Shown here: one piece after another, positions 1-38,464 of the stretch | Layout of the letters: each line of letters begins with the position of its first letter | Numbering within the stretch: position 1 is the first letter of the stretch | DNA from: a virus | Lineage: Duplodnaviria; Heunggongvirae; Uroviricota; Caudoviricetes | Direction: 5' to 3' (one strand) | IMG/VR virus record: IMGVR_UViG_2698536454_000007 | Length of the DNA stretch: 38,464 nt | Notes under the pieces: generated by a model | Told to the model about the DNA's origin: nothing | The model's database searches: none | The model's input: only the letters and a program-made list of their open reading frames with translations | Position numbers and translations under genes: made by a program

Positions 1-487
1 TGGCGTTAACTTCTGGCATTTTCATCAACGCTTCAACGATATGTCCGTCGAATGTTGCCATGTCTTCCTGCAACAATTCCTGTGCGCTAATCACCATATC
101 AACGGTGATGTTTTCACATGTGTCGAACTTAACCATGACAGCGTTCTGTACTTCAGGGGCCAGCTTGTCAAAAGTGACGTTCATCGGATCGGATTCAGTC
201 TCAACCGGGACAAAGGAAGCAGACTCCTCATCCCAGCGGTTTTCCTGCATATATTCAGCATCCCAGGAATCGAGGGCAGGGCGGGGTATGCCGGGTTTAT
301 CCTCACAGACAATAAATTTATAAGCGCAGTCCTGAGCTGCAGGGAATTGCTCCAGAAATTGCCAATGAAATTTTGCGCGTGCGCGACGCTCATCACCAGC
401 TTCAATGGCAGTGGCCACCGCAACAGCGCTATCTTCTTTTATGGCCTGTTCATCAGGAATAGCAGCGCAAATAAAGACTTTACTCAT
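1..487 (-). CDS. YdfE-like prophage protein, N-terminal part; the gene runs off the left edge of the window
   Basis: Minus-strand ATG at 487..485 preceded by GAGGTAA Shine-Dalgarno; frame stays open to position 1 (MSKVFICAAIPDEQAIKEDSAVAVATAIEAGDERRARAKFHWQFLEQ...). It is the last gene of the dicB-type operon by position. Product assignment is by synteny and recollection only. Confidence 0.5.
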   Translation of the reverse strand, partial: MSKVFICAAIPDEQAIKEDSAVAVATAIEAGDERRARAKFHWQFLEQFPAAQDCAYKFIVCEDKPGIPRPALDSWDAEYMQENRWDEESASFVPVETESDPMNVTFDKLAPEVQNAVMVKFDTCENITVDMVISAQELLQEDMATFDGHIVEALMKMPEVNA

Positions 488-579
488 TTTGTTTTACCTC
501 ATTACAGATTTAAGGGTGAACAAATCCCTGCCATTGCTGGCATATAAGAATGAAACCGGATGTTTATTACGGAACTGTT

Positions 580-771
580 TTAAAGACCTGCCGGGATTTC
601 GTTATTATCCTGGTGAATAACTTTATCGACCGGGTAACAGTTACCGGGAATTTTCCGTTCGGTTGCTGCAGTCACACACTCCTGCATTGTCCTGTGAACA
701 CTGACTGCAATATCAACTGGCTCTCCGGAAACAAGAAAAACTGTCAGAACAAGTGCAAATGCTGTATTCAT
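580..771 (-). CDS. ydfD: YdfD-like small protein (63 aa) with hydrophobic N-terminus; the Qin homologue is reported to cause lysis
   Basis: ATG at 771..769 overlaps the dicB stop in an ATGA arrangement (translational coupling). Product MNTAFALVLTVFLVSGEPVD..., 63 aa, same length and position as ydfD downstream of dicB in Qin. Confidence 0.6.
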   Translation of the reverse strand: MNTAFALVLTVFLVSGEPVDIAVSVHRTMQECVTAATERKIPGNCYPVDKVIHQDNNEIPAGL

Positions 772-956
772 TGCCAGCATCCTTTTTGTATCGGACGTAA
801 ACGGGCCAGCATTGAAAGAATGCATATTTTATTTAATAGCTCCCGTTCGTGTTTTCTCTTGTTAATGGCATCTTCAGTAAATACAGGGTTACTGATAGTG
901 ACACCAATTTCAAAACAACCTTCAGACGTATTAACGTTTGGTAATAACGTTTCCAT
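768..956 (-). CDS. dicB: Cell division inhibitor DicB (62 aa)
   Basis: ATG at 956 with GAGGA Shine-Dalgarno 7 nt upstream. Product METLLPNVNTSEGCFEIGVTISNPVFTEDAINKRKHERELLNKICILSMLARLRPIQKGCWQ matches my recollection of E. coli DicB, and it sits immediately downstream of DicF. Confidence 0.8.
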   Translation of the reverse strand: METLLPNVNTSEGCFEIGVTISNPVFTEDAINKRKHERELLNKICILSMLARLRPIQKGCWQ

Positions 957-1130
957 TATCGCGTCCTCAACAATGAATTTTGTGATGTGGTGCCTGGTGC
1001 CTCCAGGTGACGTTAACCAGTTAACAATTAACGCCGGATACAGAGAATCCACCCATAACACTGTTTTTGGTTTTAACTGTTCCGCGTGCGCTCAGCCGCA
1101 TTCACCGCATCACAAAATTCACTTTAAAAA

Positions 1131-1183
1131 CGGCGGCAGAGCAGTCACGGAGTAAAACTGATACCGCCAAACGTCACCAGAAA
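1131..1183 (-). ncRNA. dicF: DicF small regulatory RNA (about 53 nt, processed from the dicB operon transcript)
   Basis: Reverse complement of 1131-1183 reads TTTCTGGTGACGTTTGGCGGTATCAGTTTTACTCCGTGACTGCTCTGCCGCCG followed by TTTTT, matching the DicF sequence as I recall it at 52 of 53 positions. It lies between ydfC-like and dicB as in Qin. Ends are approximate. Confidence 0.7.
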
Positions 1184-1523
1184 ATTGATAACAGAGGGCG
1201 TTGCAGCGGGGTTGTCGCTTAAGCGTATGGTCAACCTGACAACCCGGTGTCCTCAACGGGGAAGGAATAACCCCGCCATACTTACCGCCGCGCCATTTCG
1301 CGGAGTGCCACAACCGGAAGCGCACGGTCGACGAAAATTTAACGACAGGCTATCTATGAACCAGCTACCTCGCCGTGCGCTTTCGCGTTATGGTCTGACT
1401 TTTCATGGAAATATCCTTTCAGTAAACTGTCAGTGCCGGATGCTCACCCATGTCCGGCGCACGCACTCCACCTCACCCGTGGAGAACTCCTTAATTACCA
1501 ACCTTAGCTTCGTTGGTTAGCTA

Positions 1524-1742
1524 TTAACGCGGGTATGTAATCATTCTGGCAATGCTTAATGCCGCTGCTTTTTCCAGCCTGGTGATATCCTGCTCCAGAG
1601 CGGACAGATTTTCAGCCTGCTTAGCCCTGGCTTCATTGGCCCATTTCAGATCCTGCGCTGCATTAATTTTCTGGCGCATCCACTCATAAAGTTCATCATC
1701 GGTATAGTCTGGCGAGATGATGACGGGTTCTCGTTTCTGCAT
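1524..1742 (-). CDS. YdfC-like small prophage protein (72 aa)
   Basis: ATG at 1742 with AGGA Shine-Dalgarno 6 nt upstream; third gene of a tightly packed leftward operon; size and order match Qin ydfC. Confidence 0.6.
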   Translation of the reverse strand: MQKREPVIISPDYTDDELYEWMRQKINAAQDLKWANEARAKQAENLSALEQDITRLEKAAALSIARMITYPR

Positions 1743-1771
1743 ACTGATTCCTCGCGGTGCTGCTTCGCTTA

Positions 1772-1900
1772 TCAGCCGTTAGATTTTGCCGAGCTGGAAA
1801 GCGCCTGTTTAAACTCACTGAAGCTGAGAGCTTCTTCGCCTTCGGCAAGGCCTTCGAAGTATTCTTCGTAAGCCTTTTCCATGATTGTGTCGAAATCCAT
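1772..1900 (-). CDS. YdfB-like small acidic protein (42 aa)
   Basis: ATG at 1900, one base after the upstream gene's TGA stop (TGAtATG). Product MDFDTIMEKAYEEYFEGLAEGEEALSFSEFKQALSSSAKSNG. Below the 60-aa cutoff of the ORF track; found by manual translation. Confidence 0.55.
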   Translation of the reverse strand: MDFDTIMEKAYEEYFEGLAEGEEALSFSEFKQALSSSAKSNG

Positions 1901-1901
1901 A

Positions 1902-2057
1902 TCACTCACCTGAGTTTCTTTCCAGCCAGCGACGGGCACCATTTTCGGTTTTAAACGTTTTGCTTCTGGTATACGTCATCGCGGTAAACGTGCCGTCCTG
2001 GTTGGGAAACACGCCGCATACCAGAGATTCGTTGTTGCCAAGATCGATAGTATTCAT
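1902..2057 (-). CDS. YdfA-like small prophage protein (51 aa; the DUF1391 family name is recalled, not verified)
   Basis: ATG at 2057 with GAGG Shine-Dalgarno 5-6 nt upstream. Product MNTIDLGNNESLVCGVFPNQDGTFTAMTYTRSKTFKTENGARRWLERNSGE. First gene downstream of the operator palindrome. Confidence 0.6.
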   Translation of the reverse strand: MNTIDLGNNESLVCGVFPNQDGTFTAMTYTRSKTFKTENGARRWLERNSGE

Positions 2058-2145
2058 GCTGACCTCATTTCCCCTTAACGCCGGGGTAGCGGAACTGTTT
2101 GCTGAGAACACCGTGCGGTGTCTTGGTGGAGATTAATTTAGAATA

Positions 2146-2192
2146 ACCTAACAAATGTGGCAAGTATTTTTGTTAGATTGATCTAACAAAAA
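2146..2192. promoter_or_regulatory. Operator/promoter region of the leftward dicB-type operon: perfect palindrome TTGTTAGAT-TG-ATCTAACAA plus a CCTAACAAA half-site
   Basis: The 9-bp inverted repeat at 2171-2190 is seen directly; a related half-site lies at 2147-2155. It sits between the repressor gene's stop and the first operon gene. Confidence 0.55.
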
Positions 2193-2224
2193 GAGTGAGG
2201 GAATCTAAGTATCTGAAAGGAGTG

Positions 2225-2632
2225 TTATTTTATTGATTTGTTTTTACGTGCTTTAAGCATTTCTTCGAAGAGTTTATTGAAATTCTCTACTCTTGCGCGC
2301 ATTTCAGACAGTAAGGCTTCCTGCTCGGAGGAGGGAAGAGCATCGAATAATTCGATCAATTCTTTGTGGCTGGGAGTTAACTCGGTTTCCACATGAAGTT
2401 CTTGTGCTGGCACTGGTGCCTTGTCTTCGTCACCAAACATTAGCCATGTAGGCGAGCACTTCAGCGCATCAGCTAAAGCAAATAACCGCTTCCCGACCGG
2501 TTGGGTTTCGTCTCTTTCCCATTGTGAAATTGTGACGTGAGCTACCCCAGCGAGGCGTGCAGCTTCTCGTTGTGTTAGGCGTAATTCTTTTCGTCGTGCC
2601 AGAACTCGCTGGCCTAGGGTTCTTGTATCCAT
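2225..2632 (-). CDS. dicA: DicA-like prophage repressor, XRE-family HTH, 135 aa, no LexA-like cleavage domain
   Basis: N-terminal HTH (LTQREAARLAGVAHVTISQWERDETQP) and a C-terminal region ...LFALADALKCSPTWLMFGDEDK...ELIELFDALPSSEQEALLSEMRARVENFNKLFEEMLKAR that closely matches recalled DicA. Divergent from a Cro-like gene. No obvious Shine-Dalgarno upstream. Confidence 0.85.
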   Translation of the reverse strand: MDTRTLGQRVLARRKELRLTQREAARLAGVAHVTISQWERDETQPVGKRLFALADALKCSPTWLMFGDEDKAPVPAQELHVETELTPSHKELIELFDALPSSEQEALLSEMRARVENFNKLFEEMLKARKNKSIK

Positions 2633-2681
2633 AGTTAGGTAATTCTAATTTTTCTTGACTTAGGTATCCCGCGCACATTGC

Positions 2682-2699
2682 TGTTAGGAATATCTAACA
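2682..2699. promoter_or_regulatory. Operator in the divergent dicA/dicC intergenic region (TGTTAGG-AAT-ATCTAACA)
   Basis: Imperfect palindrome sharing the TGTTAG/CTAACA half-sites with the 2171-2190 operator; located between the divergent start codons at 2632 and 2713. Confidence 0.5.
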
Positions 2700-2712
2700 A
2701 GAGGGGGCTTTG

Positions 2713-2940
2713 ATGCTTAAAGTTGACGCAATTACTTTTTTTGGCAGCAAAACAAAACTTGCCAATGCCGCAGGAGTGAAACTGGCAAGTGTTGCTGCAT
2801 GGGGGGAACTGGTTCCTGAAGGTCGCGCGATGCGCCTGCAAGAGGCATCCGGCGGGGAACTTCAGTACGACCCCAAAGTTTATGACGAATATCGTAAGGC
2901 AAAGCGGGCGGGGCGGTTGAACAATGAAAATCACCCCTGA
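2713..2940 (+). CDS. dicC: DicC-like Cro-type regulator (75 aa)
   Basis: ATG at 2713 with GAGGGGG Shine-Dalgarno 5 nt upstream. Product MLKVDAITFFGSKTKLANAAGVKLASVAAWGELVPEGRAMRLQEASGGELQYDPKVYDEYRKAKRAGRLNNENHP resembles recalled DicC. The ORF-track entry at 2710 is a TTG-extended version. Confidence 0.75.
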   Translation: MLKVDAITFFGSKTKLANAAGVKLASVAAWGELVPEGRAMRLQEASGGELQYDPKVYDEYRKAKRAGRLNNENHP

Positions 2941-3445
2941 ACAGGTTTGTGAGGCTCTGGATGCCTGGGTATGCCGACCAGGAATGACACAGGAGCAGGC
3001 GACGATATTAATCACGGAAGCATTCTGGGCTCTGAAAGAACGCCCGAACATCGATGTTCAACGCGTCACGTTTAATGATGGCGAGGTTGATCAACGGGCG
3101 TTGGGCGTTAACCGGGTGAAGATATTCGAACGCTGGAAAGCTATCGACACCAGGGATAAGCGGGAAAAATTCACGGCGCTGATTCCGGCAATTATGGAGG
3201 CTATCCGGATCAGCGATTTCAGGTTGTATTGTGAAATTACTGACGGAAAAAGCATTACGTACATGATCGCCGGGTTAAACAAAGAATATGGTGATGTGGT
3301 GGAGTCCGGGCTGCTTTTTGCGGATCCATCTGTTGTGGAACGTGAGACTGACGAGCTTATAGAAAAAGCTATTGCTTTCAAGCATGCGTATCGTCAGCAA
3401 TACCAACAAAAAGCTGGATGGAATTATGAGCCTTCTTTTTGCTGA
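2924..3445 (+). CDS. YdaT-like early regulatory protein (173 aa); function tentative
   Basis: Second gene of the rightward operon, overlapping the Cro-like stop; position corresponds to ydaT after ydaS in Rac-type prophages. Weak Shine-Dalgarno. Confidence 0.45.
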   Translation: MKITPEQVCEALDAWVCRPGMTQEQATILITEAFWALKERPNIDVQRVTFNDGEVDQRALGVNRVKIFERWKAIDTRDKREKFTALIPAIMEAIRISDFRLYCEITDGKSITYMIAGLNKEYGDVVESGLLFADPSVVERETDELIEKAIAFKHAYRQQYQQKAGWNYEPSFC

Positions 3446-4391
3446 ACGCCCACTGGTTATAAACACACAGCTTGCGATGAAGATTGGCTTAAATGAAGCC
3501 ATTGTGTTGCAGCAGTTGCATTACTGGTTGAGAGATACCAGTTCCGGTATGGAATGTGACGGGGTTCGCTGGATTTATAACACAACAGAACAATGGCTGG
3601 AACAGTTCCCGTTCTGGTCAGAGTCAACGTTAAAACGCGCATTTGCAAGTCTGAAAACGCTGGGGCTTTTGCGTTGCGAAAAGCTCAACAAATCAAAGCG
3701 TGATATGACTAATTTTTACACGATTAATTACGAGAGTGAGCTTTTAGATGGTGGCAAAGTGAGCGAATCCATCAGGTCAAAATGCGCCGCTCCATCGGGT
3801 CAAAATGACACGATGGAAGAGGTCAAAATGGCACGCTCCATTGGTTCAAAACGACCCAATGTCATCGGGTCAAAATGGCCTGATGATCTTACAGAGAATA
3901 CAACAGAGATTACTACAGAGAATAAAAACACTTCTCGTCCGGAAGCTTCGCAACCGGACCCGCAGACGGCTGAACAGGATTTTTTAACCCGACACCCTGA
4001 CGCGGTTGTGTTCAGTGCGAAAAAACGCCAGTGGGGAAGTCAGGAAGATTTGGCGTGCGCACAGTGGATCTGGGGACGAATCGTGAGTCTTTACGAGCAG
4101 GCTGCCAGCGATGATGGCGAGATCACGCGACCGAAAGAACCAAACTGGACCGCATGGGCCAATGACGTGCGCACAATGCGGATGCTGGATGGCAGAAGCC
4201 ACAGACAAATTTGCGAAATGTTTGGTCGGGTACAGCGAGATCCATTCTGGGTAAAAAACATCATGAGCCCGTCAAAGCTTCGCGAAAAATGGGACGACCT
4301 GGTCATCCGCCTGGGGCGTTCACCTGTACAGTGTTGTGTGAATCATATTTCTGAACCGGATACCGAAATTCCGCCTGGTTTCAGGGGATAA
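3426..4391 (+). CDS. Replication initiator (replisome-organizer / O-like protein) with the origin iterons inside the gene
   Basis: N-terminal winged-helix-like region (LVINTQLAMKIGLNEAIVLQQLHYWL...) typical of phage replisome organizers; five direct repeats lie within its linker-coding region. The start is ambiguous (ATG 3426 versus ATG 3384 or TTG 3372). Confidence 0.75.
   Translation: MSLLFAERPLVINTQLAMKIGLNEAIVLQQLHYWLRDTSSGMECDGVRWIYNTTEQWLEQFPFWSESTLKRAFASLKTLGLLRCEKLNKSKRDMTNFYTINYESELLDGGKVSESIRSKCAAPSGQNDTMEEVKMARSIGSKRPNVIGSKWPDDLTENTTEITTENKNTSRPEASQPDPQTAEQDFLTRHPDAVVFSAKKRQWGSQEDLACAQWIWGRIVSLYEQAASDDGEITRPKEPNWTAWANDVRTMRMLDGRSHRQICEMFGRVQRDPFWVKNIMSPSKLREKWDDLVIRLGRSPVQCCVNHISEPDTEIPPGFRG
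3768..3877. repeat. Putative replication origin: five ~23-bp iterons (core GGTCAAAATG) followed by an A-rich repeated segment
   Basis: Direct repeats TCCATCAGGTCAAAATG (3768), TCCATCGGGTCAAAATG (3791), AGAGGTCAAAATG (3818), TCCATTGGTTCAAAACG (3837), GTCATCGGGTCAAAATG (3861), then ACAGAGAATA repeats at 3891-3925. Lambda likewise has its ori iterons inside O. Confidence 0.7.
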
Positions 4392-4431
4392 GTGGTGATT
4401 TTAGGGCATAAAGTAATGTTCAGGAGGACTT

Positions 4432-4839
4432 ATGGCAAAAGTATTTACACAGGAAGAGCGGGAAAAAATTAAAGGACAGGTGGTGGAACTCGTGCGCCAG
4501 AGCGGTCGTGAGACGTTACGGCAACTGGAAGCTAAAACAGGTGCGACAAGATATCTGATGAGCGTTCTTGCCAGAGAGCTGGTTGCCAGTGGTGATGTAT
4601 ATCACTCTGGCTATGGGGTGTTCCCGTCAGAACGGGCTCGTAAGGACTGGCAAAACGCCCGCAAAAAACTCTCGAGGGCAAAGGTGAAGAAACCTGTTGT
4701 GGTTGATCCGGGCCTTATCTGGACATTACCCGACGGAGAAATACGCCGCTACGACAGGCGTATGAACATAATCTGTCGCGAGTGCCGGAAGAGCGAAGTT
4801 ATGCAGCGTGTATTGGCGTTCTATCAGGGATATGCCTAG
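4432..4839 (+). CDS. Hypothetical protein (135 aa), basic, possibly DNA-binding
   Basis: Strong AGGAGG Shine-Dalgarno 6 nt before ATG 4432; base composition like the phage backbone; no family recognised. Confidence 0.6.
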   Translation: MAKVFTQEEREKIKGQVVELVRQSGRETLRQLEAKTGATRYLMSVLARELVASGDVYHSGYGVFPSERARKDWQNARKKLSRAKVKKPVVVDPGLIWTLPDGEIRRYDRRMNIICRECRKSEVMQRVLAFYQGYA

Positions 4840-5207
4840 AATTGTCACAGGTAATGAAATTAAAGAGTATTGGTTCGGATATGAATTGACATTTTCGCGG
4901 CACAGAGCTAAAAATAGCCTACTTGTTGGTTTTGTGTGAAAAGCAGACATTTTGAGGCTCAGGATTTGTTATCAAATAAGACCAATACTTATCTATATTA
5001 ATACACATTAAATACTGTGCAATACATTATTACATTTTATTAGATAAGCGATATTTAGGGAAAAGAAAAGTCATAGAAAACAGGCCGCTATTTGTTGTTG
5101 GATTTTATAGGCTATATCTAGATTATCTTGCCACTGCGGTCTCTGTTTACCTAACAGCTTGGGCTTCTTTGCATGCAAGTTTGTAATAACAAGAGTAATC
5201 AAACGGA

Positions 5208-6239
5208 ATGTCTATTAATCCTAAACTTAAGCGTATCGCGCGACGCTATCCAGCGTTATTCCAATATGAGTCCCCCTATATGGCAAGAAAATTAATAATA
5301 TTCGGCAACGGTCTCGGTATGGCTTTAGATCCTGCTCACTTCTCCTTAGACAGAGCGTTGGAAGAAATTTGGCATCGCCCCAATTTTTTAAAAGATATCC
5401 ACAAGCAACTTATCGAGCGTTGTCTTCAGCGGCAAGGTCCACCAGAAGGAGAACATGAGTTGGATACCCTTCACCAGGCTGTCACATATTGTAAAGCTCT
5501 TGCTCAAATTGGAGAGGGGAACGTGCATTGGCTTACTGAAGATGGACTAAACTTCCCCAAAATTACCGCCACTTATATTCACAAAGTTGCAACCAGGTTG
5601 CATAATTACGATAAAGGTTTGCCACAAAGATTCGAAAATGCGCTTGTGGAGTTTGTAAAGAACACACACTCACATATCGCGACATTAAACTATGACAAAT
5701 TATTATACAATTCATTCATAGATAATGATATATTCAACGGGTATGATGGGGTTTTAGTTGATGGGATGCTAAGCCACGGATTTTCCTCTGCAGCGCTCGA
5801 ACGGAAATACAATCGTAGGTTTGGTTATTATTTGCACTTGCATGGTTCACCACTATTTATTAATCAGCATGAAAATGTTTTAAAACTTTCACGCTCACAA
5901 CTTACTCTTGACATAGATGAACCTAGTGAGCATATAGTGTTAACTCATATAAAAAGAAAACCGTCAGTTATAGCAGCATCTAATGTTCTTTCTACGTACT
6001 GGGATTATTTGCAGTTTGCATTATTTGAATCAGAAGAAATAATATTGTTTGGTTACTCTGGTCTCGATATTCACCTTAACCTGCTTATTCGACCTTACCT
6101 AACCTCTAAGCCTTTAAGAGTAATTGAGTGGAGCGGTGCTGGTGAACAAAACGCTCGTGAGATATATTGGAAAAACCAGTTGAGACGGGAAGTTACTGTA
6201 ATTAGGTTGGATAACATCACTGATTTTATTGATTGGTAG
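5208..6239 (+). CDS. Standalone SIR2-like (sirtuin-fold, predicted NAD-binding) protein, 343 aa; candidate anti-phage effector
   Basis: Motifs in sirtuin order: Gly-rich IIFGNGLGMA (res ~31-40), TLNYDKLL (compare sirtuin TQNIDxL), HLHGS (catalytic-His HG motif), ILFGYSGLD (GYS/GTS motif). The gene and its flanks are visibly AT-rich relative to neighbours. Weak Shine-Dalgarno (ACGGA). Confidence 0.65.
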   Translation: MSINPKLKRIARRYPALFQYESPYMARKLIIFGNGLGMALDPAHFSLDRALEEIWHRPNFLKDIHKQLIERCLQRQGPPEGEHELDTLHQAVTYCKALAQIGEGNVHWLTEDGLNFPKITATYIHKVATRLHNYDKGLPQRFENALVEFVKNTHSHIATLNYDKLLYNSFIDNDIFNGYDGVLVDGMLSHGFSSAALERKYNRRFGYYLHLHGSPLFINQHENVLKLSRSQLTLDIDEPSEHIVLTHIKRKPSVIAASNVLSTYWDYLQFALFESEEIILFGYSGLDIHLNLLIRPYLTSKPLRVIEWSGAGEQNAREIYWKNQLRREVTVIRLDNITDFIDW

Positions 6240-6553
6240 CGCAATGCGAAGTTAAAGAGGCAGCCTCATATTTATCAGAGCTGGTGTACGTCCAATACAG
6301 GAGGTTATCGTGCTGGTTCTCAAATGCGCGCTGGCTATTGCGGCTGTAGTGGCAATTTATTGTCTTGCTATTGTTCTTATGGATCGCCTTTCTGATTGAT
6401 TTTATATTGGCGAGGTGACGGGAGTTAAGTAGAATTGCTGCGGGTGCTTGAGGCTGTCTGCCTCGGGCATGCCACCGTAAGGCAGACAGAGAAAAGCCCC
6501 AGTTAACATTACGCGTCCTGCAAGACGCTTAACATTAATCTGAGGCCCAATCT

Positions 6554-6766
6554 ATGCTTCACAAACGTAGGTTAGCCTCTTACGCGCCGAAAGGCAAGGA
6601 GAAGCAGGCTATGAAGCAGCAAAAGGCGATGTTAATCGCCCTGATCGTCATCTGTTTAACCGTCATAGTGACGGCACTGGTAACGAGGAAAGACCTCTGC
6701 GAGGTACGAATCCGAACCGGCCAGACGGAGGTCGCTGTCTTCACAGCTTACGAACCTGAGGAGTAA
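6554..6766 (+). CDS. mok: Mok-like reading frame, an in-frame N-terminal extension of hok (70 aa)
   Basis: ATG at 6554 with GAGG upstream; same frame and stop as hok, as in chromosomal mok/hok loci. Confidence 0.5.
   Translation: MLHKRRLASYAPKGKEKQAMKQQKAMLIALIVICLTVIVTALVTRKDLCEVRIRTGQTEVAVFTAYEPEE
6611..6766 (+). CDS. hok: Hok/Gef-family type I toxin (51 aa), HokD/RelF-like
   Basis: Product MKQQKAMLIALIVICLTVIVTALVTRKDLCEVRIRTGQTEVAVFTAYEPEE: a single transmembrane helix plus the conserved Hok C-terminal region; AGGAG upstream; fold-back stem (CTGTCTGCC...GGCAGACAG) in the 5' leader at 6457-6490. Confidence 0.85.
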   Translation: MKQQKAMLIALIVICLTVIVTALVTRKDLCEVRIRTGQTEVAVFTAYEPEE

Positions 6767-6834
6767 GAGACCAGGCGGGGGAGAAATCCCTCGCCACCGC
6801 TGATGTGTCAGGCATCCTCAACGCACCCGCACTT

Positions 6835-6866
6835 AACCCGCTTCGGCGGGTTTTTGTTTTTATTTT
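6835..6866 (+). terminator. Rho-independent terminator downstream of hok
   Basis: CCCGC-TTCG-GCGGG hairpin followed by TTTTTGTTTTTATTTT. Confidence 0.7.
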
Positions 6867-6982
6867 CAACGCATTTGAAGTTCTGGACGGTGTCGGAATA
6901 GAATCAAAAATACTTAAGTAGCGCGCAGGGATAAGAGGGATGGTCCCTTAAAGGGGAGAGCTAATTATCCGGAAGGATTCTG

Positions 6983-7234
6983 ATGATGAACATCGAAGAA
7001 CTGCGTAAAATTTTTTGTGAAGATGGCCTCTATGCTGTGTGCGTTGAAAATGGAAATATTGTTAGTCATTACCGCATTGTGTGTTTGCGAAAGAATGGGG
7101 CTGCGTTAATTAATTTTGTGGATGGTCGAGTGACAGACGGATTTATCTTGCGCGAAGGTGAGTTTGTCACTTCATTACAGGCACTGAAAGAGATCGGAAT
7201 AAAAGCTGGCTTTTCTGCTTTTTCAGAAGAATAA
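6983..7234 (+). CDS. Rem-like small prophage protein (83 aa), function unknown
   Basis: GGAAGGA Shine-Dalgarno before ATG 6983; size and position (between hok and the DUF968 gene) match rem of Qin. Confidence 0.55.
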   Translation: MMNIEELRKIFCEDGLYAVCVENGNIVSHYRIVCLRKNGAALINFVDGRVTDGFILREGEFVTSLQALKEIGIKAGFSAFSEE

Positions 7235-7300
7235 ACTCATCTACAATCTTGCGCGGGGCTGAACTCCCGCTGAGTAACACCGTGCCGCCGGAGGAAACCG

Positions 7301-7579
7301 ATGGCACGCAACGCAAAATATTACAATCATGATAATTCGACCGTTCTTGCCCACACGCACGAGCGGTATTCTCACGCATTTAAGTCAGACTGGTACCAGC
7401 ATCCCCCATGCACTGAAGAACAGGCCGAATGGCTCATTCAGTGTTACCGCAGGCGCGGATGCGAGGTTAAAAAAGCCCTTAGCCTCGACTACCGTCACTG
7501 GATAATCTCCGTCGGGCTTCCTTACTCCGAACGCCCACCGCGTCTGTCCCGCACATTCCAGCAACGCATCTGGAGGTAA
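7301..7579 (+). CDS. Hypothetical protein (92 aa)
   Basis: GGAGGAAA Shine-Dalgarno 5 nt before ATG 7301; stop abuts the GTG start of the next gene. Confidence 0.55.
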   Translation: MARNAKYYNHDNSTVLAHTHERYSHAFKSDWYQHPPCTEEQAEWLIQCYRRRGCEVKKALSLDYRHWIISVGLPYSERPPRLSRTFQQRIWR

Positions 7580-7580
7580 C

Positions 7581-8630
7581 GTGCGGGTATTACTTCGACC
7601 TGTTCTGGTACCGGAACTCGGGCTGGTGGTCCTTAAGCCCGGTCGCGAATCACTGCCGGTTTTTCATTGCGGCAGGGTGCTGGTGGAGCCGGAACCGAAA
7701 AGCATGCGCGGTCTGCCGTCCGGAGTCGTCCCTGCCGTTCGCCAGCCGCTGGCGGAGGATAAATCATTACTGCCATTTTTCAGCGATGAGCGTGTGATTC
7801 GTGCTGCTGGCGGCGCTGGCGCACTGTCTGACTGGCTCCTGCGTCATGTCAAATCCTGCCAGTGGCCTCATGGTGACTACCATCACAGTGAAACCGTCAT
7901 ACATCGTTATGGTACCGGCGCAATGGTGTTGTGCTGGCACTGCGACAACCAGCTGCGCGACCAGACCTCCGAATCACTCGGGCAACTTGCTCACCAAAAC
8001 CTGTCTGCATGGATGATTGACGTCATACGCCATGCAATGAATGGCTCGCAGGAACGGGAATTATCGCTGGCTGAATTATCCTGGTGGGCGATCCGCAATC
8101 AGGTGGCGGACGCGCTACCGGAAGCGGTATTACGTCGTTCGCTGGGGTTGCGTGCGGAAAAAATCCGCTCAATGTACCGTGAAAGCGACATCGTACCGGG
8201 AGAGCAGACCGCCACCAGCATACTGAAACAGCGCACAAAAAATCTTGCGCCGCTGCCTCACGCCCACCAGCAACAGAACCCGCCACAGGAAAAGACGGTG
8301 GTCAGCATTGCTGTTGATCCGGAGTCTCCGGAATCTTTAATGAAGCGACCTAAACGTCGCCGTTGGGTAAATGAGAAATATACGCGCTGGGTAAAGACAC
8401 AGCCGTGTGCGTGTTGTGGTAAGCCAGCCGACGATCCCCATCACCTGATTGGTCATGGTCAGGGCGGAATAGGGACAAAAGCCCACGATATTTTCACGCT
8501 ACCGTTGTGCCGGGAGCATCACAACGAACTTCATGCTGATCCGCTGGCATTTGAAGAAAAGCATGGTTCCCAGATTGATTTAATTTTTCGTTTTCTTGAT
8601 CGCGCCTTTGCAACCGGCGTGCTCGGGTAA
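7581..8630 (+). CDS. DUF968-family protein (YdfU-like, 349 aa) with a C-terminal Cys/His-rich HNH-like motif
   Basis: GTG start with GGAGG 5 nt upstream; C-terminal CACCGKPADDPHHLIGHGQGG...LCREHHNELH; size and synteny match ydfU. Confidence 0.75.
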   Translation: MRVLLRPVLVPELGLVVLKPGRESLPVFHCGRVLVEPEPKSMRGLPSGVVPAVRQPLAEDKSLLPFFSDERVIRAAGGAGALSDWLLRHVKSCQWPHGDYHHSETVIHRYGTGAMVLCWHCDNQLRDQTSESLGQLAHQNLSAWMIDVIRHAMNGSQERELSLAELSWWAIRNQVADALPEAVLRRSLGLRAEKIRSMYRESDIVPGEQTATSILKQRTKNLAPLPHAHQQQNPPQEKTVVSIAVDPESPESLMKRPKRRRWVNEKYTRWVKTQPCACCGKPADDPHHLIGHGQGGIGTKAHDIFTLPLCREHHNELHADPLAFEEKHGSQIDLIFRFLDRAFATGVLG

Positions 8631-8642
8631 AAGAGGTTACTG

Positions 8643-9002
8643 ATGCGTATAGAGTTTGTTTTGCCTTACCCGCCGACGGTGAACACCTACTGGCGACGTC
8701 GTGGCAGCACATATTTTGTGTCAAAAGCCGGTGAGCGTTATCGCCGGGATGTGGCACTTATTGTTCGCCAGCAGCGGCTGAAATTAAACCTGTCCGGAAG
8801 GCTGGCGATAAAGATTATTGCAGAGCCACCGGATAAGCGCCGCCGCGACCTGGACAATATCCTGAAGGCACCACTGGATGCGCTTACGCATGCCGGACTA
8901 CTTATAGACGACGAGCAGTTTGATGAAATCAATATTGTGCGCGGTCAGCTCGTTTCTGGTGGGCGGCTGGGCGTGAAGATTTACAAAATTGAAAGTGAGT
9001 GA
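8643..9002 (+). CDS. rusA: Holliday junction resolvase RusA
   Basis: 119 aa; motifs PPTVNTYW and RRRDLDNILKAPLDALT are characteristic of RusA; AAGAGG Shine-Dalgarno. Confidence 0.85.
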   Translation: MRIEFVLPYPPTVNTYWRRRGSTYFVSKAGERYRRDVALIVRQQRLKLNLSGRLAIKIIAEPPDKRRRDLDNILKAPLDALTHAGLLIDDEQFDEINIVRGQLVSGGRLGVKIYKIESE

Positions 9003-9010
9003 GCATAAAT

Positions 9011-9565
9011 ATGATATACCCGGAAATTACAGGCAAAAGCGGTGAGCATTTACGCCTGAAAACGCTGGAAAGTGTCTGGATCCAGGGGAAACTGCGTATG
9101 TGGGGGCGTTGGTCGTATATTGGCGACGGTAAGACGGGAAATATGTTCAACCAATTACTGATCTCTAAAAAGCTGACAAAAACGGCAATTAACGAGGCGC
9201 TCCGGAGGATGAAAAAAGCGGGTCTGGACAAACCTGAACTTGAGGCTTTTTTGCGGGATATGATCAACGGCAATCAAAAAAGCTGGCTGGCACATTGTAC
9301 CGATTCAGAGGCGTTAATAATCGACAGGGTTATTGGTGAAGTACTGGCAGGTTATCCCGGGCTGCTCAATGTTCTGAGTCAGCGTTATGTGGGGCGGGGG
9401 ATGACTAAGCGCAAAATGGCTGAACTGCTGAATGATGCACATCCGGAATGGAGTTTAAGAACCTGTGAAAGACGCATTGAGCATTGGCTAAAGGTGGCAG
9501 AATTTATTTTGTACAAACCAATGGTTATGGCTTTTGGTATAGAGAAAAAAGTTATTGCTTTTTGA
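9011..9565 (+). CDS. Late-gene antiterminator Q-like protein
   Basis: Position (after rusA, immediately before an intrinsic terminator and the late-operon cargo and lysis genes) is the canonical Q slot; family assignment is by synteny. Alternative GTG start at 8999. Confidence 0.55.
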   Translation: MIYPEITGKSGEHLRLKTLESVWIQGKLRMWGRWSYIGDGKTGNMFNQLLISKKLTKTAINEALRRMKKAGLDKPELEAFLRDMINGNQKSWLAHCTDSEALIIDRVIGEVLAGYPGLLNVLSQRYVGRGMTKRKMAELLNDAHPEWSLRTCERRIEHWLKVAEFILYKPMVMAFGIEKKVIAF

Positions 9566-9642
9566 CGTAAAAACTGCTTCAATTCCGGTAAGCTTCGCAA
9601 AGCTGTACCGCGAGGCGAATAGCAGACATGGACATTTGAAAG

Positions 9643-9667
9643 AGCCCGCTTTTTGCGGGTTTTTTTA
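9643..9667 (+). terminator. Intrinsic terminator downstream of Q (tR'-like); the late promoter presumably lies in 9566-9640
   Basis: GCCCGC-TTTTT-GCGGG hairpin followed by a run of 7 T. The promoter itself is not resolved. Confidence 0.65.
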
Positions 9668-9987
9668 TGACTGAAAAACGGCACGGGGCGTTAAACGCGC
9701 TGGTGGTTGCTAATACCGGTCTTTCAACTTGCTGGCTTTTTCGACAAGAGTTATTGGTATGTCACGTTAACCGGAAAATGGAAAAAGGCATGCTAAAACA
9801 GCAGGATATGACCGAAACCGCCAGAGTGGTGTTTAATGAATTAAGCGTCACCGAACCGGCGACCGCCGGGGAAATTGCGCAGAACACTTATCTTTCACGC
9901 GAACGCTGCCAGTTAATACTGACCCAGCTTGTTATGGCGGGTCTGGCAGATTATCAGTTCGGTTGTTACAGACGCCTTCCTCAGTGA
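9667..9987 (+). CDS. Small putative winged-helix DNA-binding protein; start codon uncertain (9667, 9778 or 9790)
   Basis: C-terminal part ATAGEIAQNTYLSRERCQLILTQLVMAGLA looks like an HTH; none of the candidate starts has a good Shine-Dalgarno. Confidence 0.35.
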   Translation: MTEKRHGALNALVVANTGLSTCWLFRQELLVCHVNRKMEKGMLKQQDMTETARVVFNELSVTEPATAGEIAQNTYLSRERCQLILTQLVMAGLADYQFGCYRRLPQ

Positions 9988-10137
9988 AGGCTTTTTTATT
10001 TGTGGTAATGGGCGGCTGGTGGGTGTTAGCGGCACCTGCCAGCCATCTGCTCATGCGTTGGGGTCACAAGCAAACCTCAGGCCCATCTGCTTTGCGCAAA
10101 AGCGGTATGAGCCTATCAGAGAAGTGCTTATTGATCT

Positions 10138-11196
10138 ATGGCTAATACTGTAAAAATATCCAGTTGTGAGTTAATCAACGCTGATTGCCTGGAATTTATC
10201 CAGACCTTACCGGAAAACTCTGTCGATCTGATAGTCACAGACCCGCCATACTTTAAAGTGAAGCCCGAGGGCTGGGATAACCAGTGGAAGGGCGACGATG
10301 ATTACCTGAAGTGGCTGGACCAGTGTCTGGCGCAGTTCTGGCGGGTGCTGAAACCTGCCGGAAGTCTTTACCTGTTCTGTGGTCATCGCCTGGCATCTGA
10401 TATCGAAATCATGATGCGTGAACGCTTCAGTGTGCTGAACCATATTATCTGGGCGAAGCCGTCCGGACGCTGGAACGGATGCAACAAGGAAAGCCTGCGG
10501 GCGTATTTCCCCGCCACAGAGCGCATTCTGTTCGCGGAACATTATCAGGGGCCGTATCGTCCGAAAGATGCCGGGTATGCGGCGAAGGGCAGTGCACTGA
10601 AACAGCATGTGATGGCCCCGCTGATTTCTTACTTTCGTGATGCGCGCGCGGCCCTGGGGATAACGGCAAAACAGATTGCAGATGCCACAGGAAAGAAAAA
10701 CATGGTGTCGCACTGGTTCAGTGCCAGTCAGTGGCAGCTACCGAACGAAAGCGATTATCTGAAATTACAGTCGCTGTTTGCCCGGGTGGCAGAAGAGAAA
10801 CATCAGCGGGGAGAACTGGAAAAGTCCCATTACCAACTGGTCAGCACATACAGTGAGCTGAACCGGCAGTATATGGAACTGCTGAGTGAATATAAGCATC
10901 TGCGGCGGTATTTTGGCGTGACGGTGCAGGTGCCGTATACCGATGTGTGGACGCATAAACCGGTGCAGTTCTATCCCGGGAAACATCCGTGCGAAAAACC
11001 GGCAGAAATGCTGCAGCAGATAATCAGCGCTAGCAGTCGTCCGGGTGACCTGATTGCAGATTTTTTCATGGGGTCGGGTTCGACAGTGAAAGCGGCACTG
11101 GCGCTCGGGCGTCGTGCAATTGGCGTTGAGCTGGAGACTGAACGTTTTGAGCAGACGGTTCGGGAAGTACAGGATTTAGTCAGCCAGAACGGATGA
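10138..11196 (+). CDS. Orphan DNA N6-adenine methyltransferase, beta class (DPPY before FxGxG)
   Basis: Motif IV VTDPPY near the N-terminus and motif I FFMGSGST near the C-terminus; no endonuclease gene adjacent. Confidence 0.85.
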   Translation: MANTVKISSCELINADCLEFIQTLPENSVDLIVTDPPYFKVKPEGWDNQWKGDDDYLKWLDQCLAQFWRVLKPAGSLYLFCGHRLASDIEIMMRERFSVLNHIIWAKPSGRWNGCNKESLRAYFPATERILFAEHYQGPYRPKDAGYAAKGSALKQHVMAPLISYFRDARAALGITAKQIADATGKKNMVSHWFSASQWQLPNESDYLKLQSLFARVAEEKHQRGELEKSHYQLVSTYSELNRQYMELLSEYKHLRRYFGVTVQVPYTDVWTHKPVQFYPGKHPCEKPAEMLQQIISASSRPGDLIADFFMGSGSTVKAALALGRRAIGVELETERFEQTVREVQDLVSQNG

Positions 11197-11236
11197 TATT
11201 GAAGAATTAATTACGCGTCGTTATTATGCGGCTCCC

Positions 11237-11312
11237 GGCCCTTTAGCTCAGTGGTGAGAGCGAGCGACTCATAATCGCCAGGTCGCTGGTTCAAATCCAG
11301 CAAGGGCCACCA
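11237..11312 (+). tRNA. ileZ: tRNA with CAU anticodon (Met or lysidine-modified Ile2; ileZ-like)
   Basis: Cloverleaf: acceptor GGCCCTT/AAGGGCC, D-arm AGCTCAGTGGTGAGAGC, anticodon loop CTCATAA, T-arm GGTTCAAATCC, 3' CCA. Confidence 0.85.
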
Positions 11313-11319
11313 TCACATA

Positions 11320-11396
11320 CCGCTATTAGCTCATCAGGAAAGAGCGCCAGCCTTCGAAGCTGGCTGCGCGGGGTTCAAGTCCCCGATGGCGGTCCA
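11320..11396 (+). tRNA. argN: tRNA-Arg (anticodon UCG)
   Basis: Acceptor CCGCTAT/ATGGCGG, anticodon stem-loop GCCAG-CCTTCGAA-CTGGC, T-arm GGTTCAAGTCC, CCA end. Confidence 0.85.
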
Positions 11397-11409
11397 TTAT
11401 CTGCATCAT

Positions 11410-11486
11410 GCGTTGTTAGCTCAGCCGGACAGAGCAATTGCCTTCTAAGCAATCGGTCACTGGTTCGAATCCAGTACAACGCGCCA
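11410..11486 (+). tRNA. argO: tRNA-Arg (anticodon UCU, reads AGA)
   Basis: Acceptor GCGTTGT/ACAACGC, anticodon loop CCTTCTAAG, T-arm GGTTCGAATCC, CCA end. Confidence 0.85.
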
Positions 11487-11502
11487 CACTTATTTTCCCT
11501 GG

Positions 11503-11529
11503 CTCGCTTTTGCGGGCTTTTTTTTAAAT
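11503..11529 (+). terminator. Terminator after the tRNA cluster
   Basis: CTCGC-TTTT-GCGGG hairpin followed by CTTTTTTTTT. Confidence 0.6.
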
Positions 11530-11974
11530 GTCTCACAATTCAGACGGTTGACAGTTGTCTGTTTTGCGGGGAGTTTGTTAAAAGAAACTGGCATGGTGAA
11601 TCCCCCTGTGCGGAGGGGCAATCAGCGAGTAGGTATATGGGATAATCGCGGATTCAGGTGCTGGTACTGAATTCACCGGGAGGCACCCGGCACCATGCAA
11701 TGGCACATAGCGCCACTCTCCAGCCCCTCTCCGGAGGGGCTTTCTTATGGACAAAAAAAGCCCGCGCTGGGAGACGCGGGCGGCAAGGAATAAACAACAA
11801 AACGTGAAGTAATATTTCAGCTGGCGAATAATATCCGACAGTAATCACTCTGCGCAATAGCGCGGCCTTTTTCGTATTGCGGGCTGTTGTCTCTCTTCTG
11901 CCATTGTCCTGTAACTTCCGGACTTCAGCCCGCTCCTCATTTTACTCACAATATTATCCCGGCCGGGAGGATTC

Positions 11975-13837
11975 ATGGCATTTAAACACTATGATGTTGT
12001 CAGGGCGGTATCGCCGTCAGACCTTGCTGATGCACTTGCTCAAAAAATTCGTGAAGGATGGCAACCATACGGCGGGCCGTTTTCTTCGTATACGGATGAT
12101 GGCGCAGCACTTATTCAGGCGATTGTCGCAGAAGGTGATGTGGTCGTCAGTGGTGCAACTGAGCCGGAGTGGTACTACGTCATCGTACTGGCCGGGCAGT
12201 CTAATGCCATGGCTTACGGTGAAGGGCTTCCGCTTCCGGATTCATACGATGCGCCCCATCCGCGCATTAAGCAACTGGCCCGTCGTAACACAGTGACTCC
12301 CGGTGGTGAAGTATGCGTATTTAACGACATCATTCCTGCTGACCATTGTCTGCATGATGTTCAGGATATGAGTACGATTAATCATCCCCGGGCTGACCTG
12401 AGCAAAGGGCAGTACGGCTGTGTCGGACAGGGCTTACATATTGCCAAAAAACTGCTTCCGTATATCCCTAATAATGCGGGGATCCTGCTGGTACCATGCT
12501 GTCGTGGTGGTTCGGCATTCACCCAGGGCACGGAGGGGACATTCAGCGAGTCCACGGGGGCCAGTCAGGATTCGGCTCGCTGGGGAGTGGGTAAGCCGTT
12601 ATATCAGGATCTGCTTTTCCGCACGAAGGCAGCATTGCAGAAAAACCCGAAAAACGTTTTGCTGGCGATATGCTGGATGCAGGGGGAATTCGATATGACG
12701 AATGCCAGTTACGCCCAGCAGCCAGCAGCATTTCTTGCAATGGTACAGCAGTTCCGTGCTGACCTTGCCGGGCTGGCGGCGCAGTGTCACGGTGGAAGTC
12801 CGGCATCAGTCCCCTGGATTTGTGGCGACACGACATACGCGTGGAAACAAGAACACGGTACGCAATATGAAGTGGTATATGGTGCATATAAAGGTAAAGA
12901 ATCCCAGCAGATTTATTTTGTTCCCTTTATGACCGATGGTAGCGGAGTTAATACACCGACAAACAACCCGTCAGAAGATCCTGATATTGTCGGGTCTGGT
13001 TATTACGGTTCGGCATCCCGAACGAACAAAAACTGGGTATCATCAAATCGCCCGACGCATTTCAGCTCATGGGCGCGTCGTGGCATTATTCCCGATCGTA
13101 TGGCAACCGCTATTCTGAACGCAGCCGGGCGCACCTCAGCCTTCATTAGTGGTAAGGCACCGGAAATCAAACCCTCGCCCGGCGGCGACACGCCATCGGG
13201 GCCGTCTGAAGATGCATCCATACGCACAATCTCCCTGTTGCCGACAGCCGGAGACGCTGCTGCGCAGGGCTGGAGCATTAAGAATGGCGGAATTCAGTTG
13301 TCAGATGGTGTATTTAAGATCACCAAGCAGAGCAATAAAGCCTGGTCCCTGACGCGCCCGGTGGATGACGCAGTCTCCCTGCTGACACGGGGTGGCAGAC
13401 TGAGCTGTAAGTTTCGCCTGTCAGGCGCACTGACCAACAACCAGTTCGGTCTGGGAATTTATCTGTATACCGATGTAGCGTTACCTGACGTCGTGGCGAT
13501 GACCGGGACTGGTAACCCGTTCCTGATGTCGTTCTTCACCCAGACCACAGACGGCAAACTGAATCTGATGCATCACAAGAAAGCAGGAAACACAAAGTTG
13601 GGCGAGTTCGGGAATTACAGTAACGACTGGCAGACGCTGGAGCTGGTGTTCACCGCCGGCAGTGCCACGGTTGCTCCGAAACTGAATGGAGTGGCTGGCC
13701 CGGCATTCCAGGTCATAAAAGACAGTCTGACAGTGGGACTAAATGCACTGACGCTGACGGATATTACCAAAAATGCAACGTATGGCGTTGAGATAGAAAG
13801 TCTGGTGCTGGAGATAAATGCACCGGCATCATCATAA
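11975..13837 (+). CDS. nanS: Prophage NanS-p-type sialate O-acetylesterase (YjhS family), 620 aa
   Basis: SGNH/SASA signature [14 protein letters not shown] after an N-terminal DUF1737-like region; GGGAGG Shine-Dalgarno; occupies the slot just downstream of stxAB in Stx phages. Confidence 0.85.
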
Positions 13838-13986
13838 AAAGTGAGCCAGTCAAATGGAAAGTATCGTTAAACTCACCGGTAGTGTCAGTGGGTCGTCTGA
13901 GACGCCTGCATGAGTTATCAGAGCCATCAGTACTTAACTGGTGGCTTTTTTATTGTTGTCAGCTTCCGGATAACGGGAGACGGGGT

Positions 13987-14202
13987 ATGTACCAGATGGA
14001 AAAAATCACAACAGGTGTGTCATACACCACGTCAGCGGTGGGAACGGGCTACTGGTTCCTGCAGTTGCTGGACAGGGTTTCCCCGTCTCAGTGGGCGGCA
14101 ATAGGCGTGCTGGGGAGTCTGCTGTTTGGGCTGCTGACATATCTGACTAACCTGTATTTCAAAATCAGAGAGGACCGTCGTAAGGCGGCACGGGGAGAGT
14201 AA
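13987..14202 (+). CDS. S: Class II pinholin, S21-type, with dual-start motif (Met1 and Met4)
   Basis: [71 protein letters not shown], 71 aa; GGGAGACGGGG Shine-Dalgarno. Confidence 0.85.
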
Positions 14203-14206
14203 TTCA

Positions 14207-14551
14207 ATGACTCAAAACTATGAACTGATTGTGAAAGGGATCCGCAATTTTGAGAATAAAGTTACGGTAACTTTAGCGTTACGGGACAAAAAACGCTTTG
14301 ACGGTGAAATTTTTGACCTGGACATCTCGCTGGACCGTGTTGAAGGTGCCGCGCTGGAGTTTTATGAGGCAGCAGCCAGAAGGAGCATCAGACAGGTCTT
14401 CCTGGATGTTGCTGCCGGGTTATGTGAAGGGGATGAGCAGTCACCGGAAAAGCGCCCCATAATTTTAGAGGCGCAGGGTGTGTGGATAACCTACAAAGGA
14501 AAACTGCCGGGAAGAATTACTGGTTCACTGAAGACTCCGCCGAAATGGTAA
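14207..14551 (+). CDS. YdfR-like protein (114 aa) inserted between holin and endolysin
   Basis: GGGGAGAG Shine-Dalgarno 7 nt before ATG, 4 nt after the holin stop; position matches ydfR between essQ and rrrQ in Qin. Confidence 0.6.
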   Translation: MTQNYELIVKGIRNFENKVTVTLALRDKKRFDGEIFDLDISLDRVEGAALEFYEAAARRSIRQVFLDVAAGLCEGDEQSPEKRPIILEAQGVWITYKGKLPGRITGSLKTPPKW

Positions 14552-14789
14552 TTTCACCAGCATATTTTTCTTCCAGTAATGCCGCCAGCCACTTGAAAGA
14601 ATTTTGTTGTTCCTGGGACCATTTGGGGTTGCGTGACTCAAGCAGAAGCGATGCCAGTGTTGGTTGCATTTGTTCTCTGGGAATTGAGAAGGCCAGATAT
14701 GAAAATGCAACAGTGAGAGCATTTACATCATCCCGAAGCCTGGAAATGCAGTCGAGCAACTCCTGTAGAGAAATGGTGTTATTGTCCAT
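14517..14789 (-). CDS. Hypothetical protein (90 aa) encoded antisense within the lysis cassette
   Basis: Minus-strand ATG at 14789 with GAGGA 6 nt upstream and a TACAAT -10-like hexamer just upstream; 3' end overlaps the YdfR-like gene by 35 nt. Confidence 0.5.
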   Translation of the reverse strand: MDNNTISLQELLDCISRLRDDVNALTVAFSYLAFSIPREQMQPTLASLLLESRNPKWSQEQQNSFKWLAALLEEKYAGEITISAESSVNQ

Positions 14790-14894
14790 AAATAATCCTC
14801 ATGATTGTATTGACCTGTTAGCAGCCTGAGGCAACAGGCTGGAACTGATAAACATATCCAGGGGTCCGGAACCGATAAATCCTGATAAATATCC

Positions 14895-15428
14895 ATGAAC
14901 GCAAAAATCAGATACGGCCTGTCGGCTGCCGTTCTGGCGCTGATTGGTGCAGGGACGTCTGCGCCTGAAATCCTCGACCAGTTTCTTGACGAAAAAGAAG
15001 GTAACCACACCACGGCATACCGTGATGGTGCGGGGATCTGGACCATCTGCCGCGGTGCCACCCGAGTGGATGGTAAGCCTGTCGTCCCGGGTATGAAGTT
15101 ATCGAAGGAAAAGTGCGACCAGGTTAACGCCATTGAACGTGATAAGGCGCTGGAGTGGGTGGAGCGCAATATTAAAGTACCGCTGACCGAACCCCAGAAG
15201 GCGGGTATCGCGTCATTTTGTCCTTATAACATTGGCCCCGGTAAGTGTTTCCCGTCTACGTTTTACAGACGGATTAATGCAGGTGATCGAAAAGGTGCCT
15301 GCGAAGCGATTCGCTGGTGGATTAAGGACGGTGGCAGAGACTGCCGTATCCGCTCAAATAATTGCTACGGTCAGGTATCCCGGCGAGACCAGGAAAGTGC
15401 ACTGGCGTGCTGGGGAATTGACAGATAA
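14895..15428 (+). CDS. R: SAR endolysin (T4-lysozyme-like, GH24), RrrD/RrrQ-type
   Basis: N-terminal signal-anchor-release segment YGLSAAVLALIGAGTSA followed by the catalytic region EGNHTTAYRDGAGIWTICRG; the sequence matches recalled DLP12 RrrD almost throughout. Confidence 0.9.
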   Translation: MNAKIRYGLSAAVLALIGAGTSAPEILDQFLDEKEGNHTTAYRDGAGIWTICRGATRVDGKPVVPGMKLSKEKCDQVNAIERDKALEWVERNIKVPLTEPQKAGIASFCPYNIGPGKCFPSTFYRRINAGDRKGACEAIRWWIKDGGRDCRIRSNNCYGQVSRRDQESALACWGIDR

Positions 15429-15520
15429 GCAGAATATTTTGCTGAAAAATGACGTTGGCCAACGCGGGCGGATAACACGAAATCCTGCGAACTGGCAAAA
15501 ACTAAGTGAATAAAAGTAAA

Positions 15521-15560
15521 ACCCCGTTTGTTGGCCGCAAACGGGGTTTTGTGTTTCTGA
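15521..15560 (+). terminator. Strong intrinsic terminator downstream of the endolysin gene
   Basis: 11-12 bp perfect stem AAACCCCGTTTG...CAAACGGGGTTT followed by TGTGTTTCT. Confidence 0.7.
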
Positions 15561-15583
15561 CCTTGAGTAAGGCAAGGGAGAAC

Positions 15584-15766
15584 ATGGGAAAGTATAAACG
15601 AATTCTGTTGAGATTGACTATGAAAAACGGCCTTGAACTGAAAGCGCCTGTAACTGATGACGTCAGCAGAGCGCTGGCTTTTGCTATTAAGTGGGTGGCG
15701 GTCGGTATTGCTGTGTCTCCGATGCTGTATGGGCTGGCAAAACTGGTCATTGCGTTGAAATCGTGA
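15584..15766 (+). CDS. Small hypothetical protein (60 aa) with a C-terminal hydrophobic segment
   Basis: AAGGGAG Shine-Dalgarno 4 nt before ATG 15584; the ORF-track entry at 15506 is a longer version that runs through the terminator hairpin. Confidence 0.4.
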   Translation: MGKYKRILLRLTMKNGLELKAPVTDDVSRALAFAIKWVAVGIAVSPMLYGLAKLVIALKS

Positions 15767-15778
15767 AGAGGATTAAGC

Positions 15779-15910
15779 ATGTCAGACAAGCTCATAACGC
15801 TGGCGAAGATCCTCTGTGTAATCGTCGGCATTTCATTTTCACTAATGCTGGTTGCTATTTGCTTTGCCACTGCCTGGCGCGTCTTAACTTTGTCATGGCT
15901 GGTGGGGTGA
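15779..15910 (+). CDS. Small hydrophobic membrane peptide (43 aa)
   Basis: GAGGA Shine-Dalgarno before ATG 15779; single predicted transmembrane helix ([26 protein letters not shown]); its stop overlaps the Rz Shine-Dalgarno. Confidence 0.35.
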
Positions 15911-15917
15911 GGGGGAT

Positions 15918-16385
15918 ATGAACCGTGTTCTGTGTGTGGTGATTATTGTCCTGCTGGTAGCCTGTGGTGTGCTTAGTCTGGGGCTGAATCATTACCGCGA
16001 TAACGCCATTACCTACAAAGCGCAACGCGATAAAAAAGCCAGTGAGCTGAAGCTGGCGAACGTGACAATTACTGATATGCAGGTACGCCAGCGTGATGTC
16101 GCTGCACTTGATGCCAGATACTCGAGGGAATTAGCCGATGCGAGAGCTGAAAATGAAACTCTGCGTGCTGATGTTGCCGCTGGTCGTAAGCGCCTGCGCA
16201 TCAACGCCAACTGTCCAGGCTCCTTGCGTAAAGCCCCCATCACCTCCGGCGTGGATAATGCAACCGGTCCCCGACTGGCAGAAGCCGCTGAACGGGATTA
16301 TTTCATCCTCAGAGAACGGCTGATGGCAATGCAGAAGCAACTGGAAGGAGCACAGGAATATATCCGTACCCAGTGTATACCGTGA
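15918..16385 (+). CDS. Rz: Inner-membrane spanin Rz
   Basis: N-terminal transmembrane segment followed by coiled-coil-like sequence; GGGGGA Shine-Dalgarno; contains an embedded +1-frame Rz1. Confidence 0.85.
16138..16323 (+). CDS. Rz1: Outer-membrane lipoprotein spanin Rz1, embedded in Rz
   Basis: Lipobox LVVSAC followed by a proline-rich region [19 protein letters not shown]; resembles recalled RzoD. Confidence 0.75.
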
Positions 16386-16851
16386 TGTTTTGTTATGAAG
16401 GTGTTACTGGTAACGTTAAGGTAATTTAACAAAGAGTCAGTTCCGGACTTTATAGTGTGCTCAGTTCATGGACAAAAACGATTTCTGTGATAAATATTTT
16501 GAATATTATTTACAGGTAAATGGAGTGGGGCGCATGGATAGAAATATTACAATAGAGTATGAAGTATATGCCCGTATTGTATGGGCAGAGAAGGCAAAAA
16601 CACGGTAATTCCGTGTGTTGCCATGATACCTGATTGGCAGAATAGTTGTTTGGTTTTGAGTATATAGTCAGCGTTTTTTGTTCAGTAATTGCCCCCTCAA
16701 AAAATAATAAAATAAGGTGATTATTTTTGTTTATTATTTAGTTTTTTTTTGTGTGTTATTTTATTGTTTTTGCGTGGTTTGTTTTTTATTGTTATTTCAT
16801 TAAGGGAAGGTAAATTCAGGATGGCAGTCTGTAGATAATCGGAGGTCACTT

Positions 16852-17166
16852 ATGCTACATGATCACGTGGCAGAATGTCTGGAGAAAAAAGGACTGTACC
16901 GGAGAGCAGCTGAACGATGGGCAAAAGTGATGGTACAGCTAAGTGATGACCAGAAAAGAAAAGTGGCGGCACAGAAACGAGCAGAGTGTTTGCGTAAGGC
17001 GCGCCGGACTCCGGTTTCACCGGTGAACCTGACCGAAATAAAACAAGCGGTCAACAGACTACATTCTGAGTTGGGAATGGGATTTGAAGAGCGGCGGGTA
17101 TTCCGACGATATAAAGGGACAGGAGAACAGAATACGTCCGGAAACGCGCGGTCAAAAAAATGCTAA
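16852..17166 (+). CDS. PerC-family (Pch-like) transcriptional activator, 104 aa
   Basis: GGAGG Shine-Dalgarno 6 nt before ATG; N-terminal motif ECLEKKGLYRRAAERWAKVM fits the PerC family signature as recalled; preceded by a long AT/GT-rich tract. Confidence 0.55.
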   Translation: MLHDHVAECLEKKGLYRRAAERWAKVMVQLSDDQKRKVAAQKRAECLRKARRTPVSPVNLTEIKQAVNRLHSELGMGFEERRVFRRYKGTGEQNTSGNARSKKC

Positions 17167-17202
17167 AAAATATCTGAGAGCGTTATTGCCTGTTACCATA
17201 AG

Positions 17203-17232
17203 AAAAAGCGACTTTAGTGGTCGCTTTTTGTG
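17203..17232. terminator. Bidirectional terminator between the convergent PerC-like and RHH-like genes
   Basis: GCGAC-TTTAGTG-GTCGC hairpin with A-run upstream and T-run downstream. Confidence 0.6.
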
Positions 17233-17247
17233 TCATATATAAGTCGT

Positions 17248-17472
17248 TTAAGTAAACCTGTCTGAACAGGTGCTCTGGTCGTGTTTGTCTTTGTTGGGTA
17301 CAAATTGAGCATGTTTTTCATTAATTAATCTTCTTCTGCAGGCTTCAATAACCCACGCTGAAAAATTACCTGAACCTTTCTGATCAAGAGCGATGTTAAT
17401 TTGTTCAATCATTTGGTTAGGAAAGCGGATGTTGCGGGTTGTTTTTCTGCGGGTTCTGTTCTTCGTTGACAT
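17248..17472 (-). CDS. Small basic protein, possibly ribbon-helix-helix (YlcI-like position before cos/Nu1)
   Basis: Minus-strand 74-aa ORF (MSTKNRTRRKTTRNIRFPNQMIEQINIALDQKG...); weak Shine-Dalgarno; assignment by synteny with DLP12 ylcI. Confidence 0.45.
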   Translation of the reverse strand: MSTKNRTRRKTTRNIRFPNQMIEQINIALDQKGSGNFSAWVIEACRRRLINEKHAQFVPNKDKHDQSTCSDRFT

Positions 17473-17659
17473 GAGGTTGCCCCGTATTCAGTGTCGCTGA
17501 TTTGTATTGTCTGAAGTTGTTTTTACGTTAAGTTGATGCAGATCAATTAATACGATACCTGCGTCATAATTGATTATTTGACGTGGTTTGATGGCGTAGA
17601 TGCACGTTGTGACATATAGATGATAATTATTATCATTTTGCGGGTCCTTTCCGGCGATC

Positions 17660-17830
17660 CGACAGGTTACGGGGCGGCGACCTCGCGGGTTTTCGCTATT
17701 TATGAAAATTTTCCGGGATCCATGTCCGGTTTCTCTTCAAGTTAACTATATGAAAAATATAAAAACAGGTCTTCTGTGAACCGGACATGAACAAAAAACA
17801 GACATGTAAACCGGACATGACCGGTTTTGT
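17660..17830. other. cos: cos site: cosN with the 12-nt cohesive end GGGCGGCGACCT (17672-17683) and a cosB-like array of terminase-binding repeats
   Basis: ...GACAGGTTACG|GGGCGGCGACCT|CGCGGGTTTTCGCTATTTATGAAAATTTTCCGG matches recalled lambda cos termini. Downstream lie CATGTCCGGT (inverted, 17721), an A/T-rich segment, then AACCGGACATGA twice (17779 and 17809). Confidence 0.8.
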
Positions 17831-17866
17831 TGTGATTGTGAGGTGAGAGTTTTTGCGAGGTGAGGA

Positions 17867-18376
17867 GTGGCTACGCAGACTGAAGTTGCCAGGCATTTAA
17901 GTCTGACCGATCGCCAGCTTCGCAGATTGCAGAAATTGCCGGGTGCCCCGATATCGAATAAGCGAGGGCAACTGGATCTGGATGCCTGGCGCGATTTTTA
18001 CATATCGTATCTGAGGAGAAGTAAAAACGATGTGCCTGATGGCGATAGCGAAGACGACTATGAGGAGAAATTGCTTATTGCCAGATGGGAACTGACAGCA
18101 GAACAGGCTGTTACACAGCAGTTAAAAAATGAGGTGTCAAAAGGAAAACTTATTGACACCGGGTTCTGTATTTTTGCCCTCAGTAAGCTGGCAATGGCGT
18201 TATCCAGTACGCTTGATTCCATCCCTTTATCCATGCAGCGACAGTTTCCTGATTTAACACCGCGCCATCTTGACCATCTGAAAACCCTTATTGCTAAGGG
18301 GGCAAATCAGTGTGCGCGGGCAGGGGATAAATTACCGGATTTACTCGATGAATATATCAGAGCAACAACTGAATAA
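17867..18376 (+). CDS. nu1: Terminase small subunit (Nu1-like)
   Basis: GTG start with GAGG 6 nt upstream; the C-terminal half (...FCIFALSKLAMALSSTLDSIPLSMQRQFPDL...LLDEYI) resembles lambda Nu1, while the N-terminal HTH region differs. Confidence 0.8.
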   Translation: MATQTEVARHLSLTDRQLRRLQKLPGAPISNKRGQLDLDAWRDFYISYLRRSKNDVPDGDSEDDYEEKLLIARWELTAEQAVTQQLKNEVSKGKLIDTGFCIFALSKLAMALSSTLDSIPLSMQRQFPDLTPRHLDHLKTLIAKGANQCARAGDKLPDLLDEYIRATTE

Positions 18377-20276
18377 TATGATGGCTGCCGTTTCGGTTGC
18401 GCTGCAGCCTCTGGTCAGGGTTGTACCAATGACGGCAGTTGAATGGGCTGATCAAAATTATTATCTGCCTAAAGAATCTTCATATGGTGAGGGAGAATGG
18501 AAAACGCTGCCATTCCAGATCGCCATTATGAACTGTATGGGTAACGACCAGGTTCGCACGGTTAACCTGATTAAATCTGCCCGTGTTGGCTATACAAAGA
18601 TGTTGCTGGGGGTGGTCGGGTATTTTATTGAGCATAAATCCCGAAACAGTCTGCTTTTTCAGCCCACGGATTCTGCCGCTGAAGATTTTATGAAGTCTCA
18701 CGTGGAGGCGACGATTCGGAACGTGCCATGCCTGAAAGACCTTTCCCCATGGCTGGGTCGTAAACATCGTGACAATACTCTCACGCTGAAACGCTTTTCA
18801 TCGGGCGTCGGTTTCTGGTGCCTGGGCGGTGCAGCCGCCAAAAACTACCGTGAAAAATCCGTGGACGTGGTCTGCTATGACGAGCTTTCCTCGTTCGAGC
18901 CGGATGTCGAAAAAGAGGGCTCGCCAACCCTGCTGGGGGATAAGCGTATTGAGGGCTCTGTATGGCCAAAATCCATTCGCGGCTCGACGCCTAAAATCAA
19001 AGGTACCTGCCAGATCGAAAAAGCGGCCAACGAGTCGGCGCATTTCATGCGTTTCTATGTGCCCTGCCCGCACTGTGGGGAGGCGCAGTATCTGAAATTT
19101 GGCGATGAATCCACGCCTTTTGGCCTTAAATGGGAGAAGGACAGCCCCGAAAGCGTTTTCTACCTCTGTGAACATCATGGCTGCGTGATCCATCAGTCTG
19201 AGCTTGACCAGAGTAACGGGCGCTGGATCTGTGAAAACACGGGTATGTGGACCCGTGACGGCCTGATGTTTTTCAGCGCCCGGGGGGATGAAATTCCGCC
19301 GCCGCGCTCCATCACGTTCCATATCTGGACGGCGTACAGTCCGTTCACCACCTGGATACAGATAGTCTATGACTGGCTGGATGCACTGAAAGATCCCAAC
19401 GGCCTGAAAACCTTTGTGAACACCACGCTGGGCGAGACCTGGGAAGAGGCCGTGGGCGAAAAACTCGATCACCAGGTACTGATGGATAAGGTGGTGCGTT
19501 ACACGGCGGCGGTGCCTGCCCGGGTGGTTTATCTGACGGCGGGCATTGACTCGCAGCGAAACCGTTTTGAGATGTATGTCTGGGGATGGGCACAGGGAGA
19601 GGAAGCCTTTCTGGTGGATAAAATCATCATTATGGGCCGTCCCGATGAGGAAGAGACGCTGTTACGTGTGGATGCGGCGATCAACAAAAAATACTGCCAT
19701 GCAGACGGAACCGAAATGACCATTTCCCGTGTCTGCTGGGACACCGGGGGGATCGATGGTGAAATTGTCTATCAGAGGTCAAAAAAACACGGTGTTTTCC
19801 GGGTGCTGCCGGTAAAAGGCGCATCTGTCTATGGCAAGCCGGTGATCACCATGCCGAAAACCCGCAATCAGCGGGGCGTGTATCTGTGTGAAGTGGGGAC
19901 GGACACCGCAAAAGAAATTCTCTATGCCCGTATGAAAGCCGATCCCACTCCTGCGGATGAAGCCACGTCGTATGCCATCCGTTTTCCTGATGATCCGGAG
20001 ATTTTTTCGCAGACAGAGGCGCAGCAACTGGTCGCGGAAGAGCTTGTGGAGAAGTGGGAAAAAGGAAAGATGCGTCTGCTGTGGGATAACAAAAAGCGGC
20101 GTAACGAAGCGCTGGACTGCCTGGTGTATGCCTACGCGGCATTACGTGTGTCCGTGCAACGCTGGCAGCTTGATCTGGCTGTACTGGCAAAATCCCGGGA
20201 AGAAGAGACGACCCGGCCAACCCTGAAAGAACTGGCAGCGAAGCTGTCCGGAGGAGTGAATGGTTACAGTCGCTGA
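18348..20276 (+). CDS. A: Terminase large subunit (gpA-like)
   Basis: MNISEQQ... start overlapping the Nu1 3' end as in lambda; long collinear similarity to recalled lambda A (e.g. YYLPKESSYGEGEWKTLPFQ, WPKSIRGSTPK, TAYSPFTTW). Confidence 0.9.
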   Translation: MNISEQQLNNMMAAVSVALQPLVRVVPMTAVEWADQNYYLPKESSYGEGEWKTLPFQIAIMNCMGNDQVRTVNLIKSARVGYTKMLLGVVGYFIEHKSRNSLLFQPTDSAAEDFMKSHVEATIRNVPCLKDLSPWLGRKHRDNTLTLKRFSSGVGFWCLGGAAAKNYREKSVDVVCYDELSSFEPDVEKEGSPTLLGDKRIEGSVWPKSIRGSTPKIKGTCQIEKAANESAHFMRFYVPCPHCGEAQYLKFGDESTPFGLKWEKDSPESVFYLCEHHGCVIHQSELDQSNGRWICENTGMWTRDGLMFFSARGDEIPPPRSITFHIWTAYSPFTTWIQIVYDWLDALKDPNGLKTFVNTTLGETWEEAVGEKLDHQVLMDKVVRYTAAVPARVVYLTAGIDSQRNRFEMYVWGWAQGEEAFLVDKIIIMGRPDEEETLLRVDAAINKKYCHADGTEMTISRVCWDTGGIDGEIVYQRSKKHGVFRVLPVKGASVYGKPVITMPKTRNQRGVYLCEVGTDTAKEILYARMKADPTPADEATSYAIRFPDDPEIFSQTEAQQLVAEELVEKWEKGKMRLLWDNKKRRNEALDCLVYAYAALRVSVQRWQLDLAVLAKSREEETTRPTLKELAAKLSGGVNGYSR

Positions 20277-20466
20277 ACTACAGGCGCTACGTCAGGCGCG
20301 CCTTGATTTATTAACCGGTAAACGGGTGGTGTCTGTCCAGAAAGATGGTCGCAGAATTGAATATACGGCGGCTTCTCTGGATGAGCTTAACCGGGCGATC
20401 AATGATGCGGAGTCGGTACTGGGGACAACCCGACGTCGCCGTCGTCCGCTGGGAGTGAGGTTATGA
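20260..20466 (+). CDS. W: Head-tail joining protein W
   Basis: 68 aa; LLTGKRVVSVQKDGRRIEYTAASL resembles lambda W; GGAGGAG Shine-Dalgarno. Confidence 0.85.
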   Translation: MVTVAELQALRQARLDLLTGKRVVSVQKDGRRIEYTAASLDELNRAINDAESVLGTTRRRRRPLGVRL

Positions 20467-22055
20467 AACGAACGCCTGTCCTGATTGATGTGAACGGCGT
20501 TCCGCTTCGTGAGAGTCTCAGCTACAACGGGGGCGGCGCAGGATTTGGCGGGCAAATGGCGGAGTGGTTGCCACCGGCGCAGAGTGCCGATGCAGCCCTG
20601 CTGCCTGCGTTGCGTCTGGGGAATGCCCGGGCAGATGATCTGGTGCGCAATAACGGGATAGCGGCCAATGCGGTGGCCCTGCATAAGGATCATATTGTCG
20701 GGCATATGTTTCTGATCAGCTACCGTCCGAACTGGCGCTGGCTGGGGATGCGGGAGACTGCGGCAAAAAGTTTTGTCGATGAGGTGGAGGCGGCCTGGTC
20801 GGAATACGCCGAAGGGATGTCTGGCGAGATCGACGTGGAAGAGAAACGCACGTTTACGGAATTTATTCGTGAAGGTGTGGGCGTTCATGCGTTTAACGGC
20901 GAAATCTTTGTGCAGCCGGTCTGGGATACGGAGAGCACGCAACTGTTTCGTACGCGTTTTAAAGCCGTGAGTCCGAAACGGGTGGACACGCCAGGACACG
21001 GTATGGGGAACCGTTTTCTGCGGGCCGGGGTGGAGGTCGATCGATATGGCCGTGCCGTTGCGTACCATATCTGTGAGGATGATTTTCCGTTCTCTGGTAG
21101 TGGACGATGGGAACGGATCCCGCGTGAACTACCCACCGGGCGTCCGGCCATGCTGCATATTTTCGAGCCGGTGGAGGACGGGCAGACCCGTGGGGCTAAT
21201 CAGTTTTACAGCGTCATGGAACGGCTGAAGATGCTGGATTCCCTGCAGGCAACACAGCTTCAGTCGGCCATTGTGAAAGCCATGTATGCAGCGACGATTG
21301 AAAGTGAACTTGATACCGAAAAGGCCTTTGAATATATCGCCGGTGCGCCGCAGGGGCAGAAGGATAATCCGCTTATTAATATTCTGGATAAGTTCTCCAC
21401 CTGGTATGACACGAATAACGTGACGCTGGGCGGTGTCAAAATTCCGCACCTTTTCCCCGGTGATGATCTGAAACTGCAGACTGCGCAGGATTCAGACAAT
21501 GGATTTTCGGCGCTTGAACAGGCGCTGCTGCGGTATATCGCCGCCGGTCTTGGCGTTTCCTACGAACAGTTGTCCCGGGATTACTCGAAGGTCAGTTATT
21601 CAAGTGCCCGCGCCTCCGCCAATGAGTCGTGGCGCTATTTTATGGGACGACGAAAATTTATTGCGTCCCGGCTGGCCACGCAGATGTTTTCCTGCTGGCT
21701 GGAAGAGGCACTTCTTCGGGGGATTATTCGTCCGCCACGGGCGCGTTTTGATTTTTATCAGGCGCGATCAGCCTGGTCACGGGCTGAGTGGATTGGAGCC
21801 GGAAGAATGGCCATTGACGGGCTCAAGGAAGTCCAGGAATCAGTGATGCGCATTGAGGCCGGACTGAGCACGTATGAGAAAGAGCTGGCGCTGATGGGCG
21901 AGGATTATCAGGACATTTTCCGCCAGCAGGTCAGGGAATCTGCTGAGCGACAAAAAGCCGGACTCTCACGTCCGGTGTGGATAGCGCAGGCGTATGAGCA
22001 GCAGATAGCGGAGAGTCGCAGGCCGGAAGAGGAGACAACACCACGTGAGACGTAA
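20463..22055 (+). CDS. B: Portal protein (gpB-like)
   Basis: 530 aa, position and size as lambda B; ATGA overlap with W stop. Confidence 0.9.
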   Translation: MKRTPVLIDVNGVPLRESLSYNGGGAGFGGQMAEWLPPAQSADAALLPALRLGNARADDLVRNNGIAANAVALHKDHIVGHMFLISYRPNWRWLGMRETAAKSFVDEVEAAWSEYAEGMSGEIDVEEKRTFTEFIREGVGVHAFNGEIFVQPVWDTESTQLFRTRFKAVSPKRVDTPGHGMGNRFLRAGVEVDRYGRAVAYHICEDDFPFSGSGRWERIPRELPTGRPAMLHIFEPVEDGQTRGANQFYSVMERLKMLDSLQATQLQSAIVKAMYAATIESELDTEKAFEYIAGAPQGQKDNPLINILDKFSTWYDTNNVTLGGVKIPHLFPGDDLKLQTAQDSDNGFSALEQALLRYIAAGLGVSYEQLSRDYSKVSYSSARASANESWRYFMGRRKFIASRLATQMFSCWLEEALLRGIIRPPRARFDFYQARSAWSRAEWIGAGRMAIDGLKEVQESVMRIEAGLSTYEKELALMGEDYQDIFRQQVRESAERQKAGLSRPVWIAQAYEQQIAESRRPEEETTPRET

Positions 22056-23550
22056 TCTTTCACACATTATTGCCGCAGCATTCAATGAACCGCTGCTTCT
22101 GGAGCCCGCCTATGCGCGGGTTTTCTTTTGCGCGCTCGGGCGCGAGATGGGGGCATCAAGTCTTTCGGTACCACAACAGCAGGTACAGTTTGATGCTCCC
22201 GGAATGCTGGCTGAAACGGACGAGTACATGGCCGGAGGTAAACGACCGGCCCGTGTTTACCGGGTGGTGAACGGTATTGCTGTACTGCCGGTGACCGGCA
22301 CGCTGGTGCACCGGCTGGGGGGTATGCGGCCATTTTCCGGAATGACAGGCTATGACGGCATTGTCGCCTGTCTTCAGCAGGCAATGGCGGATAGCCAGGT
22401 GCGGGGCGTACTGCTGGACATTGACAGTCCGGGCGGGCAGGCCGCCGGCGCGTTTGACTGCGCTGACATGATTTACCGCCTCCGTCAGCAGAAGCCGGTC
22501 TGGGCACTGTGCAATGACACGGCCTGCTCTGCAGCCATGCTGCTGGCGTCGGCCTGCTCCCGACGGCTGGTTACCCAGACATCCCGTATCGGCTCCATTG
22601 GCGTGATGATGAGCCATGTCAGCTATGCCGGTCATCTGGCGCAGGCCGGTGTTGATATCACGCTGATTTACTCAGGGGCGCACAAGGTGGATGGCAATCA
22701 GTTTGAAGCGTTGCCGGCAGAGGTTCGCCAGGACATGCAACAGCGCATTGATGCGGCGCGCCGGATGTTTGCTGAAAAAGTAGCGATGTATACCGGTCTG
22801 TCTGTTGATGCTGTCACGGGAACAGAGGCCGCCGTTTTTGAAGGTCAGTCCGGCATTGAGGCCGGGCTGGCGGATGAATTAATCAATGCGTCGGATGCCA
22901 TCAGTGTGATGGCCACGGCGCTGAACAGTAATGTCAGAGGAGGCACTATGCCGCAATTAACTGCAACGGAAGCCGCCGCGCAGGAGAACCAGCGAGTGAT
23001 GGGGATCCTGACATGCCAGGAAGCGAAAGGACGTGAACAGCTTGCCACGATGCTGGCAGGACAACAGGGCATGAGCGTTGAACAGGCCCGGGCGATTCTG
23101 GCCGCGGCGGCACCACAGCAGCCGGTGGCATCCGCGCAGAGTGAAGCCGATCGCATTATGGCGTGTGAAGAAGCGAAAGGTCGTGAACAACTGGCGGCAA
23201 CGCTGGCGGCGATGCCGGAGATGACGGTGGAAAAAGCCCGCCCGATCCTGGCTGCTTCACCGCAGGCGGATGCCGGACCCTCACTCCGTGATCAGATCAT
23301 GGCACTGGATGAGGCAAAAGGGGCTGAGGCGCAGGCTGAACAGCTGGCTGCCTGCCCGGGAATGACTGTGGAGAGCGCCCGGGCTGTGCTGGCTGCGGGA
23401 TCAGGTAAGGCAGAACCGGTCTCTGCATCCACAACCGCCATGTTTGAACGCATCATGGCGAACCATTCACCGGCAGCGGTACAGGGTGGCGTGCCACAGA
23501 CGTCAGCAGACGGTGATGCGGACGTGAAAATGCTCATGGCCATGCCATGA
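22045..23550 (+). CDS. C: Prohead protease / minor capsid protein C (S49 ClpP-like) with a C-terminal scaffold region
   Basis: N-terminal FNEPLLLEPAYARVFFCAL and protease core GIAVLPVTGTLV...SPGG...VWALCND...IGSIGVMM resemble lambda C; GTG start 22045. Confidence 0.85.
   Translation: MRRNLSHIIAAAFNEPLLLEPAYARVFFCALGREMGASSLSVPQQQVQFDAPGMLAETDEYMAGGKRPARVYRVVNGIAVLPVTGTLVHRLGGMRPFSGMTGYDGIVACLQQAMADSQVRGVLLDIDSPGGQAAGAFDCADMIYRLRQQKPVWALCNDTACSAAMLLASACSRRLVTQTSRIGSIGVMMSHVSYAGHLAQAGVDITLIYSGAHKVDGNQFEALPAEVRQDMQQRIDAARRMFAEKVAMYTGLSVDAVTGTEAAVFEGQSGIEAGLADELINASDAISVMATALNSNVRGGTMPQLTATEAAAQENQRVMGILTCQEAKGREQLATMLAGQQGMSVEQARAILAAAAPQQPVASAQSEADRIMACEEAKGREQLAATLAAMPEMTVEKARPILAASPQADAGPSLRDQIMALDEAKGAEAQAEQLAACPGMTVESARAVLAAGSGKAEPVSASTTAMFERIMANHSPAAVQGGVPQTSADGDADVKMLMAMP
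22948..23550 (+). CDS. nu3: Scaffolding protein Nu3-like, in-frame internal start within C
   Basis: ATG 22948 is in frame with C and preceded by GGAGG 5 nt upstream; same nested arrangement as lambda Nu3. Confidence 0.6.
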   Translation: MPQLTATEAAAQENQRVMGILTCQEAKGREQLATMLAGQQGMSVEQARAILAAAAPQQPVASAQSEADRIMACEEAKGREQLAATLAAMPEMTVEKARPILAASPQADAGPSLRDQIMALDEAKGAEAQAEQLAACPGMTVESARAVLAAGSGKAEPVSASTTAMFERIMANHSPAAVQGGVPQTSADGDADVKMLMAMP

Positions 23551-23586
23551 AGCCAGTGCTGACCATCAACAGGAGGTTTTTACAAT

Positions 23587-23934
23587 ATGGTGACGAAAAC
23601 TATCACTGAACAGCGTGCGGAAGTACGTATTTTTGCCGGTAATGATCCGGCTCATACCGCCACAGGCAGCAGCGGGATTTCCTCGGCAACACCGGCACTG
23701 ACGCCCCTGATGCTGGATGAGGCCACCGGGAAACTGGTGGTCTGGGACGGACAAAAAGCCGGTAGTGCGGTTGGCATACTGGTACTGCCGCTTGAAGGCA
23801 CAGAGACGGCGCTGACCTATTACAAGTCGGGGACCTTTGCGACGGAGGCAATCCGCTGGCCTGAAAGTGTGGATGAACACAAAAAGGCCAACGCCTTTGC
23901 CGGCAGTGCCCTGAGTCACGCGGCGCTGCCGTAA
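23587..23934 (+). CDS. D: Head decoration protein D
   Basis: 115 aa; DPAHTAT...TPLMLD...KSGTF...AFAG motifs as in lambda gpD; AGGAGG Shine-Dalgarno. Confidence 0.9.
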   Translation: MVTKTITEQRAEVRIFAGNDPAHTATGSSGISSATPALTPLMLDEATGKLVVWDGQKAGSAVGILVLPLEGTETALTYYKSGTFATEAIRWPESVDEHKKANAFAGSALSHAALP

Positions 23935-23991
23935 CACGTTATCAGGCCACCGCGGTGGCCTGACTGATTTCTGAATGAAAGGAACTGATTT

Positions 23992-25020
23992 ATGGGATTG
24001 TTTACGACCCGCCAGTTACTCGGTTATACCGAACAAAAAGTGAAATTTCGTGCGCTGTTTCTGGAGCTGTTTTTCCGCCGTACGGTGAATTTCCATACCG
24101 AAGAGGTGATGCTGGACAAAATTACCGGAAAAACGCCGGTGGCGGCCTATGTTTCCCCGGTTGTTGAAGGAAAAGTGCTGCGTCATCGTGGTGGTGAAAC
24201 CCGCGTGTTACGTCCGGGCTACGTCAAGCCGAAACACGAATTTAATTACCAGCAGGCGGTTGAGCGTCTTCCCGGTGAAGATCCGGCTCAGCTGAACGAC
24301 CCGGCCTACCGTCGTCTGCGTATCATCACTGATAACCTCAAACAGGAAGAGCACGCCATTGTCCAGGTGGAAGAAATGCAGGCGGTGAATGCCGTGCTGT
24401 ATGGCAAATACACGATGGAAGGAGACCAGTTCGAGAAAATTGAGGTCGATTTTGGCAGGTCGACGAAGAATAACATCACTCAGGGTAGTGGTAAGGAGTG
24501 GTCAAAACAGGATCGTGACACGTTCGATCCTACACATGATCTTGACCTCTACTGCGACCAGGCCAGCGGTCTTGTGAATATTGCCATTATGGACGGTACC
24601 GTCTGGCGTCTGCTGAATGGCTTTAAATTGTTCCGCGAAAAACTGGATACCCGTCGCGGTTCAAATTCTCAACTCGAAACAGCGGTGAAAGACCTGGGCG
24701 CGGTGGTGTCCTTCAAAGGGTATTACGGCGATCTGGCCATTGTGGTGGCAAAAACGTCTTATGTGGCAGAGGACGGTACCGAAAAACGTTATCTGCCTGA
24801 GGGCTCGCTGGTCCTGGGGAATACGGCAGCAGAGGGCATTCGTTGCTATGGTGCCATTCAGGATGCGCAGGCGTTGTCCGAAGGTGTGGTGGCCTCTTCC
24901 CGTTATCCGAAACACTGGCTGACGGTGGGGGATCCCGCCCGTGAATTTACCATGACGCAGTCCGCGCCGCTGATGGTGTTGCCGGACCCGGATGAGTTTG
25001 TGGTGGTACAGGTGAAATAA
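23992..25020 (+). CDS. E: Major capsid protein E
   Basis: 342 aa; extensive similarity to lambda gpE (PGYVKPKHE, IVQVEEMQAVNAVLYGKYTM, LDTRRGSNS, GDPAREFTMTQSAPLM). Confidence 0.9.
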   Translation: MGLFTTRQLLGYTEQKVKFRALFLELFFRRTVNFHTEEVMLDKITGKTPVAAYVSPVVEGKVLRHRGGETRVLRPGYVKPKHEFNYQQAVERLPGEDPAQLNDPAYRRLRIITDNLKQEEHAIVQVEEMQAVNAVLYGKYTMEGDQFEKIEVDFGRSTKNNITQGSGKEWSKQDRDTFDPTHDLDLYCDQASGLVNIAIMDGTVWRLLNGFKLFREKLDTRRGSNSQLETAVKDLGAVVSFKGYYGDLAIVVAKTSYVAEDGTEKRYLPEGSLVLGNTAAEGIRCYGAIQDAQALSEGVVASSRYPKHWLTVGDPAREFTMTQSAPLMVLPDPDEFVVVQVK

Positions 25021-25027
25021 TCCGTGA

Positions 25028-25057
25028 GCGGGGGCGAAATGCCCCCGTGTCTTTTTT
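25028..25057 (+). terminator. Hairpin plus T-tract immediately after E (likely partial terminator/attenuator)
   Basis: GGGGGC-GAAAT-GCCCCC followed by GTGTCTTTTTT. Confidence 0.5.
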
Positions 25058-25071
25058 CACAGGGGGATGAT

Positions 25072-25446
25072 ATGGCAACGAAAGAGCAAAATCTGAAACG
25101 GCTTGATGAACTGGCCCTGATTCTGGGGCGTGAGCCGGATATATCCGGGAGTGCCGCAGAGATAGCGCAGCGGGTGGCAGAATGGGAAGAGGAAATGCAG
25201 TCATCCGGCGATGATGTACAGGTTATGAATATGGATATCCGGGAGAGGGAAAACGCGGCTCATGATGTTCGTGAGGAAACATCCGGCGCGTTAACGCGCA
25301 TCAGAGTTCTGACCTGCCTCCATCTCTGTGGCGTTGATGGTGAAACGGGGGAATCCGTTGAGCTTGCGGATGTTGGTCGGGTGATTCTGATTATGTCCTC
25401 AGATGCAAAAACACACGTTGATGGTGGAATGGCTGTTTATGCGTGA
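25072..25446 (+). CDS. FI: DNA packaging protein FI-like
   Basis: Position between E and FII; GGGGGA Shine-Dalgarno before ATG 25072; acidic protein of ~124 aa. Confidence 0.7.
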   Translation: MATKEQNLKRLDELALILGREPDISGSAAEIAQRVAEWEEEMQSSGDDVQVMNMDIRERENAAHDVREETSGALTRIRVLTCLHLCGVDGETGESVELADVGRVILIMSSDAKTHVDGGMAVYA

Positions 25447-25792
25447 TTTTCAGAATGCCTTTGATGCCGCCCTTGCCGGGGTGGACAGTACGATTGTTGA
25501 AGTGATGGGCATCAGTGCGCAGTTCACCTCCGGTGCACAGCGTGGCGGCGAAGTTCAGGGGGTTTTTGACGATCCGGAGTCGCTGGGGTTTGCCAGTAGT
25601 GGGATCCGTATTGAAGGAAGCAGCCCGTCATTATTTGTGCGGACGGATACGGTTCGTGCCGTGCGGCGTGGTGACACGTTGACCATTAATGGTGAGACGT
25701 TCTGGGTGGATCGTGTTTCTCCGGATGACGGGGGCAGTTGTTATCTCTGGCTGAACCGTGGGCAACCACCCGCAGTTAACCGGCGACGATAA
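25439..25792 (+). CDS. FII: Head completion protein FII
   Basis: 117 aa; VFDDPE...EGSSPSLFVRTD...RRGDTLTI...FWVDRVSPDDGGSCYLWL resembles lambda FII; start overlaps FI stop. Confidence 0.85.
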   Translation: MRDFQNAFDAALAGVDSTIVEVMGISAQFTSGAQRGGEVQGVFDDPESLGFASSGIRIEGSSPSLFVRTDTVRAVRRGDTLTINGETFWVDRVSPDDGGSCYLWLNRGQPPAVNRRR

Positions 25793-25806
25793 ACGCAGGG
25801 TGAATT

Positions 25807-26382
25807 ATGGCGATAAAAGGGCTTGATCAGGCGATTGAAAATCTGAGCCGGGTTCGTAAAAACGCCATTCCGTCGGCTTCAGCAATGGCTATTAACCGCG
25901 TGGCTACAACGGCGATTAATCAGTCTTCATCACAGGTTGCCCGGGAGACCAGGGTGAGCCGGAAACTGGTAAAGGAACGGTCCAGACTGAAACGGGCGAC
26001 GGTCAGAAATCCGAATGCCAGAATTATCGTTAACCGCGGTGATCTCCCTGCTATTAAGCTGGGGATCAGGATGCTTGGTCATCGTCCGAACAGCATACTT
26101 AAAGCCGGTCAGCATCGTTATCAGCGGGCATTCATCCAGCGATTAAATAATGGGCGCTGGCATGTTATGCAACGTTTGCCAGAAGCCCGGTATGCGAAGG
26201 GCAATGACGATAAAGGAAGGAAAAAGCGTAATCGTCTTCCCATTCAGGTGGTTAAAATTCCGATGGCGGCCCCACTGAAGCAGGCTTTTGATGAGAACGT
26301 TAACCGTATCCGGCGAGAACGTCTGCCAAAAGAACTGGGCTATGCGTTGAAACAACAACTAAGGATTGTGATAAAGCGATGA
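25807..26382 (+). CDS. Z: Tail completion protein Z
   Basis: 191 aa, position and size as lambda Z. Confidence 0.8.
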   Translation: MAIKGLDQAIENLSRVRKNAIPSASAMAINRVATTAINQSSSQVARETRVSRKLVKERSRLKRATVRNPNARIIVNRGDLPAIKLGIRMLGHRPNSILKAGQHRYQRAFIQRLNNGRWHVMQRLPEARYAKGNDDKGRKKRNRLPIQVVKIPMAAPLKQAFDENVNRIRRERLPKELGYALKQQLRIVIKR

Positions 26383-26774
26383 AACATACTGATATCCGTG
26401 CTGCAGTGCTGGATGCACTCGAGCAGCATGAACACGGGGCGACGCTGTTTGATGGTCGCCCCGCTGTTTTTGATGAGGCGGATTTTCCGGCAATTGCTGT
26501 TTATCTCACCGGCGCTGAATACACGGGCGAAGCGCTGGACAGCGATACCTGGCAGGCGGAGCTGCATATTGAAGTTTTCCTGCCTGCTCAGGTGCCGGAT
26601 TCAGAGCTGGATTCGTGGATGGAAAGCCGGATTTATCCGGCGATGAGTGCGATCCCGGCACTGTCAGGCCTGATTACCACGATGGTTACGCAGGGCTATG
26701 AGTATCGTCGTGATGACGATATGGCGTTATGGAGTTCTGCTGATTTGACTTATTCCATTACATACGAGATGTGA
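26379..26774 (+). CDS. U: Tail terminator protein U
   Basis: 131 aa, same length as lambda U; ATGA overlap with Z. Confidence 0.8.
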
Positions 26775-26781
26775 GGACGAT

Positions 26782-27534
26782 ATGCCAACACCAAATCCTC
26801 TGGCACCGGTAAAAGGTGCCGGTACCACCCTGTGGGTTTATAACGGTCAGGGTGATGCCTATGCAAACCCGTTGTCAGACGATAACTGGCAGCGACTGGC
26901 ACAGGTAAAGGATCTGACGCCGGGCGAGATGACGGCAGAACCCTACGATGATAACTACCTGGATGATGAAGACGCGGACTGGACTGCGACCGGGCAGGGG
27001 CAGAAGTCTGCAGGAGATACCAGTTTTACGCTGGCCTGGAAACCGGGAGAAGAAGGTCAGAAAGGGCTTATAGGCTGGTTTGAAAGCGGGGATGTGCGGG
27101 CCTATAAAATCCGTTTCCCGAACGGCACGGTGGATGTGTTCCGTGGCTGGGTCAGCAGTATCGGTAAGGCCGTAACGGCGAAGGAAGTGATCACCCGTAC
27201 GGTGAAAGTGACCAACGTGGGCAAACCTTCTGTGGCGGAAGAACGCAGCGAAATTACGCCGGTCACTGCGATTAAGGTGACGCCGACATCTGGTACGGTG
27301 GCAAAAGGGAAAACAACAACCCTGACGGTTTCTTTTGAGCCGGAAAGTGCAACCGACAAAACGTTCAGAGCGGTTTCCGCCGATCCGTCAACGGGAACCA
27401 TTGCTGTGAAAGATATGGCGATCACTGTGACGGGGGTTAAGGCTGGAAAAGTGAGTATCCCCGTGATTTCCGGTAATGGTCAGTTTGCCACGGTAGCTGA
27501 AGTCACCGTTACTGAAGCGGGCGCTGCAGGGTAA
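26782..27534 (+). CDS. V: Major tail protein V with C-terminal Ig-like domain
   Basis: 250 aa; C-terminal region ([35 protein letters not shown]...) resembles the Big_2 domain of lambda V. Confidence 0.9.
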
Positions 27535-27547
27535 ACGGAGGTCATAC

Positions 27548-27979
27548 ATGTTTCTGAAAACCGAACAATTTGAATATAACGGTGTGTCCGTCACGCTTTC
27601 CGAGCTGTCTGCGCTGCAGCGTATCGAGCATCTTGCCCTGCTGAAACGACGGGCAGAACAGGCTGAAGCCAGCGGTAACCTGCAGGTGAGCGTGGAAGAC
27701 CTTGTCAGAACCGGCGCGTTTCTGGTGGCGATGTCCCTGTGGCATAACCATCCACAGAAAACGGAGTCACCATCAATGAATGAGGCTGTGATGCAGATCG
27801 AACAGGAGGTGCTCACCACCTGGCCTGCTGATGCCATTGCCCGGGCGGAAGACGTGGTGTTGCGTCTGTCCGGGATGAGCGGGGCTGTTCATGCGGATAC
27901 TGACAGCACCGAAGTGGCGAAAAATAACGCGCTGACTGATGATGATTTTTCTGCGGGAAAGTCTTCGACGGCGAGCTGA
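27548..27979 (+). CDS. G: Tail assembly chaperone G
   Basis: 143 aa; GGAGG Shine-Dalgarno; slippery heptamer GGGAAAG near the 3' end. Confidence 0.85.
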   Translation: MFLKTEQFEYNGVSVTLSELSALQRIEHLALLKRRAEQAEASGNLQVSVEDLVRTGAFLVAMSLWHNHPQKTESPSMNEAVMQIEQEVLTTWPADAIARAEDVVLRLSGMSGAVHADTDSTEVAKNNALTDDDFSAGKSSTAS

Positions 27980-28419
27980 ATTTTGCCCTCAGACTGGCGC
28001 GTGAGATGGGGAGGCCTGACTGGCGCGCCATGCTTGCCGGGATGACATCCACCGAATATGCCGACTGGCGACATTTTTACCGTACGCATTATTTTCTCGA
28101 TACCCAACTGGATATGCATTTTTCCGGGCTGACGTACGCCGTACTCAGCCTGTTTTTTTGCGATCCGGATATGCATCCCTCTGATTTCAGTCTGCTTGCC
28201 CCCCGGCGTGAGGAAGCGCAGACGGAGATGCCGGATGAGGAAAAAATGCTGATGCAGAAAGCGGCAGGACTTGCCGGAGGCGTCCGGTTTGGTGGGGACG
28301 GAGGGCGTGAGATTTTATCGTCTGCGGATGTGGCGGATGTCAGCGAGGATGATGTCGCATTAATGATGGCTTCAGCGGGGATTTCCGGAGGTGTGAGATA
28401 TGTCCCAGCCGGTTGGTGA
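27548..28419 (+). CDS. G-T: Tail assembly chaperone G-T fusion, produced by a -1 programmed frameshift at GGGAAAG (27955-27961)
   Basis: The downstream ORF (first ATG 28006) is in the -1 frame relative to G and has no independent Shine-Dalgarno; the slippery site is identical to the lambda G/T site. Continuity of the -1 frame from 27961 to 28006 was not verified. Confidence 0.7.
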
Positions 28420-30979
28420 TCTTGTTATTGACCTGAGTCTGGATGCGGTCCGTTTCGATGAGCAGATGAGCCGGGTAAGGCGTCATTTTTCCGGACTGGA
28501 GACTGACGCCAGAAAAACCGCCGGTGTTGTTGAGCAGAACCTGAGTCGTCAGGCGCTGGCTGCACAAAAAGCCGGGATTTCCGTCGGGCAGTATAAAGCG
28601 GCCATGCGAACCCTGCCCGCACAGTTTACGGATATCGCCACGCAGCTTGCCGGTGGCCAGAATCCCTGGCTGATCCTGCTGCAACAGGGCGGTCAGGTGA
28701 AGGACTCCTTCGGCGGGATGATCCCCATGTTCAGGGGACTTGCCGGTGCGATCACCCTGCCGATGGTCGGGGTCACCTCGCTGGCGGTGGCGACAGGTGC
28801 GCTGGCGTACGCCTGGTACCAGGGGGATTCCACGCTTTCAGCGTTTAATAAAACCCTGGTTCTTTCCGGTAATCAGTCCGGACTGACTGCCGATCGCATG
28901 CTGACGCTCTCCAGAGCCGGACAGGCCGCAGGGCTGACGTTTAACCAGGCGAGTGAGTCACTGGCAGCCCTGGTGAATGCCGGTGTGCGTGGTGGTGAAC
29001 AGTTTGATGCCATCAACCAGAGTGTCGCGCGTTTTGCTTCTGCATCCGGTGTGGAGGTGGACAAGGTTGCAGAGGCTTTTGGAAAACTGACCACCGACCC
29101 GACGTCGGGACTGATGGCGATGGCGCGCCAGTTCCGTAACGTGACGGCAGAGCAGATTGCGTATGTTGCACAGCTGCAGCGTTCCGGAGACGAGGCCGGG
29201 GCATTGCAGGCGGCGAACGATATCGCCACGAAAGGCTTTGATGAGCAGACCCGTCGCCTGAAAGAAAACATGGGAACACTGGAGACCTGGGCGGATAAAA
29301 CAGGGAAGGCATTCAAATCGATGTGGGATGCCATTCTGGATATCGGTCGTCCTGAGTCCTCAGCGGATATGCTCGCCAGTGCACAGAAGGCATTTGATGA
29401 GGCGGATAAAAAATGGCAGTGGTACCAGAGCCGGAGCCAGCGCCGGGGAAAAACCGCCTCTTTCCGGGCCAACCTTCAGGGCGCATGGAATGACCGGGAA
29501 AATGCCCGTCTGGGGCTGGCAGCGGCCACGCTGCAGTCGGATATGGAAAAAGCCGGTGAACTGGCCGCCAGGGACCGGGCCGAACGGGACGCATCACAGC
29601 TGAAGTATACCGGAGAGGCGCAGAAGGCGTATGAGCGTCTGCTGACGCCGCTGGAGAAATATACCGCCCGTCAGGAAGAACTGAATAAGGCCCTGAAAGA
29701 CGGGAAAATCCTGCAGGCGGATTACAACACGCTGATGGCGGCGGCGAAAAAGGATTATGAATCGACGCTGAAAAAGCCGAAGTCGTCAGGAGTCAAAGTG
29801 TCAGCCGGTGAGCGTCAGGAAGACCAGGCGCATGCGGCGCTGCTGGCGCTTGAAACCGAGCTCCGGACGCTGGAAAAACACAGCGGTGCGAATGAGAAAA
29901 TCAGCCAGCAGCGTCGCGATTTATGGAAAGCGGAAAATCAGTATGCGGTCCTGAAAGAGGCAGCCACGAAACGGCAGTTATCTGAGCAGGAAAAATCCCT
30001 GCTGACCCATGAGAAAGAGACGCTGGAGTACAAACGCCAGCTGGCTGAGCTGGGAGACAAAGTTGAACACCAGAAACGGCTGAATGAGCTGGCACAGCAG
30101 GCTGCGCGGTTTGAACAGCAGCAGAGTGCGAAGCAGGCGGCAATCAGCGCAAAAGCCCGCGGACTCACCGACCGTCAGGCGCAGCGGGAGTCGGAAGAGC
30201 AGCGCCTTCGTGACGTGTACGGTGATAATCCGGATGCGCTGGCGAAGGCCACATCTGCACTGAAGAACACCTGGTCTGCGGAGGAGCAGCTTCGTGGAAG
30301 CTGGATGGCCGGTCTGAAGTCCGGCTGGGGCGAGTGGGCAGAAAGTGCGACGGACAGTTTTTCGCAGGTTAAAAGCGTGGCCACGCAGACCTTTGACGGT
30401 ATTGCACAGAATATGGCAGCGATGCTGACCGGCAGCGAACAGAGCTGGCGTGGTTTCACCCGTTCTGTGCTCTCCATGCTGACAGAGATTTTTCTGAAGC
30501 AGGCCATGGTGGGGATTGTCGGGAGTATTGGCAGCGCCATGGGTGGTGCTTTCGGTGGTGGGGCGTCTGCCTCCACGGGGACGGCCATTCAGGCTGCGGC
30601 GGCGAACTTCCATTTCGCGACCGGAGGATTTACGGGAACCGGTGGCAAATACGAACCTGCCGGTATTGTCCACCGCGGGGAGTTTGTCTTCACGAAGGAG
30701 GCAACCAGCCGGATTGGCGTCGGCAACCTGTATCGTCTGATGCGCGGGTATGCGGAAGGTGGTTATGTGGGCGGTGCCGGAAGTCCGGCGCAGATGCGGC
30801 GGGCGGAAGGCATTAGTTTTAATCAGAACAATCACGTGGTGATTCAGAACGACGGCACCAACGGACAGGCGGGGCCGCAGCTGATGAAGGCGGTGTATGA
30901 CATGGCCCGCAAGGGGGCGCAGGATGAGATTCAGGCGCAGATGCGTGATGGCGGCGTCTTTTCCGGAGGCAGGCGATGA
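28400..30979 (+). CDS. H: Tail tape measure protein H
   Basis: 859 aa, coiled-coil-rich, with Gly-rich C-terminus; GGAGG Shine-Dalgarno; position as lambda H. Confidence 0.9.
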   Translation: MSQPVGDLVIDLSLDAVRFDEQMSRVRRHFSGLETDARKTAGVVEQNLSRQALAAQKAGISVGQYKAAMRTLPAQFTDIATQLAGGQNPWLILLQQGGQVKDSFGGMIPMFRGLAGAITLPMVGVTSLAVATGALAYAWYQGDSTLSAFNKTLVLSGNQSGLTADRMLTLSRAGQAAGLTFNQASESLAALVNAGVRGGEQFDAINQSVARFASASGVEVDKVAEAFGKLTTDPTSGLMAMARQFRNVTAEQIAYVAQLQRSGDEAGALQAANDIATKGFDEQTRRLKENMGTLETWADKTGKAFKSMWDAILDIGRPESSADMLASAQKAFDEADKKWQWYQSRSQRRGKTASFRANLQGAWNDRENARLGLAAATLQSDMEKAGELAARDRAERDASQLKYTGEAQKAYERLLTPLEKYTARQEELNKALKDGKILQADYNTLMAAAKKDYESTLKKPKSSGVKVSAGERQEDQAHAALLALETELRTLEKHSGANEKISQQRRDLWKAENQYAVLKEAATKRQLSEQEKSLLTHEKETLEYKRQLAELGDKVEHQKRLNELAQQAARFEQQQSAKQAAISAKARGLTDRQAQRESEEQRLRDVYGDNPDALAKATSALKNTWSAEEQLRGSWMAGLKSGWGEWAESATDSFSQVKSVATQTFDGIAQNMAAMLTGSEQSWRGFTRSVLSMLTEIFLKQAMVGIVGSIGSAMGGAFGGGASASTGTAIQAAAANFHFATGGFTGTGGKYEPAGIVHRGEFVFTKEATSRIGVGNLYRLMRGYAEGGYVGGAGSPAQMRRAEGISFNQNNHVVIQNDGTNGQAGPQLMKAVYDMARKGAQDEIQAQMRDGGVFSGGRR

Positions 30980-31305
30980 AAACATTTCGCTGGAAAGTGA
31001 AGCCGGATATGGAGGTGAACTCGCAGCCATCGGTGCGTGAAGTGCGTTTTGGTGACGGGTATTCGCAGCGTATGGCGGCGGGGCTGAATGCTGACCTGAA
31101 AACATACCGTGTGACGCTTTCCGTGACCCGGGAGGAGGCCCGACATCTGGAGGCATTCCTGGCAGAGCACGGTGGCTGGAAGGCGTTTCTGTGGACACCG
31201 CCTTATGCCTGGCGGCAGATAAAGGTGACCTGTGCCGCCTGGTCATCACGGGTTCGCATGCTGCGGGTTGAATTCAGCGCGGAGTTTAAGCAGGTGGTGA
31301 ACTGA
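30976..31305 (+). CDS. M: Minor tail protein M
   Basis: 109 aa, as lambda M; ATGA overlap with H. Confidence 0.9.
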   Translation: MKTFRWKVKPDMEVNSQPSVREVRFGDGYSQRMAAGLNADLKTYRVTLSVTREEARHLEAFLAEHGGWKAFLWTPPYAWRQIKVTCAAWSSRVRMLRVEFSAEFKQVVN

Positions 31306-32003
31306 TGCAGGATATTCACGAAGAAAGTCTGAACGAGTCGGTTAAATCAGAGCAGTCACCGCGGGTGGTGCTCTGGGAAATCGACCTGACGGTGCAGGGC
31401 GGTGAGCGGTATTTTTTCTGCAATGAGCTGAATGAAAAAAGGGAGCCGGTGACCTGGCAGGGGCGGCAATATCAGGCGTACCCGATTGAGGGCAGTGGCT
31501 TTGAGATGAACGGAAAGGGCTGCAGTGCCCGCCCGTCGCTGACGGTGTCCAATCTGTTCGGTCTTGTCACCGGGATGGCGGAGGATTTGCAGAGCCTGGT
31601 GGGTGCCACGGTGGTCCGCCGCCGGGTGTATGCGCGTTTTCTGGATGCGGTGAATTTTGTGGCGGGCAATCCGGAAGCGGACCCGGAGCAGGAGCTGAGC
31701 GACCGCTGGGTGGTGGAGCAGATGTCAGAGCTGACGGCCATGACAGCCTCGTTTGTGCTGGCAACACCGACGGAGACGGACGGAGCGCTGTTTCCCGGTC
31801 GCATCATGCTGGCGAACACCTGTATGTGGGATTACCGGGGAGATGAATGCGGGTATAACGGTCCTGCGGTGGCGGATGAGTTCGATAAACCCACCACCGA
31901 TATCCGTAAGGACAGATGCAGCAAGTGCATGCGCGGGTGTGAGATGCGCGGCATGGTGGCTAATTTTGGCGGTTTCCTTTCCATTAACAAACTTTCGCAG
32001 TAA
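31305..32003 (+). CDS. L: Minor tail protein L
   Basis: 232 aa, as lambda L; C-terminal Cys cluster (CMWDYRGDECGYNGP...CSKCMRGCE). Confidence 0.9.
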   Translation: MQDIHEESLNESVKSEQSPRVVLWEIDLTVQGGERYFFCNELNEKREPVTWQGRQYQAYPIEGSGFEMNGKGCSARPSLTVSNLFGLVTGMAEDLQSLVGATVVRRRVYARFLDAVNFVAGNPEADPEQELSDRWVVEQMSELTAMTASFVLATPTETDGALFPGRIMLANTCMWDYRGDECGYNGPAVADEFDKPTTDIRKDRCSKCMRGCEMRGMVANFGGFLSINKLSQ

Positions 32004-32008
32004 ATCCA

Positions 32009-32752
32009 ATGACACAGACAGAATCAGCGATTCTGGCGCATGCCCGGCGGTGTGTGCCTGCGGAGTCGTGCGGCTTCGTGGTGAGAACGCCGGAGGGGGA
32101 GCGGTATATCCCTTGTGTGAATATCTCTGCAGAGCCGGAGGCGTATTTTCGTATTGCACCGGAAGACTGGCTGCGGGCAGAGATGCAGGGGGAGATTGTG
32201 GCACTGGTCCACAGTCATCCCGGTGGTCTGCCCTGGCTGAGCGAGGCCGACCGGCGGCTGCAGATAAAAAGTGCACTGTCCTGGTGGCTGGTCTGCCGGG
32301 GGGAAATTCATAAATTCCGCTGTGTGCCACATCTGACAGGACGGCGCTTTGAGCACGGGGTGACGGACTGTTACACGCTGTTCCGGGATGCCTACCATCT
32401 GGCGGGAATTGATATGCCGGATTTTGAGCGTGAGGATGACTGGTGGCGCAACGGTCAGAACCTGTACCTGGACAATATGGAGGCGACTGGTTTTTACAGG
32501 ATTTCCCTGCCTTCCGCACAGCCTGGCGATATCCTGCTGTGCTGCTTTGGCGCATCGGTGGCCAATCATGCCGCCATATACTGCGGCAACGGTGAGCTGC
32601 TTCACCATCTGCCTGAACAACTGAGTAAACGGGAGAGGTATTCCGAAAAATGGCAACGACGAACGCATTCAGCCTGGCGTCACCGCCACTGGCACGTATC
32701 TGCCTTCACGGGGATTTACAACGATTTGGCCGCCGCCTCAGCCTGTATGTGA
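32009..32752 (+). CDS. K: Tail assembly protein K (JAB/MPN plus NlpC/P60-like)
   Basis: HSHP motif (VALVHSHPGG) of the JAB/MPN fold and C-terminal Cys/His region; the 3' end overlaps I by about 100 nt in another frame. Confidence 0.8.
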   Translation: MTQTESAILAHARRCVPAESCGFVVRTPEGERYIPCVNISAEPEAYFRIAPEDWLRAEMQGEIVALVHSHPGGLPWLSEADRRLQIKSALSWWLVCRGEIHKFRCVPHLTGRRFEHGVTDCYTLFRDAYHLAGIDMPDFEREDDWWRNGQNLYLDNMEATGFYRISLPSAQPGDILLCCFGASVANHAAIYCGNGELLHHLPEQLSKRERYSEKWQRRTHSAWRHRHWHVSAFTGIYNDLAAASACM

Positions 32753-33330
32753 ACACGGCAGCGGAAGCCATCCGTGCCCTGTCGATGCAGATGCCGGGAT
32801 TCCGCCGTCAGATGAACGAAGGCTGGTACCAGATACGTATTCGCGGTGAGGACACGGCACCGGAGGCGGTGTACGCCCGTCTTCACGAACAACTGGGTGA
32901 GGGAACGGTCATCCACATTGTGCCGCGACTGGCCGGGGCCGGAAAGGGTGGACTGCAGATTGTGCTGGGGGCGGCAGCCATCGTGGGCTCTTTCTTCACT
33001 GCCGGGGCATCAATGGCGTTATGGGGTTCAGCCCTGGCAGCCGGTGGTTTTTCTGCCACCACGATGCTGTTTTCACTGGGGGCCAGCATGATACTGGGTG
33101 GTGTGGCTCAGATGCTTGCCCCGAAGGCAAAAACACCGGATTACCGCGCAACGGATAACGGCAGACAGAACACGTATTTTTCCTCACTGGACAACATGAT
33201 TGCCCAGGGTAACCCGATGCCGGTGCCTTACGGGGAAATGCTGGTTGGCTCCCGCCGTATATCCCAGGACATCAGTACCCGTGATGAAGGCGGGGGCGGA
33301 AAGGTCGTGGTTATCGGGCGGCAGGCATAA
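32650..33330 (+). CDS. I: Tail assembly protein I
   Basis: 226 aa; ubiquitin-like N-terminal region and Gly/Ala-rich hydrophobic C-terminus; GGAGAGG Shine-Dalgarno. Confidence 0.85.
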   Translation: MATTNAFSLASPPLARICLHGDLQRFGRRLSLYVNTAAEAIRALSMQMPGFRRQMNEGWYQIRIRGEDTAPEAVYARLHEQLGEGTVIHIVPRLAGAGKGGLQIVLGAAAIVGSFFTAGASMALWGSALAAGGFSATTMLFSLGASMILGGVAQMLAPKAKTPDYRATDNGRQNTYFSSLDNMIAQGNPMPVPYGEMLVGSRRISQDISTRDEGGGGKVVVIGRQA

Positions 33331-33487
33331 AAGCGAAAAAATCCCGCAGTGCTCACGGACAGGAACTGCGGGAGCGTTACGAAGATTGAGTGTAAGGAAT
33401 TATTCTTATGTCACGACAAAAACATTAACTCAGAGAGGGAGGATGTGCCGTTCTTTTCAGGGAGAAAGGATTTATCGTCCTGAGGAA

Positions 33488-33515
33488 TAAAGGTAAGGGG
33501 CCCGCCCCTTACCTG
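33488..33515. terminator. Bidirectional terminator between convergent I and sodC
   Basis: GGTAAGGGGC-CCGCCCCTTACC hairpin flanked by A/T-rich sequence. Confidence 0.6.
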
Positions 33516-33520
33516 ACTGA

Positions 33521-34048
33521 TTATTGAATGATGCCGCAGGCCATTCTCGCACCACCACCGCCCAGGGGCTCCGGATGGTCATGATGGTTATCACCGCCAG
33601 CATGAAGCATGAGAGAACGCCCTTTAATCTCTTTTAATGAGTTCAGTCTCGGGGCCAGGACCGGGTAGTTCGCTTTTCCGTCATGCGTCACGAACAGCGC
33701 AGGGAGGTCGCCCAGGTGTCCATCCGGAGACCAGGGGCCAAGATGTTTGCCGGTGTTTTTCGGGTCAAAGTGACCGCCAGCCGATAATGCTGCGACCGGT
33801 TTTCCGTCTTTCAGTGCCGGGGCGCAATTTCCTTTTTCGTGCACATGAAAACCATGAATGCCTTCAGACAGAGAGTGAAGGGCTGGTGTGAACAGCAGAC
33901 CGTAGGGGGTCTCCTGAATGGTTATTTTTCCAATGCTGACTTCTTTTCCGTCAGCACTGACAAGGTTCATTGGGACTTCCTGTTCTGCTGCGTATCCGCA
34001 TGATGCTGCTGTCAGCATGGCAATGGCAGCAATGATTTTACATTTCAT
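33521..34048 (-). CDS. sodC: Periplasmic Cu,Zn superoxide dismutase (SodC), prophage moron
   Basis: Signal peptide [20 protein letters not shown]; copper/zinc ligand motifs [36 protein letters not shown]; GAGGG Shine-Dalgarno before ATG 34048. The ORF-track entry is a long artefactual N-terminal extension. Confidence 0.85.
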
Positions 34049-34181
34049 AAAACCCTCATTAATTCCGTTAACAGACTGAGCTTGCTGGTTACAGGGTAAC
34101 AAACAGCGTTCTGATGATATCGCGCAATAGCTGTGCAATATCCTATCACTGCGATTAATAATACCAATTGAGAGGAACATT

Positions 34182-37100
34182 ATGGGCAAAGGTGGCGGCA
34201 GGGCGCACACGCCTCGAGAGGCGAAGGATAATCTCAAATCCACGCAGATGATGAGTGTGATTGATGCGATTGGTGAGGGACCGATAGAAGGCCCGGTGAA
34301 GGGGCTGCAGAGTATCCTGGTGAACAAACCCCCGCTGACGGACACGGACGGCAATCCTGTGATACACGGTGTGACCGCGGTCTGGCGCGCCGGGGAGCAG
34401 GAGCAGACACCACCGGAAGGCTTTGAGTCCTCCGGAGCTGAAACCGGACTGGGCGTGGAAGTGACGAAGGCAAAGCCGGTAACGCGCACCATTACATCCG
34501 CGAACATTGACCGCCTGCGGGTCACCTTCGGGGTGCAGTCACTGTTGGAGACCACCTCAAAGGGCGACCGTAATCCCTCTTCTGTCCGACTGCTGATTCA
34601 GTTGCAGCGTAACGGTAACTGGGTGACGGAAAAGGATGTCACCATTAACGGCAAGACCACCTCACAGTACCTGGCGTCGGTGATTCTGGAGAATCTGCCT
34701 GAGCGGCCCTTTAACATCCGGATGGTCCGGGAGACAGCGGACAGCACCTCGGACCAGCTGCAGAATAAGACGCTCTGGTCGTCATACACCGAAATCATCG
34801 ATGTGAAACAGTGCTACCCGAACACGGCGATTGTGGGGCTGCAGGTGGATGCGGAGCAGTTTGGCGGTCAGCAGATGACGGTGAACTACCATATCCGAGG
34901 TCGCATCATCCAGGTGCCGTCAAACTATGACCCGGAAAAACGCACGTACAGCGGCATCTGGGACGGCAGCCTGAAACCGGCATACAGCAACAACCCGGCC
35001 TGGTGCCTGTGGGACATGCTGACTCACCCGCGCTACGGCATGGGAAAACGTCTGGTGGCGGCGGATGTTGACAAGTGGGCGCTGTATGCCATCGGGCAGT
35101 ACTGCGACCAGACGGTCCCGGATGGTTTCGGGGGCACAGAGCCGCGGATGACCTTTAATGCGTACCTGTCACAACAGCGTAAGGCATGGGATGTGCTCAG
35201 TGATTTCTGCTCGGCGATGCGCTGTATGCCGGTATGGAACGGCCAGACGCTGACGTTCGTTCAGGACCGCCCGTCGGATGTGGTGTGGCCGTACACCAAC
35301 TGCGATGTGGTGGTGGATGATAACGGCGTGGGGTTTCGCTACAGCTTCAGCGCCCTGAAGGACCGCCACACGGCGGTGGAGGTGAATTACACCGACCCGC
35401 AGAACGGCTGGCAGACCTCCACGGAACTGGTGGAAGACCCGGAAGCCATACTGCGCTACGGGCGCAACCTGCTGAAGATGGATGCGTTCGGTTGCACCAG
35501 TCGCGGTCAGGCCCACCGTGCCGGGCTGTGGGTGATAAAGACCGGACTGCTGGAAACGCAGACGGTGGATTTCACGCTCGGGTCACAGGGGCTGCGTCAC
35601 ACACCCGGTGACATTATTGAAATCTGTGATAACGACTATGCCGGGACCATGACCGGCGGACGTATCCTGTCCATCGATGCCGCCAGCCGCACCCTGACAC
35701 TGGACCGTGAGGTGACCCTGCCGGAGACAGGTGCCGCCACGGTGAACCTGATTAACGGCAGCGGTAAGCCGGTGAGCGTGGCCATCACTGCACACCCCGC
35801 GCCGGACCGGATACAGGTCAGCACCCTGCCTGATGGTGTGGAGACATACGGTGTATGGGGACTCTCCCTGCCGTCACTGCGTCGTCGCCTGTTCCGCTGT
35901 GTCTCCATCCGGGAAAACACGGACGGCACCTTTGCCATCACGGCGGTGCAGCACGTACCGGAAAAAGAAGCCATTGTGGATAACGGGGCCAGCTTTGAGC
36001 CACTGTCCGGTTCGCTGAACAGCGTCATCCCGCCGGCTGTGCAGCACCTGACGGTGGAGGTGAGCGCGGCTGACGGTCAGTATCTGGCACAGGCGAAATG
36101 GGACACGCCGCGGGTGGTGAAGGGTGTGCGCTTCAGTCTGCGCCTGACCAACGGAAGCGGAGAAGACAGCCGTCTGGTGACCACCGCCATCACTGCGGAT
36201 ACAGAGCATCGTTTCAGTGGTCTGCCGCTCGGGGAATACACCCTGACAGTCAGGGCAATTAACAGGTATGGCCAGCAGGGCGAACCGGCCACCACCACCT
36301 TCCGGATTAACGCGCCAGCAAAACCCGCCACCATTGAACTGACGCCGGGGTATTTTCAGATAACGGCGGTCCCGCGTCTTGCGGTGTATGACCCGACGGT
36401 ACAGTTTGAGTTCTGGTTTTCGGAGGCAAAAATCGCAGACACATCTCAGGTGGAAACCTCTGCCCGTTATCTGGGGACCGGCAGTCAGTGGAGTGTATCC
36501 GGCCCGCACATTAAGCCCGGGAAGGATTTCTGGTTTTACGTGCGCAGCGTCAACCTGGTGGGGAAATCTGCGTTTGTGGAAGTCAGCGGGCAGCCCAGCA
36601 ATGATGGTGAAGGGTATCTGGAATTTTTCCGGGAAAAAATAGGAAAACTGCATCTGGCTCAGGGGCTATGGGAGCTGATAGACAACAGCCAGCTTGCGGA
36701 TGAGATGGCGGAGATGAAGACCACCATCACCGAAACCCGCAATGAAATCACACAGACGGTCAGTAAAACGCTGGAAGACCAGAGCGCCACCATTCAGCAG
36801 ATACAGCGCGTGCAGAAGGACACAAATGATGACCTGGCTGCGCTGTACATGCTGAAGGTTCAAAAAACGAAAGACGGCATTCCCTATGTGGCCGGGATTG
36901 GTGCAGGGATTGAGGATACTGATGGCCAGCCACTGAGCAACATACTGCTGCTGGCTGACCGTATCGCGATGATAAATCCGGAGAGCGGCAACAGCACTCC
37001 GTTATTTGTGGCGCAGGGGAATCAGCTGTTCATGAACGACGTGTTCCTGAAGCGTCTGTTTGCGGCGAGTATCACGTCATCCGGCAACCCCCCGACGTTT

Positions 37101-37658
37101 TCCCTGACGCCGGAAGGGAAGCTGACAGCCAGGAACGCGGATATCAGCGGAGCAATTACCGCGAATACCGGCACGCTCAATAATGTCACCATTAACGAGA
37201 ACTGTGTCATCAGAGGGAAACTGTCTGCAAACCAGATTGAAGGCGACCTGGTGAAGACGGTGGGGAAAGCCTTTCCCCGGAATAACAGTTATGCCAGCGG
37301 GACGGTAACCGTCACAGTTTACGATGACCAGGGCTTCGACCGGCAGATTATCATTCCCCCGGTGCTGTTTCGCGGGACGAAACACCAGAATTTCAACAGC
37401 CCGAATCAGCAGTCGTACTGGTATTCCACCTGTAAGCTGCAGGTGCTGAAGAACGGGGTTGAGATTTTCCATGAACCGGCAACGGATGTCAGCCGGGTGT
37501 TCTCATCGGTGATAGATATGCCGGCAGGGCGGGGTCATGTCACCCTGACGTTTAATGTGTCGTCGGCCGGTGCGAACAACTGGACGCCGACAACGTACAT
37601 CAGTGATTTACTGGTTGTGGTCATGAAAAAATCCACGGCAGGGATCAGTATCAGCTGA
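34182..37658 (+). CDS. J: Tail tip / host-specificity protein J
   Basis: 1158 aa; position and size as lambda J; GAGAGGAA Shine-Dalgarno. Confidence 0.9.
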
Positions 37659-37670
37659 CGGTTTATTAAC

Positions 37671-37703
37671 CCGGACGGGCACCTCAGGAGGTGCCTTTTT
37701 TAT
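37671..37703 (+). terminator. Terminator after J
   Basis: GGCACCTC-AG-GAGGTGCC hairpin followed by TTTTTTATT. Confidence 0.6.
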
Positions 37704-37726
37704 TGACTGAAAACAAAGAGGTAATC

Positions 37727-38350
37727 ATGCGGCATTTATACGCAACGATATTATTGTTTACTACCCTGCTGGCAGGAATTGCCTTTCCTGCACAGGCTGA
37801 AAGCGGACACGGTGCATTTTCCGTGGGATATGCTCAGGTTCACCCGGGCGGCGTACCGGCATTGTCCGGTACCGGTGCGCGTGCAGGTGATTTAAAAGGG
37901 ATTAATGTGAAATACCGTTATGAGTTCACGGATCACCTGGGCGGCATTGTCGCGCTGAGTTATGCATCGGTGAAGAAAAGTGACACGATGAAGACGGGTG
38001 AAAATACCTTCCATTATGAAAGCCTGCGCGGTCGTTATGTCAGTCTGATGGCCGGCCCTGTCTGGCAGCTCAGTGAGCGGGTCAGTCTCTATGGCATGGC
38101 CGGGATGGCGTACACCCGCTGGTCTGACAGTGTTCAGGATTACCGGCGTGATGAAGTGAAACCGGGGTATGTGAAGGAGACCACCACCGCCAGTGATGGT
38201 CATACTGCGCGTCATCTGTCGCCGGCCTGGAATGCCGGGATTCAGTTCAGTCCCGTAGAGACGGTGGTTATTGACCTTGCTTATGAAGGTTCCGGCAGTG
38301 GCGACTGGCGCACTGACGGTTTCATCGTGGGTGTCGGCTATAAATTCTGA
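37727..38350 (+). CDS. lom: Lom-like outer membrane protein (Ail/Lom/OmpX beta-barrel family)
   Basis: Signal peptide MRHLYATILLFTTLLAGIAFPAQA; beta-strand-rich body ending ...GVGYKF (C-terminal aromatic); AAGAGG Shine-Dalgarno. Confidence 0.8.
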   Translation: MRHLYATILLFTTLLAGIAFPAQAESGHGAFSVGYAQVHPGGVPALSGTGARAGDLKGINVKYRYEFTDHLGGIVALSYASVKKSDTMKTGENTFHYESLRGRYVSLMAGPVWQLSERVSLYGMAGMAYTRWSDSVQDYRRDEVKPGYVKETTTASDGHTARHLSPAWNAGIQFSPVETVVIDLAYEGSGSGDWRTDGFIVGVGYKF

Positions 38351-38377
38351 TTAGCCAGGTAACACAGTGTTATGACA

Positions 38378-38404
38378 GCCCGCCGGTTCAGGCGGGCTTT
38401 TTTG
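38378..38404 (+). terminator. Terminator after lom
   Basis: AGCCCGCC-GGTTCA-GGCGGGCT hairpin followed by TTTTT. Confidence 0.7.
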
Positions 38405-38414
38405 TGGGGTGAAT

Positions 38415-38464
38415 ATGGCAGTAAAGATTTCAGGTGTACTGAAAGACGGCACAGGAAAACCGGT
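38415..38464 (+). CDS. stf: Side tail fibre protein (Stf-like), first 16 codons only; continues beyond the window
   Basis: MAVKISGVLKDGTGKP matches the recalled N-terminus of lambda Stf; GGGGTGA Shine-Dalgarno. Confidence 0.6.
   Translation, partial: MAVKISGVLKDGTGKP

What the first reader, a model, noticed from the sequence alone, without database searches (positions are those of the whole stretch)
580..1183. Complete DicF-dicB-ydfD module: sRNA plus cell-division inhibitor plus lysis-associated peptide
The minus strand carries a 53-nt sequence matching DicF at 52 of 53 recalled positions, followed by dicB (62 aa, good Shine-Dalgarno) and an ATGA-coupled ydfD-like gene. DicF targets ftsZ and other mRNAs, and DicB has been reported to block phage lambda infection through the mannose transporter, so this operon is a second potential exclusion function in the window. 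About 340 nt between the ydfC-like stop and DicF (1184-1523) is structured but non-coding, consistent with the precursor that is processed to release DicF.
Basis: partly seen in the sequence, partly recalled or inferred. Interest (0 to 1): 0.5.

Follow-up and report, generated by a model that had tools for sequence, protein, structure and literature searches.

The report
Known DicF-dicB-ydfD prophage operon copy

Summary
DicF lies at 1183..1131 (-). It scores 72.5 bits against Rfam (threshold 48) and is 52/53 identical to K-12 dicF. dicB (956..768) matches Pfam and NCBIfam DicB over its full length. ydfD (771..580) is 59/63 identical to K-12 YdfD and overlaps dicB by ATGA. The surroundings reproduce the whole Qin dicBF operon: ydfA-ydfB-ydfC upstream, a sigma70-like promoter flanked by operator palindromes, a DicA-family repressor, a DicC/Cro gene and, 6 kb away, the antirepressor Rem. 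The same 1-kb DNA occurs in 4745 of 5426 complete E. coli genomes and in cultured phages. The 340-nt leader is moderately structured (z = -2.9), and the expected RNase III site sits in a ~20-bp helix. Two things differ from Qin. This copy sits in a complete-looking mosaic lambdoid prophage, and its repressor is heteroimmune (57% identity). One caveat: phage exclusion by DicB requires derepression. Already known; low interest.

The parts
1..487 (-). 5' part of the large exonuclease gene, the intact counterpart of the K-12 ydfE pseudogene. It runs off the window start and is the next gene of the operon after ydfD.
   Evidence: The ORF starts at ATG 487. The 99.9%-identical record L001 annotates an 823-aa 'exonuclease' here. 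K-12 has ydfE at the same position.
580..771 (-). ydfD, 63-aa lysis protein (DUF1482), translationally coupled to dicB by an ATGA overlap.
   Evidence: PF07358 83.7 bits; phrog_1092; 59/63 identical to K-12 YdfD, with both cysteines kept.
768..956 (-). dicB, 62-aa cell-division inhibitor.
   Evidence: PF05358 127.4 bits over 1-62/62; NF049927 132.7 bits against a cut-off of 100; 56/62 identical to K-12 DicB. The identical protein occurs on at least 80 IMG/VR contigs.
964..968 (-). dicB Shine-Dalgarno GAGGA, 8 nt upstream of the ATG. It is predicted to lie at the foot of the spacer duplex.
   Evidence: Sequence; folds.
957..1130 (-). dicF-dicB spacer, a multi-hairpin RNA domain closed by a ~27-bp long-range duplex (1130-1103 paired with 992-964). 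It contains the position of the published RNase III-generated 3' end of the 72-nt DicF form (about 1112).
   Evidence: MFE -67.9 kcal/mol, z = -5.16, 0 of 200 shuffles as stable. RNAalifold finds the same duplex in 49 distinct sequences, but with no covariation support. The 72-nt form is described in PMC5069750. There is a sub-threshold Rfam STnc100 match, 35.3 bits against 47.
1131..1183 (-). DicF sRNA (53 nt): single-stranded 5' seed, stem-loop GGCGG...CCGCC, followed by UUUUU at 1130-1126 (intrinsic terminator).
   Evidence: RF00039 72.5 bits, E 2.9e-14; 52/53 identical to K-12; predicted fold.
1184..1523 (-). Non-coding leader/precursor between ydfC and DicF. It includes an imperfect hairpin of about 20 bp (about 1392-1370 paired with 1329-1307) that contains the expected RNase III cut giving the 190-nt species (about 1320). 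An AU-rich single-stranded junction (CAAU|UUUC) at 1184/1183 is the RNase E site.
   Evidence: 96.5% identical to K-12; z = -2.89; site mapping; processing literature; no codon-phase bias, 38/36/31.
1524..1742 (-). ydfC (72 aa).
   Evidence: 70/72 identical to K-12 YdfC; phrog_1744; PGAP name in L001.
1772..1900 (-). ydfB (42 aa).
   Evidence: Identical to K-12 YdfB; phrog_2061.
1902..2057 (-). ydfA (51 aa, DUF1391), first gene of the operon.
   Evidence: PF07151 99.2 bits; 48/51 identical to K-12.
2135..2189 (-). Candidate dicB promoter (TTGCCA-17-TAAATT, 2163..2135) with two operator-like palindromes TTGTTAG-N6-CTAACAA: 2170-2189 is perfect, and 2135-2154 has 3 mismatches and overlaps the -10.
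   Evidence: An OL-type arrangement is described for Qin.
2225..2632 (-). DicA-family repressor (135 aa, HTH only, no S24 peptidase domain), heteroimmune to Qin DicA.
   Evidence: NF007257 224 bits against a cut-off of 101; HTH_3 only; 57% identical to K-12 DicA.
2681..2700 (.). Third copy of the operator palindrome (1 mismatch), in the dicA/dicC intergenic region (OR-type).
2713..2940 (+). DicC/Cro-type regulator, divergent from the repressor.
   Evidence: NF007282 166.7 bits against a cut-off of 130; P22_Cro 50.3 bits.
6983..7234 (+). rem, an orthologue of the Qin antirepressor that relieves DicA repression of the dicBF operon.
   Evidence: 79/83 identical to K-12 Rem; intact ORF; function.

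Best explanation
The segment is an intact copy of the dicBF operon, the leftward early (pL-equivalent) operon of a Qin/P22-immC-type lambdoid prophage of Escherichia coli. In the lysogen a DicA-family repressor binds palindromic operators at the promoter upstream of ydfA and keeps the operon almost silent. The operon is derepressed by the antirepressor Rem, by stress, or spontaneously in a subpopulation. One transcript then runs ydfA-ydfB-ydfC-leader-DicF. Part of it stops at the DicF terminator and part reads on into dicB-ydfD-exonuclease. RNase III cuts a hairpin about 137 nt upstream of DicF, giving the 190-nt form. RNase E cuts at the AU-rich junction, giving the 53-nt DicF. On read-through transcripts RNase III cuts the long spacer duplex, giving the 72-nt form. 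DicF binds Hfq. It represses ftsZ translation through its 3' region, and xylR, pykA and manX through its 5' region. DicB binds MinC and sends it to midcell, which blocks Z rings. Through the same MinC interaction it disables ManYZ, so lambda-like phages cannot inject DNA. YdfD, translated by coupling to dicB, binds IspG and lyses dividing cells, and DicB counteracts this lysis. What is shown here: the identity, integrity and arrangement of all parts. What is taken from the K-12 literature by near-identity: the processing sites and the molecular targets. What is inferred only: the operator and promoter assignment for this heteroimmune repressor.
For: - **Family matches.** Rfam DicF 72.5 bits against 48. 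Pfam and NCBIfam DicB cover the full length above their cut-offs. DUF1482, DUF1391, DicA and DicC models are all above cut-off.
- **Identity to K-12 Qin, feature by feature.** ydfA 95.5%, ydfB 99.2%, ydfC 97.7%, leader 96.5%, DicF 52/53, spacer 97.7%, ydfD 96.9%, all in the same order and spacing.
- **Integrity.** All ORFs are intact.
- **Distribution.** The 1-kb query matches in 4745 of 5426 complete E. coli genomes, with a median of 2 places per genome. It also matches in 60 phage records, and phage Tritos annotates DicF, DicB and YdfD there.
- **Control region.** The promoter and three operator palindromes are confined to the immunity region.
- **RNase III sites.** The expected sites fall inside predicted helices.
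- **Antirepressor.** Rem is 95% identical to K-12 Rem.
- **Mechanism literature.**
Against: - Nothing contradicts the identification.
- No expression or processing data exist for this copy.
- The repressor is only 57% identical to Qin DicA, so its control by Rem and the operator assignment are untested.
- DicB differs from K-12 DicB at 6 of 62 residues, 4 of them in the last 9, with unknown effect on MinC binding.
- My crude DicF-ftsZ duplex energy did not stand out from shuffles: 70 of 1000 shuffles did as well.
- RNA structures have no covariation support because the homologues are about 96% identical.
Confidence: 0.93

Rival explanations
1. The module is present, but its real role here is in lytic development of a live phage: host take-over by arresting division, like lambda Kil. 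It would not be superinfection exclusion for the lysogen. Any exclusion would be a by-product seen only on artificial induction.
For: - The operon occupies the pL position and is repressed in lysogens.
- Protection against lambda was shown after transient induction.
- Unlike Qin, this copy sits in a prophage with complete-looking replication, lysis, terminase, head and tail modules.
- The same module is carried by isolated phages.
- PADLOC has no model for any of its proteins.
Against: - DicF accumulates in stationary phase and the promoter fires spontaneously in a subpopulation of K-12 cells, so some lysogen-level expression exists.
- The two roles are not mutually exclusive.
Confidence: 0.45
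2. The copy is a silent relic: the sequence is preserved but no longer expressed or functional, for example because the promoter or operators are dead or the DicB allele is inactive.
For: Many dicBF copies lie in defective prophages. Another prophage of the closely related strain 602687 carries ydfD as a pseudogene with an internal stop. Six residues differ from K-12 DicB.
Against: - All seven ORFs of the operon, the repressor, DicC and Rem are intact.
- The promoter-like site and operators are present.
- DicF is identical to the tested K-12 RNA over nt 1-52.
- This exact DicB allele occurs on at least 80 independent viral contigs, which argues for purifying selection.
Confidence: 0.05
3. The DicF match is a chance resemblance or a mere terminator hairpin.
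For: None beyond the short length (53 nt).
Against: E 2.9e-14 against Rfam, 52/53 identity to K-12, and conserved synteny on both sides over 2 kb.
Confidence: 0.01

Closest known systems
dicBF operon (ydfABC-dicF-dicB-ydfDE) of cryptic prophage Qin, E. coli K-12 MG1655 (b1571-b1577)
   Same: The gene order, spacing and overlap are the same. Nucleotide identity is 94-99% for every part from ydfA to ydfD, and DicF is 52/53 identical. It has the same kind of repressor/Cro/antirepressor circuit.
   Different: - The repressor is heteroimmune, 57% identical, with different operator sequences.
- The gene after ydfD is a full-length exonuclease, not the IS2-truncated ydfE pseudogene.
- The surrounding prophage has full lysis and structural modules, whereas Qin lacks them.
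- DicB differs in its C-terminal residues.
Multiple dicF/dicBF copies in lambdoid prophages of pathogenic E. coli (O157:H7 Sakai/EDL933) and in isolated phages (Tritos, mEp460, PhiR42_1, Stx2-converting phages)
   Same: The module is carried by different lambdoid prophages, often several per genome: a median of 2 and up to 10 places per genome.
   Different: Some of those copies carry a DicF variant that keeps the 5' seed but has a replaced stem-loop (11 of 88 loci), or lack ydfB/ydfC. The window has the canonical DicF and the full gene set.
Lambda Kil and Rac KilR: other small FtsZ-ring inhibitors encoded in the pL operons of lambdoid (pro)phages (from my own knowledge, not tested here)
   Same: Same genomic niche (early leftward operon) and same outcome (block of cell division on derepression).
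   Different: The sequences are unrelated and the mechanism differs: DicB acts through MinC. There is no accompanying sRNA.
STnc100 (Rfam RF02076) / PasD prophage sRNAs
   Same: The dicF-dicB spacer shares the closing helix GGUGAAU...CACC and the hairpin CC(N)GG-AGGCA-CC(N)GG, with a local E of 5.5e-6. A true STnc100 lies at 11562-11752 in the same window.
   Different: The spacer scores 35.3 bits, below the gathering score of 47. It has no terminator of its own, since the model's 3' hairpin falls on the dicB start. It is part of an mRNA leader, not a free-standing sRNA gene. Membership is not established.

Membership tests
DicF sRNA (Rfam RF00039) | Covariance-model score at or above the curated gathering score over the full model | tested here: met
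   72.5 bits against 48, model positions 1-52/52, E 2.9e-14.
DicF sRNA (Rfam RF00039) | 5' single-stranded region (pairs with xylR and pykA) and 3' region (pairs with the ftsZ RBS) as in the experimentally tested K-12 RNA | tested here: met
   Nt 1-52 are identical to K-12 b1574 and only nt 53 differs. The pairing regions were defined by compensatory mutants in PMC5069750. My own duplex-energy test was uninformative.
DicF sRNA (Rfam RF00039) | Ends in an intrinsic terminator (GC stem plus U run) | tested here: met
   The stem GGCGGUA.CAG../..CUG...UGCCGCC is followed by UUUUU. The simple terminator scan missed it because its loop limit is 8 nt.
DicF sRNA (Rfam RF00039) | Lies inside the dicB operon between ydfC and dicB, preceded by the processed leader | tested here: met
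   Synteny and 96.5% identity of the leader to K-12. The expected RNase III site lies in a predicted helix.
DicF sRNA (Rfam RF00039) | [quoted passage not shown] | not testable with these tools
   Known for K-12 only.
DicB (Pfam PF05358; NCBIfam NF049927) | Full-length profile match above the curated cut-offs | tested here: met
   127.4 bits against 27 and 132.7 bits against 100, residues 1-62 on profile 1-62.
DicB (Pfam PF05358; NCBIfam NF049927) | Encoded downstream of dicF under a DicA-type repressor | tested here: met
DicB (Pfam PF05358; NCBIfam NF049927) | Binds MinC, blocks Z-ring formation and inhibits ManYZ | not testable with these tools
   Literature for the K-12 allele. The window allele differs at 6 of 62 residues.
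YdfD lysis protein (DUF1482, PF07358) | Profile match above cut-off and near-identity to K-12 YdfD, including both cysteines and intact ends | tested here: met
   83.7 bits against 25. 59/63 identical, same length, C32 and C45 kept. An intact protein is required for lysis.
YdfD lysis protein (DUF1482, PF07358) | Overlaps dicB (shared operon, translational coupling) | tested here: met
   ATGA at 771-768, the same as K-12, where coordinates 4295-4298 are shared.
YdfD lysis protein (DUF1482, PF07358) | Binds IspG and lyses dividing cells | not testable with these tools
   PMC8835842.
Qin/P22-immC-type immunity region controlling dicBp | Short non-cleavable DicA-type repressor, divergent DicC/Cro, repeated operators at both promoters, Rem antirepressor | tested here: met
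   DicA model 224 bits with HTH only; DicC 166.7 bits; palindromes at 2135-2154, 2170-2189 and 2681-2700; Rem 95% identical to K-12. Binding itself was not tested.
Catalogued anti-phage defence system (PADLOC-DB 2.0) | Any operon protein matches a defence-system model | tested here: not met
   No hits for DicB, YdfD, YdfA, YdfB, YdfC or the exonuclease N-terminus at E<=0.001.
STnc100 sRNA (Rfam RF02076), considered for the dicF-dicB spacer | Score at or above the gathering score; own terminator | tested here: not met
   35.3 bits against 47. The 3' terminator hairpin of the model is not matched.
HK022 put antiterminator RNA, considered for the spacer and leader | Sequence similarity to putL or putR | tested here: not met
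   No alignment better than chance anywhere in the HK022 genome. This was a sequence-level test only.

The most novel reading that the evidence does not exclude
The dicF-dicB spacer is more than a linker. It is a conserved, strongly structured RNA domain distantly related to the STnc100/PasD prophage sRNAs. Its ~27-bp closing duplex pairs the tail of the DicF terminator with the dicB ribosome-binding region. On this reading, RNase III cleavage of the duplex creates the 72-nt DicF. It also trims the dicB leader about 25-29 nt before the ATG and unmasks the Shine-Dalgarno. That would couple maturation of the sRNA to translation of the division inhibitor, and through ATGA coupling to translation of YdfD. 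I found no statement of this coupling in the papers I read. It applies equally to K-12 Qin, so it is not special to this window.
Probability: 0.25. Interest if true: 0.3.

Novelty: already known. Interest (0 to 1): 0.08.

Why it matters
The main value is for annotation. The automated RefSeq records of near-identical prophages name dicB but leave dicF unannotated and call ydfD only 'DUF1482'. The window can therefore be labelled more precisely than the public records. Biologically, it shows the dicBF module in a complete-looking, heteroimmune lambdoid prophage rather than in the defective Qin. This fits the view that the module is a mobile cassette of the early-left operon, reassorted among phages with a recombination boundary inside the ydfC-DicF leader. 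It opens no new question about DicF, DicB or YdfD themselves.

Tried and rejected
1. **HK022 put-like antiterminator** in the spacer or leader. blastn of both, and of STnc100, against the whole HK022 genome gave only chance-level matches. Rejected at the sequence level.
2. **DicF-ftsZ pairing recomputed with RNAduplex against shuffles.** Observed -38.9 kcal/mol against -32.3 +/- 4.3 for shuffles, and 70 of 1000 shuffles did as well. The test is uninformative, so the claim rests on identity to the tested K-12 RNA.
3. **Codon-phase periodicity of substitutions**, to test whether the leader is non-coding. There is no bias in the leader (38/36/31), but the positive controls are weak (ydfC shows none; only ydfD reaches p=0.04). 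The result is consistent with non-coding but has low power.
4. **Covariation for the RNA structures.** The RNAalifold covariation term is -0.22, and 1 of 126 pairs has a double change. The homologues are too similar to test structure this way.
5. **Candidate ORFs in the non-coding stretches.**
   - The 111-aa opposite-strand ORF (1185-1520) has no PHROG or Pfam family.
   - The 68-aa ORF (1325..1119) that runs through DicF matches only part of phrog_8854, probably a family of over-called ORFs.
   - A 13-codon ORF at 1406..1365 (MKSQTITRKRTAR) with an AAGGA upstream is not conserved in length or sequence in related loci.
   - All three rejected as genes.
6. **LexA box upstream of rem.** There is no CTGT-N8-ACAG anywhere in the window.
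7. **Genome-wide RNase III maps.** PMC6212723 and PMC5371410 cite DicF only as precedent and report no site data for this locus.
8. **PADLOC.** Nothing for the operon proteins.

Full report
**Observation.**
- Rfam's DicF model (RF00039) matches 1131-1182 at 72.5 bits against a gathering score of 48, E 2.9e-14. It is the only DicF hit in the 38-kb window.
- Aligned to the K-12 MG1655 reference, the 53-nt RNA annotated there corresponds to window 1183..1131. It is identical at 52 of 53 positions, and only the last base differs, G for C. Six of 88 related loci share this minor allele.
- The 62-codon ORF 956..768 covers Pfam DicB (PF05358) end to end at 127.4 bits. It passes the NCBIfam DicB cut-off at 132.7 bits against 100.
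- GAGGA sits 8 nt upstream of the dicB ATG.
- The 63-codon ORF 771..580 matches DUF1482 at 83.7 bits and is 59/63 identical to K-12 YdfD, which RefSeq names 'lysis protein'.
- The dicB stop and the ydfD start overlap as ATGA.

**Surroundings.**
- The finding is the distal part of a complete dicBF operon. Upstream lie ydfC (1742..1524), ydfB (1900..1772) and ydfA (2057..1902), 96-99% identical in DNA to Qin.
- Next comes a sigma70-like promoter, TTGCCA-17-TAAATT, at 2163..2135.
- A 20-bp palindrome, TTGTTAG-N6-CTAACAA, occurs at 2170-2189 (perfect) and at 2135-2154 (over the -10). A third copy lies at 2681-2700, in the gap between the repressor gene and the divergent Cro-like gene. This is the OL/OR layout described for Qin.
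- The repressor (2632..2225) passes the NCBIfam DicA model at 224 bits and has only an HTH domain. It is only 57% identical to Qin DicA, so this prophage has a different immunity.
- The Cro-like gene passes the DicC model.
- Six kilobases away, rem (6983-7234) encodes a protein 79/83 identical to the Qin antirepressor Rem.

**Which element it belongs to.**
- Window 1-14546 is 99.9% identical to a prophage next to yccA in E. coli strain 602687. Every ORF annotated there is intact in the window, apart from YdfR, which spans the end of that identity block.
- Window 14000-38464 is 100% identical to the late region (lysis, terminase, portal, capsid, tail, gpJ, tail fibre) of a different prophage of the same strain. 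That prophage's own dicBF copy has a K-12-type DicA and a ydfD pseudogene.
- The window is therefore a mosaic lambdoid prophage that looks complete from the exonuclease gene to the tail fibres, unlike the defective Qin.

**How common it is.**
- The 1-kb stretch from ydfC's end to ydfD matches in 4745 of 5426 complete E. coli genomes. The median is two places per genome and the maximum is ten.
- It also matches in 60 phage records, and phage Tritos annotates DicF, DicB and YdfD at the match.
- A species-level scan found DicB only in Escherichia and Shigella, plus one obviously contaminated 'Veillonella' MAG.
- At least 80 viral contigs encode exactly this DicB allele.
- In 48 of 88 related loci, homology upstream of DicF breaks off inside the ydfC-DicF leader. 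About 79 of the 88 keep everything from about 1403 down to DicF. The mobile unit therefore appears to be 'distal leader + DicF + spacer + dicB + ydfD'.

**Mechanism.** The three products have been studied directly in K-12.
- *Transcription and repression.* The operon is transcribed from dicBp as one RNA and is repressed by DicA. It is derepressed by Rem, by urea or heat, or spontaneously in a subpopulation.
- *Processing.* RNase III cleavage gives a 190-nt DicF species and RNase E gives the 53-nt form. The 3' end comes from intrinsic termination or, on full-length transcripts, from RNase III, which gives a 72-nt form.
- *DicF.* It represses ftsZ through its 3' region and xylR and pykA through its 5' region, as shown by compensatory mutations.
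- *DicB.* Through MinC it blocks division, and it makes cells about 100-fold more resistant to lambda and other ManYZ-dependent phages.
- *YdfD.* It binds IspG and lyses cells unless division is blocked, for example by DicB.
- *Transfer to this copy.* Window DicF is identical to the tested RNA over nt 1-52 and the proteins are 90-94% identical. I therefore transfer these functions with high but not complete confidence.

**The non-coding stretches.**
- It has no annotated gene in K-12 or in PGAP records and shows no codon-phase bias, although that test is weak.
- The 5' end of the 190-nt species should lie 137 nt upstream of DicF, at about 1320. In the predicted fold that position is inside an imperfect helix of about 20 bp (1392-1370 paired with 1329-1307), as expected for an RNase III substrate.
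- The dicF-dicB spacer is more strongly structured: -67.9 kcal/mol, z = -5.16, with 0 of 200 shuffles as stable.
- Both the single-sequence fold and the RNAalifold consensus of 49 distinct homologues pair 1130-1103 with 992-964. This duplex of about 27 bp starts in the terminator's U-tail and ends in the dicB Shine-Dalgarno. It encloses four hairpins.
- The 3' end of the published 72-nt DicF maps to about 1112, inside this duplex.
- I infer that this duplex is the RNase III site, and that cutting it would also shorten the dicB leader and free its ribosome-binding site. This is a hypothesis. Covariation cannot test it because the sequences are about 96% identical (covariation term -0.22).

**Side observation.**
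- Rfam's STnc100 model matches the spacer below threshold: 35.3 bits against 47, with a local E of 5.5e-6. The two share the closing helix and the CC(N)GG-AGGCA-CC(N)GG hairpin. A true STnc100 copy lies at 11562-11752 (139 bits).
- A 2026 preprint relates STnc100 to the PasD sRNAs but does not mention DicF or dicB.
- I tested whether the spacer could be an HK022 put-type antiterminator and found no similarity.

**Assessment of the interpretation.** It is supported, with one qualification about 'exclusion'. The protective effect of DicB was demonstrated after induction of an operon that is normally repressed. None of its proteins is in PADLOC. In a live prophage the operon is at least as likely to serve lytic development, by arresting host division as other pL-operon inhibitors do.

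**Verdict.** The module is already known and nearly ubiquitous in E. coli. Interest is low. The only mildly new points are the heteroimmune, complete-looking prophage context and the untested idea about the spacer duplex, which applies equally to K-12.

Noticed in passing
window 957-1130 (-): The dicF-dicB spacer is a strongly structured domain (z = -5.2). It is closed by a ~27-bp duplex that reaches the dicB Shine-Dalgarno, and it has a sub-threshold match to Rfam STnc100 (35.3 bits against 47).
   Followed up: partly
window 11562-11752 (+), with tRNAs at 11237-11483 (+): A full STnc100 sRNA (139 bits) lies directly after a cluster of three tRNA genes (annotated Ile, Arg, Arg in the near-identical record). 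This is the position where Stx phages carry stx. Here a DUF6645 gene follows.
   Followed up: no
window 6442-6766 (+): A sok antisense RNA (Rfam, 116 bits) and hokD (51 aa, intact) form a type I toxin-antitoxin pair just upstream of rem, as in Qin.
   Followed up: no
window 5280-6239 (+): An intact 319-aa SIR2-family protein lies between the replication genes and hok/sok, with weak PADLOC matches (Aga_SIR2 and PDC-S21, E about 1e-5 to 1e-6).
   Followed up: partly
L005, L010, L040, L070, L076, L085 and others, at the DicF position: 11 of 88 related loci carry a DicF variant that keeps the 5' seed (TTTCTGGTGACGTTTGGCGG) but has a different stem-loop (CATCTGTTTGCCCATGAACTGATGTCCGCC). That variant would lose the K-12 ftsZ-pairing sequence. 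L009, L030 and L034 have dicB with no canonical DicF.
   Followed up: partly
window 1-14546 versus 14000-38464: The window is a mosaic. Its early region is 99.9% identical to one prophage of strain 602687 (at yccA), and its late region is 100% identical to another prophage of the same strain (at tRNA-Ser/mtfA). The junction lies near the holin/YdfR genes (about 14.5 kb).
   Followed up: partly
L001 20037-20605 and L092 42219-42788 (RefSeq records): PGAP annotates dicB but not dicF in these near-identical prophages, and names ydfD only 'DUF1482 family protein'. The curated K-12 record and phage Tritos do annotate DicF.
   Followed up: yes
L092 42973-43164: In strain 602687 the second dicBF copy has ydfD as a pseudogene (internal stop) while dicB is intact.
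   Followed up: no
window 2225-2632 (-) and 6983-7234 (+): The repressor has diverged to 57% identity from Qin DicA, with a different HTH region and a conserved C-terminal third. The antirepressor Rem is 95% identical. Whether Rem still acts on this repressor is open. No LexA box was found anywhere in the window.
   Followed up: partly
window 1365-1406 (-): A 13-codon ORF (MKSQTITRKRTAR) with an AAGGA 7 nt upstream lies in the 5' arm of the RNase III hairpin. It is arginine/lysine-rich, but its stop and sequence are not conserved in related loci, so it is probably not a gene.
   Followed up: partly
L007 (JAGZPX010000007.1): A contig labelled as a Veillonella parvula MAG carries an E. coli-type dicBF locus (DicB 85%, spacer 98%). 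This is almost certainly a binning contaminant.
   Followed up: no

What the first reader, a model, noticed from the sequence alone, without database searches (positions are those of the whole stretch)
3768..3935. Replication origin embedded in the initiator gene: five ~23-bp iterons plus an A-rich repeat
Five direct repeats with core GGTCAAAATG at roughly 23-bp spacing lie inside the replication initiator coding region, followed by ACAGAGAATA-type repeats. This is the same design as lambda ori inside O, but with different iterons, so the sequence has to be both an initiator-binding array and the coding sequence of the initiator's linker region.
Basis: partly seen in the sequence, partly recalled or inferred. 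Interest (0 to 1): 0.45.

Follow-up and report, generated by a model that had tools for sequence, protein, structure and literature searches.

The report
Phage replication origin inside initiator gene
A prophage's replication origin (five to six 23-bp protein-binding repeats followed by an easily melted A-rich repeat) lies inside the gene for the protein predicted to bind it, as in phage lambda; the design is known, but this very common family is untested, is labelled 'hypothetical protein', and lacks the usual helicase-loader gene.

Summary
Five 23-nt direct repeats lie at 3770-3885 (spacing 23, 23, 23, 24), with a sixth degenerate unit at 3747-3769. Their consensus is the near-palindrome CATCGGGTCA-AAA-TGACCCGATG. 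Three ACAGAGAWTAC repeats follow at 3891-3926. All lie inside a 321-aa gene (3426-4391) whose C-terminal domain is homologous to lambda O.

- The repeats fall in all three reading frames.
- Third-codon relaxation is absent in the array.
- The array encodes a predicted disordered linker.
- The A-rich repeat is the least stable DNA in the gene.
- Iteron sequence changes with the N-terminal domain, not the C-terminal domain.
- Within the family, residue 67 of the predicted recognition helix covaries with the base flanking the iteron core.

This is the ori-lambda design in an uncharacterised family that has no Pfam model.

Three extras emerged:
- The ACAGAGAWTAC element is constrained at the DNA level (Glu codon GAG 69/69) and is shared by several initiator families across phyla.
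- The module has no P, DnaC or DnaB gene, an 'O-only' type that the literature calls not understood.
- The initiator ends in a copy of the DnaT C-terminal tail, which suggests how it recruits the host helicase.

Nothing here has been tested experimentally.

The parts
3426..4391 (+). Replication initiator gene (321 aa, lambda-O-like; RefSeq WP_000054523.1 'hypothetical protein'). Its start overlaps the end of the upstream cII-like/YdaT gene by 20 nt.
   Evidence: ORF list; RefSeq CDS on an identical sequence; PHROG 391, E 7.5e-95; no Pfam hit; lambda O C-domain homology, E 3e-27.
3426..3746 (+). Coding region of the N-terminal domain (aa 1-107), a predicted winged-helix iteron-binding domain. 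The putative recognition helix is aa 64-78 (nt 3615-3659), with S67 as a candidate base-reading residue.
   Evidence: The AF2 model has H-H-E-E-H-H-E-E topology at pLDDT 60-80. The best fold matches are RepA_N initiator N-terminal domains and wHTH regulators, weakly (E about 0.01). Residue 67 covaries with the iteron arm base.
3747..3769 (+). Iteron unit 0, degenerate in this window (GATGGTGGCAAAGTGAGCGAATC, 14/23 to consensus).
   Evidence: In register 23 nt before unit 1. The equivalent unit reads GAGGTCAAAGTGAC in relatives L003, L004 and L092-L097.
3770..3792 (+). Iteron 1, CATCAGGTCAAAATGCGCCGCTC (left half-site good, right arm degenerate).
3793..3815 (+). Iteron 2, CATCGGGTCAAAATGACACGATG (22/23 to consensus; 18/23 self-complementary).
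3816..3838 (+). Iteron 3, GAAGAGGTCAAAATGGCACGCTC (core intact, arms degenerate).
3839..3861 (+). Iteron 4, CATTGGTTCAAAACGACCCAATG (palindromic variant, 16/23 self-complementary).
3863..3885 (+). Iteron 5, CATCGGGTCAAAATGGCCTGATG (21/23 to consensus), the unit next to the A-rich repeats. A GATC site lies at 3885-3888.
3888..3928 (+). Proposed DNA-unwinding / helicase-entry element: three ACAGAGAWTAC repeats (3891-3902, 3903-3914, 3915-3926) that also encode TENTTEITTENK. This is the least stable 40-nt stretch of the gene.
   Evidence: Nearest-neighbour stability -1.14 kcal/mol per step against an ORF mean of -1.41, the 99.3rd percentile of the window. Conservation 0.90 overall and 0.94 at third codon positions. 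Glu codon GAG 69/69. Present after the iterons in 45 of 64 diverged loci and in other initiator families.
3966..4307 (+). Coding region of the lambda-O-type C-terminal domain (aa 181-294), the predicted replisome-recruitment domain.
   Evidence: BLASTP against lambda O; helical in the AF2 model; lambda O's C-domain is assigned to PF09524 by HHpred in PMC5509034.
4335..4388 (+). C-terminal tail CVNHISEPDTEIPPGFRG, a near copy of the last 17 residues of E. coli DnaT (14/17 identical). Candidate host-primosome / DnaC-type-loader recruitment peptide.
   Evidence: phmmer against the PDB hits DnaT chains 2ru8, 6aep and 9zbt on the tail only. NCBIfam DnaT positions 162-179. hhalign aligns the tail only. 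Association with absence of phage loader genes. The same tail is present on Rac YdaU.
4432..4839 (+). Next gene: DUF977 / Ren-like. It marks the place where lambda has P; no helicase or loader gene follows the initiator.
   Evidence: Pfam DUF977, E 1.7e-29; PHROG 142 'Ren-like'; no lambda P, DnaC, YdaV or DnaB homologue downstream.
2225..3445 (.). Upstream immunity/early region: HTH repressor (2225-2632, minus strand), P22-Cro-like gene (2710-2940, plus) and cII-like/YdaT gene (2924-3445, plus). Rightward early transcription is expected to run through the origin.
   Evidence: Pfam and PHROG hits; RefSeq annotation. No consensus promoter was detected by the simple scan, so transcription through the origin is an inference from gene order.

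Best explanation
Window 3747-3928 is the vegetative replication origin of a lambdoid prophage. It lies inside the linker-coding part of its own initiator gene.

Proposed mechanism:
1. Dimers of the initiator's N-terminal winged-helix domain bind the palindromic 23-bp iterons. Residue S67, at the start of the recognition helix, reads the base flanking the CAAAATG core. (Inferred from covariation.)
2. Five to six bound units with phased A4 tracts form an O-some-like nucleoprotein complex. (Inferred by analogy with ori-lambda.)
3. This complex destabilises the adjacent ACAGAGAWTAC repeats, the least stable DNA of the gene. Their sequence-level conservation suggests that one unwound strand or the duplex is specifically recognised. 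(Low stability and conservation are shown; unwinding and recognition are inferred.)
4. The lambda-O-type C-terminal domain and the DnaT-like C-terminal peptide recruit the host DnaB helicase through a DnaC-type loader or primosome component, because the phage encodes no P, DnaC or DnaB. (The absence of such genes is shown; the recruitment route is a hypothesis.)

The same DNA is translated as a disordered Ser/Thr/Glu-rich linker.
For: Anatomy
- The repeats are real and unique in the window.
- Their consensus is a 20/23 palindrome and the units fall in three reading frames.
- AAAA tracts are phased at 23, 23, 23 and 24 nt, and the least stable 40-mer of the gene is 3888-3928.
- The array encodes the pLDDT-26 disordered segment, aa 109-178.

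Gene identity
- PHROG 'replication initiation O-like'.
- The C-domain is homologous to lambda O.
- Layout, order and polarity match the annotated lambda ori: iterons at O codons about 117-145, then the A-rich tract (PMC7466680).

DNA-level selection
- Identity to the window sequence across 12 diverged enterobacterial homologues is 0.75/0.87/0.43 at codon positions 1/2/3 in the N-domain, but 0.77/0.80/0.77 in the iteron cores and 0.90 (third positions 0.94) in the A-rich repeat.
- Iterons occupy all three frames across loci, 65/32/29.
- The Glu codon inside the A-rich repeat is GAG 69/69, against 297 GAG and 478 GAA elsewhere in the same ORFs (p about 1e-16 in the set below 65% identity).

Linkage and specificity
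- 40 of 64 loci with N-domain homologues have at least 3 iteron-like units at 21-24 nt; 36 have both elements, against a background of about 0.3 per 330 nt.
- L005 has the same C-domain as L003 but a different N-domain and different iterons. L004 has a different C-domain but the same N-domain and iterons.
- Five other N-domain families have their own iterons at the same 22-24-nt period.
- Residue 67 covaries with the iteron arm base: S with T at -1 (280/326 units), D with G at -1 (59/59 units), R with G at +1.

Viability
- Plaque-forming phages HannyBb, mEp460 and PhiR42_1 carry the same gene at 93-94% identity.
Against: - There is no experimental evidence for this family: no binding, footprint, origin-cloning or replication-start mapping was found.
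- The N-terminal domain has no Pfam model, the AF2 model is weak (mean pLDDT 54), and fold matches are marginal (E about 0.01).
- The simple scans found no promoter for transcriptional activation and no DnaA or IHF sites, so the host-factor input is unknown.
- The helicase-recruitment step is unresolved. The tail/loader association is based on related sequences, has one exception in 30 loci (L245), and the tail also occurs with a DnaC-like gene in Rac.
- In-frame deletion variants that retain only about 1-2 iterons exist in E. coli genomes. Either many copies are cryptic or fewer iterons suffice.
- The A-rich repeat is nearly always read in one frame (91 of 100), so a role for the TE(N/I)TTE peptide cannot be excluded.
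Confidence: 0.85

Rival explanations
1. The array is a protein-level feature: a tandem peptide repeat or low-complexity linker that expanded by slippage, with no DNA-level function.
For: - The region encodes a predicted disordered linker.
- Units in the same frame give similar peptides (SIRSK, SIGSKR, VIGSKW).
- The A-rich repeat is read as TE(N/I)TTE in 91 of 100 cases.
- Copy number varies in frame: L090 has one extra 12-nt unit, and P0018 carries a 93-nt deletion.
Against: - A 23-nt period is not a multiple of three, so the units are read in all three frames both in the window and across loci.
- Conservation shows no codon periodicity in the iteron cores (0.77/0.80/0.77).
- The units are DNA palindromes.
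- Glu is encoded by GAG 69/69 times in the A-rich repeat, even in hosts that prefer GAA.
- 11-nt spacings shift the frame within some arrays while the DNA motif is kept.
Confidence: 0.03
2. The iterons are genuine initiator-binding sites, but they serve mainly in autoregulation, copy-number or incompatibility control (handcuffing or titration). Alternatively, this copy is an inactive relic in a cryptic prophage and replication starts elsewhere.
For: - Iterons in plasmids also mediate autorepression and handcuffing (established knowledge).
- In-frame iteron-collapse variants exist in E. coli genomes.
- A frameshifted copy exists in Shigella (L115).
- About a third of complete E. coli genomes carry the gene, many probably in defective prophages.
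Against: - The array is adjacent to the least stable DNA of the gene, in the same order and polarity as in ori-lambda.
- The iterons-plus-A-rich-repeat cassette is conserved in viable phages and across phyla.
- No second iteron cluster exists elsewhere in the window.
- The gene here is intact and identical in at least three complete genomes.
Confidence: 0.07
3. The ACAGAGAWTAC repeats are not an unwinding or loading element. They are conserved because they form a module junction (a recombination 'linker' that lets N-domain/iteron cassettes be swapped onto different C-domains), or because of the TE(I/N)TTE peptide or an mRNA-level feature.
For: - Mosaic junctions fall at the right edge of the repeat: window against L004, L003 against L005, and P0026.
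- The element is shared by initiators with unrelated N- and C-domains.
- The reading frame is almost always the same.
Against: - Recombination cannot homogenise DNA between phages of Escherichia, Staphylococcus and Geobacillus, yet the motif and the GAG codon are invariant.
- It is the least stable DNA of the gene.
- It occupies exactly the position of the lambda and SPP1 AT-rich DUE.
- It lies within about 3-60 nt of the last iteron in every family examined.
- Rfam finds no RNA family here.

A junction role and an origin role are not mutually exclusive.
Confidence: 0.12
4. The repeats are binding sites for another factor (Cro/CI-type repressor, cII-like activator, DnaA, IHF or terminase) rather than for the initiator.
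For: The region lies in the early operon close to the immunity genes, and palindromic 23-bp sites resemble operators in form.
Against: - The iteron sequence tracks the initiator N-domain across loci with different immunity regions: HannyBb, mEp460_4F5, Klebsiella and Gram-positive phages.
- Residue 67 of the initiator covaries with the arm base.
- No DnaA-box or IHF consensus occurs in 2600-4500.
- Operators would be expected in the 2633-2709 intergenic region.
Confidence: 0.02

Closest known systems
ori-lambda inside gene O of phage lambda, and the 6-iteron origins of Stx phages
   Same: - The origin is embedded in the middle of the initiator gene, between the DNA-binding N-domain and the recruitment C-domain.
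- There are 4-6 direct repeats, each an inverted repeat with a central A-tract, spaced 20-24 bp.
- An A/purine-rich low-stability tract lies on the promoter-distal side.
- Extra iterons add residues to the linker.
- The C-terminal domain is homologous (34% identity, E 3e-27).
(PMC7466680.)
   Different: - The N-terminal domain is unrelated in sequence: no PF04492 hit and no BLAST match.
- The iterons differ: 23-nt CATCGGGTCAAAATGACCCGATG against 18-19-nt ATCCCTCAAAACGAGGGA.
- The A-rich tract consists of sequence-conserved ACAGAGAWTAC repeats rather than a generic AT-rich run.
- No P gene follows.
- The protein ends in a DnaT-like tail that lambda O lacks.
'O-only' lambdoid replication modules (phage LLS and 34 of 314 enterobacterial lambdoid phages; Genome Res 2025, PMC12315714)
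   Same: [quoted passage not shown]
   Different: That paper states that none of these phages has been studied and that their replication is 'not yet understood'. It does not describe their origins. Whether LLS O belongs to the same N-domain family was not tested here, because no supplement is held.
SPP1 oriL inside gene 38 (replisome organiser G38P, Pfam PF09524)
   Same: - The origin (iteron 'AB boxes' plus an adjacent AT-rich DUE) is embedded in the initiator gene, in the segment between the N-domain and a PF09524 C-domain.
- It was shown to be necessary and sufficient in vitro (PMC5737612).
- Relatives of the window protein (L004, L109, L113) carry the same PF09524 C-domain.
   Different: - The repeats differ: about 11-nt GAAAAAGACAC-type boxes, with no 23-nt period and no ACAGAGAWTAC array.
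- There is no detectable sequence similarity to the window protein.
- SPP1 encodes its own loader (G39P) and helicase (G40P).
RepA_N plasmid initiators of Gram-positive bacteria (pSK41 and pTZ2162 RepA; PDB 4pql, 4pt7, 5kbj)
   Same: These are the best, though weak, structural matches to the predicted N-terminal winged-helix domain. From my own knowledge, not tested here: in RepA_N replicons the iterated origin also lies within the central part of the rep gene.
   Different: The fold match is marginal (E about 0.01, on a model with pLDDT 54). There is no sequence-level relationship. They are plasmid rather than phage systems, with different iterons.
E. coli DnaT (primosomal protein) and DnaT_C-bearing O-like proteins (DopC; Rac prophage YdaU)
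   Same: - The last 17-18 residues are nearly identical: VNHISEPDTEIPPGFRG against DnaT VNTVSEPDSQIPPGFRG and YdaU VNTVSLPDSAIPPGFRG.
- A DnaT C-terminal motif on an O-like protein was reported for DopC (PMC5509034).
   Different: - Only the tail is similar; hhalign aligns 20 residues.
- The window protein lacks the DnaT N-terminal domain, and no match to DnaT's ssDNA-binding three-helix bundle was detected.
- YdaU has a different N-terminal domain (DUF1376) and is followed by the DnaC-like YdaV.

Membership tests
Lambdoid 'origin inside the initiator gene' (ori-lambda type) | The origin lies inside the initiator ORF, between the DNA-binding and recruitment domains. | tested here: met
   The array at 3747-3928 corresponds to codons 108-168 of ORF 3426-4391. 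This falls between the predicted N-domain (aa 14-100) and C-domain (aa 183-295), in the predicted disordered segment 109-178.
Lambdoid 'origin inside the initiator gene' (ori-lambda type) | Four or more direct repeats (iterons) with internal dyad symmetry and A-tracts, spaced about two helical turns apart. | tested here: met
   Five to six units at 23-24 nt; the consensus is a 20/23 palindrome; AAAA tracts are phased at 23, 23, 23 and 24 nt. Lambda's spacing is 20, 24 and 23 nt.
Lambdoid 'origin inside the initiator gene' (ori-lambda type) | An AT-rich, strand-asymmetric unwinding region lies directly after the last iteron, on the promoter-distal side. | tested here: met
   Positions 3888-3928 are the least stable 40-mer of the ORF, at the 99.3rd percentile of the window. 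GC is 35% and the plus strand is A-rich (24 A against 11 T in 50 nt). The order matches lambda. Actual unwinding was not tested.
Lambdoid 'origin inside the initiator gene' (ori-lambda type) | The initiator is homologous to lambda O. | tested here: inconclusive
   The C-terminal domain is homologous (34% identity over 148 aa, E 3e-27). The N-terminal domain has no detectable similarity to lambda O and no Pfam Phage_rep_O hit.
Lambdoid 'origin inside the initiator gene' (ori-lambda type) | The initiator's N-terminal domain binds the iterons specifically. | not testable with these tools
   Indirect support only: iterons co-vary with the N-domain family, and residue 67 covaries with the arm base. 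EMSA or footprinting is needed.
Lambdoid 'origin inside the initiator gene' (ori-lambda type) | The fragment supports initiator-dependent replication. | not testable with these tools
   An origin-cloning assay is needed. Viable phages (HannyBb, mEp460, PhiR42_1) carry the same gene at 93-94% identity.
Lambda O-P / P22 18-12 type two-gene replication module | A helicase loader (P, DnaC-like) or helicase (DnaB-like) gene lies directly downstream of the initiator. | tested here: not met
   The next gene is DUF977/Ren-like. There is no lambda P, DnaC, YdaV or DnaB homologue within 3.1 kb downstream in the window, nor in L002-L005. The module is therefore of the 'O-only' type (PMC12315714).
SPP1 G38P-type replisome organiser (Pfam PF09524 / Phg_2220_C) | A PF09524 C-terminal domain. 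| tested here: inconclusive
   The window protein has no direct Pfam hit. Relatives with the same N-domain do: L004 9.6e-18, L109 2e-30, L113 3e-30. Lambda O's C-domain is reported as PF09524-like by HHpred (PMC5509034).
DnaT (primosomal protein, NCBIfam NF002770) | Full-length similarity: N-terminal oligomerisation domain, three-helix ssDNA-binding C-terminal domain and C-terminal tail. | tested here: not met
   Only model positions 162-179 match, at 14.2 bits against a cut-off of 201. phmmer and hhalign align the tail only. The protein is not a DnaT; it carries a DnaT-like terminal peptide.
Rac prophage oriJ / YdaU-YdaV module | A DUF1376 initiator followed by the DnaC-like YdaV. | tested here: not met
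   K-12 YdaU is a DUF1376 protein with YdaV downstream. The window protein is a different family and lacks YdaV. Only the C-terminal tail is shared.

The most novel reading that the evidence does not exclude
The window holds a self-sufficient 'O-only' origin with two parts that are not described as such.

1. The ACAGAGAWTAC repeats may be a sequence-specific unwinding or helicase-entry element. It is shared, next to family-specific 23-bp iterons, by many otherwise unrelated phage initiators from Proteobacteria to Bacillota. This would make it a common cis-acting module of phage origins rather than generic AT-rich DNA.

2. The DnaT-like C-terminal peptide (...PDxxIPPGFRG) may be the element that hands the origin to a DnaC-type loader and DnaB, or to PriA/PriB, so that the phage needs no P. 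By extension, the same peptide in DnaT would be the unidentified DnaB/DnaC recruitment element of replication restart.
Probability: 0.3. Interest if true: 0.75.

Novelty: new variant of a known kind. Interest (0 to 1): 0.5.

Why it matters
- Prevalence and annotation. A match covering at least 80% of this gene is present in 1783 of 5426 complete E. coli genomes, and the N-terminal domain occurs in 122 cultured phages of many genera. Yet RefSeq, UniRef and Pfam give it no function. Recognising the gene and its internal origin would correct a very common 'hypothetical protein'. It would also mark a cis-acting site that gene-centred annotation misses.

- Testable DNA recognition. The comparative data give a concrete protein-DNA recognition hypothesis: residue 67 reads the base flanking the CAxxxTG core.

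- A shared origin element. The data define a conserved origin element (ACAGAGAWTAC) that can be searched for in any phage genome.

- An open question. The module belongs to the 'O-only' class, whose replication was described in 2025 as not understood. The DnaT-like tail offers a specific handle on how such phages, and possibly DnaT itself, recruit the replicative helicase.

- Practical use. The 200-bp cassette plus its initiator is a candidate compact, orthogonal replicon.

Tried and rejected
- Rac oriJ. I suspected the locus was the Rac prophage origin. K-12 Rac uses a different initiator (DUF1376 YdaU) plus YdaV, so I dropped this lead.
- Pfam, NCBIfam and PADLOC on the initiator. There were no family hits apart from the DnaT tail, and only sub-threshold winged-helix hints for the N-domain.
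- RNA element or promoter in the array. Rfam at E up to 1 found nothing, and no promoter- or terminator-like site overlaps the array.
- DnaA boxes and IHF sites in 2600-4500. None were found.
- Full-text search for the iteron and A-rich repeat sequences. It returned only unrelated primer hits. Searches for mEp460 and for origin descriptions found no account of this origin. The Genome Research supplement is not held.
- Homology of the lambda-O-type C-domain to the DnaT ssDNA-binding domain. hhalign with shallow profiles aligned only the 20-residue tail, so this is not supported here.
- Structure. AF2 with a 17-sequence alignment gave a mean pLDDT of 54. I used it only for domain boundaries and topology, and the fold matches are marginal.
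- SPP1 oriL as the same cassette. Rejected: its repeats differ and there is no protein similarity.
- 'The tail replaces a loader' as a strict rule. Rejected: L245 and Rac YdaU have the tail together with a DnaC-like gene. I reformulated the idea as a pathway that depends on a DnaC-type loader.
- Borrowing the IS-disrupted late-gene annotation of strain FDAARGOS_1059 for this window. Rejected: only window 1-14546 is collinear with that record.
Full report
**1. What is in the sequence**

Window 3770-3885 holds five 23-nt direct repeats with start-to-start spacing of 23, 23, 23 and 24 nt. Four carry the exact core GGTCAAAATG. The fourth reads GGTTCAAAACG. A sixth unit in register at 3747-3769 is degenerate here (14/23 to consensus), but it is a good copy in relatives.

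The five-copy consensus, CATCGGGTCA-AAA-TGACCCGATG, is a 20/23 palindrome. Units 2, 4 and 5 are palindromic (16-18/23). Units 0, 1 and 3 keep only the core and the left arm.

Three 12-nt repeats follow: ACAGAGAATACA, ACAGAGATTACT and ACAGAGAATAAA, at 3891-3926.

The array is far beyond chance:
- The 23-nt pattern is expected 0.00 times in shuffles.
- Exact cores occur nowhere else in the window.
- Only sliding windows that overlap the array reach a periodic autocorrelation of 0.5, against a mean of 0.33 elsewhere.

**2. The gene around it**

The array lies in ORF 3426-4391 (321 aa). Pfam gives no hit. RefSeq calls the protein 'hypothetical protein', and all close homologues in a search of 5.8 billion proteins carry that name and no Pfam domain.

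Other evidence identifies it as an initiator:
- PHROGs assigns it to phrog_391, 'replication initiation O-like', at E 7.5e-95.
- Residues 147-294 are 34% identical to the C-terminal half of lambda O (E 3e-27). The N-terminal 110 residues show no similarity to lambda O.

The context is a lambdoid early region: an HTH repressor (minus strand), a P22-Cro-like gene, a cII-like/YdaT gene, this gene, and then a DUF977/Ren-like gene.

Viable phages HannyBb, mEp460 and PhiR42_1 carry the gene at 93-94% nucleotide identity. A match covering at least 80% of the gene is present in 1783 of 5426 complete E. coli genomes.

**3. The repeats act as DNA, not as peptide**

- A 23-nt period cannot be a peptide repeat. 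The units are read in frames 2, 1, 0, 2, 2. Across related loci, iteron cores fall in all three frames (65/32/29).
- In an alignment with 12 enterobacterial homologues at 55-77% N-domain identity, identity to the window sequence in the N-domain is 0.75, 0.87 and 0.43 at codon positions 1, 2 and 3. In the iteron cores it is flat (0.77, 0.80, 0.77). In the A-rich repeats it is 0.90, and 0.94 at third positions. Directly downstream it falls to 0.56.
- The AF2 model is poor overall (mean pLDDT 54). It places a disordered segment at residues 109-178 (pLDDT about 26), which corresponds to nt 3750-3959. That is the stretch encoded by the array.

**4. The same layout as ori-lambda**

In lambda the four annotated iterons lie at O codons about 117-145, spaced 20, 24 and 23 nt. 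Each is an inverted repeat with a central A-tract. An A/purine-rich tract follows on the same strand and side (PMC7466680).

Here the iterons occupy codons 108/115-154 and the A-rich repeats codons 156-167. AAAA tracts are phased at 23, 23, 23 and 24 nt. Positions 3888-3928 are the least stable 40-mer of the gene (-1.14 against a mean of -1.41 kcal/mol per step), at the 99.3rd percentile of the whole window.

No Rfam family, promoter-like site, DnaA box or IHF consensus overlaps the region.

**5. Comparative evidence that the N-terminal domain reads the iterons**

*Module swaps.* L003 (mEp460_4F5) and L005 (vB_EcoM-720R4) share the C-terminal domain. L005 has a different N-terminal domain (HTH_36/DnaD_N-like) and different iterons with a 15-nt period. 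L004 (a Klebsiella phage) has a different C-terminal domain (PF09524) but the window's N-domain and iterons.

*Linkage.* N-domain homologues were found in 64 genome loci, from Enterobacteria to Geobacillus, Anoxybacillus, Staphylococcus, Neobacillus, Gilliamella, Acinetobacter and others.
- 40 have at least 3 iteron-like units at 21-24 nt just downstream of the domain.
- 45 have at least 2 ACAGAGAWTAC units.
- 36 have both, nearly always with the iterons first.
- Background elsewhere in the same loci is about 0.3 per 330 nt.

*Covariation.* Within the family, the residue aligned with window S67 covaries with the base flanking the CAxxxTG core. The local sequence is W64-S65-E66-S67-T68, at the start of predicted helix 66-78.

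| Residue 67 | Iteron bases next to the core |
|---|---|
| Ser | T at -1 (280 of 326 units in the ES class) |
| Asp | G at -1 in 59 of 59 units (SD, VD, AD, FD classes); C at +1 in most (all 39 SD units) |
| Arg | G at +1, C or A at -1 |
| Lys | A or T at -1, C at +2 |
| Val (with Glu at 66) | arms GATCA...TGATC |

Asp pairing with C and Arg pairing with G are chemically ordinary read-outs. The counts are not corrected for phylogeny, but several classes recur at different identity levels.

*Fold.* The predicted topology is H-H-E-E-H-H-E-E. The best fold matches, though marginal (E about 0.01), are N-terminal winged-helix domains of RepA_N plasmid initiators, including a Rep-DNA complex, followed by wHTH regulators.

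**6. The A-rich repeat is a conserved element in its own right**

In relatives it is nearly always read as TE(N/I/T)TTE (91 of 100 cases), so a peptide role had to be considered. When sites are selected by peptide alone, the Glu codon is GAG in 69 of 69 cases. Elsewhere in the same ORFs it is GAG 297 times and GAA 478 times (Fisher p 8e-11 and 1.5e-16 in the two identity classes). Arrays with 11-nt spacings keep the DNA motif through a frame shift.

I then ran the reverse test. A scan of viral contigs for CAGAGAWTACWACAGAGA gave 107 usable unique contexts.
- 69 had the window-type N-domain upstream.
- 38 had no N-domain detectable with my eight tblastn queries (E up to 1e-3). Nearly all of these lay inside other initiator-like ORFs with different N- and C-domains.
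- In five such families the DNA upstream of the repeat holds 3-5 iterons of family-specific sequence, again at a 22-24-nt period.

So the iterons change with the DNA-binding domain, while the period and the ACAGAGAWTAC element stay constant.

I infer that the element is the unwinding or helicase-entry site and that it is recognised sequence-specifically. Because it is independent of the iteron specificity, the recognition would be by a conserved feature of these initiators or of the host replisome. What recognises it is unknown.

A role as a recombination joint is compatible with this. Mosaic junctions fall at its right edge. That role cannot explain conservation across phyla.

**7. How the helicase gets there**

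No lambda P, DnaC-like or DnaB-like gene follows the initiator, either in the window or in its phage relatives.

This is the 'O-only' module type noted in Genome Research 2025: 34 of 314 enterobacterial lambdoid phages, none studied, with replication 'not yet understood' (PMC12315714).

The protein ends in CVNHISEPDTEIPPGFRG. DnaT ends in DVNTVSEPDSQIPPGFRG, which is 14 of 17 identical over the VN...FRG stretch. The similarity is confined to this tail.

Association with loader genes:
- In the genome-locus set, 0 of 15 loci with a terminal or near-terminal PxGFR motif have a phage loader or helicase downstream, against 18 of 42 loci without it (p 0.0013).
- In the independent motif-derived set, clustered at 80% identity, the figures are 0 of 10 against 21 of 45 (p 0.009).
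- The rule is not strict. One of 30 tail-bearing loci (L245) is followed by a YdaV gene.
- K-12 Rac YdaU also ends in ...VNTVSLPDSAIPPGFRG and is followed by the DnaC-like YdaV, mirroring the host dnaT-dnaC operon.
- In my sets the tail never accompanies lambda P or a phage DnaB.

My working hypothesis is that the tail couples the initiator to a DnaC-type loader, either the host's or a phage copy, or to another primosome protein.

The literature I read leaves the partner open. How DnaT recruits DnaB/DnaC 'remains unknown', and the authors suggest the DnaT N-terminal domain (PMC13377028). Residues 154-179 are known only to improve cooperative ssDNA binding (PMC4132743).

A DnaT C-terminal motif on an O-like protein has precedent in DopC, where it accompanies a P-like partner (PMC5509034). 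This part is therefore a lead and not a finding.

**8. Comparison with known systems, and novelty**

The design is that of ori-lambda and of SPP1 oriL. The latter is embedded in gene 38 and was shown to be necessary and sufficient in vitro (PMC5737612). SPP1's repeats and protein are not the same cassette. K-12 Rac's module is a different family.

What differs from the textbook cases:
- an N-terminal domain family with no curated model;
- its own 23-bp palindromic iterons;
- a sequence-conserved unwinding element shared across initiator families and phyla;
- the absence of a loader gene, together with a DnaT-like tail.

I therefore rate it a new variant of a known kind. The origin assignment is well supported (0.85), but nothing is experimentally shown.

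**9. Caveats**

- All evidence is computational.
- The association and covariation statistics treat related sequences as independent.
- The AF2 model is weak.
- Transcription through the origin is inferred from gene order only.
- In-frame 93-nt collapses that remove four iterons occur in some E. coli genomes. Some chromosomal copies are therefore probably inactive.

Noticed in passing
window 4335-4388; also L007 4120-4977 (Rac YdaU) and L245: The initiator ends in a near copy of the DnaT C-terminal tail (...SEPDTEIPPGFRG). The same tail closes Rac YdaU, which precedes the DnaC-like YdaV, mirroring dnaT-dnaC. In two locus sets the tail goes with absence of phage lambda P or DnaB genes (0/15 vs 18/42 loci; 0/10 vs 21/45 clusters), with one exception (L245: tail plus YdaV).
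   Followed up: partly
window 3891-3926; loci L155-L274: ACAGAGAWTAC tandem repeats occur directly after family-specific iterons of 22-24-nt period in at least six different phage initiator N-domain families, in both Gram-negative and Gram-positive hosts. They look like a shared origin module that, as far as I could find, is undescribed.
   Followed up: partly
P0018, P0020, P0022 against window 3771-3863: Some E. coli homologues are exactly 31 aa shorter. A 93-nt (23+23+23+24) in-frame collapse between iteron 1 and iteron 5 leaves one good iteron. These may be natural origin-defective prophages, or they may show that fewer iterons suffice.
   Followed up: partly
window 5208-6239 (+): A SIR2-family gene lies between the replication module and hokD. 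It hits Pfam SIR2_2 and gives weak PADLOC hits (Aga_SIR2, PDC-S21, SIR2; E 4e-6 to 4e-4). It is possibly a prophage-borne anti-phage defence gene. RefSeq calls a shorter form 'SIR2 family protein'.
   Followed up: partly
window 2924-3445 and 3426: The gene upstream of the initiator is labelled 'toxin YdaT family protein' in RefSeq, but PHROGs files it as a cII-like transcriptional activator (E 1.5e-41). Its last 20 nt overlap the initiator's start, which suggests translational coupling.
   Followed up: no
window 1-14546 against 14547-38464: The window is mosaic relative to complete genomes. Positions 1-14546 are 99.86% identical to a prophage of strain FDAARGOS_1059. Positions 14000-38464 are 100% identical to a region of strain 602687, where the identical initiator gene lies about 1 Mb away on the other strand. 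The late region of the FDAARGOS_1059 prophage is IS66-disrupted; I did not check the window's.
   Followed up: partly
L090, L091, L110 (genome-contig hits): MAGs labelled Veillonella parvula, 'Bacillota bacterium' and Collinsella carry this E. coli-type initiator at 96-98% amino-acid identity. These contigs are probably mis-binned Enterobacteriaceae prophage DNA.
   Followed up: no
window 3885-3888: A GATC (Dam/SeqA) site sits at the junction between the last iteron and the A-rich repeats. It is kept in most enterobacterial relatives in the alignment (GATGATCYTACAGAG).
   Followed up: no
L006 1165-1172 (lambda ori region): Lambda has a single CAGAGAAT just right of its AT-rich tract, within the small palindrome TCAGAGAATTCTGG. 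It matches the core of the window's repeat. This may be chance.
   Followed up: no
window 3690-3730: A second low-stability stretch (-1.15 kcal/mol per step) lies just upstream of the iterons, so the array is flanked by easily melted DNA on both sides.
   Followed up: no

Follow-up and report, generated by a model that had tools for sequence, protein, structure and literature searches.

The interval from the DUF977 stop codon to the hok reading frame is very probably a hotspot for accessory genes in lambdoid phages of the Qin/Rac/mEp460 type, and there is strong support that the DUF977-hok junction is a real swap point for defence genes. In the window, by which we mean the whole stretch of 38,464 nucleotides analysed here (IMG/VR record IMGVR_UViG_2698536454_000007), this interval holds a stand-alone SIR2-like gene. 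This occupant is a rare one; the prophage defence hotspot as a type is known. Taken as a whole, a hotspot carrying the SIR2 cassette as a single-gene anti-phage effector is the best explanation of the data, and we consider it probable.

Gene order and composition around the slot

The prophage is an E. coli lambdoid element of the Qin/Rac/mEp460 type. Its genes follow the order O-like replication gene, DUF977/YdaW, SIR2-like gene, mok/hok, rem, DUF968, RusA and Q (Table 1). An earlier note on this DNA had read the order as replication, SIR2-like, hok, rem, DUF968 and Q side, and this was borne out by the ORF, Pfam, Rfam and RefSeq annotation. Windowed composition likewise agreed with the description of the slot as AT-rich, with 34-40% GC in the slot interval compared to ~50% in the flanks and 38.6% over the DUF977-to-hok gap.

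Both anchors of the interval are well conserved. The DUF977 gene occurs at 6012 places, spread over 4016 of the 5426 E. coli genomes, and its identity was 83-100% beside every cargo type. The right anchor is a hok/sok type I toxin-antitoxin locus, comprising the Hok peptide, the overlapping mok frame and the sok antisense region. The Rfam sok model (RF01794) was matched over its full length at 6442-6616 with 116 bits, and the hok region is kept at ~79-96% identity across cargo types. Further to the right, rem is missing or swapped in several relatives (L005-L008, L108 and L112), marking a second indel point at 6861-7291.

Table 1. Features of the DUF977-hok region, in window positions
Feature	Position	Strand	Remarks
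Replication O-like gene	3372/3426-4391		
DUF977/YdaW ('LygF') gene	4432-4839	+	Pfam DUF977 E=1.7e-29; last gene of the replication module, left anchor
Left linker, semi-conserved, non-coding	4840-4951	+	TTGACA 4886-4891 invariant; promoter-like -10 ending 4915
Exchangeable cassette, 1.3 kb, 39% GC	4952-6256	+	AT-rich leader and SIR2-like gene
Stand-alone SIR2-like gene	5280-6239	+	319 aa; ORF also open from 5208, 343 aa
Start of right linker, common breakpoint 6257	6257-6309	+	Homology resumes after several unrelated cargos
29-aa hydrophobic small ORF, unannotated, conserved	6310-6399	+	AGGAGG, then GTG start
hok mRNA leader with sok antisense region and promoter-like site	6407-6616	+	Promoter-like site 6407-6435, TTGGCG-17-TAGAAT
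mok overlapping hok	6554-6766 (mok), 6611-6766 (hok)	+	Type I toxin; Pfam HOK_GEF E=3e-23; RefSeq annotation hokD
Terminator-like hairpin	6835-6852	+	7-bp stem, 5 GC pairs, then T-run; 3' end of hok transcript
rem	6983-7234	+	Annotated 'protein Rem'
DUF968 (YdfU-like) gene	7581-8630	+	Pfam DUF968 E=2e-75; Q-side backbone

The slot carries many different cargos

We surveyed 88 related loci anchored on the DUF977 gene, a sample biased to close relatives of the window's DUF977 allele. hok was found downstream in 66 of them, separated from DUF977 by 928-4131 bp and in 23 configurations; beyond these, there were three further arrangements from E. coli genomes and three hok-less types. No empty slot was seen in the DUF977-anchored survey. 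The commonest occupant was QueH (28 of the 66 loci), and others were Kiwa, cII/Beta, ABC-3C, PDC-S33, BstA-like genes and unknowns. Relatives keeping both flanks hold QueH, an alpha/beta hydrolase, an Sll1717 ATPase or hypothetical proteins. Cargos may also be stacked, as in L113, which has QueH, Kiwa and relBE together.

At least 11 cargo types strongly match models of validated or candidate defence systems. These matches include Kiwa (KwaA, E=1e-101; KwaB, E=3e-159), PDC-S33 (E=5e-119), ABC-3C (PDC-M68B, E=1e-41), a cII-like gene accompanied by a Beta protein (E=2e-28) and BstA-like cargo (E=3e-21). Two deposited phage genomes have the slot occupied by PD-T7-1 (mEp460_ev081, E=4e-157) and PDC-S15 (Tritos, E=1e-98). 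In hok-less relatives, DUF977 is directly followed by IetA (E=9e-143) and IetS (E=3e-300) in nine loci, by type II restriction-modification in three, or by PDC-S39 (E=8e-103). The defence cargos have a GC content of 0.34-0.43, and some lie on the opposite strand. There are also unannotated occupants of 195 aa, 326 aa, 370+333 aa and NA37+410 aa; no NCBIfam model was found for the 195-aa, 326-aa and 370/333-aa cargos or for DUF977.

The whole query is held by only 41 of the 5426 E. coli genomes, and in others the two flanks enclose different genes. The SIR2 cassette itself is present in 46 of the 5426 complete E. coli genomes, 30 copies having at least 99% identity and 16 having ~87% over the whole span. 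All 46 are chromosomal, and none was found in the plasmid collection. Strains RM12579 and CB9615 (O55:H7) are among those with an identical SIR2-like protein.

The earlier note had proposed that this junction is a swap point for defence or addiction cargo. The conserved DUF977 and hok, the many cargos between them and the several matches to defence models uphold that proposal, and aligning related prophages revealed neither invariable SIR2 occupancy with backbone composition nor a different Qin order. The slot is not exclusively a defence site, because QueH and several arrangements of nin-like ORFs are unrecognisable as defence.

Limits of the cassette and its conserved linkers

The left linker is 72-88% identical to loci with QueH, Sll1717 ATPase, ABC-3C, PDC-S33, Kiwa and other cargo, and left-side homology to prophages with other cargo stops between 4894 and 4971. 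On the right, homology restarts sharply at 6257, at 6363-6377 or at 6420-6423, depending on the relative. The restart is exactly at 6257 in L003, L005, L010, L094, L095, L106, L108 and L109, and cargo junctions at 6363-6377, at 6420-6423 and, for Kiwa, at 6429-6470 point to the hok promoter/leader stretch as the putative right-hand recombination anchor. A second allele of the cassette, 87% identical, aligns over exactly 4952-6256, the positions at which we place the cassette limits.

The 29-aa ORF is unbroken in eight cargo contexts, where it shows conservative substitutions, and in L049 it has an in-frame 3-nt deletion. The 164-bp block holding this ORF occurs in 1363 of the 5426 E. coli genomes, and no annotation for the block was found in 25 matches sampled across the ranking. 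The ORF was considered as a partner of the SIR2-like gene and rejected, since it belongs to the right flank common to unrelated cargos. These comparisons redraw the slot borders of the earlier note. Its upstream flank of ~370 bp (4840-5207) is indeed AT-rich, but 4840-4951, including TTGACA, is backbone linker. Its downstream flank of ~310 bp proved to be conserved backbone, with the 29-aa ORF, the hok promoter/leader and sok at 6257-6553.

Two other candidate features were rejected. Repeats resembling transposon-like cassette ends were short, imperfect and probably due to chance, with no sign of transposition, and a structured RNA or terminator in the left linker had a weak consensus fold (-8.5 kcal/mol) with little covariation.

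Transcription of the cassette

A promoter scan recovered the promoter-like element that had been noticed near 4886-4915, consisting of TTGACA at 4886-4891, an 18-nt spacer and AAAAAT ending at 4915, with 10 of 12 consensus matches. It is the joint best site in 4400-7300, a region with 15 such sites compared to 5.3 +/- 2.2 in shuffles. The TTGACA -35 is invariant among related loci, and the -10 is not conserved there. Between DUF977 and rem, the only clear terminator is the hairpin at 6835-6852; none was predicted from DUF977 to the SIR2-like gene or from there to hok. Neither a terminator nor a well-conserved -10 marks the cassette out as a separate unit of transcription. With no terminator separating it from DUF977, the SIR2-like gene may be expressed in lytic growth as part of the early rightward transcript.

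The relBE block of Qin lies at a separate position

The Qin prophage of K-12 DH1 has the order relB-relE-hokD-rem-hyp-ydfU-ydfT, matching the order given in the earlier note (relB-relE-hokD-rem-ydfU). The claim built on it, that the SIR2-like gene replaces relBE at the same junction, is not correct. Both co-occur in strain KSC1031, in the order DUF977, SIR2 cassette, hok promoter/leader, IS remnant, ydfW, flxA, ydfV, relB, relE and hokD, and SIR2 and relBE are stacked in L110. The relBE block is inserted at the Shine-Dalgarno/start codon of hok (window ~6597-6612), ~350 bp to the right of SIR2, and is bordered by the 15-bp repeat GGAGAAGCAGGCTAT. Given these separate positions and the co-occurrence in KSC1031, the SIR2 cassette and the relBE block are not allelic.

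Qin relBE-hokD (relBEF) shares the backbone of the window (dicA/dicC ... hokD-rem-ydfU-Q) and also has accessory toxin-antitoxin genes between the replication side and the hok reading frame. In contrast to the window, a relBE block with ydfW, flxA, ydfV and an IS remnant separates hok from its promoter, mok start and sok. In K-12 Qin, DUF977 and the replication genes are gone, and homology to the window begins only at 6597. A long-standing oddity of K-12 is thereby explained: insertion of the relBE-containing block at the ribosome-binding site left hokD (relF) without a promoter, a mok start or a sok of its own.

The SIR2-like protein has a SIR2 fold closest to that of SIR2-HerA

The SIR2-like protein is matched marginally by Pfam SIR2_2 (score 26.1 bits, cut-off 24.5 bits; E=1e-5). 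The N-terminal 24 codons of the longer frame have two synonymous and nine non-synonymous changes, and stops occur there in other genera. From this comparison of sequences, a start at 5280 rather than 5208 appears more likely, which would give an upstream untranslated stretch of ~440 bp. Comparison of the two E. coli alleles shows purifying selection on the core. An RNA structure in the 90-nt leader before the start was examined across genera and rejected (-3 kcal/mol, zero covariation).

An AlphaFold2 model (mean pLDDT 89.3) was compared with solved structures using Foldseek. The best match was the SIR2 protein of SIR2-HerA (E=7e-11, TM 0.58-0.62), with CobB and SIRT2 at E=1e-5 or worse; the probability given by Foldseek was 1.00 for these three and for the SPARSA SIR2. 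On the strength of the model, we are confident in assigning the protein a SIR2 Rossmann fold. A SIR2-family profile search against PDB sequences gave spurious matches only (E=0.15), and the relationship is visible by fold only. Among 30 homologues, the motifs GNGxG, TLNYD and HLHGSP are invariant or nearly so: N137 (TLNYD), H188 (HLHGSP), G11 and G13 are invariant, and at least 90% of the homologues share G9 and N10 of the GNGxG loop. From the resemblance of these motifs to those of ThsA and DSR2, we take N137 and H188 to be putative catalytic residues and GNGxG to be a putative NAD loop. The protein has just two cysteines, of which C71 alone is invariant, and the Cys4 zinc module of classical sirtuins is therefore absent.

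Homologues form a compact stand-alone family of 355 clusters at 50% identity (from 1.84 billion representatives), nearly all of 310-360 aa. The N-terminal extensions of two longer homologues, P0042 and P0044, are without a Pfam domain. Homologue neighbourhoods in six genera revealed no conserved neighbour or partner gene, and no sensor was recognised for the protein. A Citrobacter homologue lies between a type II restriction-modification system and Hachiman, a Serratia homologue adjoins SoFic, and a Vibrio homologue is in an integron cassette array with CcdAB. Many homologues bear the Pfam DUF4917 mark. Some in Aeromonas and Klebsiella are found among housekeeping genes.

PADLOC matches of the protein are weak (E=4e-6 to 4e-4), placing it outside every modelled defence system, and no NCBIfam model was found for it. 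SIR2-HerA (Nezha) comes closest: its SIR2 protein matches the fold over nearly the whole length, including a helical insertion, and shares a SIR2_2-type Rossmann domain without the zinc module. However, sequence identity is ~15%, the PADLOC SIR2 model gives E=6e-5, and no HerA-like gene was found in the window slot or beside homologues in the six genera. Thoeris ThsA, DSR1/DSR2 and SIR2-APAZ (SPARSA) have a SIR2 catalytic domain too, and the motifs of the window protein resemble their Asn- and His-containing motifs. As reported for all three, SIR2 activity depletes NAD+ and leads to abortive infection. They differ from the window protein in architecture. ThsA has a SLOG domain and a TIR-domain ThsB neighbour, whereas the window protein is a single domain of 319 aa; Thoeris is absent from its PADLOC matches, and no TIR neighbour was found in the window or in the homologue neighbourhoods examined. 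DSR1/DSR2 have a large C-terminal sensor and exceed 1000 aa, compared to 319-343 aa here. The APAZ/Argonaute neighbour of SPARSA is missing here, and PADLOC Aga_SIR2 matches at E=4e-6 with partial coverage. Classical sirtuin deacylases (CobB, SIRT) differ in that the Cys4 zinc-binding module is theirs only.

Discussion

The DUF977-hok locus shows conserved flanks, diverse content and known anti-phage occupants, three of the features by which hotspots are recognised. It resembles the defence hotspots of P2-like phages and P4-like satellites (Rousset et al. 2022, PMC9122126; Vassallo et al. 2022, PMC9519451) in that conserved core genes surround a short locus whose content varies between similar elements, known and candidate anti-phage systems are abundant and mostly of one or two genes, and the cargo is GC-poor, with its size constrained by packaging. 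It differs in belonging to a lambdoid element of the Qin/Rac/mEp460 type with DUF977 (YdaW) and hok/sok as anchors, and in its several nested junctions, stacked cargos and frequent non-defence occupants (QueH, nin-like ORFs). In the literature searched, no account of this locus turned up, although an earlier one may exist.

In lambda, the counterpart of the interval is the beginning of the nin region. As with lambdoid morons and nin genes (lambda ren and nin genes; HK97 and HK022 morons), the cassette is of foreign composition among early genes, and such extra genes sit past the replication genes, flanked by conserved early genes. A classical moron carries its own promoter and its own terminator. 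For the cassette, no terminator is predicted before hok, and the promoter-like site in the shared linker is only a consensus match.

Shared breakpoints suggest how the hotspot may work. Self-contained cassettes would be gained, lost and stacked, the likely route being homologous recombination via short conserved sequences. Homology on the left would be provided by the 3' end of DUF977 and the ~100-bp linker, and on the right by the small-ORF block and the hok promoter/leader, giving several nested junctions at window positions 4950, 6257, ~6370, ~6430-6470 and ~6600. Ordinary lambdoid mosaicism, with DUF977-to-Q as an analogue of the nin region, a mosaic stretch in every lambdoid phage, under generic shuffling and no special link to defence, could account for QueH as the most frequent occupant, for at least eight configurations of small nin-like ORFs (DUF4406, DUF551, methyltransferase and Mom-like genes) at a backbone-like GC of 0.46-0.49, for hok and rem being optional as well, and for the replacement of a wider interval, to 7291 or 9010, in some relatives. 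We nevertheless regard it as unlikely: it sits poorly with the at least 11 cargo types strongly matching defence models, with their low GC and partly opposite orientation, and with the common conserved linkers and sharp 6257 breakpoint of the cassette-type cargos.

As to the occupant of the window, the balance tips modestly towards a defence gene. The SIR2-like protein would then be a prophage-borne single-gene effector, presumably expressed in the lysogen. Upon infection, it would hydrolyse NAD+ and abort the infection, as other defence SIR2 proteins do; by this analogy, NAD+ depletion is a plausible predicted mechanism, though we put it at slightly less than an even chance. Quite improbable is a role in lysogenic conversion or host interaction as a deacylase or ADP-ribosyltransferase, similar to SliP of Campylobacter jejuni, a reported secreted sirtuin-like deacetylase (PMC10421069). 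SliP is a DUF4917 protein, the mark is shared by many homologues, and the housekeeping-gene context of some in Aeromonas and Klebsiella would also fit such a role. However, the Cys4 zinc module is missing from a protein with two cysteines, the solved structure nearest in fold is the SIR2 of the SIR2-HerA defence system and not CobB/SIRT2 (7e-11 against 1e-5 or above), defence islands and an integron cassette array harbour homologues, and defence systems are among the other occupants of the slot. The least probable of the alternatives is that the gene serves the phage lytic cycle or counter-defence, acting on NAD+ or nucleotide signals after expression in the early rightward operon. The gene shares its strand with the early genes, neither the stretch from DUF977 to the gene nor that from the gene to hok has a predicted terminator, and the upstream -10 is not conserved in relatives, but homologues in other genera are chromosomal and non-prophage, in defence islands or integron arrays, and the phage group can do without the gene, which few of its members carry.

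Beyond the single-gene effector at a hotspot, we tentatively put forward three linked readings, which jointly are rather less likely than not to hold: a solo SIR2 system, an unexploited lambdoid counterpart of the P2 and P4 hotspots and portable hok/sok homology. The 319-aa family could be a candidate anti-phage system of one gene, sensing infection and depleting NAD+ free of partners, and its cassette could have spread through prophages, defence islands and integrons. If the locus is such a counterpart, its unknown occupants (195 aa, 326 aa, 370+333 aa, NA37+410 aa and the Sll1717 ATPase) would be new defence genes, and the multi-copy hok/sok leader could act as portable homology moving cargo between prophages.

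Roughly three in four complete E. coli genomes carry DUF977-type lambdoid prophages. With at least 11 defence systems, recognised or candidate, found at its anchors, the DUF977-hok locus lends itself to the search for new ones, as the P2 and P4 hotspots were mined in like manner, and several of its unannotated occupants are direct candidates for defence function. If active, the stand-alone SIR2-like protein would mean that the HerA-associated structural type of SIR2 effector is able to act alone.

The DUF977-hok interval is a variable cargo slot

Window 1-12000 covers the early-right arm of a lambdoid prophage of Qin/Rac type and includes a complete hok/sok/mok locus. The order described in the earlier note, from replication through the SIR2-like gene, hok, rem and DUF968 to the Q side, was recovered, as was the Qin order given there (K-12 DH1 has relB-relE-hokD-rem-hyp-ydfU-ydfT). 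Windowed composition likewise gave the expected low GC for the slot between the DUF977 (YdaW) gene and hok, 0.34-0.40 versus ~0.50. A 2.8 kb stretch of the window is 100% identical to E. coli strain 602687. The tRNA/STnc100/DUF6645 layout 3' of Q is similar to that at the stx position in Stx phages, without stx.

Features of the window, and cargo of related loci (L-numbers, own coordinates)
Feature	Location	Strand	Remarks
DicF	1131-1182	-	
cI-like repressor	2225-2632	-	
Cro-like, YdaT-like, O-like replication genes, in order	O-like end 4391		
DUF977/YdaW	4432-4839		
SIR2-like ORF	5208 or 5280 to 6239		
29-aa hydrophobic ORF MLVLKCALAIAAVVAIYCLAIVLMDRLSD	6310-6399	+	AGGAGG ribosome-binding site; directly upstream of hok promoter
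hok promoter-like site	6407-6435		
sok	6442-6616		Rfam
mok	6554-6766		
hok	6611-6766		
rem	6983-7234		
92-aa ORF	between rem and DUF968		
DUF968	7581-8630		
RusA, Q (DUF1133), DNA methyltransferase, in order	3' of DUF968		
tRNA genes (Ile, Arg, Arg) and sRNA STnc100 (11562-11752)	within 11237-13837		downstream of Q and methyltransferase
DUF6645 ORF, 620 aa	within 11237-13837		3' of tRNA genes/STnc100
Kiwa	after QueH		defence-model match: KwaA 1e-101, KwaB 3e-159
RelA/SpoT protein	slot		defence-model match: PDC-S33, 5e-119
cII-like + Beta protein	slot		defence-model match: 2e-28; PD-Lambda-2_C 1e-41
ABC-3C system	slot		defence-model match: PDC-M68B, 1e-41
KilA-N protein	slot		defence-model match: BstA C-terminal half, 3e-21
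IetAS	9 hok-less loci, e.g. L080 6626-10019		IetA 9e-143, IetS 3e-300
Type II restriction-modification pair	3 hok-less loci, e.g. L055 6817-9841		
PDC-S39	1 hok-less locus, L092 3106-4893		

The proposed variability of the slot was borne out by E. coli examples, in which both flanks are kept and different genes lie between them, and by a survey that used the DUF977 protein as anchor (80 IMG/VR and 8 GTDB loci). The E. coli examples contained an uncharacterized 195-aa protein, a P-loop ATPase of the Sll1717 family (495 aa), a pair of small ORFs, QueH, a series of small ORFs, or an alpha/beta hydrolase encoded on the other strand. In the survey, hok lies downstream in 66 loci, with DUF977-hok gaps of 928-4131 bp; these represent 23 sequence configurations, and E. 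coli genome examples add three. Several kinds of occupant match defence models strongly (table). The same frame holds PD-T7-1 (4e-157) in the deposited phage mEp460_ev081, PDC-S15 (1e-98) in Tritos, an HTH regulator and GNAT acetyltransferase in Evi, and a small methyltransferase gene with QueH in HannyBb. In 13 survey loci without hok, cargo directly follows DUF977 and the backbone restarts at window 7291 or 9010.

Part of the cargo is not defence. The commonest occupant is QueH (28/66 loci, including copies with IS insertions), and at least eight configurations consist of small nin-like ORFs with backbone-like GC. Cassette-type cargos have a GC of 0.34-0.43 and keep the conserved linkers; nin-like arrangements are without them. 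QueH is an epoxyqueuosine reductase (Pfam E=1e-65; L006 2101-2766 and 25 other loci). DUF977 plus linker was found in 4016 of 5426 complete E. coli genomes (6012 places), and the SIR2 cassette in 46 of the 5426, always chromosomal and one per genome; the plasmid collection had no copy of it.

Several related loci show further variation. A Qin remnant without DUF977 (L010) carries, upstream of hok, PD-T7-1 (17-1366, minus strand; E=7e-157) together with a 326-aa gene lacking annotation (2646-3626, plus strand). A second indel point lies right after the hok terminator (window 6861-7291; L005 3741-5163; L108 3422-5178; L112 7000-8734). Here rem is present, many relatives lack it, and others have a 204-216-aa protein and an HTH/ImmA-like protein in its place. 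Five DUF977 phage loci ~90% identical to E. coli ones (L092-L096) are assigned to metagenome-assembled genomes of Collinsella, Veillonella and Bacillota, and most likely represent E. coli phage contigs that were mis-binned.

The mobile unit is narrower than the interval

Homology to prophages with other cargo extends on the left to 4894-4971. On the right it restarts sharply at one of three places, 6257, 6363-6377 or 6420-6423. A second SIR2 cassette allele, ~87% identical, aligns over exactly 4952-6254. These limits define the mobile unit as 4952-6256, so that both flanks of the slot drawn previously (4840-6553) fall outside it. Transposon-like ends were looked for at the cassette and none were found.

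The predicted promoter-like element was found as TTGACA-18-AAAAAT at 4886-4915 (10/12 consensus matches, joint best in the region). The 112 bp carrying TTGACA are a shared linker, with the -35 invariant across eleven cargo contexts and the -10 not conserved. The ~310 bp downstream are backbone and no mere spacer, with a 29-aa ORF, a hok promoter-like site and the hok leader with sok. The ORF is intact in eight cargo contexts, including one where it has lost 3 nt in frame. The 164-bp block containing it occurs in 1363 of 5426 complete E. coli genomes, and the ORF was annotated in none of 25 matches sampled across the ranking of this block.

The SIR2-like gene probably starts at 5280. The 24 preceding codons show 2 synonymous versus 9 non-synonymous differences between the two alleles and 78% nucleotide identity, like the non-coding leader (core, 88-91%). 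Other genera have stop codons in the equivalent upstream frame, and two of them have a good ribosome-binding site at an MxRKL start.

relBE and Kiwa occupy nested junctions

The earlier note held that the SIR2-like gene replaces relBE at the same junction. Strain KSC1031 (L110) contradicts this: both coexist there, with relBE ~350 bp right of the SIR2 cassette. There, DUF977, the SIR2 cassette (87% allele), the right linker and the hok promoter and leader to window 6612 are followed by an IS remnant, ydfW, flxA, ydfV, relB, relE and hokD, with homology restarting at window 6597. The 15-bp repeat GGAGAAGCAGGCTAT, which covers the hok Shine-Dalgarno and the first two bases of the hok start codon, lies at both ends of the IS remnant-ydfW-flxA-ydfV-relBE block in Qin-type prophages (L110 6686-6760 and 9995-10070; L002, another related locus, 4930-5040). 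Together with the KSC1031 order, this indicates that the relBE block is an insertion into the hok leader, which explains why K-12 hokD has no promoter, mok start or sok of its own and why its homology starts only at window 6597.

A second Qin variant (L113, a Qin remnant) has the order QueH-KwaA-KwaB-IS-ydfW-flxA-ydfV-relBE, and its Kiwa cassette is found in 156 E. coli genomes. Each side of the cassette bears one incomplete copy of the hok 5' leader, corresponding to window 6429-6470 (flanks 3295-3388 and 5366-5549), which suggests recombination between hok loci. The relBE and Kiwa arrangements make the locus a zone of several nested junctions in which cargos stack.

Cargo exchange probably proceeds by homologous recombination through the flanks. 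This is suggested by the same cargo next to different replication modules and different cargo next to the same modules among fetched examples, by the sharp 6257 breakpoint common to many unrelated cargos, and by the duplicated hok-leader fragments around Kiwa. The query stretch matched a median of 2 and a maximum of 12 places per E. coli genome, most at its hok-rem end; hok is therefore likely multi-copy, which would supply ample homology for exchange.

The SIR2-like protein is a predicted single-gene effector

The SIR2-like protein marginally passed Pfam SIR2_2. Its PADLOC matches (Aga_SIR2, PDC-S21, SIR2) are weak, placing it in no modelled system. Homologues are abundant, with 794 matches, typically 319-323 aa and 56-99% identical among the 120 listed, in Enterobacteriaceae, Aeromonas, Vibrio, Pseudoalteromonas and others. 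Only 355 clusters, nearly all of 310-360 aa, came out of a profile search across 1.84 billion representatives; the proteins form a compact stand-alone family. The AlphaFold2 model was confident (pLDDT 89.3, pTM 0.89), and its best PDB fold matches were to the SIR2-HerA/Nezha SIR2 subunit (E=7e-11, TM 0.58-0.62, ~15% identity), with CobB, SIRT2 and SPARSA SIR2 ranking lower. N137 (TLNYD), H188 (HLHGSP), G11 and G13 are invariant in 30 homologues, and G9 and N10 are kept in at least 90% of them. Having only two cysteines, the protein has no zinc module.

No conserved partner gene was found beside homologues in six genera. In Citrobacter farmeri (L114 2682-12484) the homologue has a type II restriction-modification system on one side and Hachiman on the other, in an integrase-bounded island, in Serratia it adjoins SoFic, and in Vibrio parahaemolyticus (L117 5773-12858) it is a cassette in an integron-integrase array, with CcdAB adjacent and an Mrr_cat gene nearby. 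Domain, fold, motifs, the lack of a partner and this defence context lead us to predict a single-gene, NAD+-depleting abortive-infection effector. The protein could possibly be a deacylase like SliP (PMC10421069), or the gene could serve the phage's own lytic cycle or counter-defence; both are less well supported than an NAD+-depleting effector.

Defence hotspots are established in P2 phages, P4 satellites and other mobile elements (PMC9122126, PMC9519451), and Vassallo et al. note some systems in lambdoid prophages, with no locus defined (PMC9519451). The literature searched contained no paper on the DUF977-hok locus, although an earlier description is possible. Collectively, there is solid support for the DUF977-hok hotspot, and the SIR2-like gene is a plausible candidate single-gene defence system. 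The hotspot is conceptually no surprise, and is useful for mining.

What the first reader, a model, noticed from the sequence alone, without database searches (positions are those of the whole stretch)
5208..6239. Standalone 343-aa SIR2-like protein in an AT-rich cargo island: candidate single-gene NAD-dependent anti-phage system
The translation carries, in sirtuin order, a Gly-rich dinucleotide-binding loop (IIFGNGLGMA), a TLNYDKLL motif (sirtuin TQNIDxL), an HLHGS motif (catalytic His) and ILFGYSGLD (GYS/GTS motif). The gene is visibly AT-rich against its neighbours, has no partner domain (no TIR, HerA, Argonaute or long DSR-type C-terminal extension) and no obvious co-operonic partner. It occupies the slot that the related Qin prophage fills with relBE, beside hok. 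Known defence sirtuins are usually two-component or much larger, so a compact solo SIR2 carried by a lambdoid prophage may be an undescribed exclusion module that kills by NAD+ depletion. The motif reading is from sequence; the defence role is inference.
Basis: partly seen in the sequence, partly recalled or inferred. Interest (0 to 1): 0.9.

Follow-up and report, generated by a model that had tools for sequence, protein, structure and literature searches.

The report
Solo SIR2-like gene in prophage
A lambdoid prophage carries a small, partner-less sirtuin-like (SIR2) gene in its variable cargo slot; it most likely protects the host from other phages by destroying NAD+, but this has not been tested, and public databases already label the gene "SIR2 family protein".

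The parts
5280..6239 (+). Most probable coding sequence: a 319-aa single-domain SIR2-like (SIR2_2 / 'SIRim' type) protein plus its stop codon. Identical to WP_000101550.1.
5208..5279 (+). 72 nt in frame upstream of ATG 5280. This is the extra 24 codons of the 343-aa ORF. It is most likely a conserved 5' leader and not coding sequence.
   Evidence: It is open and looks motif-like (RYPxLFQ) in enterobacterial relatives. But it shows no third-position bias, it is interrupted by stops and a 1-nt deletion in Serratia L087, and it is absent or closed in nearly all other loci. It has no Rfam match and no unusual fold, z = 0.32.
4840..5207 (+). AT-rich (33.7% GC) spacer upstream of the gene. Much of it travels with the gene as part of the cassette, so it is the presumed location of the gene's own promoter or regulatory region.
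   Evidence: GC content. About 250 nt are alignable with L084, a non-prophage context with 89% protein identity. There is a sigma-70-like match, TTGACA-18-AAAAAT, at 4886-4915, which is a consensus match only.
5295..5324 (+). Glycine-rich loop after strand beta-1 (IIFGNGLGMA), the predicted dinucleotide-binding loop.
   Evidence: N10, G11 and G13 are at least 90% conserved and M14 is invariant in 28 family members. Beta-1 spans residues 4-8 in the model.
5682..5705 (+). TLNYDKLL motif carrying the predicted catalytic Asn and Asp (N137 and D139 in 319-aa numbering; N161 and D163 in 343-aa numbering).
   Evidence: Invariant in the family. It aligns with TTNYDKLL of another SIR2_2 protein. It corresponds to N163/D165 of PsSIR2 by motif and spacing. 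The Pfam SIR2_2 match starts here.
5835..5849 (+). HLHGS motif carrying the predicted catalytic His (H188 in 319-aa numbering; H212 in 343-aa numbering).
   Evidence: H186-L-H188-G-S-P-L-F is invariant. The distance from D139 is 49 residues, against 47 between D165 and H212 in PsSIR2.
6042..6068 (+). ILFGYSGLD motif (strand then loop), followed by H-L-N; a predicted part of the NAD pocket.
   Evidence: G258, Y259, G261, D263, H265, L266 and N267 are invariant. The strand spans residues 253-257 in the model.

Best explanation
The gene encodes a 319-aa, single-domain enzyme of the immune-type SIR2 group (Pfam SIR2_2/DUF4917 neighbourhood, called 'SIRim' by Bonhomme et al.). It is built like the SIR2 subunit of SIR2-HerA systems but has no HerA or any other partner. 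It is a self-contained one-gene cassette with its own AT-rich upstream region. Here it sits in the variable cargo slot between the replication module (DUF977 gene) and hokD of a Qin/DicB-type lambdoid prophage. What is shown: the SIR2 fold, intact NAD-pocket and catalytic motifs, purifying selection, a solo architecture across the whole family, cassette-like mobility, and location in prophage cargo slots and next to defence genes. What is inferred: the protein is made in the lysogen, is held inactive (probably as a homo-oligomer, with the helical small domain blocking the pocket as in PsSIR2), and is switched on when another phage infects. It would then hydrolyse NAD+ to ADP-ribose and nicotinamide, stopping growth of the infected cell and aborting the infection. 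The trigger and the way activation happens without HerA are unknown.
Against: There are no functional data for this family. The closest structural relatives have little NADase activity without HerA. There is no recognisable sensor domain, and the protein is unusually conserved (mean column identity 71% across orders), unlike typical fast-evolving phage sensors. A different solo SIR2_2 cloned from the P4 hotspot is not among the validated systems. Alphaproteobacterial members (32-44% identity) occupy fixed positions downstream of pncB or enolase, or follow a conserved ~200-aa gene. The gene lies in the orientation of the early-right operon, and no independent promoter has been demonstrated. The cargo slot also holds genes that are not defence genes (QueH, methyltransferases).
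Confidence: 0.5

Rival explanations
1. It is an NAD-dependent protein-modifying sirtuin (a deacylase or ADP-ribosyltransferase), or a slow NAD-turnover enzyme, that tunes host or prophage physiology. On this view it is a lysogenic-conversion gene and not an immune effector.
For: Distant family members sit 18-48 nt downstream of pncB (NAD salvage) in 4-5 Rhodobacteraceae genomes, downstream of enolase in 5, and downstream of acetyl-CoA synthetase in Marinomonas. 22 of 28 relatives hit DUF4917 weakly, and one DUF4917 protein, C. jejuni SliP, was reported to be a deacetylase (PMC10421069). The very high sequence conservation fits an enzyme with a fixed substrate.
Confidence: 0.2
2. It is a non-autonomous orphan: an effector that needs an unlinked partner (a HerA-like ATPase, or a signal made elsewhere), or a leftover of a SIR2-HerA pair that does little on its own.
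For: The best structural matches are SIR2 subunits that are autoinhibited until HerA binds. A related two-gene E. coli system exists: PD-T7-2 is a DUF4917/SIR2_2 protein plus a HerA-like ATPase. An alphaproteobacterial sister clade has a conserved overlapping ~200-aa upstream gene in 8 loci.
Against: The solo state is the rule for the whole family and is kept under purifying selection. The gene moves between genomes as a single-gene cassette, which fits poorly with dependence on a specific unlinked partner. The profile finds no HerA-linked SIR2s at E<=1e-3. The ~200-aa partner has no counterpart in the window.
Confidence: 0.12
3. It serves the phage during its own lytic growth, for example by host takeover or counter-defence through consuming NAD+ or NAD-derived immune signals, and does not defend the lysogen.
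For: It has the same orientation as the early-right operon, lies directly after the replication genes, and has no predicted terminator before it. The same slot holds DNA methyltransferases in other prophages, which are typical counter-restriction cargo.
Against: It is absent from 50,697 sequenced phage records and has no structural relative in BFVD. It is present in non-prophage chromosomal islets. NAD+ loss would harm the phage's own replication.
Confidence: 0.08

Closest known systems
SIR2 subunit of SIR2-HerA (Nezha) antiphage systems (PsSIR2 8W9L; E. coli 8SUB/8J4U), including the divergent E. coli pair PD-T7-2
   Different: No HerA gene is present in the prophage or next to any relative. 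There is only 14-18% identity and no sequence-level match to PDB chains. The PADLOC SIR2 model scores only 20 bits. The protein is about 40-80 residues shorter.
Single-gene SIR2_2 cargo of the P4-satellite hotspot (system #39, cloned as pFR88; Rousset et al. 2022)
   Same: It is a one-gene SIR2_2 protein carried in a mobile-element hotspot of E. coli, and the authors annotated it 'likely a NADase'. It shares the TNYDKLL catalytic motif.
   Different: It belongs to a different subfamily: it is longer than 399 aa with a C-terminal extension, and nothing beyond the motif aligns (hhalign probability 7.6%). It is listed among tested but not validated systems.
PADLOC candidate PDC-S21 (single-gene candidate, 336-position profile)
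   Same: The profile is of similar size. 23 of 28 family members hit it (best E 3.5e-9) over the N-terminal two thirds.
   Different: The hits are weak (window protein 23 bits) and partial. I could not find any description of PDC-S21 in the literature library.
ThsA (Thoeris), DSR1/DSR2, SIR2-APAZ/pAgo (SPARSA), Avs5 (SIR2-STAND), KomC
   Different: Each of these has a sensor domain or partner (SLOG/Macro plus TIR, a roughly 700-1000-aa C-terminal domain, APAZ plus pAgo, STAND, KomA/B). None is present here.
DUF4917 protein SliP of Campylobacter jejuni
   Same: It is a small stand-alone SIR2-like protein. 22 of 28 relatives hit DUF4917 weakly.
   Different: It was reported as a secreted deacetylase acting on host histones. 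The window protein does not hit DUF4917 at E<=10. I did not compare the sequences directly.
Vertebrate FAM118B/FAM118A
   Different: They are eukaryotic, form a two-paralogue partnership, and are only remotely similar.
relBE of the K-12 Qin prophage
   Same: It occupies the same slot immediately upstream of hokD in a related prophage.
   Different: It is an unrelated toxin-antitoxin pair. Here there is no antitoxin-like neighbour.

Membership tests
Pfam SIR2_2 (PF13289) / immune-type SIR2 ('SIRim') | Score at or above the Pfam gathering threshold | tested here: met
   26.1-26.3 bits against a 24.5 cut-off, E about 1e-5, residues 132-278 of the 319-aa form. All 28 aligned relatives also match. 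The margin is small.
Pfam SIR2_2 (PF13289) / immune-type SIR2 ('SIRim') | SIR2 Rossmann-type fold with a helical small domain | tested here: met
Pfam SIR2_2 (PF13289) / immune-type SIR2 ('SIRim') | Conserved catalytic Asn/Asp and His | tested here: met
   N137, D139 and H188 are invariant in 28 sequences. The spacing is 2/49 against 2/47 for N163/D165/H212 of PsSIR2. The TNYD motif aligns with another SIR2_2 protein. Residue-by-residue structural superposition was not available.
Pfam SIR2_2 (PF13289) / immune-type SIR2 ('SIRim') | NAD+ glycohydrolase activity triggered by infection | not testable with these tools
   Needs biochemistry and infection assays.
SIR2-HerA (Nezha) system | Adjacent HerA (DUF87-type) ATPase gene | tested here: not met
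   No such gene in the whole prophage. No conserved neighbour in 82 genome loci. No family matched more than 2 of 116 neighbours, and no DUF87/HerA family appears among the 25 families listed.
SIR2-HerA (Nezha) system | Sequence match to the system's SIR2 models | tested here: inconclusive
   PADLOC SIR2 PDLC04093 E 6e-5, 20 bits. No sequence-level PDB match, with the profile or the single sequence. The fold match is strong.
Thoeris ThsA | C-terminal SLOG or Macro signal-binding domain and a neighbouring TIR (ThsB) gene | tested here: not met
   The protein ends after the SIR2 domain. There is no TIR gene in the prophage.
DSR1 / DSR2 | SIR2 domain fused to a large C-terminal sensor region (protein about 1000 aa or more) | tested here: not met
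   The protein is 319 aa, and full-length family members are all 310-397 aa. A true Dsr1 (1277 aa) is a separate neighbouring gene in L033.
SPARSA / Argonaute-associated SIR2 | APAZ domain fusion and an adjacent short pAgo | tested here: not met
   There are only weak Aga_SIR2 hits (E 3.8e-6) confined to the SIR2 core. There is no pAgo in the prophage.
Classical sirtuin deacylases (CobB/Sir2, PF02146) | Match to PF02146 and a Cys4 zinc-binding module | tested here: not met
   No PF02146 hit at E<=10. There are only two cysteines and no CxxC pairs. Structural similarity is lower than to immune SIR2s.
DUF4917 (PF16263; includes SliP and PD-T7-2A) | Match to PF16263 | tested here: inconclusive
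   The window protein has no hit at E<=10. 22 of 28 relatives hit at E<=0.01, best 7.1e-8.
Type II toxin-antitoxin module (as relBE in the same slot) | Small adjacent co-transcribed antitoxin gene | tested here: not met
   There is no conserved small ORF on either side. The flanking spacers are 369-441 nt and 315 nt.

The most novel reading that the evidence does not exclude
This is the smallest autonomous SIR2 immune system. On this reading a 319-aa protein senses infection itself, without any sensor domain, HerA, TIR or Argonaute. The sensor could be its exceptionally conserved helical small domain (the invariant YIHKVAT-L-HN helix), or sensing could work through an assembly change of a homo-oligomer. 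The protein then depletes NAD+. That would define a partner-independent activation mechanism for the SIR2-HerA-type fold.
Probability: 0.3. Interest if true: 0.6.

Novelty: new variant of a known kind. Interest (0 to 1): 0.42.

Why it matters
All well-characterised antiphage SIR2 NADases are controlled by a fused sensor or a partner protein. If a 319-aa SIR2 with the SIR2-HerA-type fold works alone, it shows how the catalytic module can be gated without HerA, and it would be a very compact model for structural and trigger-finding work. It would also add a defence function to the widespread DicB/Qin-type prophages of pathogenic E. coli (O55:H7, O111, ETEC) and E. albertii. It would also document the DUF977-hokD junction as a cargo hotspot. 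If it is instead a protein-modifying sirtuin, it would be a prophage-borne regulator of host physiology. The fixed pncB linkage in Rhodobacteraceae suggests the family may span both immune and metabolic roles.

Tried and rejected
1. The 343-aa reading: rejected in favour of the 319-aa form.

2. NCBIfam and PHROGs scans: no useful hits.

3. The conserved 72-90-nt leader as a riboswitch or structured RNA: no Rfam match and no stable fold.

4. PDB sequence searches with the profile and the single sequence: nothing relevant.

5. BFVD viral fold search: nothing. INPHARED phage records: only the hok region matches.

6. Longer Vibrio forms (506 and 541 aa) as evidence of a fused sensor: the N-terminal part has no Pfam domain and essentially no homologues, so it is uninformative and possibly an over-extended ORF.

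7. Candidate partner proteins upstream in several loci: no informative domains. Several turned out to be housekeeping genes: enolase, MetH by eye, GatB and Acs.

8. Literature searches for DUF4917, PDC-S21, the WP accessions, solo/orphan SIR2, and lambdoid hotspots: no study of this family.

9. The Sir2 homologue in Vassallo 2022: it is PD-T7-2A, which is paired with an ATPase, so it is not a precedent for a solo SIR2.

10. One mis-specified call failed on a frame error.

Full report
**1. Observation**

The four motifs are at aa 30-39, 159-166, 210-214 and 279-287. The gene has 39% GC and its upstream spacer 34%, against 52% for the window. GC3 is 0.34 against 0.50-0.56 in the neighbouring genes.

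It is a real, selected gene. 662 homologues were found. Substitutions against three relatives fall mainly on third codon positions: 41/34/139, 23/17/53 and 38/30/120.

**2. Start codon**

NCBI's PGAP starts the gene at 5280 (319 aa, WP_000101550.1, "SIR2 family protein"). Enterobacterial relatives keep the 24 upstream codons open, with an apparent RYPxLFQ motif. I still judge this stretch to be non-coding, for four reasons:

- Nearly all other relatives have in-frame stops directly upstream of MxRKLIIFGNG.
- Serratia retains the nucleotide sequence, but with stops and a 1-nt deletion.
- The 72 nt show no third-position bias (8/9/11 and 5/6/4), unlike the core gene.
- 24 open codons are not improbable by chance, and the 343-aa forms were listed at that length only because gene callers found that stretch open in them.

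The stretch is therefore most likely a conserved leader. It has no Rfam match and no unusual fold.

**3. What the protein is**

- Pfam SIR2_2 is matched just above its cut-off (26.1 against 24.5 bits). All 28 aligned relatives match it too, and 22 also hit DUF4917 weakly.
- PADLOC gives only weak hits: Aga_SIR2, the single-gene candidate PDC-S21, and SIR2. NCBIfam and PHROGs give nothing useful.
- An AlphaFold2 model built from the family alignment is confident (pLDDT 86.1, pTM 0.87).
- Foldseek against the PDB puts the SIR2 subunits of antiphage SIR2-HerA complexes first (E 1.5e-10), followed by CobB, SPARSA and SIRT2.
- The family alignment shows invariant N137, D139 and H188 (319-aa numbering) and a conserved GNGxGM loop. 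PsSIR2's catalytic residues are N163, D165 and H212, which is nearly the same spacing (PMC11472057).
- There are only two cysteines, so there is no zinc module, and there is no hit to the classical sirtuin Pfam model.
- At the sequence level the family is isolated: neither the profile nor the single sequence finds any solved SIR2.

**4. It is solo, and that is the rule for the family**

The prophage runs from the integrase through exonuclease, dicB, repressor/cro, ydaT, a replication-like gene and DUF977. Then come this gene, hokD, rem, DUF968, rusA, a methyltransferase, tRNAs, and the lysis, terminase, head and tail genes. It contains no HerA, Argonaute, TIR or STAND gene.

In 82 loci from different species, all-against-all comparison of the three genes on each side found no conserved neighbour among relatives of at least 45% identity. 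A Pfam scan of 116 neighbours found no family in more than two of them.

An exhaustive profile search of 1.84 billion cluster representatives returned only 354 hits at E<=1e-3. Every full-length hit among the best 150 is 310-397 aa and covers the whole query.

Two longer Vibrio forms carry an N-terminal region with no domain and essentially no homologues.

**5. Context**

The DUF977 gene is present in 4016 of 5426 complete E. coli genomes. The SIR2 gene is in 46, and it occupies the same slot in O55:H7, O111:H2 and ETEC lineages. It is 100% identical in E. albertii.

In related prophages the same slot holds other cargo:

| Cargo after the DUF977 gene | Locus |
|---|---|
| QueH | L108, L110 |
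| SMEK-domain protein plus a methyltransferase | L109 |
| QueH plus a KwaB-like protein | L111 |
| Dcm-type methyltransferase | L112 |
| alpha/beta-hydrolase | L113 |

In K-12 Qin the slot holds relBE. So it is a variable cargo slot, though not one reserved for defence genes.

Close relatives occur outside prophages as one-gene islets. One lies between housekeeping genes (L083). One lies beside TacAT and IS110 (L084-86), and about 250 nt of its upstream region are shared with the window. One lies in Serratia next to a PDC-M36A-like gene and SoFic. Other relatives neighbour Dsr1, a type I restriction enzyme, PDC-S49 and a group II intron reverse transcriptase.

19 IMG/VR viral contigs carry the family at different positions in the phage genome. 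No sequenced phage record in INPHARED carries it, and no curated viral protein structure in BFVD matches the model.

**6. Evidence that complicates the defence reading**

Alphaproteobacterial members (32-44% identity) sit in three fixed contexts:

- 8 loci have an overlapping, conserved ~200-aa upstream gene that is absent from the window.
- 4-5 Rhodobacteraceae loci lie 18-48 nt downstream of pncB (NAPRTase), and an RF-1-domain gene follows in those checked.
- 5 loci lie downstream of enolase.

One Marinomonas member follows acetyl-CoA synthetase. These look like resident chromosomal genes, and the pncB link suggests NAD turnover and not necessarily immunity.

The closest structural relative, PsSIR2, is an autoinhibited dodecamer whose NADase needs HerA. 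The protein is also unusually conserved for a phage sensor.

**7. Literature**

I found no study of this family. Related precedents are:

- Vassallo et al. validated PD-T7-2, a DUF4917/SIR2_2 protein paired with a HerA-like ATPase.
- Rousset et al. list a single-gene SIR2_2 as P4-hotspot system #39 ("likely a NADase"). They cloned it as pFR88, but it appears only among the additional tested systems, not the validated ones. It belongs to a different, longer subfamily that shares only the TNYDKLL motif.
- Bonhomme et al. showed that all known antiphage SIR2s fall in one clade whose neighbourhoods are 12-fold enriched in defence systems.
- Baretic et al. showed that activation of immune sirtuins often involves a change of oligomeric state, and that the stand-alone FAM118 proteins process NAD as filaments.
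- C. jejuni SliP, a DUF4917 protein, was reported to be a secreted deacetylase.

**8. Verdict**

The best explanation (about 0.5) is a partner-less immune-type SIR2 NADase, carried as a one-gene cassette in a prophage cargo slot, that aborts infection by depleting NAD+. Fold, motifs, solo status, mobility and neighbourhood are shown. Expression, autoinhibition, the trigger and NADase activity are inferred.

The rivals are:

- a protein-modifying or metabolic sirtuin (0.2);
- an orphan effector that needs an unlinked partner (0.12);
- a function serving the phage's own lytic cycle (0.08).

If the defence role is real, this is a new architectural variant of a well-known kind of system. The gene is already annotated as SIR2 in public databases, and solo SIR2_2 cargo has been noticed before, so interest is moderate.

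Noticed in passing
window 6442-6766: A complete hok/sok-type type I toxin-antitoxin locus lies immediately downstream. Rfam sok (RF01794) matches 6442-6616 at 116 bits. The mok/hok ORF is at 6554-6766, and PGAP annotates it as hokD.
   Followed up: partly
window 5190-5279: A nucleotide-level conserved leader of about 72-90 nt lies upstream of ATG 5280 (blocks CGTATCG, CGCTAYCC, TTATTCC, GAG..CCC). It is kept in E. coli, L083, L084 and Serratia L087 even where the reading frame is broken. It has no Rfam match and no stable fold, and its role is unknown.
   Followed up: partly
L042, L050, L052, L055, L059, L066, L070, L072 (about 5340-6000 in each locus): An alphaproteobacterial sister clade (38-44% identity) has a conserved ~200-aa gene with no Pfam domain, overlapping or abutting the SIR2-like gene (gaps of about -52 to +9 nt). 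This is probably a two-gene variant of the family.
   Followed up: partly
L054, L060, L061, L081 (and probably L063), about 4570-5980; L067, L075, L076, L078, L079: In Rhodobacteraceae the SIR2-like gene lies 18-48 nt downstream of pncB (nicotinate phosphoribosyltransferase), on the same strand, and an RF-1-domain gene follows it in the two loci checked. In other genera it follows enolase. This is conserved synteny that looks like housekeeping.
   Followed up: partly
window about 4840-6553, compared with L108-L113 and L114: The junction between the DUF977 gene and hokD is a variable cargo slot in DicB/Qin-type prophages. Alternatives seen there are QueH, a SMEK-domain protein plus a methyltransferase, a KwaB-like protein, a Dcm methyltransferase, an alpha/beta-hydrolase, and relBE. 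QueH in a prophage slot is curious in itself.
   Followed up: partly
L002 7669-8742 (ETEC and swine strains): An IS481-family transposase is inserted between the SIR2 gene and hokD in a group of porcine ETEC genomes. The SIR2 gene remains intact.
   Followed up: no
P0043 (506 aa) and P0051 (541 aa), Vibrio: These longer forms have a ~190-220-aa N-terminal region that is similar between the two but has no Pfam domain and almost no homologues elsewhere. They are either a rare fusion or an over-extended ORF.
   Followed up: partly
L100, L102, L104 (8001-8990 in each locus): In ~44-51-kb viral contigs, a 52-53%-identical family member sits inside the head-morphogenesis region. In L100, the only one annotated, this is about 1.7 kb after the terminase and portal genes. 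It is a cargo insertion at a quite different place in the phage genome.
   Followed up: partly
window about 15440-15690 (from L001 15338-15587): The prophage carries three tRNA genes (Ile, Arg, Arg) after a DNA methyltransferase and before the lysis genes, according to the PGAP annotation of the identical E. coli record.
   Followed up: no

What the first reader, a model, noticed from the sequence alone, without database searches (positions are those of the whole stretch)
6311..6400. 29-codon hydrophobic peptide ORF with a consensus Shine-Dalgarno just downstream of the SIR2-like gene
CAGGAGGTTATC-GTG precedes an ORF encoding MLVLKCALAIAAVVAIYCLAIVLMDRLSD, a single predicted transmembrane helix. 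It lies between the SIR2-like gene and the hok mRNA leader. It could be a small membrane partner or toxin, a remnant, or chance; the strong ribosome-binding site makes chance less likely.
Basis: seen in the sequence. Interest (0 to 1): 0.4.

Follow-up and report, generated by a model that had tools for sequence, protein, structure and literature searches.

The report
Small membrane-protein gene upstream of hok
This is a real, conserved 29-codon gene for a tiny membrane-spanning protein that travels with the hok/sok toxin locus at the edge of a defence-gene hotspot in Escherichia lambda-like prophages; it is not a partner of the SIR2 gene, a relative is known to be translated, and its function is still unknown.

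Summary
The ORF exists, one base left of the stated coordinates: 6310-6399, GTG start, AGGAGG five bases upstream. An ORF with this ribosome-binding site and a membrane-helix-like peptide arises in 0.5% of shuffled windows. It is a gene. All 77 related prophage copies keep the frame. The ORF is more conserved than both flanks. Synonymous changes are twice the expected number (22 of 43 versus 11.2, P=0.0004), and median dN/dS is 0.36. A 55%-identical 34-aa relative in E. coli O157:H7 Sakai (ECs_5710/XECs145) has strong ribosome-profiling signal. It is not a SIR2 partner: homology to other phages starts at 6257, after the SIR2 gene. About 1,400 of 5,426 complete E. coli genomes carry the block, and only 30 carry it joined to this SIR2 gene. 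Elsewhere the left neighbour is another defence gene (PD-T7-1, PDC-S15, ThsA-like). The right neighbour is hok/sok in 102 of 107 copies. Most alleles have their own promoter-like site (TTGAAT-17-CATATT); here the SIR2 junction replaced its -35 hexamer. There is no hit in any family library, no similarity to Hok and no antisense-RNA hallmark. The best reading is a single-pass inner-membrane microprotein of the prophage backbone. A functional tie to Hok is possible but unproven.

The parts
5208..6239 (+). SIR2_2-domain gene. It is variable defence-type cargo to the left of the small ORF. It is context, not a dedicated partner, but it is probably the source of read-through transcription in this window.
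   Evidence: Pfam PF13289 E=1e-5. Weak PADLOC hits to Aga_SIR2 and PDC-S21. PGAP calls it 'SIR2 family protein'. Only 30 of 5,426 genomes join it to the ORF block.
6244..6249 (+). The position where other alleles have the -35 hexamer TTGAA(T/G). Here it reads ATGCGA, a 3/6 match, because the SIR2 cargo junction replaced it.
   Evidence: Alignment of 28 unique 5' regions anchored on CATATT. Comparison with E. coli A3024, which keeps about 95 nt more including TTGAAT.
6255..6257 (.). Left boundary of the conserved block, i.e. the cargo/backbone recombination junction.
   Evidence: Homology to phages Tritos, mEp460_ev081, Evi and HannyBb, and to about 1,040 E. coli genomes, starts at 6257.
6267..6272 (+). 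Conserved -10-like hexamer CATATT, 37 nt upstream of the start codon.
   Evidence: Present in 27 of 28 unique 5' variants (TATATT in the other). It is paired with TTGAAT or TTGAAG at a 17-nt spacing in 20 of them, even though the spacer sequence diverges. This is inferred from sequence; no TSS data were available.
6299..6304 (+). Shine-Dalgarno sequence AGGAGG, 5 nt before the GTG.
   Evidence: Sequence. Kept as AGGAGG, GGGAGG or AGGAGA at constant spacing in nearly all alleles.
6310..6399 (+). 29-codon gene for a single-pass membrane microprotein, MLVLKCALAIAAVVAIYCLAIVLMDRLSD.
   Evidence: ORF call. Intact in 77 of 77 related copies. Nucleotide diversity per site is 0.071, against 0.19 and 0.16 in the flanks; variable columns at codon positions 1/2/3 number 12/8/19. 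Synonymous excess P=0.0004 in this frame only. Median dN/dS 0.36. The exact peptide is in NCBI as a hypothetical protein of E. albertii.
6407..6435 (+). hok promoter (TTGGCG-17-TAGAAT). It begins 7 nt after the ORF's stop codon, and no terminator lies in between.
   Evidence: Promoter and terminator scan. The Rfam model starts at 6442.
6442..6616 (+). hok mRNA leader / sok antisense region.
   Evidence: Rfam RF01794, 116.2 bits, E=3.8e-27, full model.
6554..6766 (+). mok reading frame (70 aa), which contains hok (6611-6766, 51 aa).
   Evidence: ORF list. Pfam HOK_GEF E=3e-23.
6835..6862 (+). Intrinsic terminator of the hok transcript. It is the first terminator downstream of the small ORF.
   Evidence: Terminator scan: 7-bp stem with 5 GC pairs plus a T run.

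Best explanation
Window 6310-6399 is a genuine protein-coding gene for a 29-residue single-pass inner-membrane microprotein. It belongs to a narrow family (29-36 aa; core ..AVxAIYCLxxxLM(D/E)RL(S/G)(D/N)-stop) found only in lambda-like prophages of Escherichia and Shigella. The gene is part of the conserved phage backbone. It forms the right border of a hotspot that holds interchangeable anti-phage cargo (here a SIR2-family gene), and it lies directly upstream of the hok/sok promoter. In most prophages it has its own sigma-70-type promoter-like site (TTGAAT-17-CATATT). It has no terminator, so its transcript should run on into hok. In this window the SIR2 junction removed the -35 hexamer. Expression here most likely depends on read-through from the SIR2 gene or the early rightward operon (inferred). 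The product, not merely the act of translation, is under selection. I infer that the peptide inserts into the inner membrane and acts through helix-helix contacts. The invariant mid-helix Tyr-Cys, the conserved small residues and the juxtamembrane LMDRL motif point to contact with a larger membrane partner, as other 29-50-aa bacterial membrane microproteins do. Shown here: the gene is real, it is conserved, its context is as described, it is independent of SIR2, and a homolog is translated. Inferred: promoter use, membrane insertion and mode of action. Unknown: the partner. The adjacent Hok toxin is the first candidate, and a host membrane protein or an incoming phage's entry route is the alternative.
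For: Anatomy: consensus SD and GTG start. The combination of SD, ORF and membrane-helix-like peptide occurs 0.005 times per shuffled window.

Coding signal: 77 of 77 related blocks are intact, and the only indel is an in-frame 3-nt deletion. The ORF is about half as diverse as its flanks, and variation concentrates at the third codon position. There are 22 synonymous changes among 43 distinct mutations against 11.2 expected (P=0.0004). The other two frames show no excess and acquire stop codons. The 34-aa branch shows 7 synonymous and 5 non-synonymous changes; against the 29-aa branch, 15 of 28 residues are identical and 8 codons differ synonymously. Median pairwise dN/dS is 0.36 with dS up to 1.6.

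Translation of a homolog: XECs145 of E. coli O157:H7 Sakai contains the 34-aa relative. In LB its translatome RPKM is 346, RCV 4.35 and coverage 0.99, it is predicted to be an inner-membrane protein, and it was classed 'real' (PMC5597208, supplementary tables). The mean RCV of short annotated genes in that study is 1.55. The ORF is now annotated as ECs_5710 upstream of mok/hok in prophage Sp6.

Context: the block starts at 6257. It is present in 1,400 of 5,426 complete E. coli genomes. Only 30 genomes join it to this SIR2 gene. The left neighbours elsewhere are PD-T7-1 (E=4e-157), PDC-S15 (1e-98), a ThsA-like SIR2 (9e-32), Hp3 and HigBA. hok follows in 102 of 107 copies, including the divergent alleles P0053 and P0056.

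Promoter-like site: both hexamers are conserved across diverged spacers.

No rival RNA element: fold z-score 0.07, and the Rfam hit begins at 6442.
Against: There is no direct evidence of transcription or translation for this 29-aa allele. The Ribo-seq evidence is for a 55%-identical relative. That relative lies in a multi-copy prophage region, and the published ORF call starts further upstream.

In this window the -35 hexamer is gone, so expression here is an inference.

The family is very narrow: 22 representatives among 1.84 billion clusters, all from Escherichia or Shigella. The alleles may trace to few independent lineages, which weakens the statistics.

Selection is only moderate (dN/dS 0.36, and some pairs approach 1).

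The gene is dispensable. About 60% of hok loci of this type lack it. Nine have a recombination breakpoint inside it. The A3024 allele lost its stop codon.

The charges flanking the helix are not conserved: K5 is T or E in other alleles. Topology, and therefore the partner, cannot be inferred.

No function can be assigned by homology: Pfam, PHROGs, NCBIfam, PADLOC and the PDB gave no significant match.
Confidence: 0.8

Rival explanations
1. The microprotein is a functional companion of the Hok toxin, for example a membrane-level modulator, immunity factor or co-toxin. On this view the prophage locus is in effect small ORF + mok/hok + sok, co-transcribed because no terminator separates them.
For: hok follows the ORF in 102 of 107 copies and also follows the most divergent alleles. 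No terminator lies between the stop codon and the hok promoter, which is 7 nt away. 74% of hok loci of this type have some small ORF with an SD and a membrane-helix-like peptide ending within 130 nt upstream of the hok TSS, against 1.4% at random positions in the same contigs. These ORFs come from at least three unrelated families: 27 aa, 29-34 aa and 59 aa. Both products are small inner-membrane peptides.
Against: About 25% of these hok loci have no such ORF, and about 60% lack this family. Five loci, including one in a Shigella flexneri genome, keep the ORF intact although hok was replaced immediately after the stop codon. Recombination breakpoints cluster exactly between the two genes, as expected for separable modules. 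From established knowledge, the plasmid R1 hok/sok locus works with hok, mok and sok alone. The linkage may simply reflect synteny among closely related prophages, and the random-position background is a lenient control.
Confidence: 0.2
2. It is a stand-alone membrane toxin of the type I toxin-antitoxin kind.
For: It is a small hydrophobic peptide with a strong SD, next to a bona fide type I locus. A promoter-like site on the minus strand (6428 to 6399, TTAACT-18-TAAAAT) could give an antisense RNA.
Against: The minus-strand -10 hexamer is not conserved in most alleles, where TTTCATATT replaces TTTTATATT. No minus-strand terminator was found. The mRNA region has no unusual stability (z=0.07), although the predicted fold pairs the start-codon region in a 5' stem. 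There is no similarity to Hok (hhalign probability 1.4%) or to any toxin family. The homolog is efficiently translated in healthy growing Sakai cells (RCV 4.35), which is unlike a silenced toxin. The C-terminus is acidic, not basic.
Confidence: 0.07
3. It is the membrane partner or effector of the adjacent SIR2-family defence gene, forming a two-gene system.
For: The two genes are adjacent, on the same strand and 70 nt apart, with no terminator between them. In this window the ORF has lost its own -35 hexamer and so is probably co-transcribed with the SIR2 gene.
Against: Only 30 of 5,426 genomes carry the SIR2-ORF junction, while about 1,040 carry the ORF block alone, starting exactly at 6257. 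In four isolated phages and many contigs the ORF sits next to unrelated cargo, sometimes on the opposite strand. In A3024 an 89%-identical SIR2 gene is separated from the ORF by about 95 further bases that include the ORF's own promoter-like site.
Confidence: 0.03
4. It is not a functional protein gene. The conservation would reflect a cis-acting DNA or RNA element (upstream region of the hok promoter, a recombination site), or an upstream ORF whose translation matters but whose product does not.
For: The block abuts the hok promoter. The ORF is short and usually left unannotated by PGAP. Selection is moderate, and a few allele pairs have dN/dS near 1.
Against: A frame-specific excess of synonymous changes is not expected for a DNA or RNA element. 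Amino-acid replacements are conservative. The 34-aa branch keeps the peptide pattern at about 60% nucleotide identity. There is no RNA-structure signal. hok promoters work without this block in most hok loci. SD strength and spacing are conserved.
Confidence: 0.08

Closest known systems
ECs_5710 / XECs145 of E. coli O157:H7 Sakai prophage Sp6 (34-aa hypothetical protein; Hücker et al. 2017, PMC5597208)
   Same: It is a homolog: 15 of 28 aligned residues are identical, with the same ...YCL...LMDRL-stop core. It has the same position, immediately upstream of a mok/hok promoter in a lambda-like prophage. It has a strong SD and a single predicted membrane helix. It was detected as translated by Ribo-seq.
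   Different: It has five extra acidic N-terminal residues (MSDDIS...). It has no promoter of its own: it follows a 27-aa membrane ORF and a DUF551-type gene in one operon. A 22-bp palindrome separates it from the hok promoter. No function has been assigned to it either.
Small single-pass membrane regulators of E. coli (KdpF 29 aa, MgtS 31 aa, PmrR 29 aa, AcrZ 49 aa); from general knowledge
   Same: Similar size and architecture: a short N-terminus, one hydrophobic helix and a short polar tail. By analogy, the expected mode of action is binding a larger membrane protein.
   Different: There is no sequence similarity (no NCBIfam or Pfam hit above noise; the KdpF hit for the unrelated 27-aa ORF has E=0.056). 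Those proteins are chromosomal with known partners. This one is prophage-borne and its partner is unknown.
Hok/Gef type I toxins and their mok reading frames
   Same: A small inner-membrane peptide encoded in the same locus, probably partly on the same transcript. Like mok, it is a short translated frame upstream of hok.
   Different: It lies outside the hok mRNA, which Rfam places from 6442 on. It does not overlap hok. It has no HOK_GEF domain, no periplasmic Cys-containing tail and no sok-type antisense RNA.
Prophage-encoded membrane proteins expressed in lysogens that exclude superinfecting phages (e.g. HK97 gp15, P22 SieA, T4 Imm); from general knowledge
   Same: A small membrane protein with its own promoter-like site inside a prophage. 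Its homolog is translated in uninduced lysogens. It sits at a hotspot for anti-phage genes.
   Different: No homology was detected. It is much smaller and has one helix. An exclusion phenotype has not been tested.

Membership tests
hok-proximal 29-36-aa membrane microprotein family (ECs_5710 / XECs145-like) | Core sequence ..A-V-x-(A/G)-(I/V)-Y-C-L-x-x-x-L-M-(D/E)-(R/H)-L-(S/G)-(D/N)-stop | tested here: met
   Alignments A2 and A3. A profile search returns only family members, 22 representatives with E<=1e-3.
hok-proximal 29-36-aa membrane microprotein family (ECs_5710 / XECs145-like) | Located directly upstream of a hok/mok promoter in a lambda-like prophage, on the same strand | tested here: met
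   The window stop codon at 6399 is 7 nt from the hok -35 hexamer. 102 of 107 copies are followed by hok.
hok-proximal 29-36-aa membrane microprotein family (ECs_5710 / XECs145-like) | Reading frame under purifying selection | tested here: met
hok-proximal 29-36-aa membrane microprotein family (ECs_5710 / XECs145-like) | Translated in vivo | not testable with these tools
   Shown only for the Sakai 34-aa member by published Ribo-seq. No data were found for a 29-aa allele.
Type I toxin-antitoxin toxin | Small hydrophobic membrane peptide | tested here: met
   Mean hydropathy 2.84 over a 19-residue window.
Type I toxin-antitoxin toxin | Cognate antisense or divergent small RNA with a conserved promoter and terminator | tested here: not met
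   The only minus-strand promoter-like site (6428 to 6399) is not conserved among alleles, and there is no minus-strand terminator.
Type I toxin-antitoxin toxin | Structured mRNA that masks the ribosome-binding site | tested here: inconclusive
   The fold of 6276-6445 has z-score 0.07, with 93 of 200 shuffles folding as well, so stability is ordinary. The predicted fold does pair the start-codon region in a 5' stem, and its conservation was not tested.
Type I toxin-antitoxin toxin | Toxicity when expressed | not testable with these tools
   Needs an induction experiment.
Hok/Gef family (Pfam PF01848) | Match to the HOK_GEF profile or to the Hok sequence | tested here: not met
   No Pfam hit even at E<=10. 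hhalign against the window's Hok gives probability 1.4%.
SIR2-based two-gene defence system (partner gene) | Consistent co-occurrence with the SIR2 gene | tested here: not met
   30 genomes carry the junction, against about 1,040 with the ORF block alone. The cargo is unrelated in other phages.
Bacterial lipoprotein or secreted-peptide precursor | Lipobox L-(A/S)-(G/A)-C, or a signal peptide followed by a mature domain | tested here: not met
   From the sequence: Cys6 and Cys18 are not in a lipobox context, and only 5 residues follow the hydrophobic stretch.

The most novel reading that the evidence does not exclude
Prophage hok/sok loci of this type may really be three-part membrane modules. 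A small single-pass microprotein would be encoded immediately upstream and co-transcribed into hok. It would come from any of at least three unrelated families (27 aa ..ICRWG, 29-36 aa ..LMDRLSD, or a 59-aa two-helix protein). It would tune or neutralise Hok in the membrane, or cooperate with it in abortive infection at the border of a defence hotspot. That would be a protein-level layer of control on a classic RNA-controlled type I system.
Probability: 0.15. Interest if true: 0.65.

Novelty: new member of a known kind. Interest (0 to 1): 0.35.

Why it matters
About a quarter of complete E. coli genomes carry this gene. NCBI's annotation pipeline left it unannotated in all 44 listed genome rows. 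It illustrates how conserved microprotein genes hide in 'intergenic' DNA.

Its fixed place, between an exchangeable anti-phage cargo slot and the hok/sok killer locus, makes it a useful landmark for finding that hotspot in lambda-like prophages.

It also raises a testable question: do prophage hok loci have protein-level helpers? If the peptide modulates Hok or blocks phage entry, it would add a component to a textbook toxin-antitoxin system. If not, it is one more prophage membrane microprotein of unknown role.

The analysis also prevents a mis-assignment: the SIR2 gene here should not be described as a two-gene system with a membrane effector.

Tried and rejected
I reran it with a 40-codon in-frame stretch.
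I used degenerate DNA patterns instead.
- The supplements of the BL21 Ribo-RET preprint are not held, so direct evidence for a 29-aa allele could not be read.

Homology searches that found nothing useful:
- Pfam, PHROGs, NCBIfam and PADLOC gave no significant hit for any allele, nor for the neighbouring 27-aa and 59-aa ORFs.
- A PDB profile search found nothing.
- The idea of a truncated hok duplicate was rejected: hhalign probability 1.4%.
- tblastn against isolated phages found only four records (Tritos, mEp460_ev081, Evi, HannyBb). Most of the diversity is in prophages.

Alternative readings rejected:
- The overlapping frames, including the Cys-rich 23-codon ORF at 6324-6395 that stays open in many alleles, show no synonymous excess and acquire stop codons.
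- An RNA element was rejected: fold z-score 0.07, and the weak hairpin at 6334-6353 lies inside the ORF.
- An antisense promoter was rejected as not conserved.

Literature:
- Peptide strings and 'hokW' found no description of this ORF. The hokW-sokW paper does not mention it.

Other points:
- The genome-contig hits in Desulfosarcina and Bacteroidia are chance matches. About two were expected, and they have no ORF.

Full report
**1. The observation**

It starts with GTG at 6310 and ends with TGA at 6397-6399. It encodes MLVLKCALAIAAVVAIYCLAIVLMDRLSD. AGGAGG occupies 6299-6304, five bases before the start codon.

On the left is a 343-codon SIR2_2-domain gene at 5208-6239 (Pfam PF13289, 26.1 bits against a cut-off of 24.5; PGAP 'SIR2 family protein'). 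On the right is a hok/sok locus:
- the hok promoter TTGGCG-17-TAGAAT at 6407-6435;
- the hok leader, matched by Rfam RF01794 over 6442-6616 at 116 bits;
- mok at 6554-6766 and hok at 6611-6766 (HOK_GEF, E=3e-23);
- a terminator at 6835-6862.

The window as a whole is a lambda-like prophage. It runs from an immunity region through replication genes, this region, DUF968, rusA and a Q-like gene to a tRNA cluster, lysis genes and head and tail genes.

The full AGGAGG-plus-start-codon motif occurs only three times in the window, and the other two head ordinary genes. In shuffled windows, an SD-headed ORF of 25-60 codons arises 1.8 times. One that also contains a 19-residue stretch as hydrophobic as a membrane helix arises 0.005 times.

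**2. Is it a gene?**

I collected related DNA in two ways that do not presuppose the frame. One used an exact anchor in the hok leader. The other used BLASTN with the block 6257-6441.

- All 77 non-window copies that cover the SD and ORF are intact. Seventy-five have a GTG start and no gaps. Two have an ATG start and an in-frame 3-nt deletion.
- Nucleotide diversity per site is 0.071 in the ORF, 0.19 in the 42 nt upstream and 0.16 in the 42 nt downstream, even though the downstream stretch contains the hok promoter.
- Variable columns fall 12/8/19 on codon positions 1/2/3.
- Of 43 distinct mutations relative to the consensus, 22 are synonymous in the annotated frame, against 11.2 expected when the same base changes are placed at random (P=0.0004). 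The other two frames show no excess (13 and 6 synonymous) and suffer stop codons.
- A second branch of the family is the 34-aa MSDDISLAMEGALAVIAVVGVYCLVVFLMDRLGN. It has its own AAGGAGGG SD and sits in the same place upstream of hok. It has 7 synonymous and 5 non-synonymous polymorphisms.
- Against the 29-aa branch, 15 of 28 residues are identical and 8 codons differ only synonymously. Identity is highest at the second codon position: 17/23/14 of 28 for positions 1/2/3.
- Further alleles from E. coli A3024 and from the representative-protein search (P0053, P0056) add many more silent differences.
- Over a 22-codon core in eight alleles, the median pairwise dN/dS is 0.36. dS reaches 1.6 while dN stays at or below 0.37.
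- The region has no unusual RNA structure (z=0.07).

The peptide itself, and not just a DNA or RNA element or the act of translation, is under purifying selection.

**3. Experimental evidence from a relative**

The 34-aa sequence is contained in XECs145, one of the intergenic ORFs that Hücker et al. (PLoS One 2017, PMC5597208) found translated in E. coli O157:H7 Sakai.

| Medium | Transcriptome RPKM | Translatome RPKM | RCV | Coverage |
|---|---|---|---|---|
| LB | 79 | 346 | 4.35 | 0.99 |
| BHI control | 121 | 150 | 1.14 | 0.84 |

Their classifier predicted it to be an inner-membrane protein and labelled it 'real'. In that study the mean RCV of short annotated genes in LB is 1.55.

In the current Sakai RefSeq record the ORF is annotated as ECs_5710 (hypothetical protein) in prophage Sp6, just upstream of the mok/hok gene ECs_1520.

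Variants of the 29-aa peptide exist in NCBI as 'hypothetical protein' or 'membrane protein'. The exact window peptide is recorded for E. albertii NBRC 107761. PGAP nevertheless left the block unannotated in all 44 listed E. coli genome rows.

**4. Whose neighbour is it?**

Homology to the isolated phages Tritos, mEp460_ev081, Evi and HannyBb begins at 6257, after the SIR2 stop codon, and continues through the ORF into hok.

In complete E. coli genomes, 1,400 of 5,426 carry 6257-6445 at 90-100% identity. With a query that spans the SIR2 3' end and the ORF, only 30 genomes cover the junction. About 1,040 match only from 6257 onward.

What lies to the left elsewhere is other cargo, often on the opposite strand:
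- PD-T7-1 in mEp460_ev081 (E=4e-157);
- PDC-S15 in Tritos (E=1e-98);
- a ThsA-like SIR2;
- an Hp3-like protein;
- an acetyltransferase;
- HigBA.

The small ORF is therefore not a SIR2 partner. It is the first conserved backbone gene at the right edge of a slot that exchanges anti-phage genes.

To the right, hok follows in 102 of 107 copies that have enough flanking DNA. It also follows the most divergent alleles.

The two genes are nevertheless separable:
- Five loci, and the Shigella flexneri representative genome, keep an intact ORF although hok is replaced immediately after the stop codon.
- About 60% of hok loci with this leader lack the ORF. Their homology ends near 6423 or, in nine loci, inside the ORF at 6363-6377.

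The family was found only in E. coli, E. albertii, E. ruysiae and Shigella. The few MAG contigs with other labels are near-identical E. coli prophage DNA. Only 22 cluster representatives among 1.84 billion match the profile.

**5. Expression signals**

I aligned 28 unique 5' regions on a conserved hexamer. This shows TTGAA(T/G), a 17-nt spacer and CATATT, ending 31 nt before the SD. It is present in 20 of 28 variants, including lineages whose spacer and flanks have diverged. That pattern is what a functional sigma-70 promoter would show, but no TSS data were available.

In the window the homology boundary at 6257 falls inside the spacer. CATATT (6267-6272) is retained, but the -35 position reads ATGCGA. 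E. coli A3024 has an 89%-identical SIR2 gene followed by about 95 more bases that include TTGAAT. The window's arrangement therefore looks like a deletion that fused the SIR2 3' flank to the ORF's promoter.

No terminator separates the SIR2 gene from the ORF, or the ORF from hok. I infer that here the ORF is transcribed by read-through from the SIR2 gene or the early operon. I also infer that, in general, ORF transcripts continue into hok and end at the hok terminator.

**6. What it most likely does**

Homology gives nothing. Pfam, PHROGs, NCBIfam, PADLOC and the PDB gave no significant match. There is no similarity to Hok.

The peptide is a short N-terminus, a helix of about 19 residues and the tail MDRLSD. 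The invariant or nearly invariant positions are L8, V13, Y17, C18, L23, M24, (D/E)25, (R/H)26 and L27, plus small residues at positions 7, 9, 12 and 15. Conserved polar and aromatic residues in mid-helix, together with a juxtamembrane motif, suggest specific helix packing rather than generic hydrophobicity.

I therefore commit to a single-pass inner-membrane microprotein that acts by binding a larger membrane component. This is the mode of action of KdpF, MgtS, PmrR and AcrZ (general knowledge).

My estimates are:

| Claim | Probability |
|---|---|
| It is a real translated membrane-protein gene of the backbone | about 0.8-0.9 |
| Its function is tied to Hok | about 0.2 |
| It has an independent lysogen-expressed role (exclusion of other phages or modulation of a host membrane protein) | about 0.45 |
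| It is a type I-like toxin | under 0.1 |
| It is a SIR2 partner | about 0.03 |

The type I hallmarks that could be checked are absent. The only minus-strand promoter-like site is not conserved, the mRNA region is no more stable than shuffled sequence (although a 5' stem over the start codon is predicted), and the homolog is well translated in healthy cells.

**7. A pattern worth following**

Of the hok loci anchored on the leader, 74% have some ORF of at most 60 codons, with an SD and a membrane-helix-like peptide, ending within 130 nt upstream of the hok TSS. At random positions in the same contigs the figure is 1.4%.

These ORFs fall into at least three unrelated families:
- the family studied here;
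- a 27-aa family, M(T/I)WPEAF...ICRWG, which overlaps the stop codon of a DUF551-type gene by ATGA and is followed by hok in 88 of 111 copies;
- a 59-aa two-helix protein.

Shared ancestry of the prophages and the lenient control mean this is only suggestive. It is the basis for the 'companion of Hok' reading.

**8. Novelty and verdict**

The ORF is a new, essentially uncharacterised member of a known kind: prophage and bacterial membrane microproteins. Database entries and one Ribo-seq catalogue already record the family as hypothetical proteins. I found no paper that describes its link to hok/sok, its promoter-like site or its position at a defence-cargo slot.

Interest is modest (0.35). It is a solid, common, mostly unannotated gene with a clear and cheap experimental path, but it has no demonstrated function and is not surprising in kind.

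Noticed in passing
L217 2044-2127 (Sakai Sp6); L028 2180-2263 (-); L069: There is a second, unrelated small membrane ORF family (27 aa, M[T/I]WPEAF...ICRWG). Its ATG overlaps the stop codon of a DUF551-type gene (ATGA). It is unannotated in Sakai. It sits either directly upstream of the hok promoter or upstream of the 34-aa ORF. hok follows within 700 nt in 88 of 111 viral-contig copies.
   Followed up: partly
27 of the hok-anchored loci L005-L124: A 59-aa two-helix ORF (MKNALQFLFVAFWLFASCMPIIFTARYMEK...CIEYWR) ends about 90 nt upstream of the hok TSS in another set of prophages. It has no PHROG hit.
   Followed up: no
L217 2276-2297: A perfect 22-bp palindrome, CGATATGGGAATTCCCATATCG, lies between the 34-aa ORF and the hok promoter in Sakai-type loci. 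Similar palindromes occur in some hok loci without the ORF. It could be an operator or a hairpin; it is not followed by a T run.
   Followed up: no
window 4840-6257; L001 719-2053; L002 762-2111; L171 4232-5026; L305 1708-2291: The slot between the DUF977/Ren-like gene and the small ORF is a hotspot for anti-phage cargo. It holds a SIR2_2 gene here and, elsewhere, PDC-S15, PD-T7-1, a ThsA-like SIR2 preceded by a short ORF, Hp3 or HigBA.
   Followed up: partly
window 6240-6272 versus L208 3040-3175: The right junction of the SIR2 cargo in the window lies inside the spacer of the small ORF's promoter-like site. E. coli A3024 has the same SIR2 3' flank followed by about 95 extra bases that include the -35 hexamer TTGAAT. 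The window's version therefore looks like a deletion derivative.
   Followed up: yes
L208 3212-3319 and 3490-4650: In E. coli A3024 the small ORF is a divergent 35-aa allele, MLALTCVLAIVAVLVIYCLVVAFMERFSDWRGRGS. A short deletion removed its original stop codon. The downstream hok is interrupted by an ISEsa1-family element.
   Followed up: partly
window 6324-6395 (+): An overlapping 23-codon Cys-rich ORF in another frame (MRAGYCGCSGNLLSCYCSYGSPF) stays open in many alleles. It shows no synonymous excess (6 synonymous, 36 non-synonymous, 1 stop-creating change), so it is not selected.
   Followed up: yes
window 6428-6399 (-): A promoter-like site on the minus strand (TTAACT-18-TAAAAT) overlaps the hok promoter and would give an RNA antisense to the small ORF. 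Its -10 hexamer is not conserved in most alleles.
   Followed up: partly
window 11237-11486: There is a tRNA cluster of Met-type (CAT), Arg (TCG) and Arg (TCT), as found upstream of stx genes in Shiga-toxin phages such as Sakai Sp5. Here no stx-sized gene follows before the 620-codon ORF at 11975.
   Followed up: no
L209, L211, L213: Short contigs in MAGs labelled Collinsella, Candidatus Scatousia and Haemophilus carry near-identical copies of this E. coli prophage segment (small ORF plus hok leader). This is most likely binning contamination.
   Followed up: no
L147, L148, L171, L178, L199, L216: In the loci without hok, the DNA that replaces hok right after the small ORF's stop codon carries a reverse-strand 114-120-aa gene (MHV.EEVVMTHKRIPKDWVIKRSTPFF...). 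This shows a second exchange point at 6400.
   Followed up: no

What the first reader, a model, noticed from the sequence alone, without database searches (positions are those of the whole stretch)
6420..6866. Intact-looking hok/mok type I toxin locus (HokD/RelF-like) with leader fold-back and terminator
The Hok ORF is full length with the conserved transmembrane segment and C-terminal region, an in-frame Mok extension, a 5' inverted repeat (CTGTCTGCC...GGCAGACAG) and a 3' intrinsic terminator. Hok/sok loci have been linked to phage exclusion. Whether a functional Sok antisense RNA exists on the minus strand over the mok start cannot be resolved by eye.
Basis: partly seen in the sequence, partly recalled or inferred. 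Interest (0 to 1): 0.5.

Follow-up and report, generated by a model that had tools for sequence, protein, structure and literature searches.

The report
Intact prophage hok/mok/sok toxin-antitoxin locus
This is an ordinary, complete copy of the well-known hok/sok "host-killing" toxin plus antisense-RNA antitoxin module. It is the hokD/hokW subtype that lambdoid prophages carry in most E. coli genomes, so it is real but not new.

Summary
Window 6407-6858 holds a complete hok/mok/sok type I toxin-antitoxin module.

- **Toxin:** Hok is 51 aa (6611-6766; Pfam HOK_GEF E=1e-23) and identical to E. coli K-12 HokD.
- **Mok:** it starts at ATG 6554, in frame with hok.
- **hok mRNA:** promoter 6407-6435, inferred start G6442, terminator 6835-6858.
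the minus strand has TTGCCT-17-TAACCT (6597-6569). An inferred 71-nt RNA (6562 to 6492) ends in a long hairpin plus U-tract. Both hexamers match sokW of Stx2 prophage Sp5, where the locus is 92.8% identical. There, mutating the sokW promoter unmasked HokW toxicity and sokW RNA was detected.
- **RNA switch:** the 5' end (tac) pairs with a 3' element (fbi, 6816-6828). This helix and others covary across 35 loci from five genera. In silico 3' trimming moves tac onto ucb, as in plasmid R1.
- **Context:** K-12 hokD matches only from 6597 onward, with relBE upstream. The host prophage is Qin-like and IS-disrupted.
- **Prevalence:** about 3,900 of 5,426 complete E. coli genomes hold a near-full-length copy.

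Verdict: already known, low interest. Side observations are an unannotated 29-aa ORF beside the locus and a variable cargo slot, here SIR2-like.

The parts
6407..6435 (+). hok promoter: TTGGCG, 17-nt spacer, TAGAAT. Predicted transcription start is G6442.
   Evidence: Consensus scan gives 9 of 12 matches. G6442 lies 7 nt after the -10 box and coincides with position 1 of the Rfam model. The -10 box is conserved in the Sp5 hokW locus.
6442..6858 (+). Full-length hok (mok-hok) mRNA, about 417 nt.
   Evidence: Bounded by the promoter and terminator. MFE -173.7 kcal/mol, z=-6.0. The consensus fold of 35 homologs is 98.1% paired against 37-45% when partners are slid.
6442..6453 (+). tac (translational activator) element: the 5' end of the mRNA. 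It pairs with fbi in the full-length RNA and with ucb after 3' trimming.
   Evidence: Repeat pairs I7 and I4. Partner lists in the folds. A U-A to C-G compensatory change occurs in 11 of 35 loci at alignment columns 38/437.
6454..6489 (+). Apical hairpin of the tac stem.
   Evidence: Paired in both the full-length and trimmed folds. Compensatory changes occur, for example G-C in the window against A-U in Sp5.
6494..6500 (+). ucb (upstream complementary box, the anti-SD of mok): AAGCCCC.
   Evidence: 6496-6500 pairs with the mok SD region 6542-6546 in the full-length fold. 6494-6500 pairs with tac 6442-6449 in the trimmed fold. The ucb/SD helix covaries (A-U to G-C in 11 and 9 loci). The tac/ucb helix is invariant in all 35 loci.
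6542..6545 (+). mok Shine-Dalgarno sequence, GAGG.
   Evidence: Lies 8 nt upstream of ATG 6554. GAGG upstream of the aligned mok start is present in all 35 loci.
6554..6766 (+). mok reading frame: 70 codons, in frame with hok and sharing its stop codon.
   Evidence: mokW in Sp5 is annotated the same way. A mok ORF that reads across the hok start is present in 32 of 35 loci, in frame in 25 and in the +1 frame in 7.
6569..6597 (-). sok promoter: -35 TTGCCT (6597-6592), 17-nt spacer, -10 TAACCT (6574-6569).
   Evidence: Read from the minus strand. Both hexamers are identical in Sp5 sokW, and the spacer differs at one base. Conserved as TTGCCT or TTGACC plus a TAAnCT-like box in most of the 35 loci. 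Function of the sokW promoter was shown by a promoter-less mutant (PMC8621323). The K-12 hokD match begins exactly at 6597, so K-12 lacks everything from the -10 box onward.
6492..6562 (-). Sok antisense RNA, about 71 nt: 5' G6562 to about U6492. It is complementary to the mok SD and start codon.
   Evidence: Coordinates transferred from the sokW misc_RNA of AP000422 through the pairwise alignment. The predicted fold has a 9-nt single-stranded 5' tail, a long hairpin and a U-rich tail; MFE -30.7 kcal/mol, z=-4.7.
6598..6601 (+). hok Shine-Dalgarno sequence, GGAG within CAAGGAG. It overlaps the sok -35 box on the other strand.
   Evidence: CAAGGAG is nearly invariant in 35 loci.
6611..6766 (+). 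hok toxin gene: 51 aa, MKQQKAMLIALIVICLTVIVTALVTRKDLCEVRIRTGQTEVAVFTAYEPEE.
   Evidence: RefSeq names it HokD, WP_000813254.1, the same accession as K-12 HokD. It is 42% identical to R1-type Hok.
6744..6758 (+). Small hairpin that presents the Tyr47 codon TAC followed by G (6749-6752) in its loop. This is a TadA-type A-to-I editing motif.
   Evidence: The stem covaries, with both sides changed in 14 and 11 loci. Editing of K-12 hokD at this Tyr to Cys position is reported in PMC5630033.
6774..6795 (+). GC-rich GAAA-tetraloop hairpin. It is the likely 3' end-protecting stem of the processed (truncated) hok mRNA.
   Evidence: Present in the folds. It is an 8-pair helix in the consensus fold and is conserved across homologs. 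The role is inferred by analogy with the last stem-loop of truncated R1 hok mRNA (PMC9841398).
6816..6828 (+). fbi (fold-back inhibition) element: CCUCAA(C)GCACCC.
   Evidence: Forms 12 base pairs with one bulge against 6442-6453. Covaries with tac.
6835..6858 (+). Intrinsic terminator of the hok mRNA: AACCCGC-TTCG-GCGGGTT followed by a T run.
   Evidence: Terminator scan.

Best explanation
Window 6407-6858 is a complete hok/mok/sok type I toxin-antitoxin module of the hokD/hokW subtype. It very probably functions. It sits in the nin-like region of a Qin-like, now defective, lambdoid prophage of E. coli.

Mechanism, with the basis of each step:
1. A sigma-70 promoter makes a roughly 417-nt hok mRNA. 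The promoter and terminator are shown at sequence level.
2. The 5' end of that mRNA (tac) is clamped to a 3' element (fbi), and the mok ribosome-binding site is held by ucb. The full-length RNA is therefore neither translated nor bound by Sok. This structure is supported by folding and by covariation.
3. Slow 3' trimming removes fbi. tac then switches onto ucb, opening the mok start region. The switch is reproduced in silico. The processing itself is inferred from plasmid R1.
4. Ribosomes translating mok, here in frame with hok, run into the hok start and allow synthesis of the 51-aa membrane toxin. This step is inferred from R1.
5. A short-lived 71-nt antisense Sok RNA from TTGCCT-17-TAACCT on the minus strand pairs with the mok start region, and the duplex is cut by RNase III. 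The promoter and RNA are shown by identity of both promoter hexamers with sokW and by near-identity (92.8%) of the locus. sokW function was shown in Sp5, not here.

When Sok falls, Hok is made and depolarises the membrane. Sok could fall on loss of the element, on transcription shut-off or on prophage induction. The most likely role is selfish retention of the prophage region and/or acceleration of growth arrest and lysis on induction, as found for hokW-sokW.
For: - Protein family: Hok ORF matches PF01848 at E=1e-23 and PHROG 251 at E=3e-33.
- RNA family: Rfam RF01794 scores 116 bits against a 59-bit threshold, spanning exactly the predicted start to the hok AUG.
- Transcription signals: hok promoter and terminator found.
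- tac/fbi: 12 base pairs. Transcript fold z=-6.0.
- Covariation: the consensus fold of 35 loci from Escherichia, Kluyvera, Photorhabdus, Pantoea and Citrobacter has 98.1% of cells paired against 37-45% when slid. 16 pairs carry compensatory changes against 2-8 when slid, including tac/fbi and ucb/mok-SD.
- Switch: trimming the 3' end to 6812 or shorter moves tac from fbi to ucb. That tac/ucb helix is intact in all 35 loci.
- Mok: an ORF with a GAGG SD is conserved in either frame.
- Sok: promoter and 71-nt RNA map onto annotated sokW. The Sok fold has z=-4.7.
- Closest characterised relative: the locus is 92.8% identical to hokW-sokW over 6422-6838. HokW is toxic, sokW neutralises it from its own promoter, and both RNase III and Hfq contribute (PMC8621323).
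- Archetype: an R1-type plasmid locus is co-linear. It has 168 nt from +1 to the hok AUG against 169 nt here, and its sok promoter TTGCGC-17-TATCCT sits at the same place.
- Carriage: the same locus at about 95% identity sits at the same map position in the phage record HannyBb.
Against: - There are no expression, processing or toxicity data for this copy or strain.
- The sok -10 box matches the consensus at only 3 of 6 positions and failed the generic promoter scan.
- The mok-SD/dcb helix predicted for the trimmed RNA is only 70% paired across homologs, so that part of the switch is not supported by comparison.
- The tac/ucb helix never varies, so covariation cannot speak for it.
- Chromosomal hokA, hokB and hokC loci were reported not to mediate post-segregational killing (cited in bioRxiv 10.1101/2025.08.07.668861).
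- The host prophage has IS elements in its terminase and tail genes, so a 'phage release' role cannot apply here.
- The NCBIfam Hok subfamily model scores below its cut-off, 48.5 against 73 bits.
- Five C-terminal residues differ from HokW.
Confidence: 0.85

Rival explanations
1. The locus looks intact but is functionally silent. It would be a chromosomal hok relic whose toxin is never released, like the chromosomal hok loci of laboratory strains, and it persists only because it hitch-hikes in a prophage.
For: [quoted passage not shown] The prophage here is degraded by two IS insertions. No expression data exist for this copy.
Against: None of the known inactivation modes is present: no IS, no frameshift and no truncation. 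Every regulatory element is conserved and covaries. The Sp5 locus, 92.8% identical, is a working toxin-antitoxin pair. About 3,900 E. coli genomes keep near-full-length copies at 90% identity or more, which argues for purifying selection.
Confidence: 0.08
2. The module is functional, but its main role is abortive-infection or exclusion defence against superinfecting phages. Phage shut-off of host transcription would deplete Sok and Hok would kill the cell. Prophage retention or lysis timing would be secondary. This rival concerns the biological role only and is compatible with the mechanism above.
For: Plasmid hok/sok has been implicated in phage defence (cited in PMC8621323). [quoted passage not shown]
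Against: A systematic survey found no enrichment of hok next to defence systems. Hok has no PADLOC model hit. The only experiments on this subtype point to induction-linked lysis, with sokW loss being RecA-dependent. No exclusion data exist for the hokD/hokW type.
Confidence: 0.2
3. It is a toxin-only remnant like K-12 hokD (relF), with no antisense regulator. The upstream similarity to Sok would be coincidental.
For: The generic promoter and terminator scans found no minus-strand promoter or terminator between 6490 and 6600. The Rfam 'sok' match is on the plus strand.
Against: K-12 similarity starts only at 6597, whereas the window has the whole leader. The minus-strand hexamers, spacing and start are those of sokW. 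The Sok hairpin plus U-tail folds with z=-4.7. The scans missed these sites because of their fixed thresholds: 4 of 6 matches per hexamer, and perfect short stems.
Confidence: 0.02

Closest known systems
hokW-mokW-sokW of Sakai prophage 5 / phage VT2-Sakai / 933W (Takada et al. 2021, PMC8621323; GenBank AP000422)
   Same: 92.8% nucleotide identity over window 6422-6838. Same 51-aa toxin length, same in-frame 70-codon mok, identical sok -35 and -10 hexamers, same 71-nt Sok span and same tac/fbi sequences. Both are carried by lambdoid prophages.
   Different: Five C-terminal residues differ...VFTAYEPEE here against ...VFVDYESEK in HokW. Several bases differ in the Sok/mok-start region. The sequence after fbi diverges, so Sp5 lacks this terminator. 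The map position differs: here it lies between the replication genes and the Q-like antiterminator, whereas in Sp5 it lies near the end of the prophage record. The host prophage here is IS-disrupted.
hokD (relF) of the Qin cryptic prophage, E. coli K-12
   Same: Identical Hok protein (WP_000813254.1). 98.6% DNA identity from 6597 to 6880. Same downstream neighbours: rem, a hypothetical gene, and DUF968/ydfU.
   Different: K-12 has relB-relE immediately upstream, and similarity ends at the sok -35 box. It therefore lacks the hok promoter, tac, ucb, the mok start, the sok -10 box and the Sok body. The window copy has all of them.
hok/mok/sok (parB) of plasmid R1, the archetype
   Same: Same gene order and element order. 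About the same distance from the mRNA 5' end to the hok AUG: 169 nt here and 168 nt in an R1-type IncFII locus. The sok promoter is at the same place, and there is an fbi plus terminator at the 3' end. Both have the tac/fbi, ucb/mok-SD and tac/ucb logic.
   Different: Only 42% protein identity. In R1, mok is out of frame with hok: the mok start codon includes nt 117-118 and the hok start codon includes nt 176 (PMC9841398), so the AUGs lie about 58 nt apart. Here they are 57 nt apart and in frame. The hairpin shared by the Sok terminator and its target is 16 nt longer than the Rfam consensus. The replicon is a plasmid, where post-segregational killing is proven, against a prophage here.
hokC/mokC/sokC (gef) type chromosomal loci
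   Same: The leader and coding region are alignable. Both have an in-frame mok and the same tac, ucb and fbi sequences.
   Different: About 80-82% protein identity. The hokC type has a Sok hairpin about 18-20 nt shorter and a different sok -35/-10 pair, TTGACC and so on. It is not prophage-borne in K-12; this last point rests on my own knowledge.

Membership tests
[quoted passage not shown] | Small Hok/Gef toxin ORF of about 50 aa with an N-terminal transmembrane helix and a conserved C-terminal region | tested here: met
   PF01848 E=1.2e-23, model positions 1-42 of 42. PHROG 251 E=2.8e-33. RefSeq names it HokD. The NCBIfam Hok subfamily model is below its cut-off, 48.5 against 73 bits.
[quoted passage not shown] | Overlapping upstream mok reading frame with its own SD that reads across the hok start (translational coupling) | tested here: met
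   GAGG at 6542-6545 and ATG at 6554, giving 70 codons through the hok start. Conserved in 32 of 35 related loci regardless of frame. The coupling itself was not tested.
[quoted passage not shown] | cis-encoded antisense Sok RNA with its own promoter, complementary to the mok translation-initiation region | tested here: met
   TTGCCT-17-TAACCT at 6597-6569 on the minus strand. A 71-nt region from 6562 to 6492 covers the mok SD and AUG, with a hairpin plus U-tail. It is co-linear with annotated and experimentally supported sokW and conserved in 35 loci. This is sequence-level evidence only; the transcript was not observed in this strain.
[quoted passage not shown] | Long-range 5'-3' pairing (tac/fbi) that closes the full-length mRNA | tested here: met
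   6442-6453 pairs with 6816-6828 by 12 base pairs. A U-A to C-G compensatory change occurs in 11 of 35 loci, and the helix is 99.5% paired.
[quoted passage not shown] | ucb sequesters the mok SD in the full-length RNA, and tac pairs with ucb after 3' truncation (conformational switch) | tested here: met
   The ucb/SD helix is predicted and covaries. The tac/ucb helix appears when the 3' end is trimmed to 6812 or shorter and is intact but invariant in 35 loci. This is an in silico test only.
[quoted passage not shown] | mok SD/dcb target hairpin in the truncated RNA | tested here: inconclusive
   Predicted for the window as 6541-6546 paired with 6556-6561. Only 70% of cells are paired across homologs, with no compensatory change.
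[quoted passage not shown] | Match to the curated covariance model of the locus leader (Rfam RF01794) | tested here: met
   116.2 bits against a gathering score of 59, E=5.6e-26, full model 1-157. The match is on the hok mRNA strand.
[quoted passage not shown] | Hok kills or arrests cells, Sok neutralises it, RNase III cleaves the duplex, and the mRNA undergoes 3' processing | not testable with these tools
   Shown for Sp5 hokW-sokW, whose locus is 92.8% identical (PMC8621323), and for R1 (PMC9841398). Not shown for this copy.
hokD/hokW prophage subtype | Near-identity to HokD/HokW and carriage in a lambdoid prophage next to rem and DUF968 | tested here: met
   Protein identical to K-12 HokD. 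Same rem-DUF968-RusA-antiterminator neighbourhood in six genomes and one phage.

The most novel reading that the evidence does not exclude
The conserved 155-bp block just upstream of the hok promoter (6257-6412) travels with hokD loci in about 1,300 E. coli genomes and holds an unannotated 29-aa hydrophobic ORF with a strong SD. It could encode a second, undescribed small membrane peptide or RNA that works with hok/sok. It might be a further toxin, or a regulator that links the module to the variable defence-like cargo slot upstream. Separately, the position of the module inside the early-right operon could let read-through transcription on induction silence Sok and time Hok release.
Probability: 0.1. 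Interest if true: 0.45.

Novelty: already known. Interest (0 to 1): 0.1.

Why it matters
It matters little as a discovery. hok/sok is a textbook antisense-regulated toxin system. This subtype is named in RefSeq, present in most E. coli genomes and already characterised in Sp5.

The practical value is in annotation. RefSeq records only the hokD CDS here, yet the locus also carries mok, the Sok RNA, both promoters and the tac/ucb/fbi RNA switch. It also documents what the truncated K-12 hokD (relF) looked like before relBE took over its upstream region. That makes it a convenient natural full-length reference for anyone studying hokD-type regulation, TadA editing of Tyr47, or the variable cargo slot next to it.

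Tried and rejected
1. The generic promoter and terminator scan found no minus-strand promoter or terminator for Sok. I rejected this as negative evidence because the scan needs 4 of 6 matches per hexamer and short perfect stems. Direct reading plus comparison with sokW located both.
2. I had taken the Rfam 'sok' hit as direct evidence for the antisense RNA and rejected that. The hit is on the plus strand and spans the hok leader from +1 to the hok AUG.
3. The decayed-locus hypothesis is not supported: there are no frameshifts, IS elements or truncations.
4. The mok-SD/dcb helix taken from the window's own MFE fold is not supported by comparison, at 70% paired.
5. The small ORF at 6310-6399 has no hit in Pfam, PADLOC, NCBIfam or PHROGs. 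Its codon-position substitution pattern of 3/3/5 in six copies is uninformative.
6. Only one of the 53 genome-contig loci fetched with the Hok protein (L055) also carried the whole upstream block, so that block had to be studied from E. coli genome hits instead.
Full report
**Observation.** The region reads as the first-stage reader described.
- A 51-aa ORF runs from 6611 to 6766: MKQQKAMLIALIVICLTVIVTALVTRKDLCEVRIRTGQTEVAVFTAYEPEE.
- An in-frame ATG lies 57 nt upstream at 6554, giving a 70-codon ORF.
- The 51-aa protein matches Pfam HOK_GEF over the whole model (E=1.2e-23) and PHROG 251 'MokW-like host killing' (E=2.8e-33).
- The inverted repeat CTGTCTGCC/GGCAGACAG is at 6454-6462 and 6481-6489.
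- A stem-loop plus T-run terminator is at 6835-6852 and beyond.
- Rfam RF01794 matches 6442-6616 at 116 bits against a gathering score of 59 (E=5.6e-26).
- The 419-nt transcript folds six standard deviations better than shuffles.

**Where it sits.** The window is 100% identical to the chromosome of E. coli FDAARGOS_1059, where RefSeq annotates only 'hokD' here. The surroundings are a Qin-like lambdoid prophage:
- exonuclease, dicB, DicF RNA, ydfC/ydfB;
- a cI-like repressor, cro, a YdaT-family gene and replication-region genes;
- a SIR2-family gene, then hokD, rem, DUF968, RusA and DUF1133;
- a methyltransferase, three tRNAs, holin and lysozyme, then head and tail genes.

The large terminase gene and a tail gene are each split by IS66-family elements, so the prophage is defective. 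The same locus at about 95% identity, in the same map position between an O-like/Ren-like pair and a Q-like antiterminator, is present in the phage record HannyBb.

**The plus-strand transcript.** A sigma-70-type promoter, TTGGCG-17-TAGAAT, lies at 6407-6435. It places the start at G6442, which is position 1 of the Rfam model.
- The first 12 nt, GGGUGCUUGAGG (6442-6453), are complementary to CCUCAA(C)GCACCC at 6816-6828, just before the terminator.
- The minimum-energy fold of the full-length RNA forms exactly this 12-bp clamp.
- In the same fold, 6496-6500 (ucb, GCCCC) pairs with the mok Shine-Dalgarno region 6542-6546.
- These are the tac/fbi and ucb/mok-SD interactions that define the inactive full-length hok mRNA of plasmid R1 (PMC9841398).

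**Comparative support.** I fetched 53 loci encoding HokD/HokC-like proteins from one-genome-per-species contigs. I aligned 35 that have a leader, from Escherichia, Shigella, Kluyvera, Pseudocitrobacter, Citrobacter, Pantoea and Photorhabdus.
- RNAalifold recovers the tac/fbi helix, the apical hairpin, the ucb/SD helix, several coding-region helices and the 3' GC hairpin.
- On that structure 98.1% of cells are standard pairs, against 37-45% when partners are slid by 1-3 columns.
- 16 pairs show changes on both sides, against 2-8 when slid. None of 500 shuffles reaches the observed covariation score.
- In tac/fbi, U4-A becomes C4-G in 11 loci.
- In ucb/SD, two pairs switch from A-U to G-C, in 11 and 9 loci.

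One caveat applies. The structure was derived from the same alignment, which inflates the percentage paired but not the compensatory counts.

**The switch.** Folding the window RNA with its 3' end trimmed to 6812 or 6808 moves tac (6442-6449) onto ucb (6494-6500), with U6445 bulged. This releases the mok SD from ucb. The tac stem is the one drawn in the Rfam consensus.
- Across the 35 loci the tac/ucb helix is 99.6% paired but invariant, so it is conserved rather than proven by covariation.
- The only variable tac position, column 38, is the bulge in this helix and the covarying pair in tac/fbi. That is what a two-state element predicts.
- The mok-SD/dcb hairpin predicted for the window (6541-6546 with 6556-6561) is only 70% paired in homologs, so I leave it as inconclusive.
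- The GAAA-tetraloop hairpin at 6774-6795 is conserved. By analogy with R1, it is the likely 3'-protecting stem of the processed RNA.

**mok.** GAGG upstream of the aligned mok start is present in all 35 loci, and the start is ATG in 34. The ORF reads across the hok start in 32. It is in frame with hok in 25 and in the +1 frame in 7. This fits the R1 finding that translation of mok up to the hok start matters, not the Mok product. In R1 the mok start codon includes nt 117-118 and the hok start codon includes nt 176, so the AUGs lie about 58 nt apart and out of frame. Here the distance is 57 nt and in frame, as annotated for mokW.

The generic scan found nothing on the minus strand. Read directly, the minus strand shows TTGCCT (6597-6592), a 17-nt spacer and TAACCT (6574-6569), with a G seven bases downstream at 6562.
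- GenBank AP000422 (phage VT2-Sakai, which is Sp5) annotates mokW, hokW and a 71-nt 'SokW antisense RNA'.
- The window is 92.8% identical to that locus over 6422-6838.
- The pairwise alignment places sokW at window 6562 to 6492.
- Both promoter hexamers are identical in Sp5, and the spacer differs at one base.
- The predicted RNA has a 9-nt free 5' tail, a long hairpin and a U-rich tail. MFE is -30.7 kcal/mol and z=-4.7.
- It covers the mok SD and AUG.

Takada et al. reported the following for Sp5 (PMC8621323):
- HokW arrests growth.
- sokW expressed from its own promoter prevents that arrest.
- Mutating the sokW promoter restores toxicity.
- sokW supplied in trans partly rescues growth.
- RNase III and Hfq both contribute.
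- sokW RNA is seen on northern blots and disappears after mitomycin C in a RecA-dependent way.

An R1-type IncFII locus has TTGCGC-17-TATCCT at the equivalent place. The promoter is conserved in both subfamilies of the 35 loci. The -35 box overlaps the hok SD on the other strand.

**Relation to K-12 hokD (relF).** The K-12 protein is identical (same WP accession), and the downstream genes are the same. DNA similarity starts only at window 6597, the first base of the sok -35 box, and relB-relE lie immediately upstream. K-12 therefore lacks the hok promoter, tac, ucb, the mok start, the sok -10 box and the Sok body. The window holds the undisrupted form.

That form is common. 3,925 of 5,426 complete E. 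coli genomes have a place covering at least 80% of the query. The median is two places per genome and the maximum is ten. 79 phage records and many P1-like or other plasmids also match. A 2025-26 survey reports Hok in almost 80% of Enterobacteriaceae genomes, enrichment in prophages, and no enrichment next to defence systems.

**Mechanism and role.** I commit to the R1-type mechanism at 0.85 confidence.
- Shown here at sequence or structure level: both promoters, the terminator, the three genes, tac/fbi, ucb/SD and the in silico switch.
- Inferred from R1 and Sp5: 3' processing, mok-hok coupling, RNase III cleavage, Sok instability and membrane killing.

The role is less certain. The best-supported analogy is induction-linked growth arrest and lysis, as with hokW-sokW, and/or selfish retention of the prophage segment. 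Because this prophage cannot make particles, retention is the more plausible current effect. Phage exclusion is possible but untested for this subtype.

**Novelty.** None of substance. This is a known system, a known subtype and a known location. Interest is 0.1.

**Side observations.**
- A 155-bp block (6257-6412) directly upstream travels with the locus in 1,321 genomes whatever lies further upstream. It contains an unannotated 29-aa hydrophobic ORF with an AGGAGG SD. The ORF stays open in six diverged copies, but its substitution pattern is uninformative.
- The slot upstream of that block holds different cargo in each genome examined:
  - a SIR2-like gene here;
  - relBE in K-12;
  - a RelA/SpoT-domain gene;
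  - a DUF4209 gene;
  - in the remaining two genomes, hypothetical genes, in one case with an integrase.
- The Tyr47 codon TAC followed by G sits in the loop of a covarying hairpin. This is the TadA A-to-I editing site reported for K-12 hokD.

Noticed in passing
window 6257-6412 (ORF 6310-6399, + strand): An unannotated 29-aa hydrophobic ORF, VLVLKCALAIAAVVAIYCLAIVLMDRLSD, with a GTG start and AGGAGG 6 nt upstream. It lies in a 155-bp block that accompanies the hokD locus in 1,321 of 5,426 E. coli genomes, whatever gene lies further upstream. The ORF is open with no indels in six diverged copies, but substitutions by codon position are 3/3/5, which is not decisive. It has no hit in Pfam, PADLOC, NCBIfam or PHROGs and is too short for the large homology search. 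A sigma-70-like site on the minus strand (6428 to 6399) would transcribe antisense into it.
   Followed up: partly
window 5208-6239 and the equivalent slot in L056-L060: The position between the DUF977/Ren-like gene and the hok block is a variable cargo slot. It holds a SIR2-like 343-aa protein here (Pfam SIR2_2 E=1e-5; PADLOC Aga_SIR2 and PDC-S21 E about 4e-6 to 8e-6). Other genomes hold relBE (K-12), a RelA/SpoT-domain protein, a DUF4209 protein, three hypothetical genes, or an integrase plus a hypothetical gene. It looks like a moron or defence-gene hotspot.
   Followed up: partly
window 6744-6758 (TACG at 6749-6752): The hok Tyr47 codon TAC followed by G lies in the 9-nt loop of a 3-bp hairpin. 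Two of its three pairs show compensatory changes, in 14 and 11 of 35 loci. This matches the TadA A-to-I editing motif and the Tyr-to-Cys editing reported for K-12 hokD (PMC5630033). All 35 aligned loci keep TACG at this codon. A second UACGAA occurs at 6704-6709 (Val32-Arg33 codons), where editing would be silent.
   Followed up: partly
window about 17738-20072 and about 32609-35197: The prophage is defective. An IS66-family element (ISEc22) splits the large terminase gene, and IS679 splits a tail C40-peptidase gene. These are RefSeq pseudogene flags. Window coordinates were computed from record coordinates.
   Followed up: no
window 6442-6616 (+): The Rfam family RF01794 is named 'sok antitoxin', but it matches the hok mRNA strand, from the predicted transcription start to the hok AUG. 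Its consensus structure is the tac stem of the processed hok leader. Hits to this family therefore mark the hok leader and do not by themselves show the 71-nt antisense RNA or its strand.
   Followed up: yes
window 1131-1182 (-), 11237-11483 (+), 11562-11752 (+): DicF sRNA (72.5 bits). A cluster of three tRNA genes, annotated in RefSeq as tRNA-Ile, tRNA-Arg and tRNA-Arg. The STnc100 sRNA (139 bits) lies just downstream of the tRNAs, ahead of the lysis genes. These are typical features of Qin-like or Stx-phage-like late regions.
   Followed up: no
window 6500-6541 compared with alignment A2 columns 101-131: The hairpin that serves as both the Sok terminator and its target comes in two length classes among relatives. 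The hokD/hokW and Kluyvera types carry a roughly 18-20-nt longer stem than the hokC and Photorhabdus types. Genomes hold up to 10 hokD-type copies, and copies differ at a few Sok/mok-start positions. Cross-talk between copies is therefore an open question.
   Followed up: no
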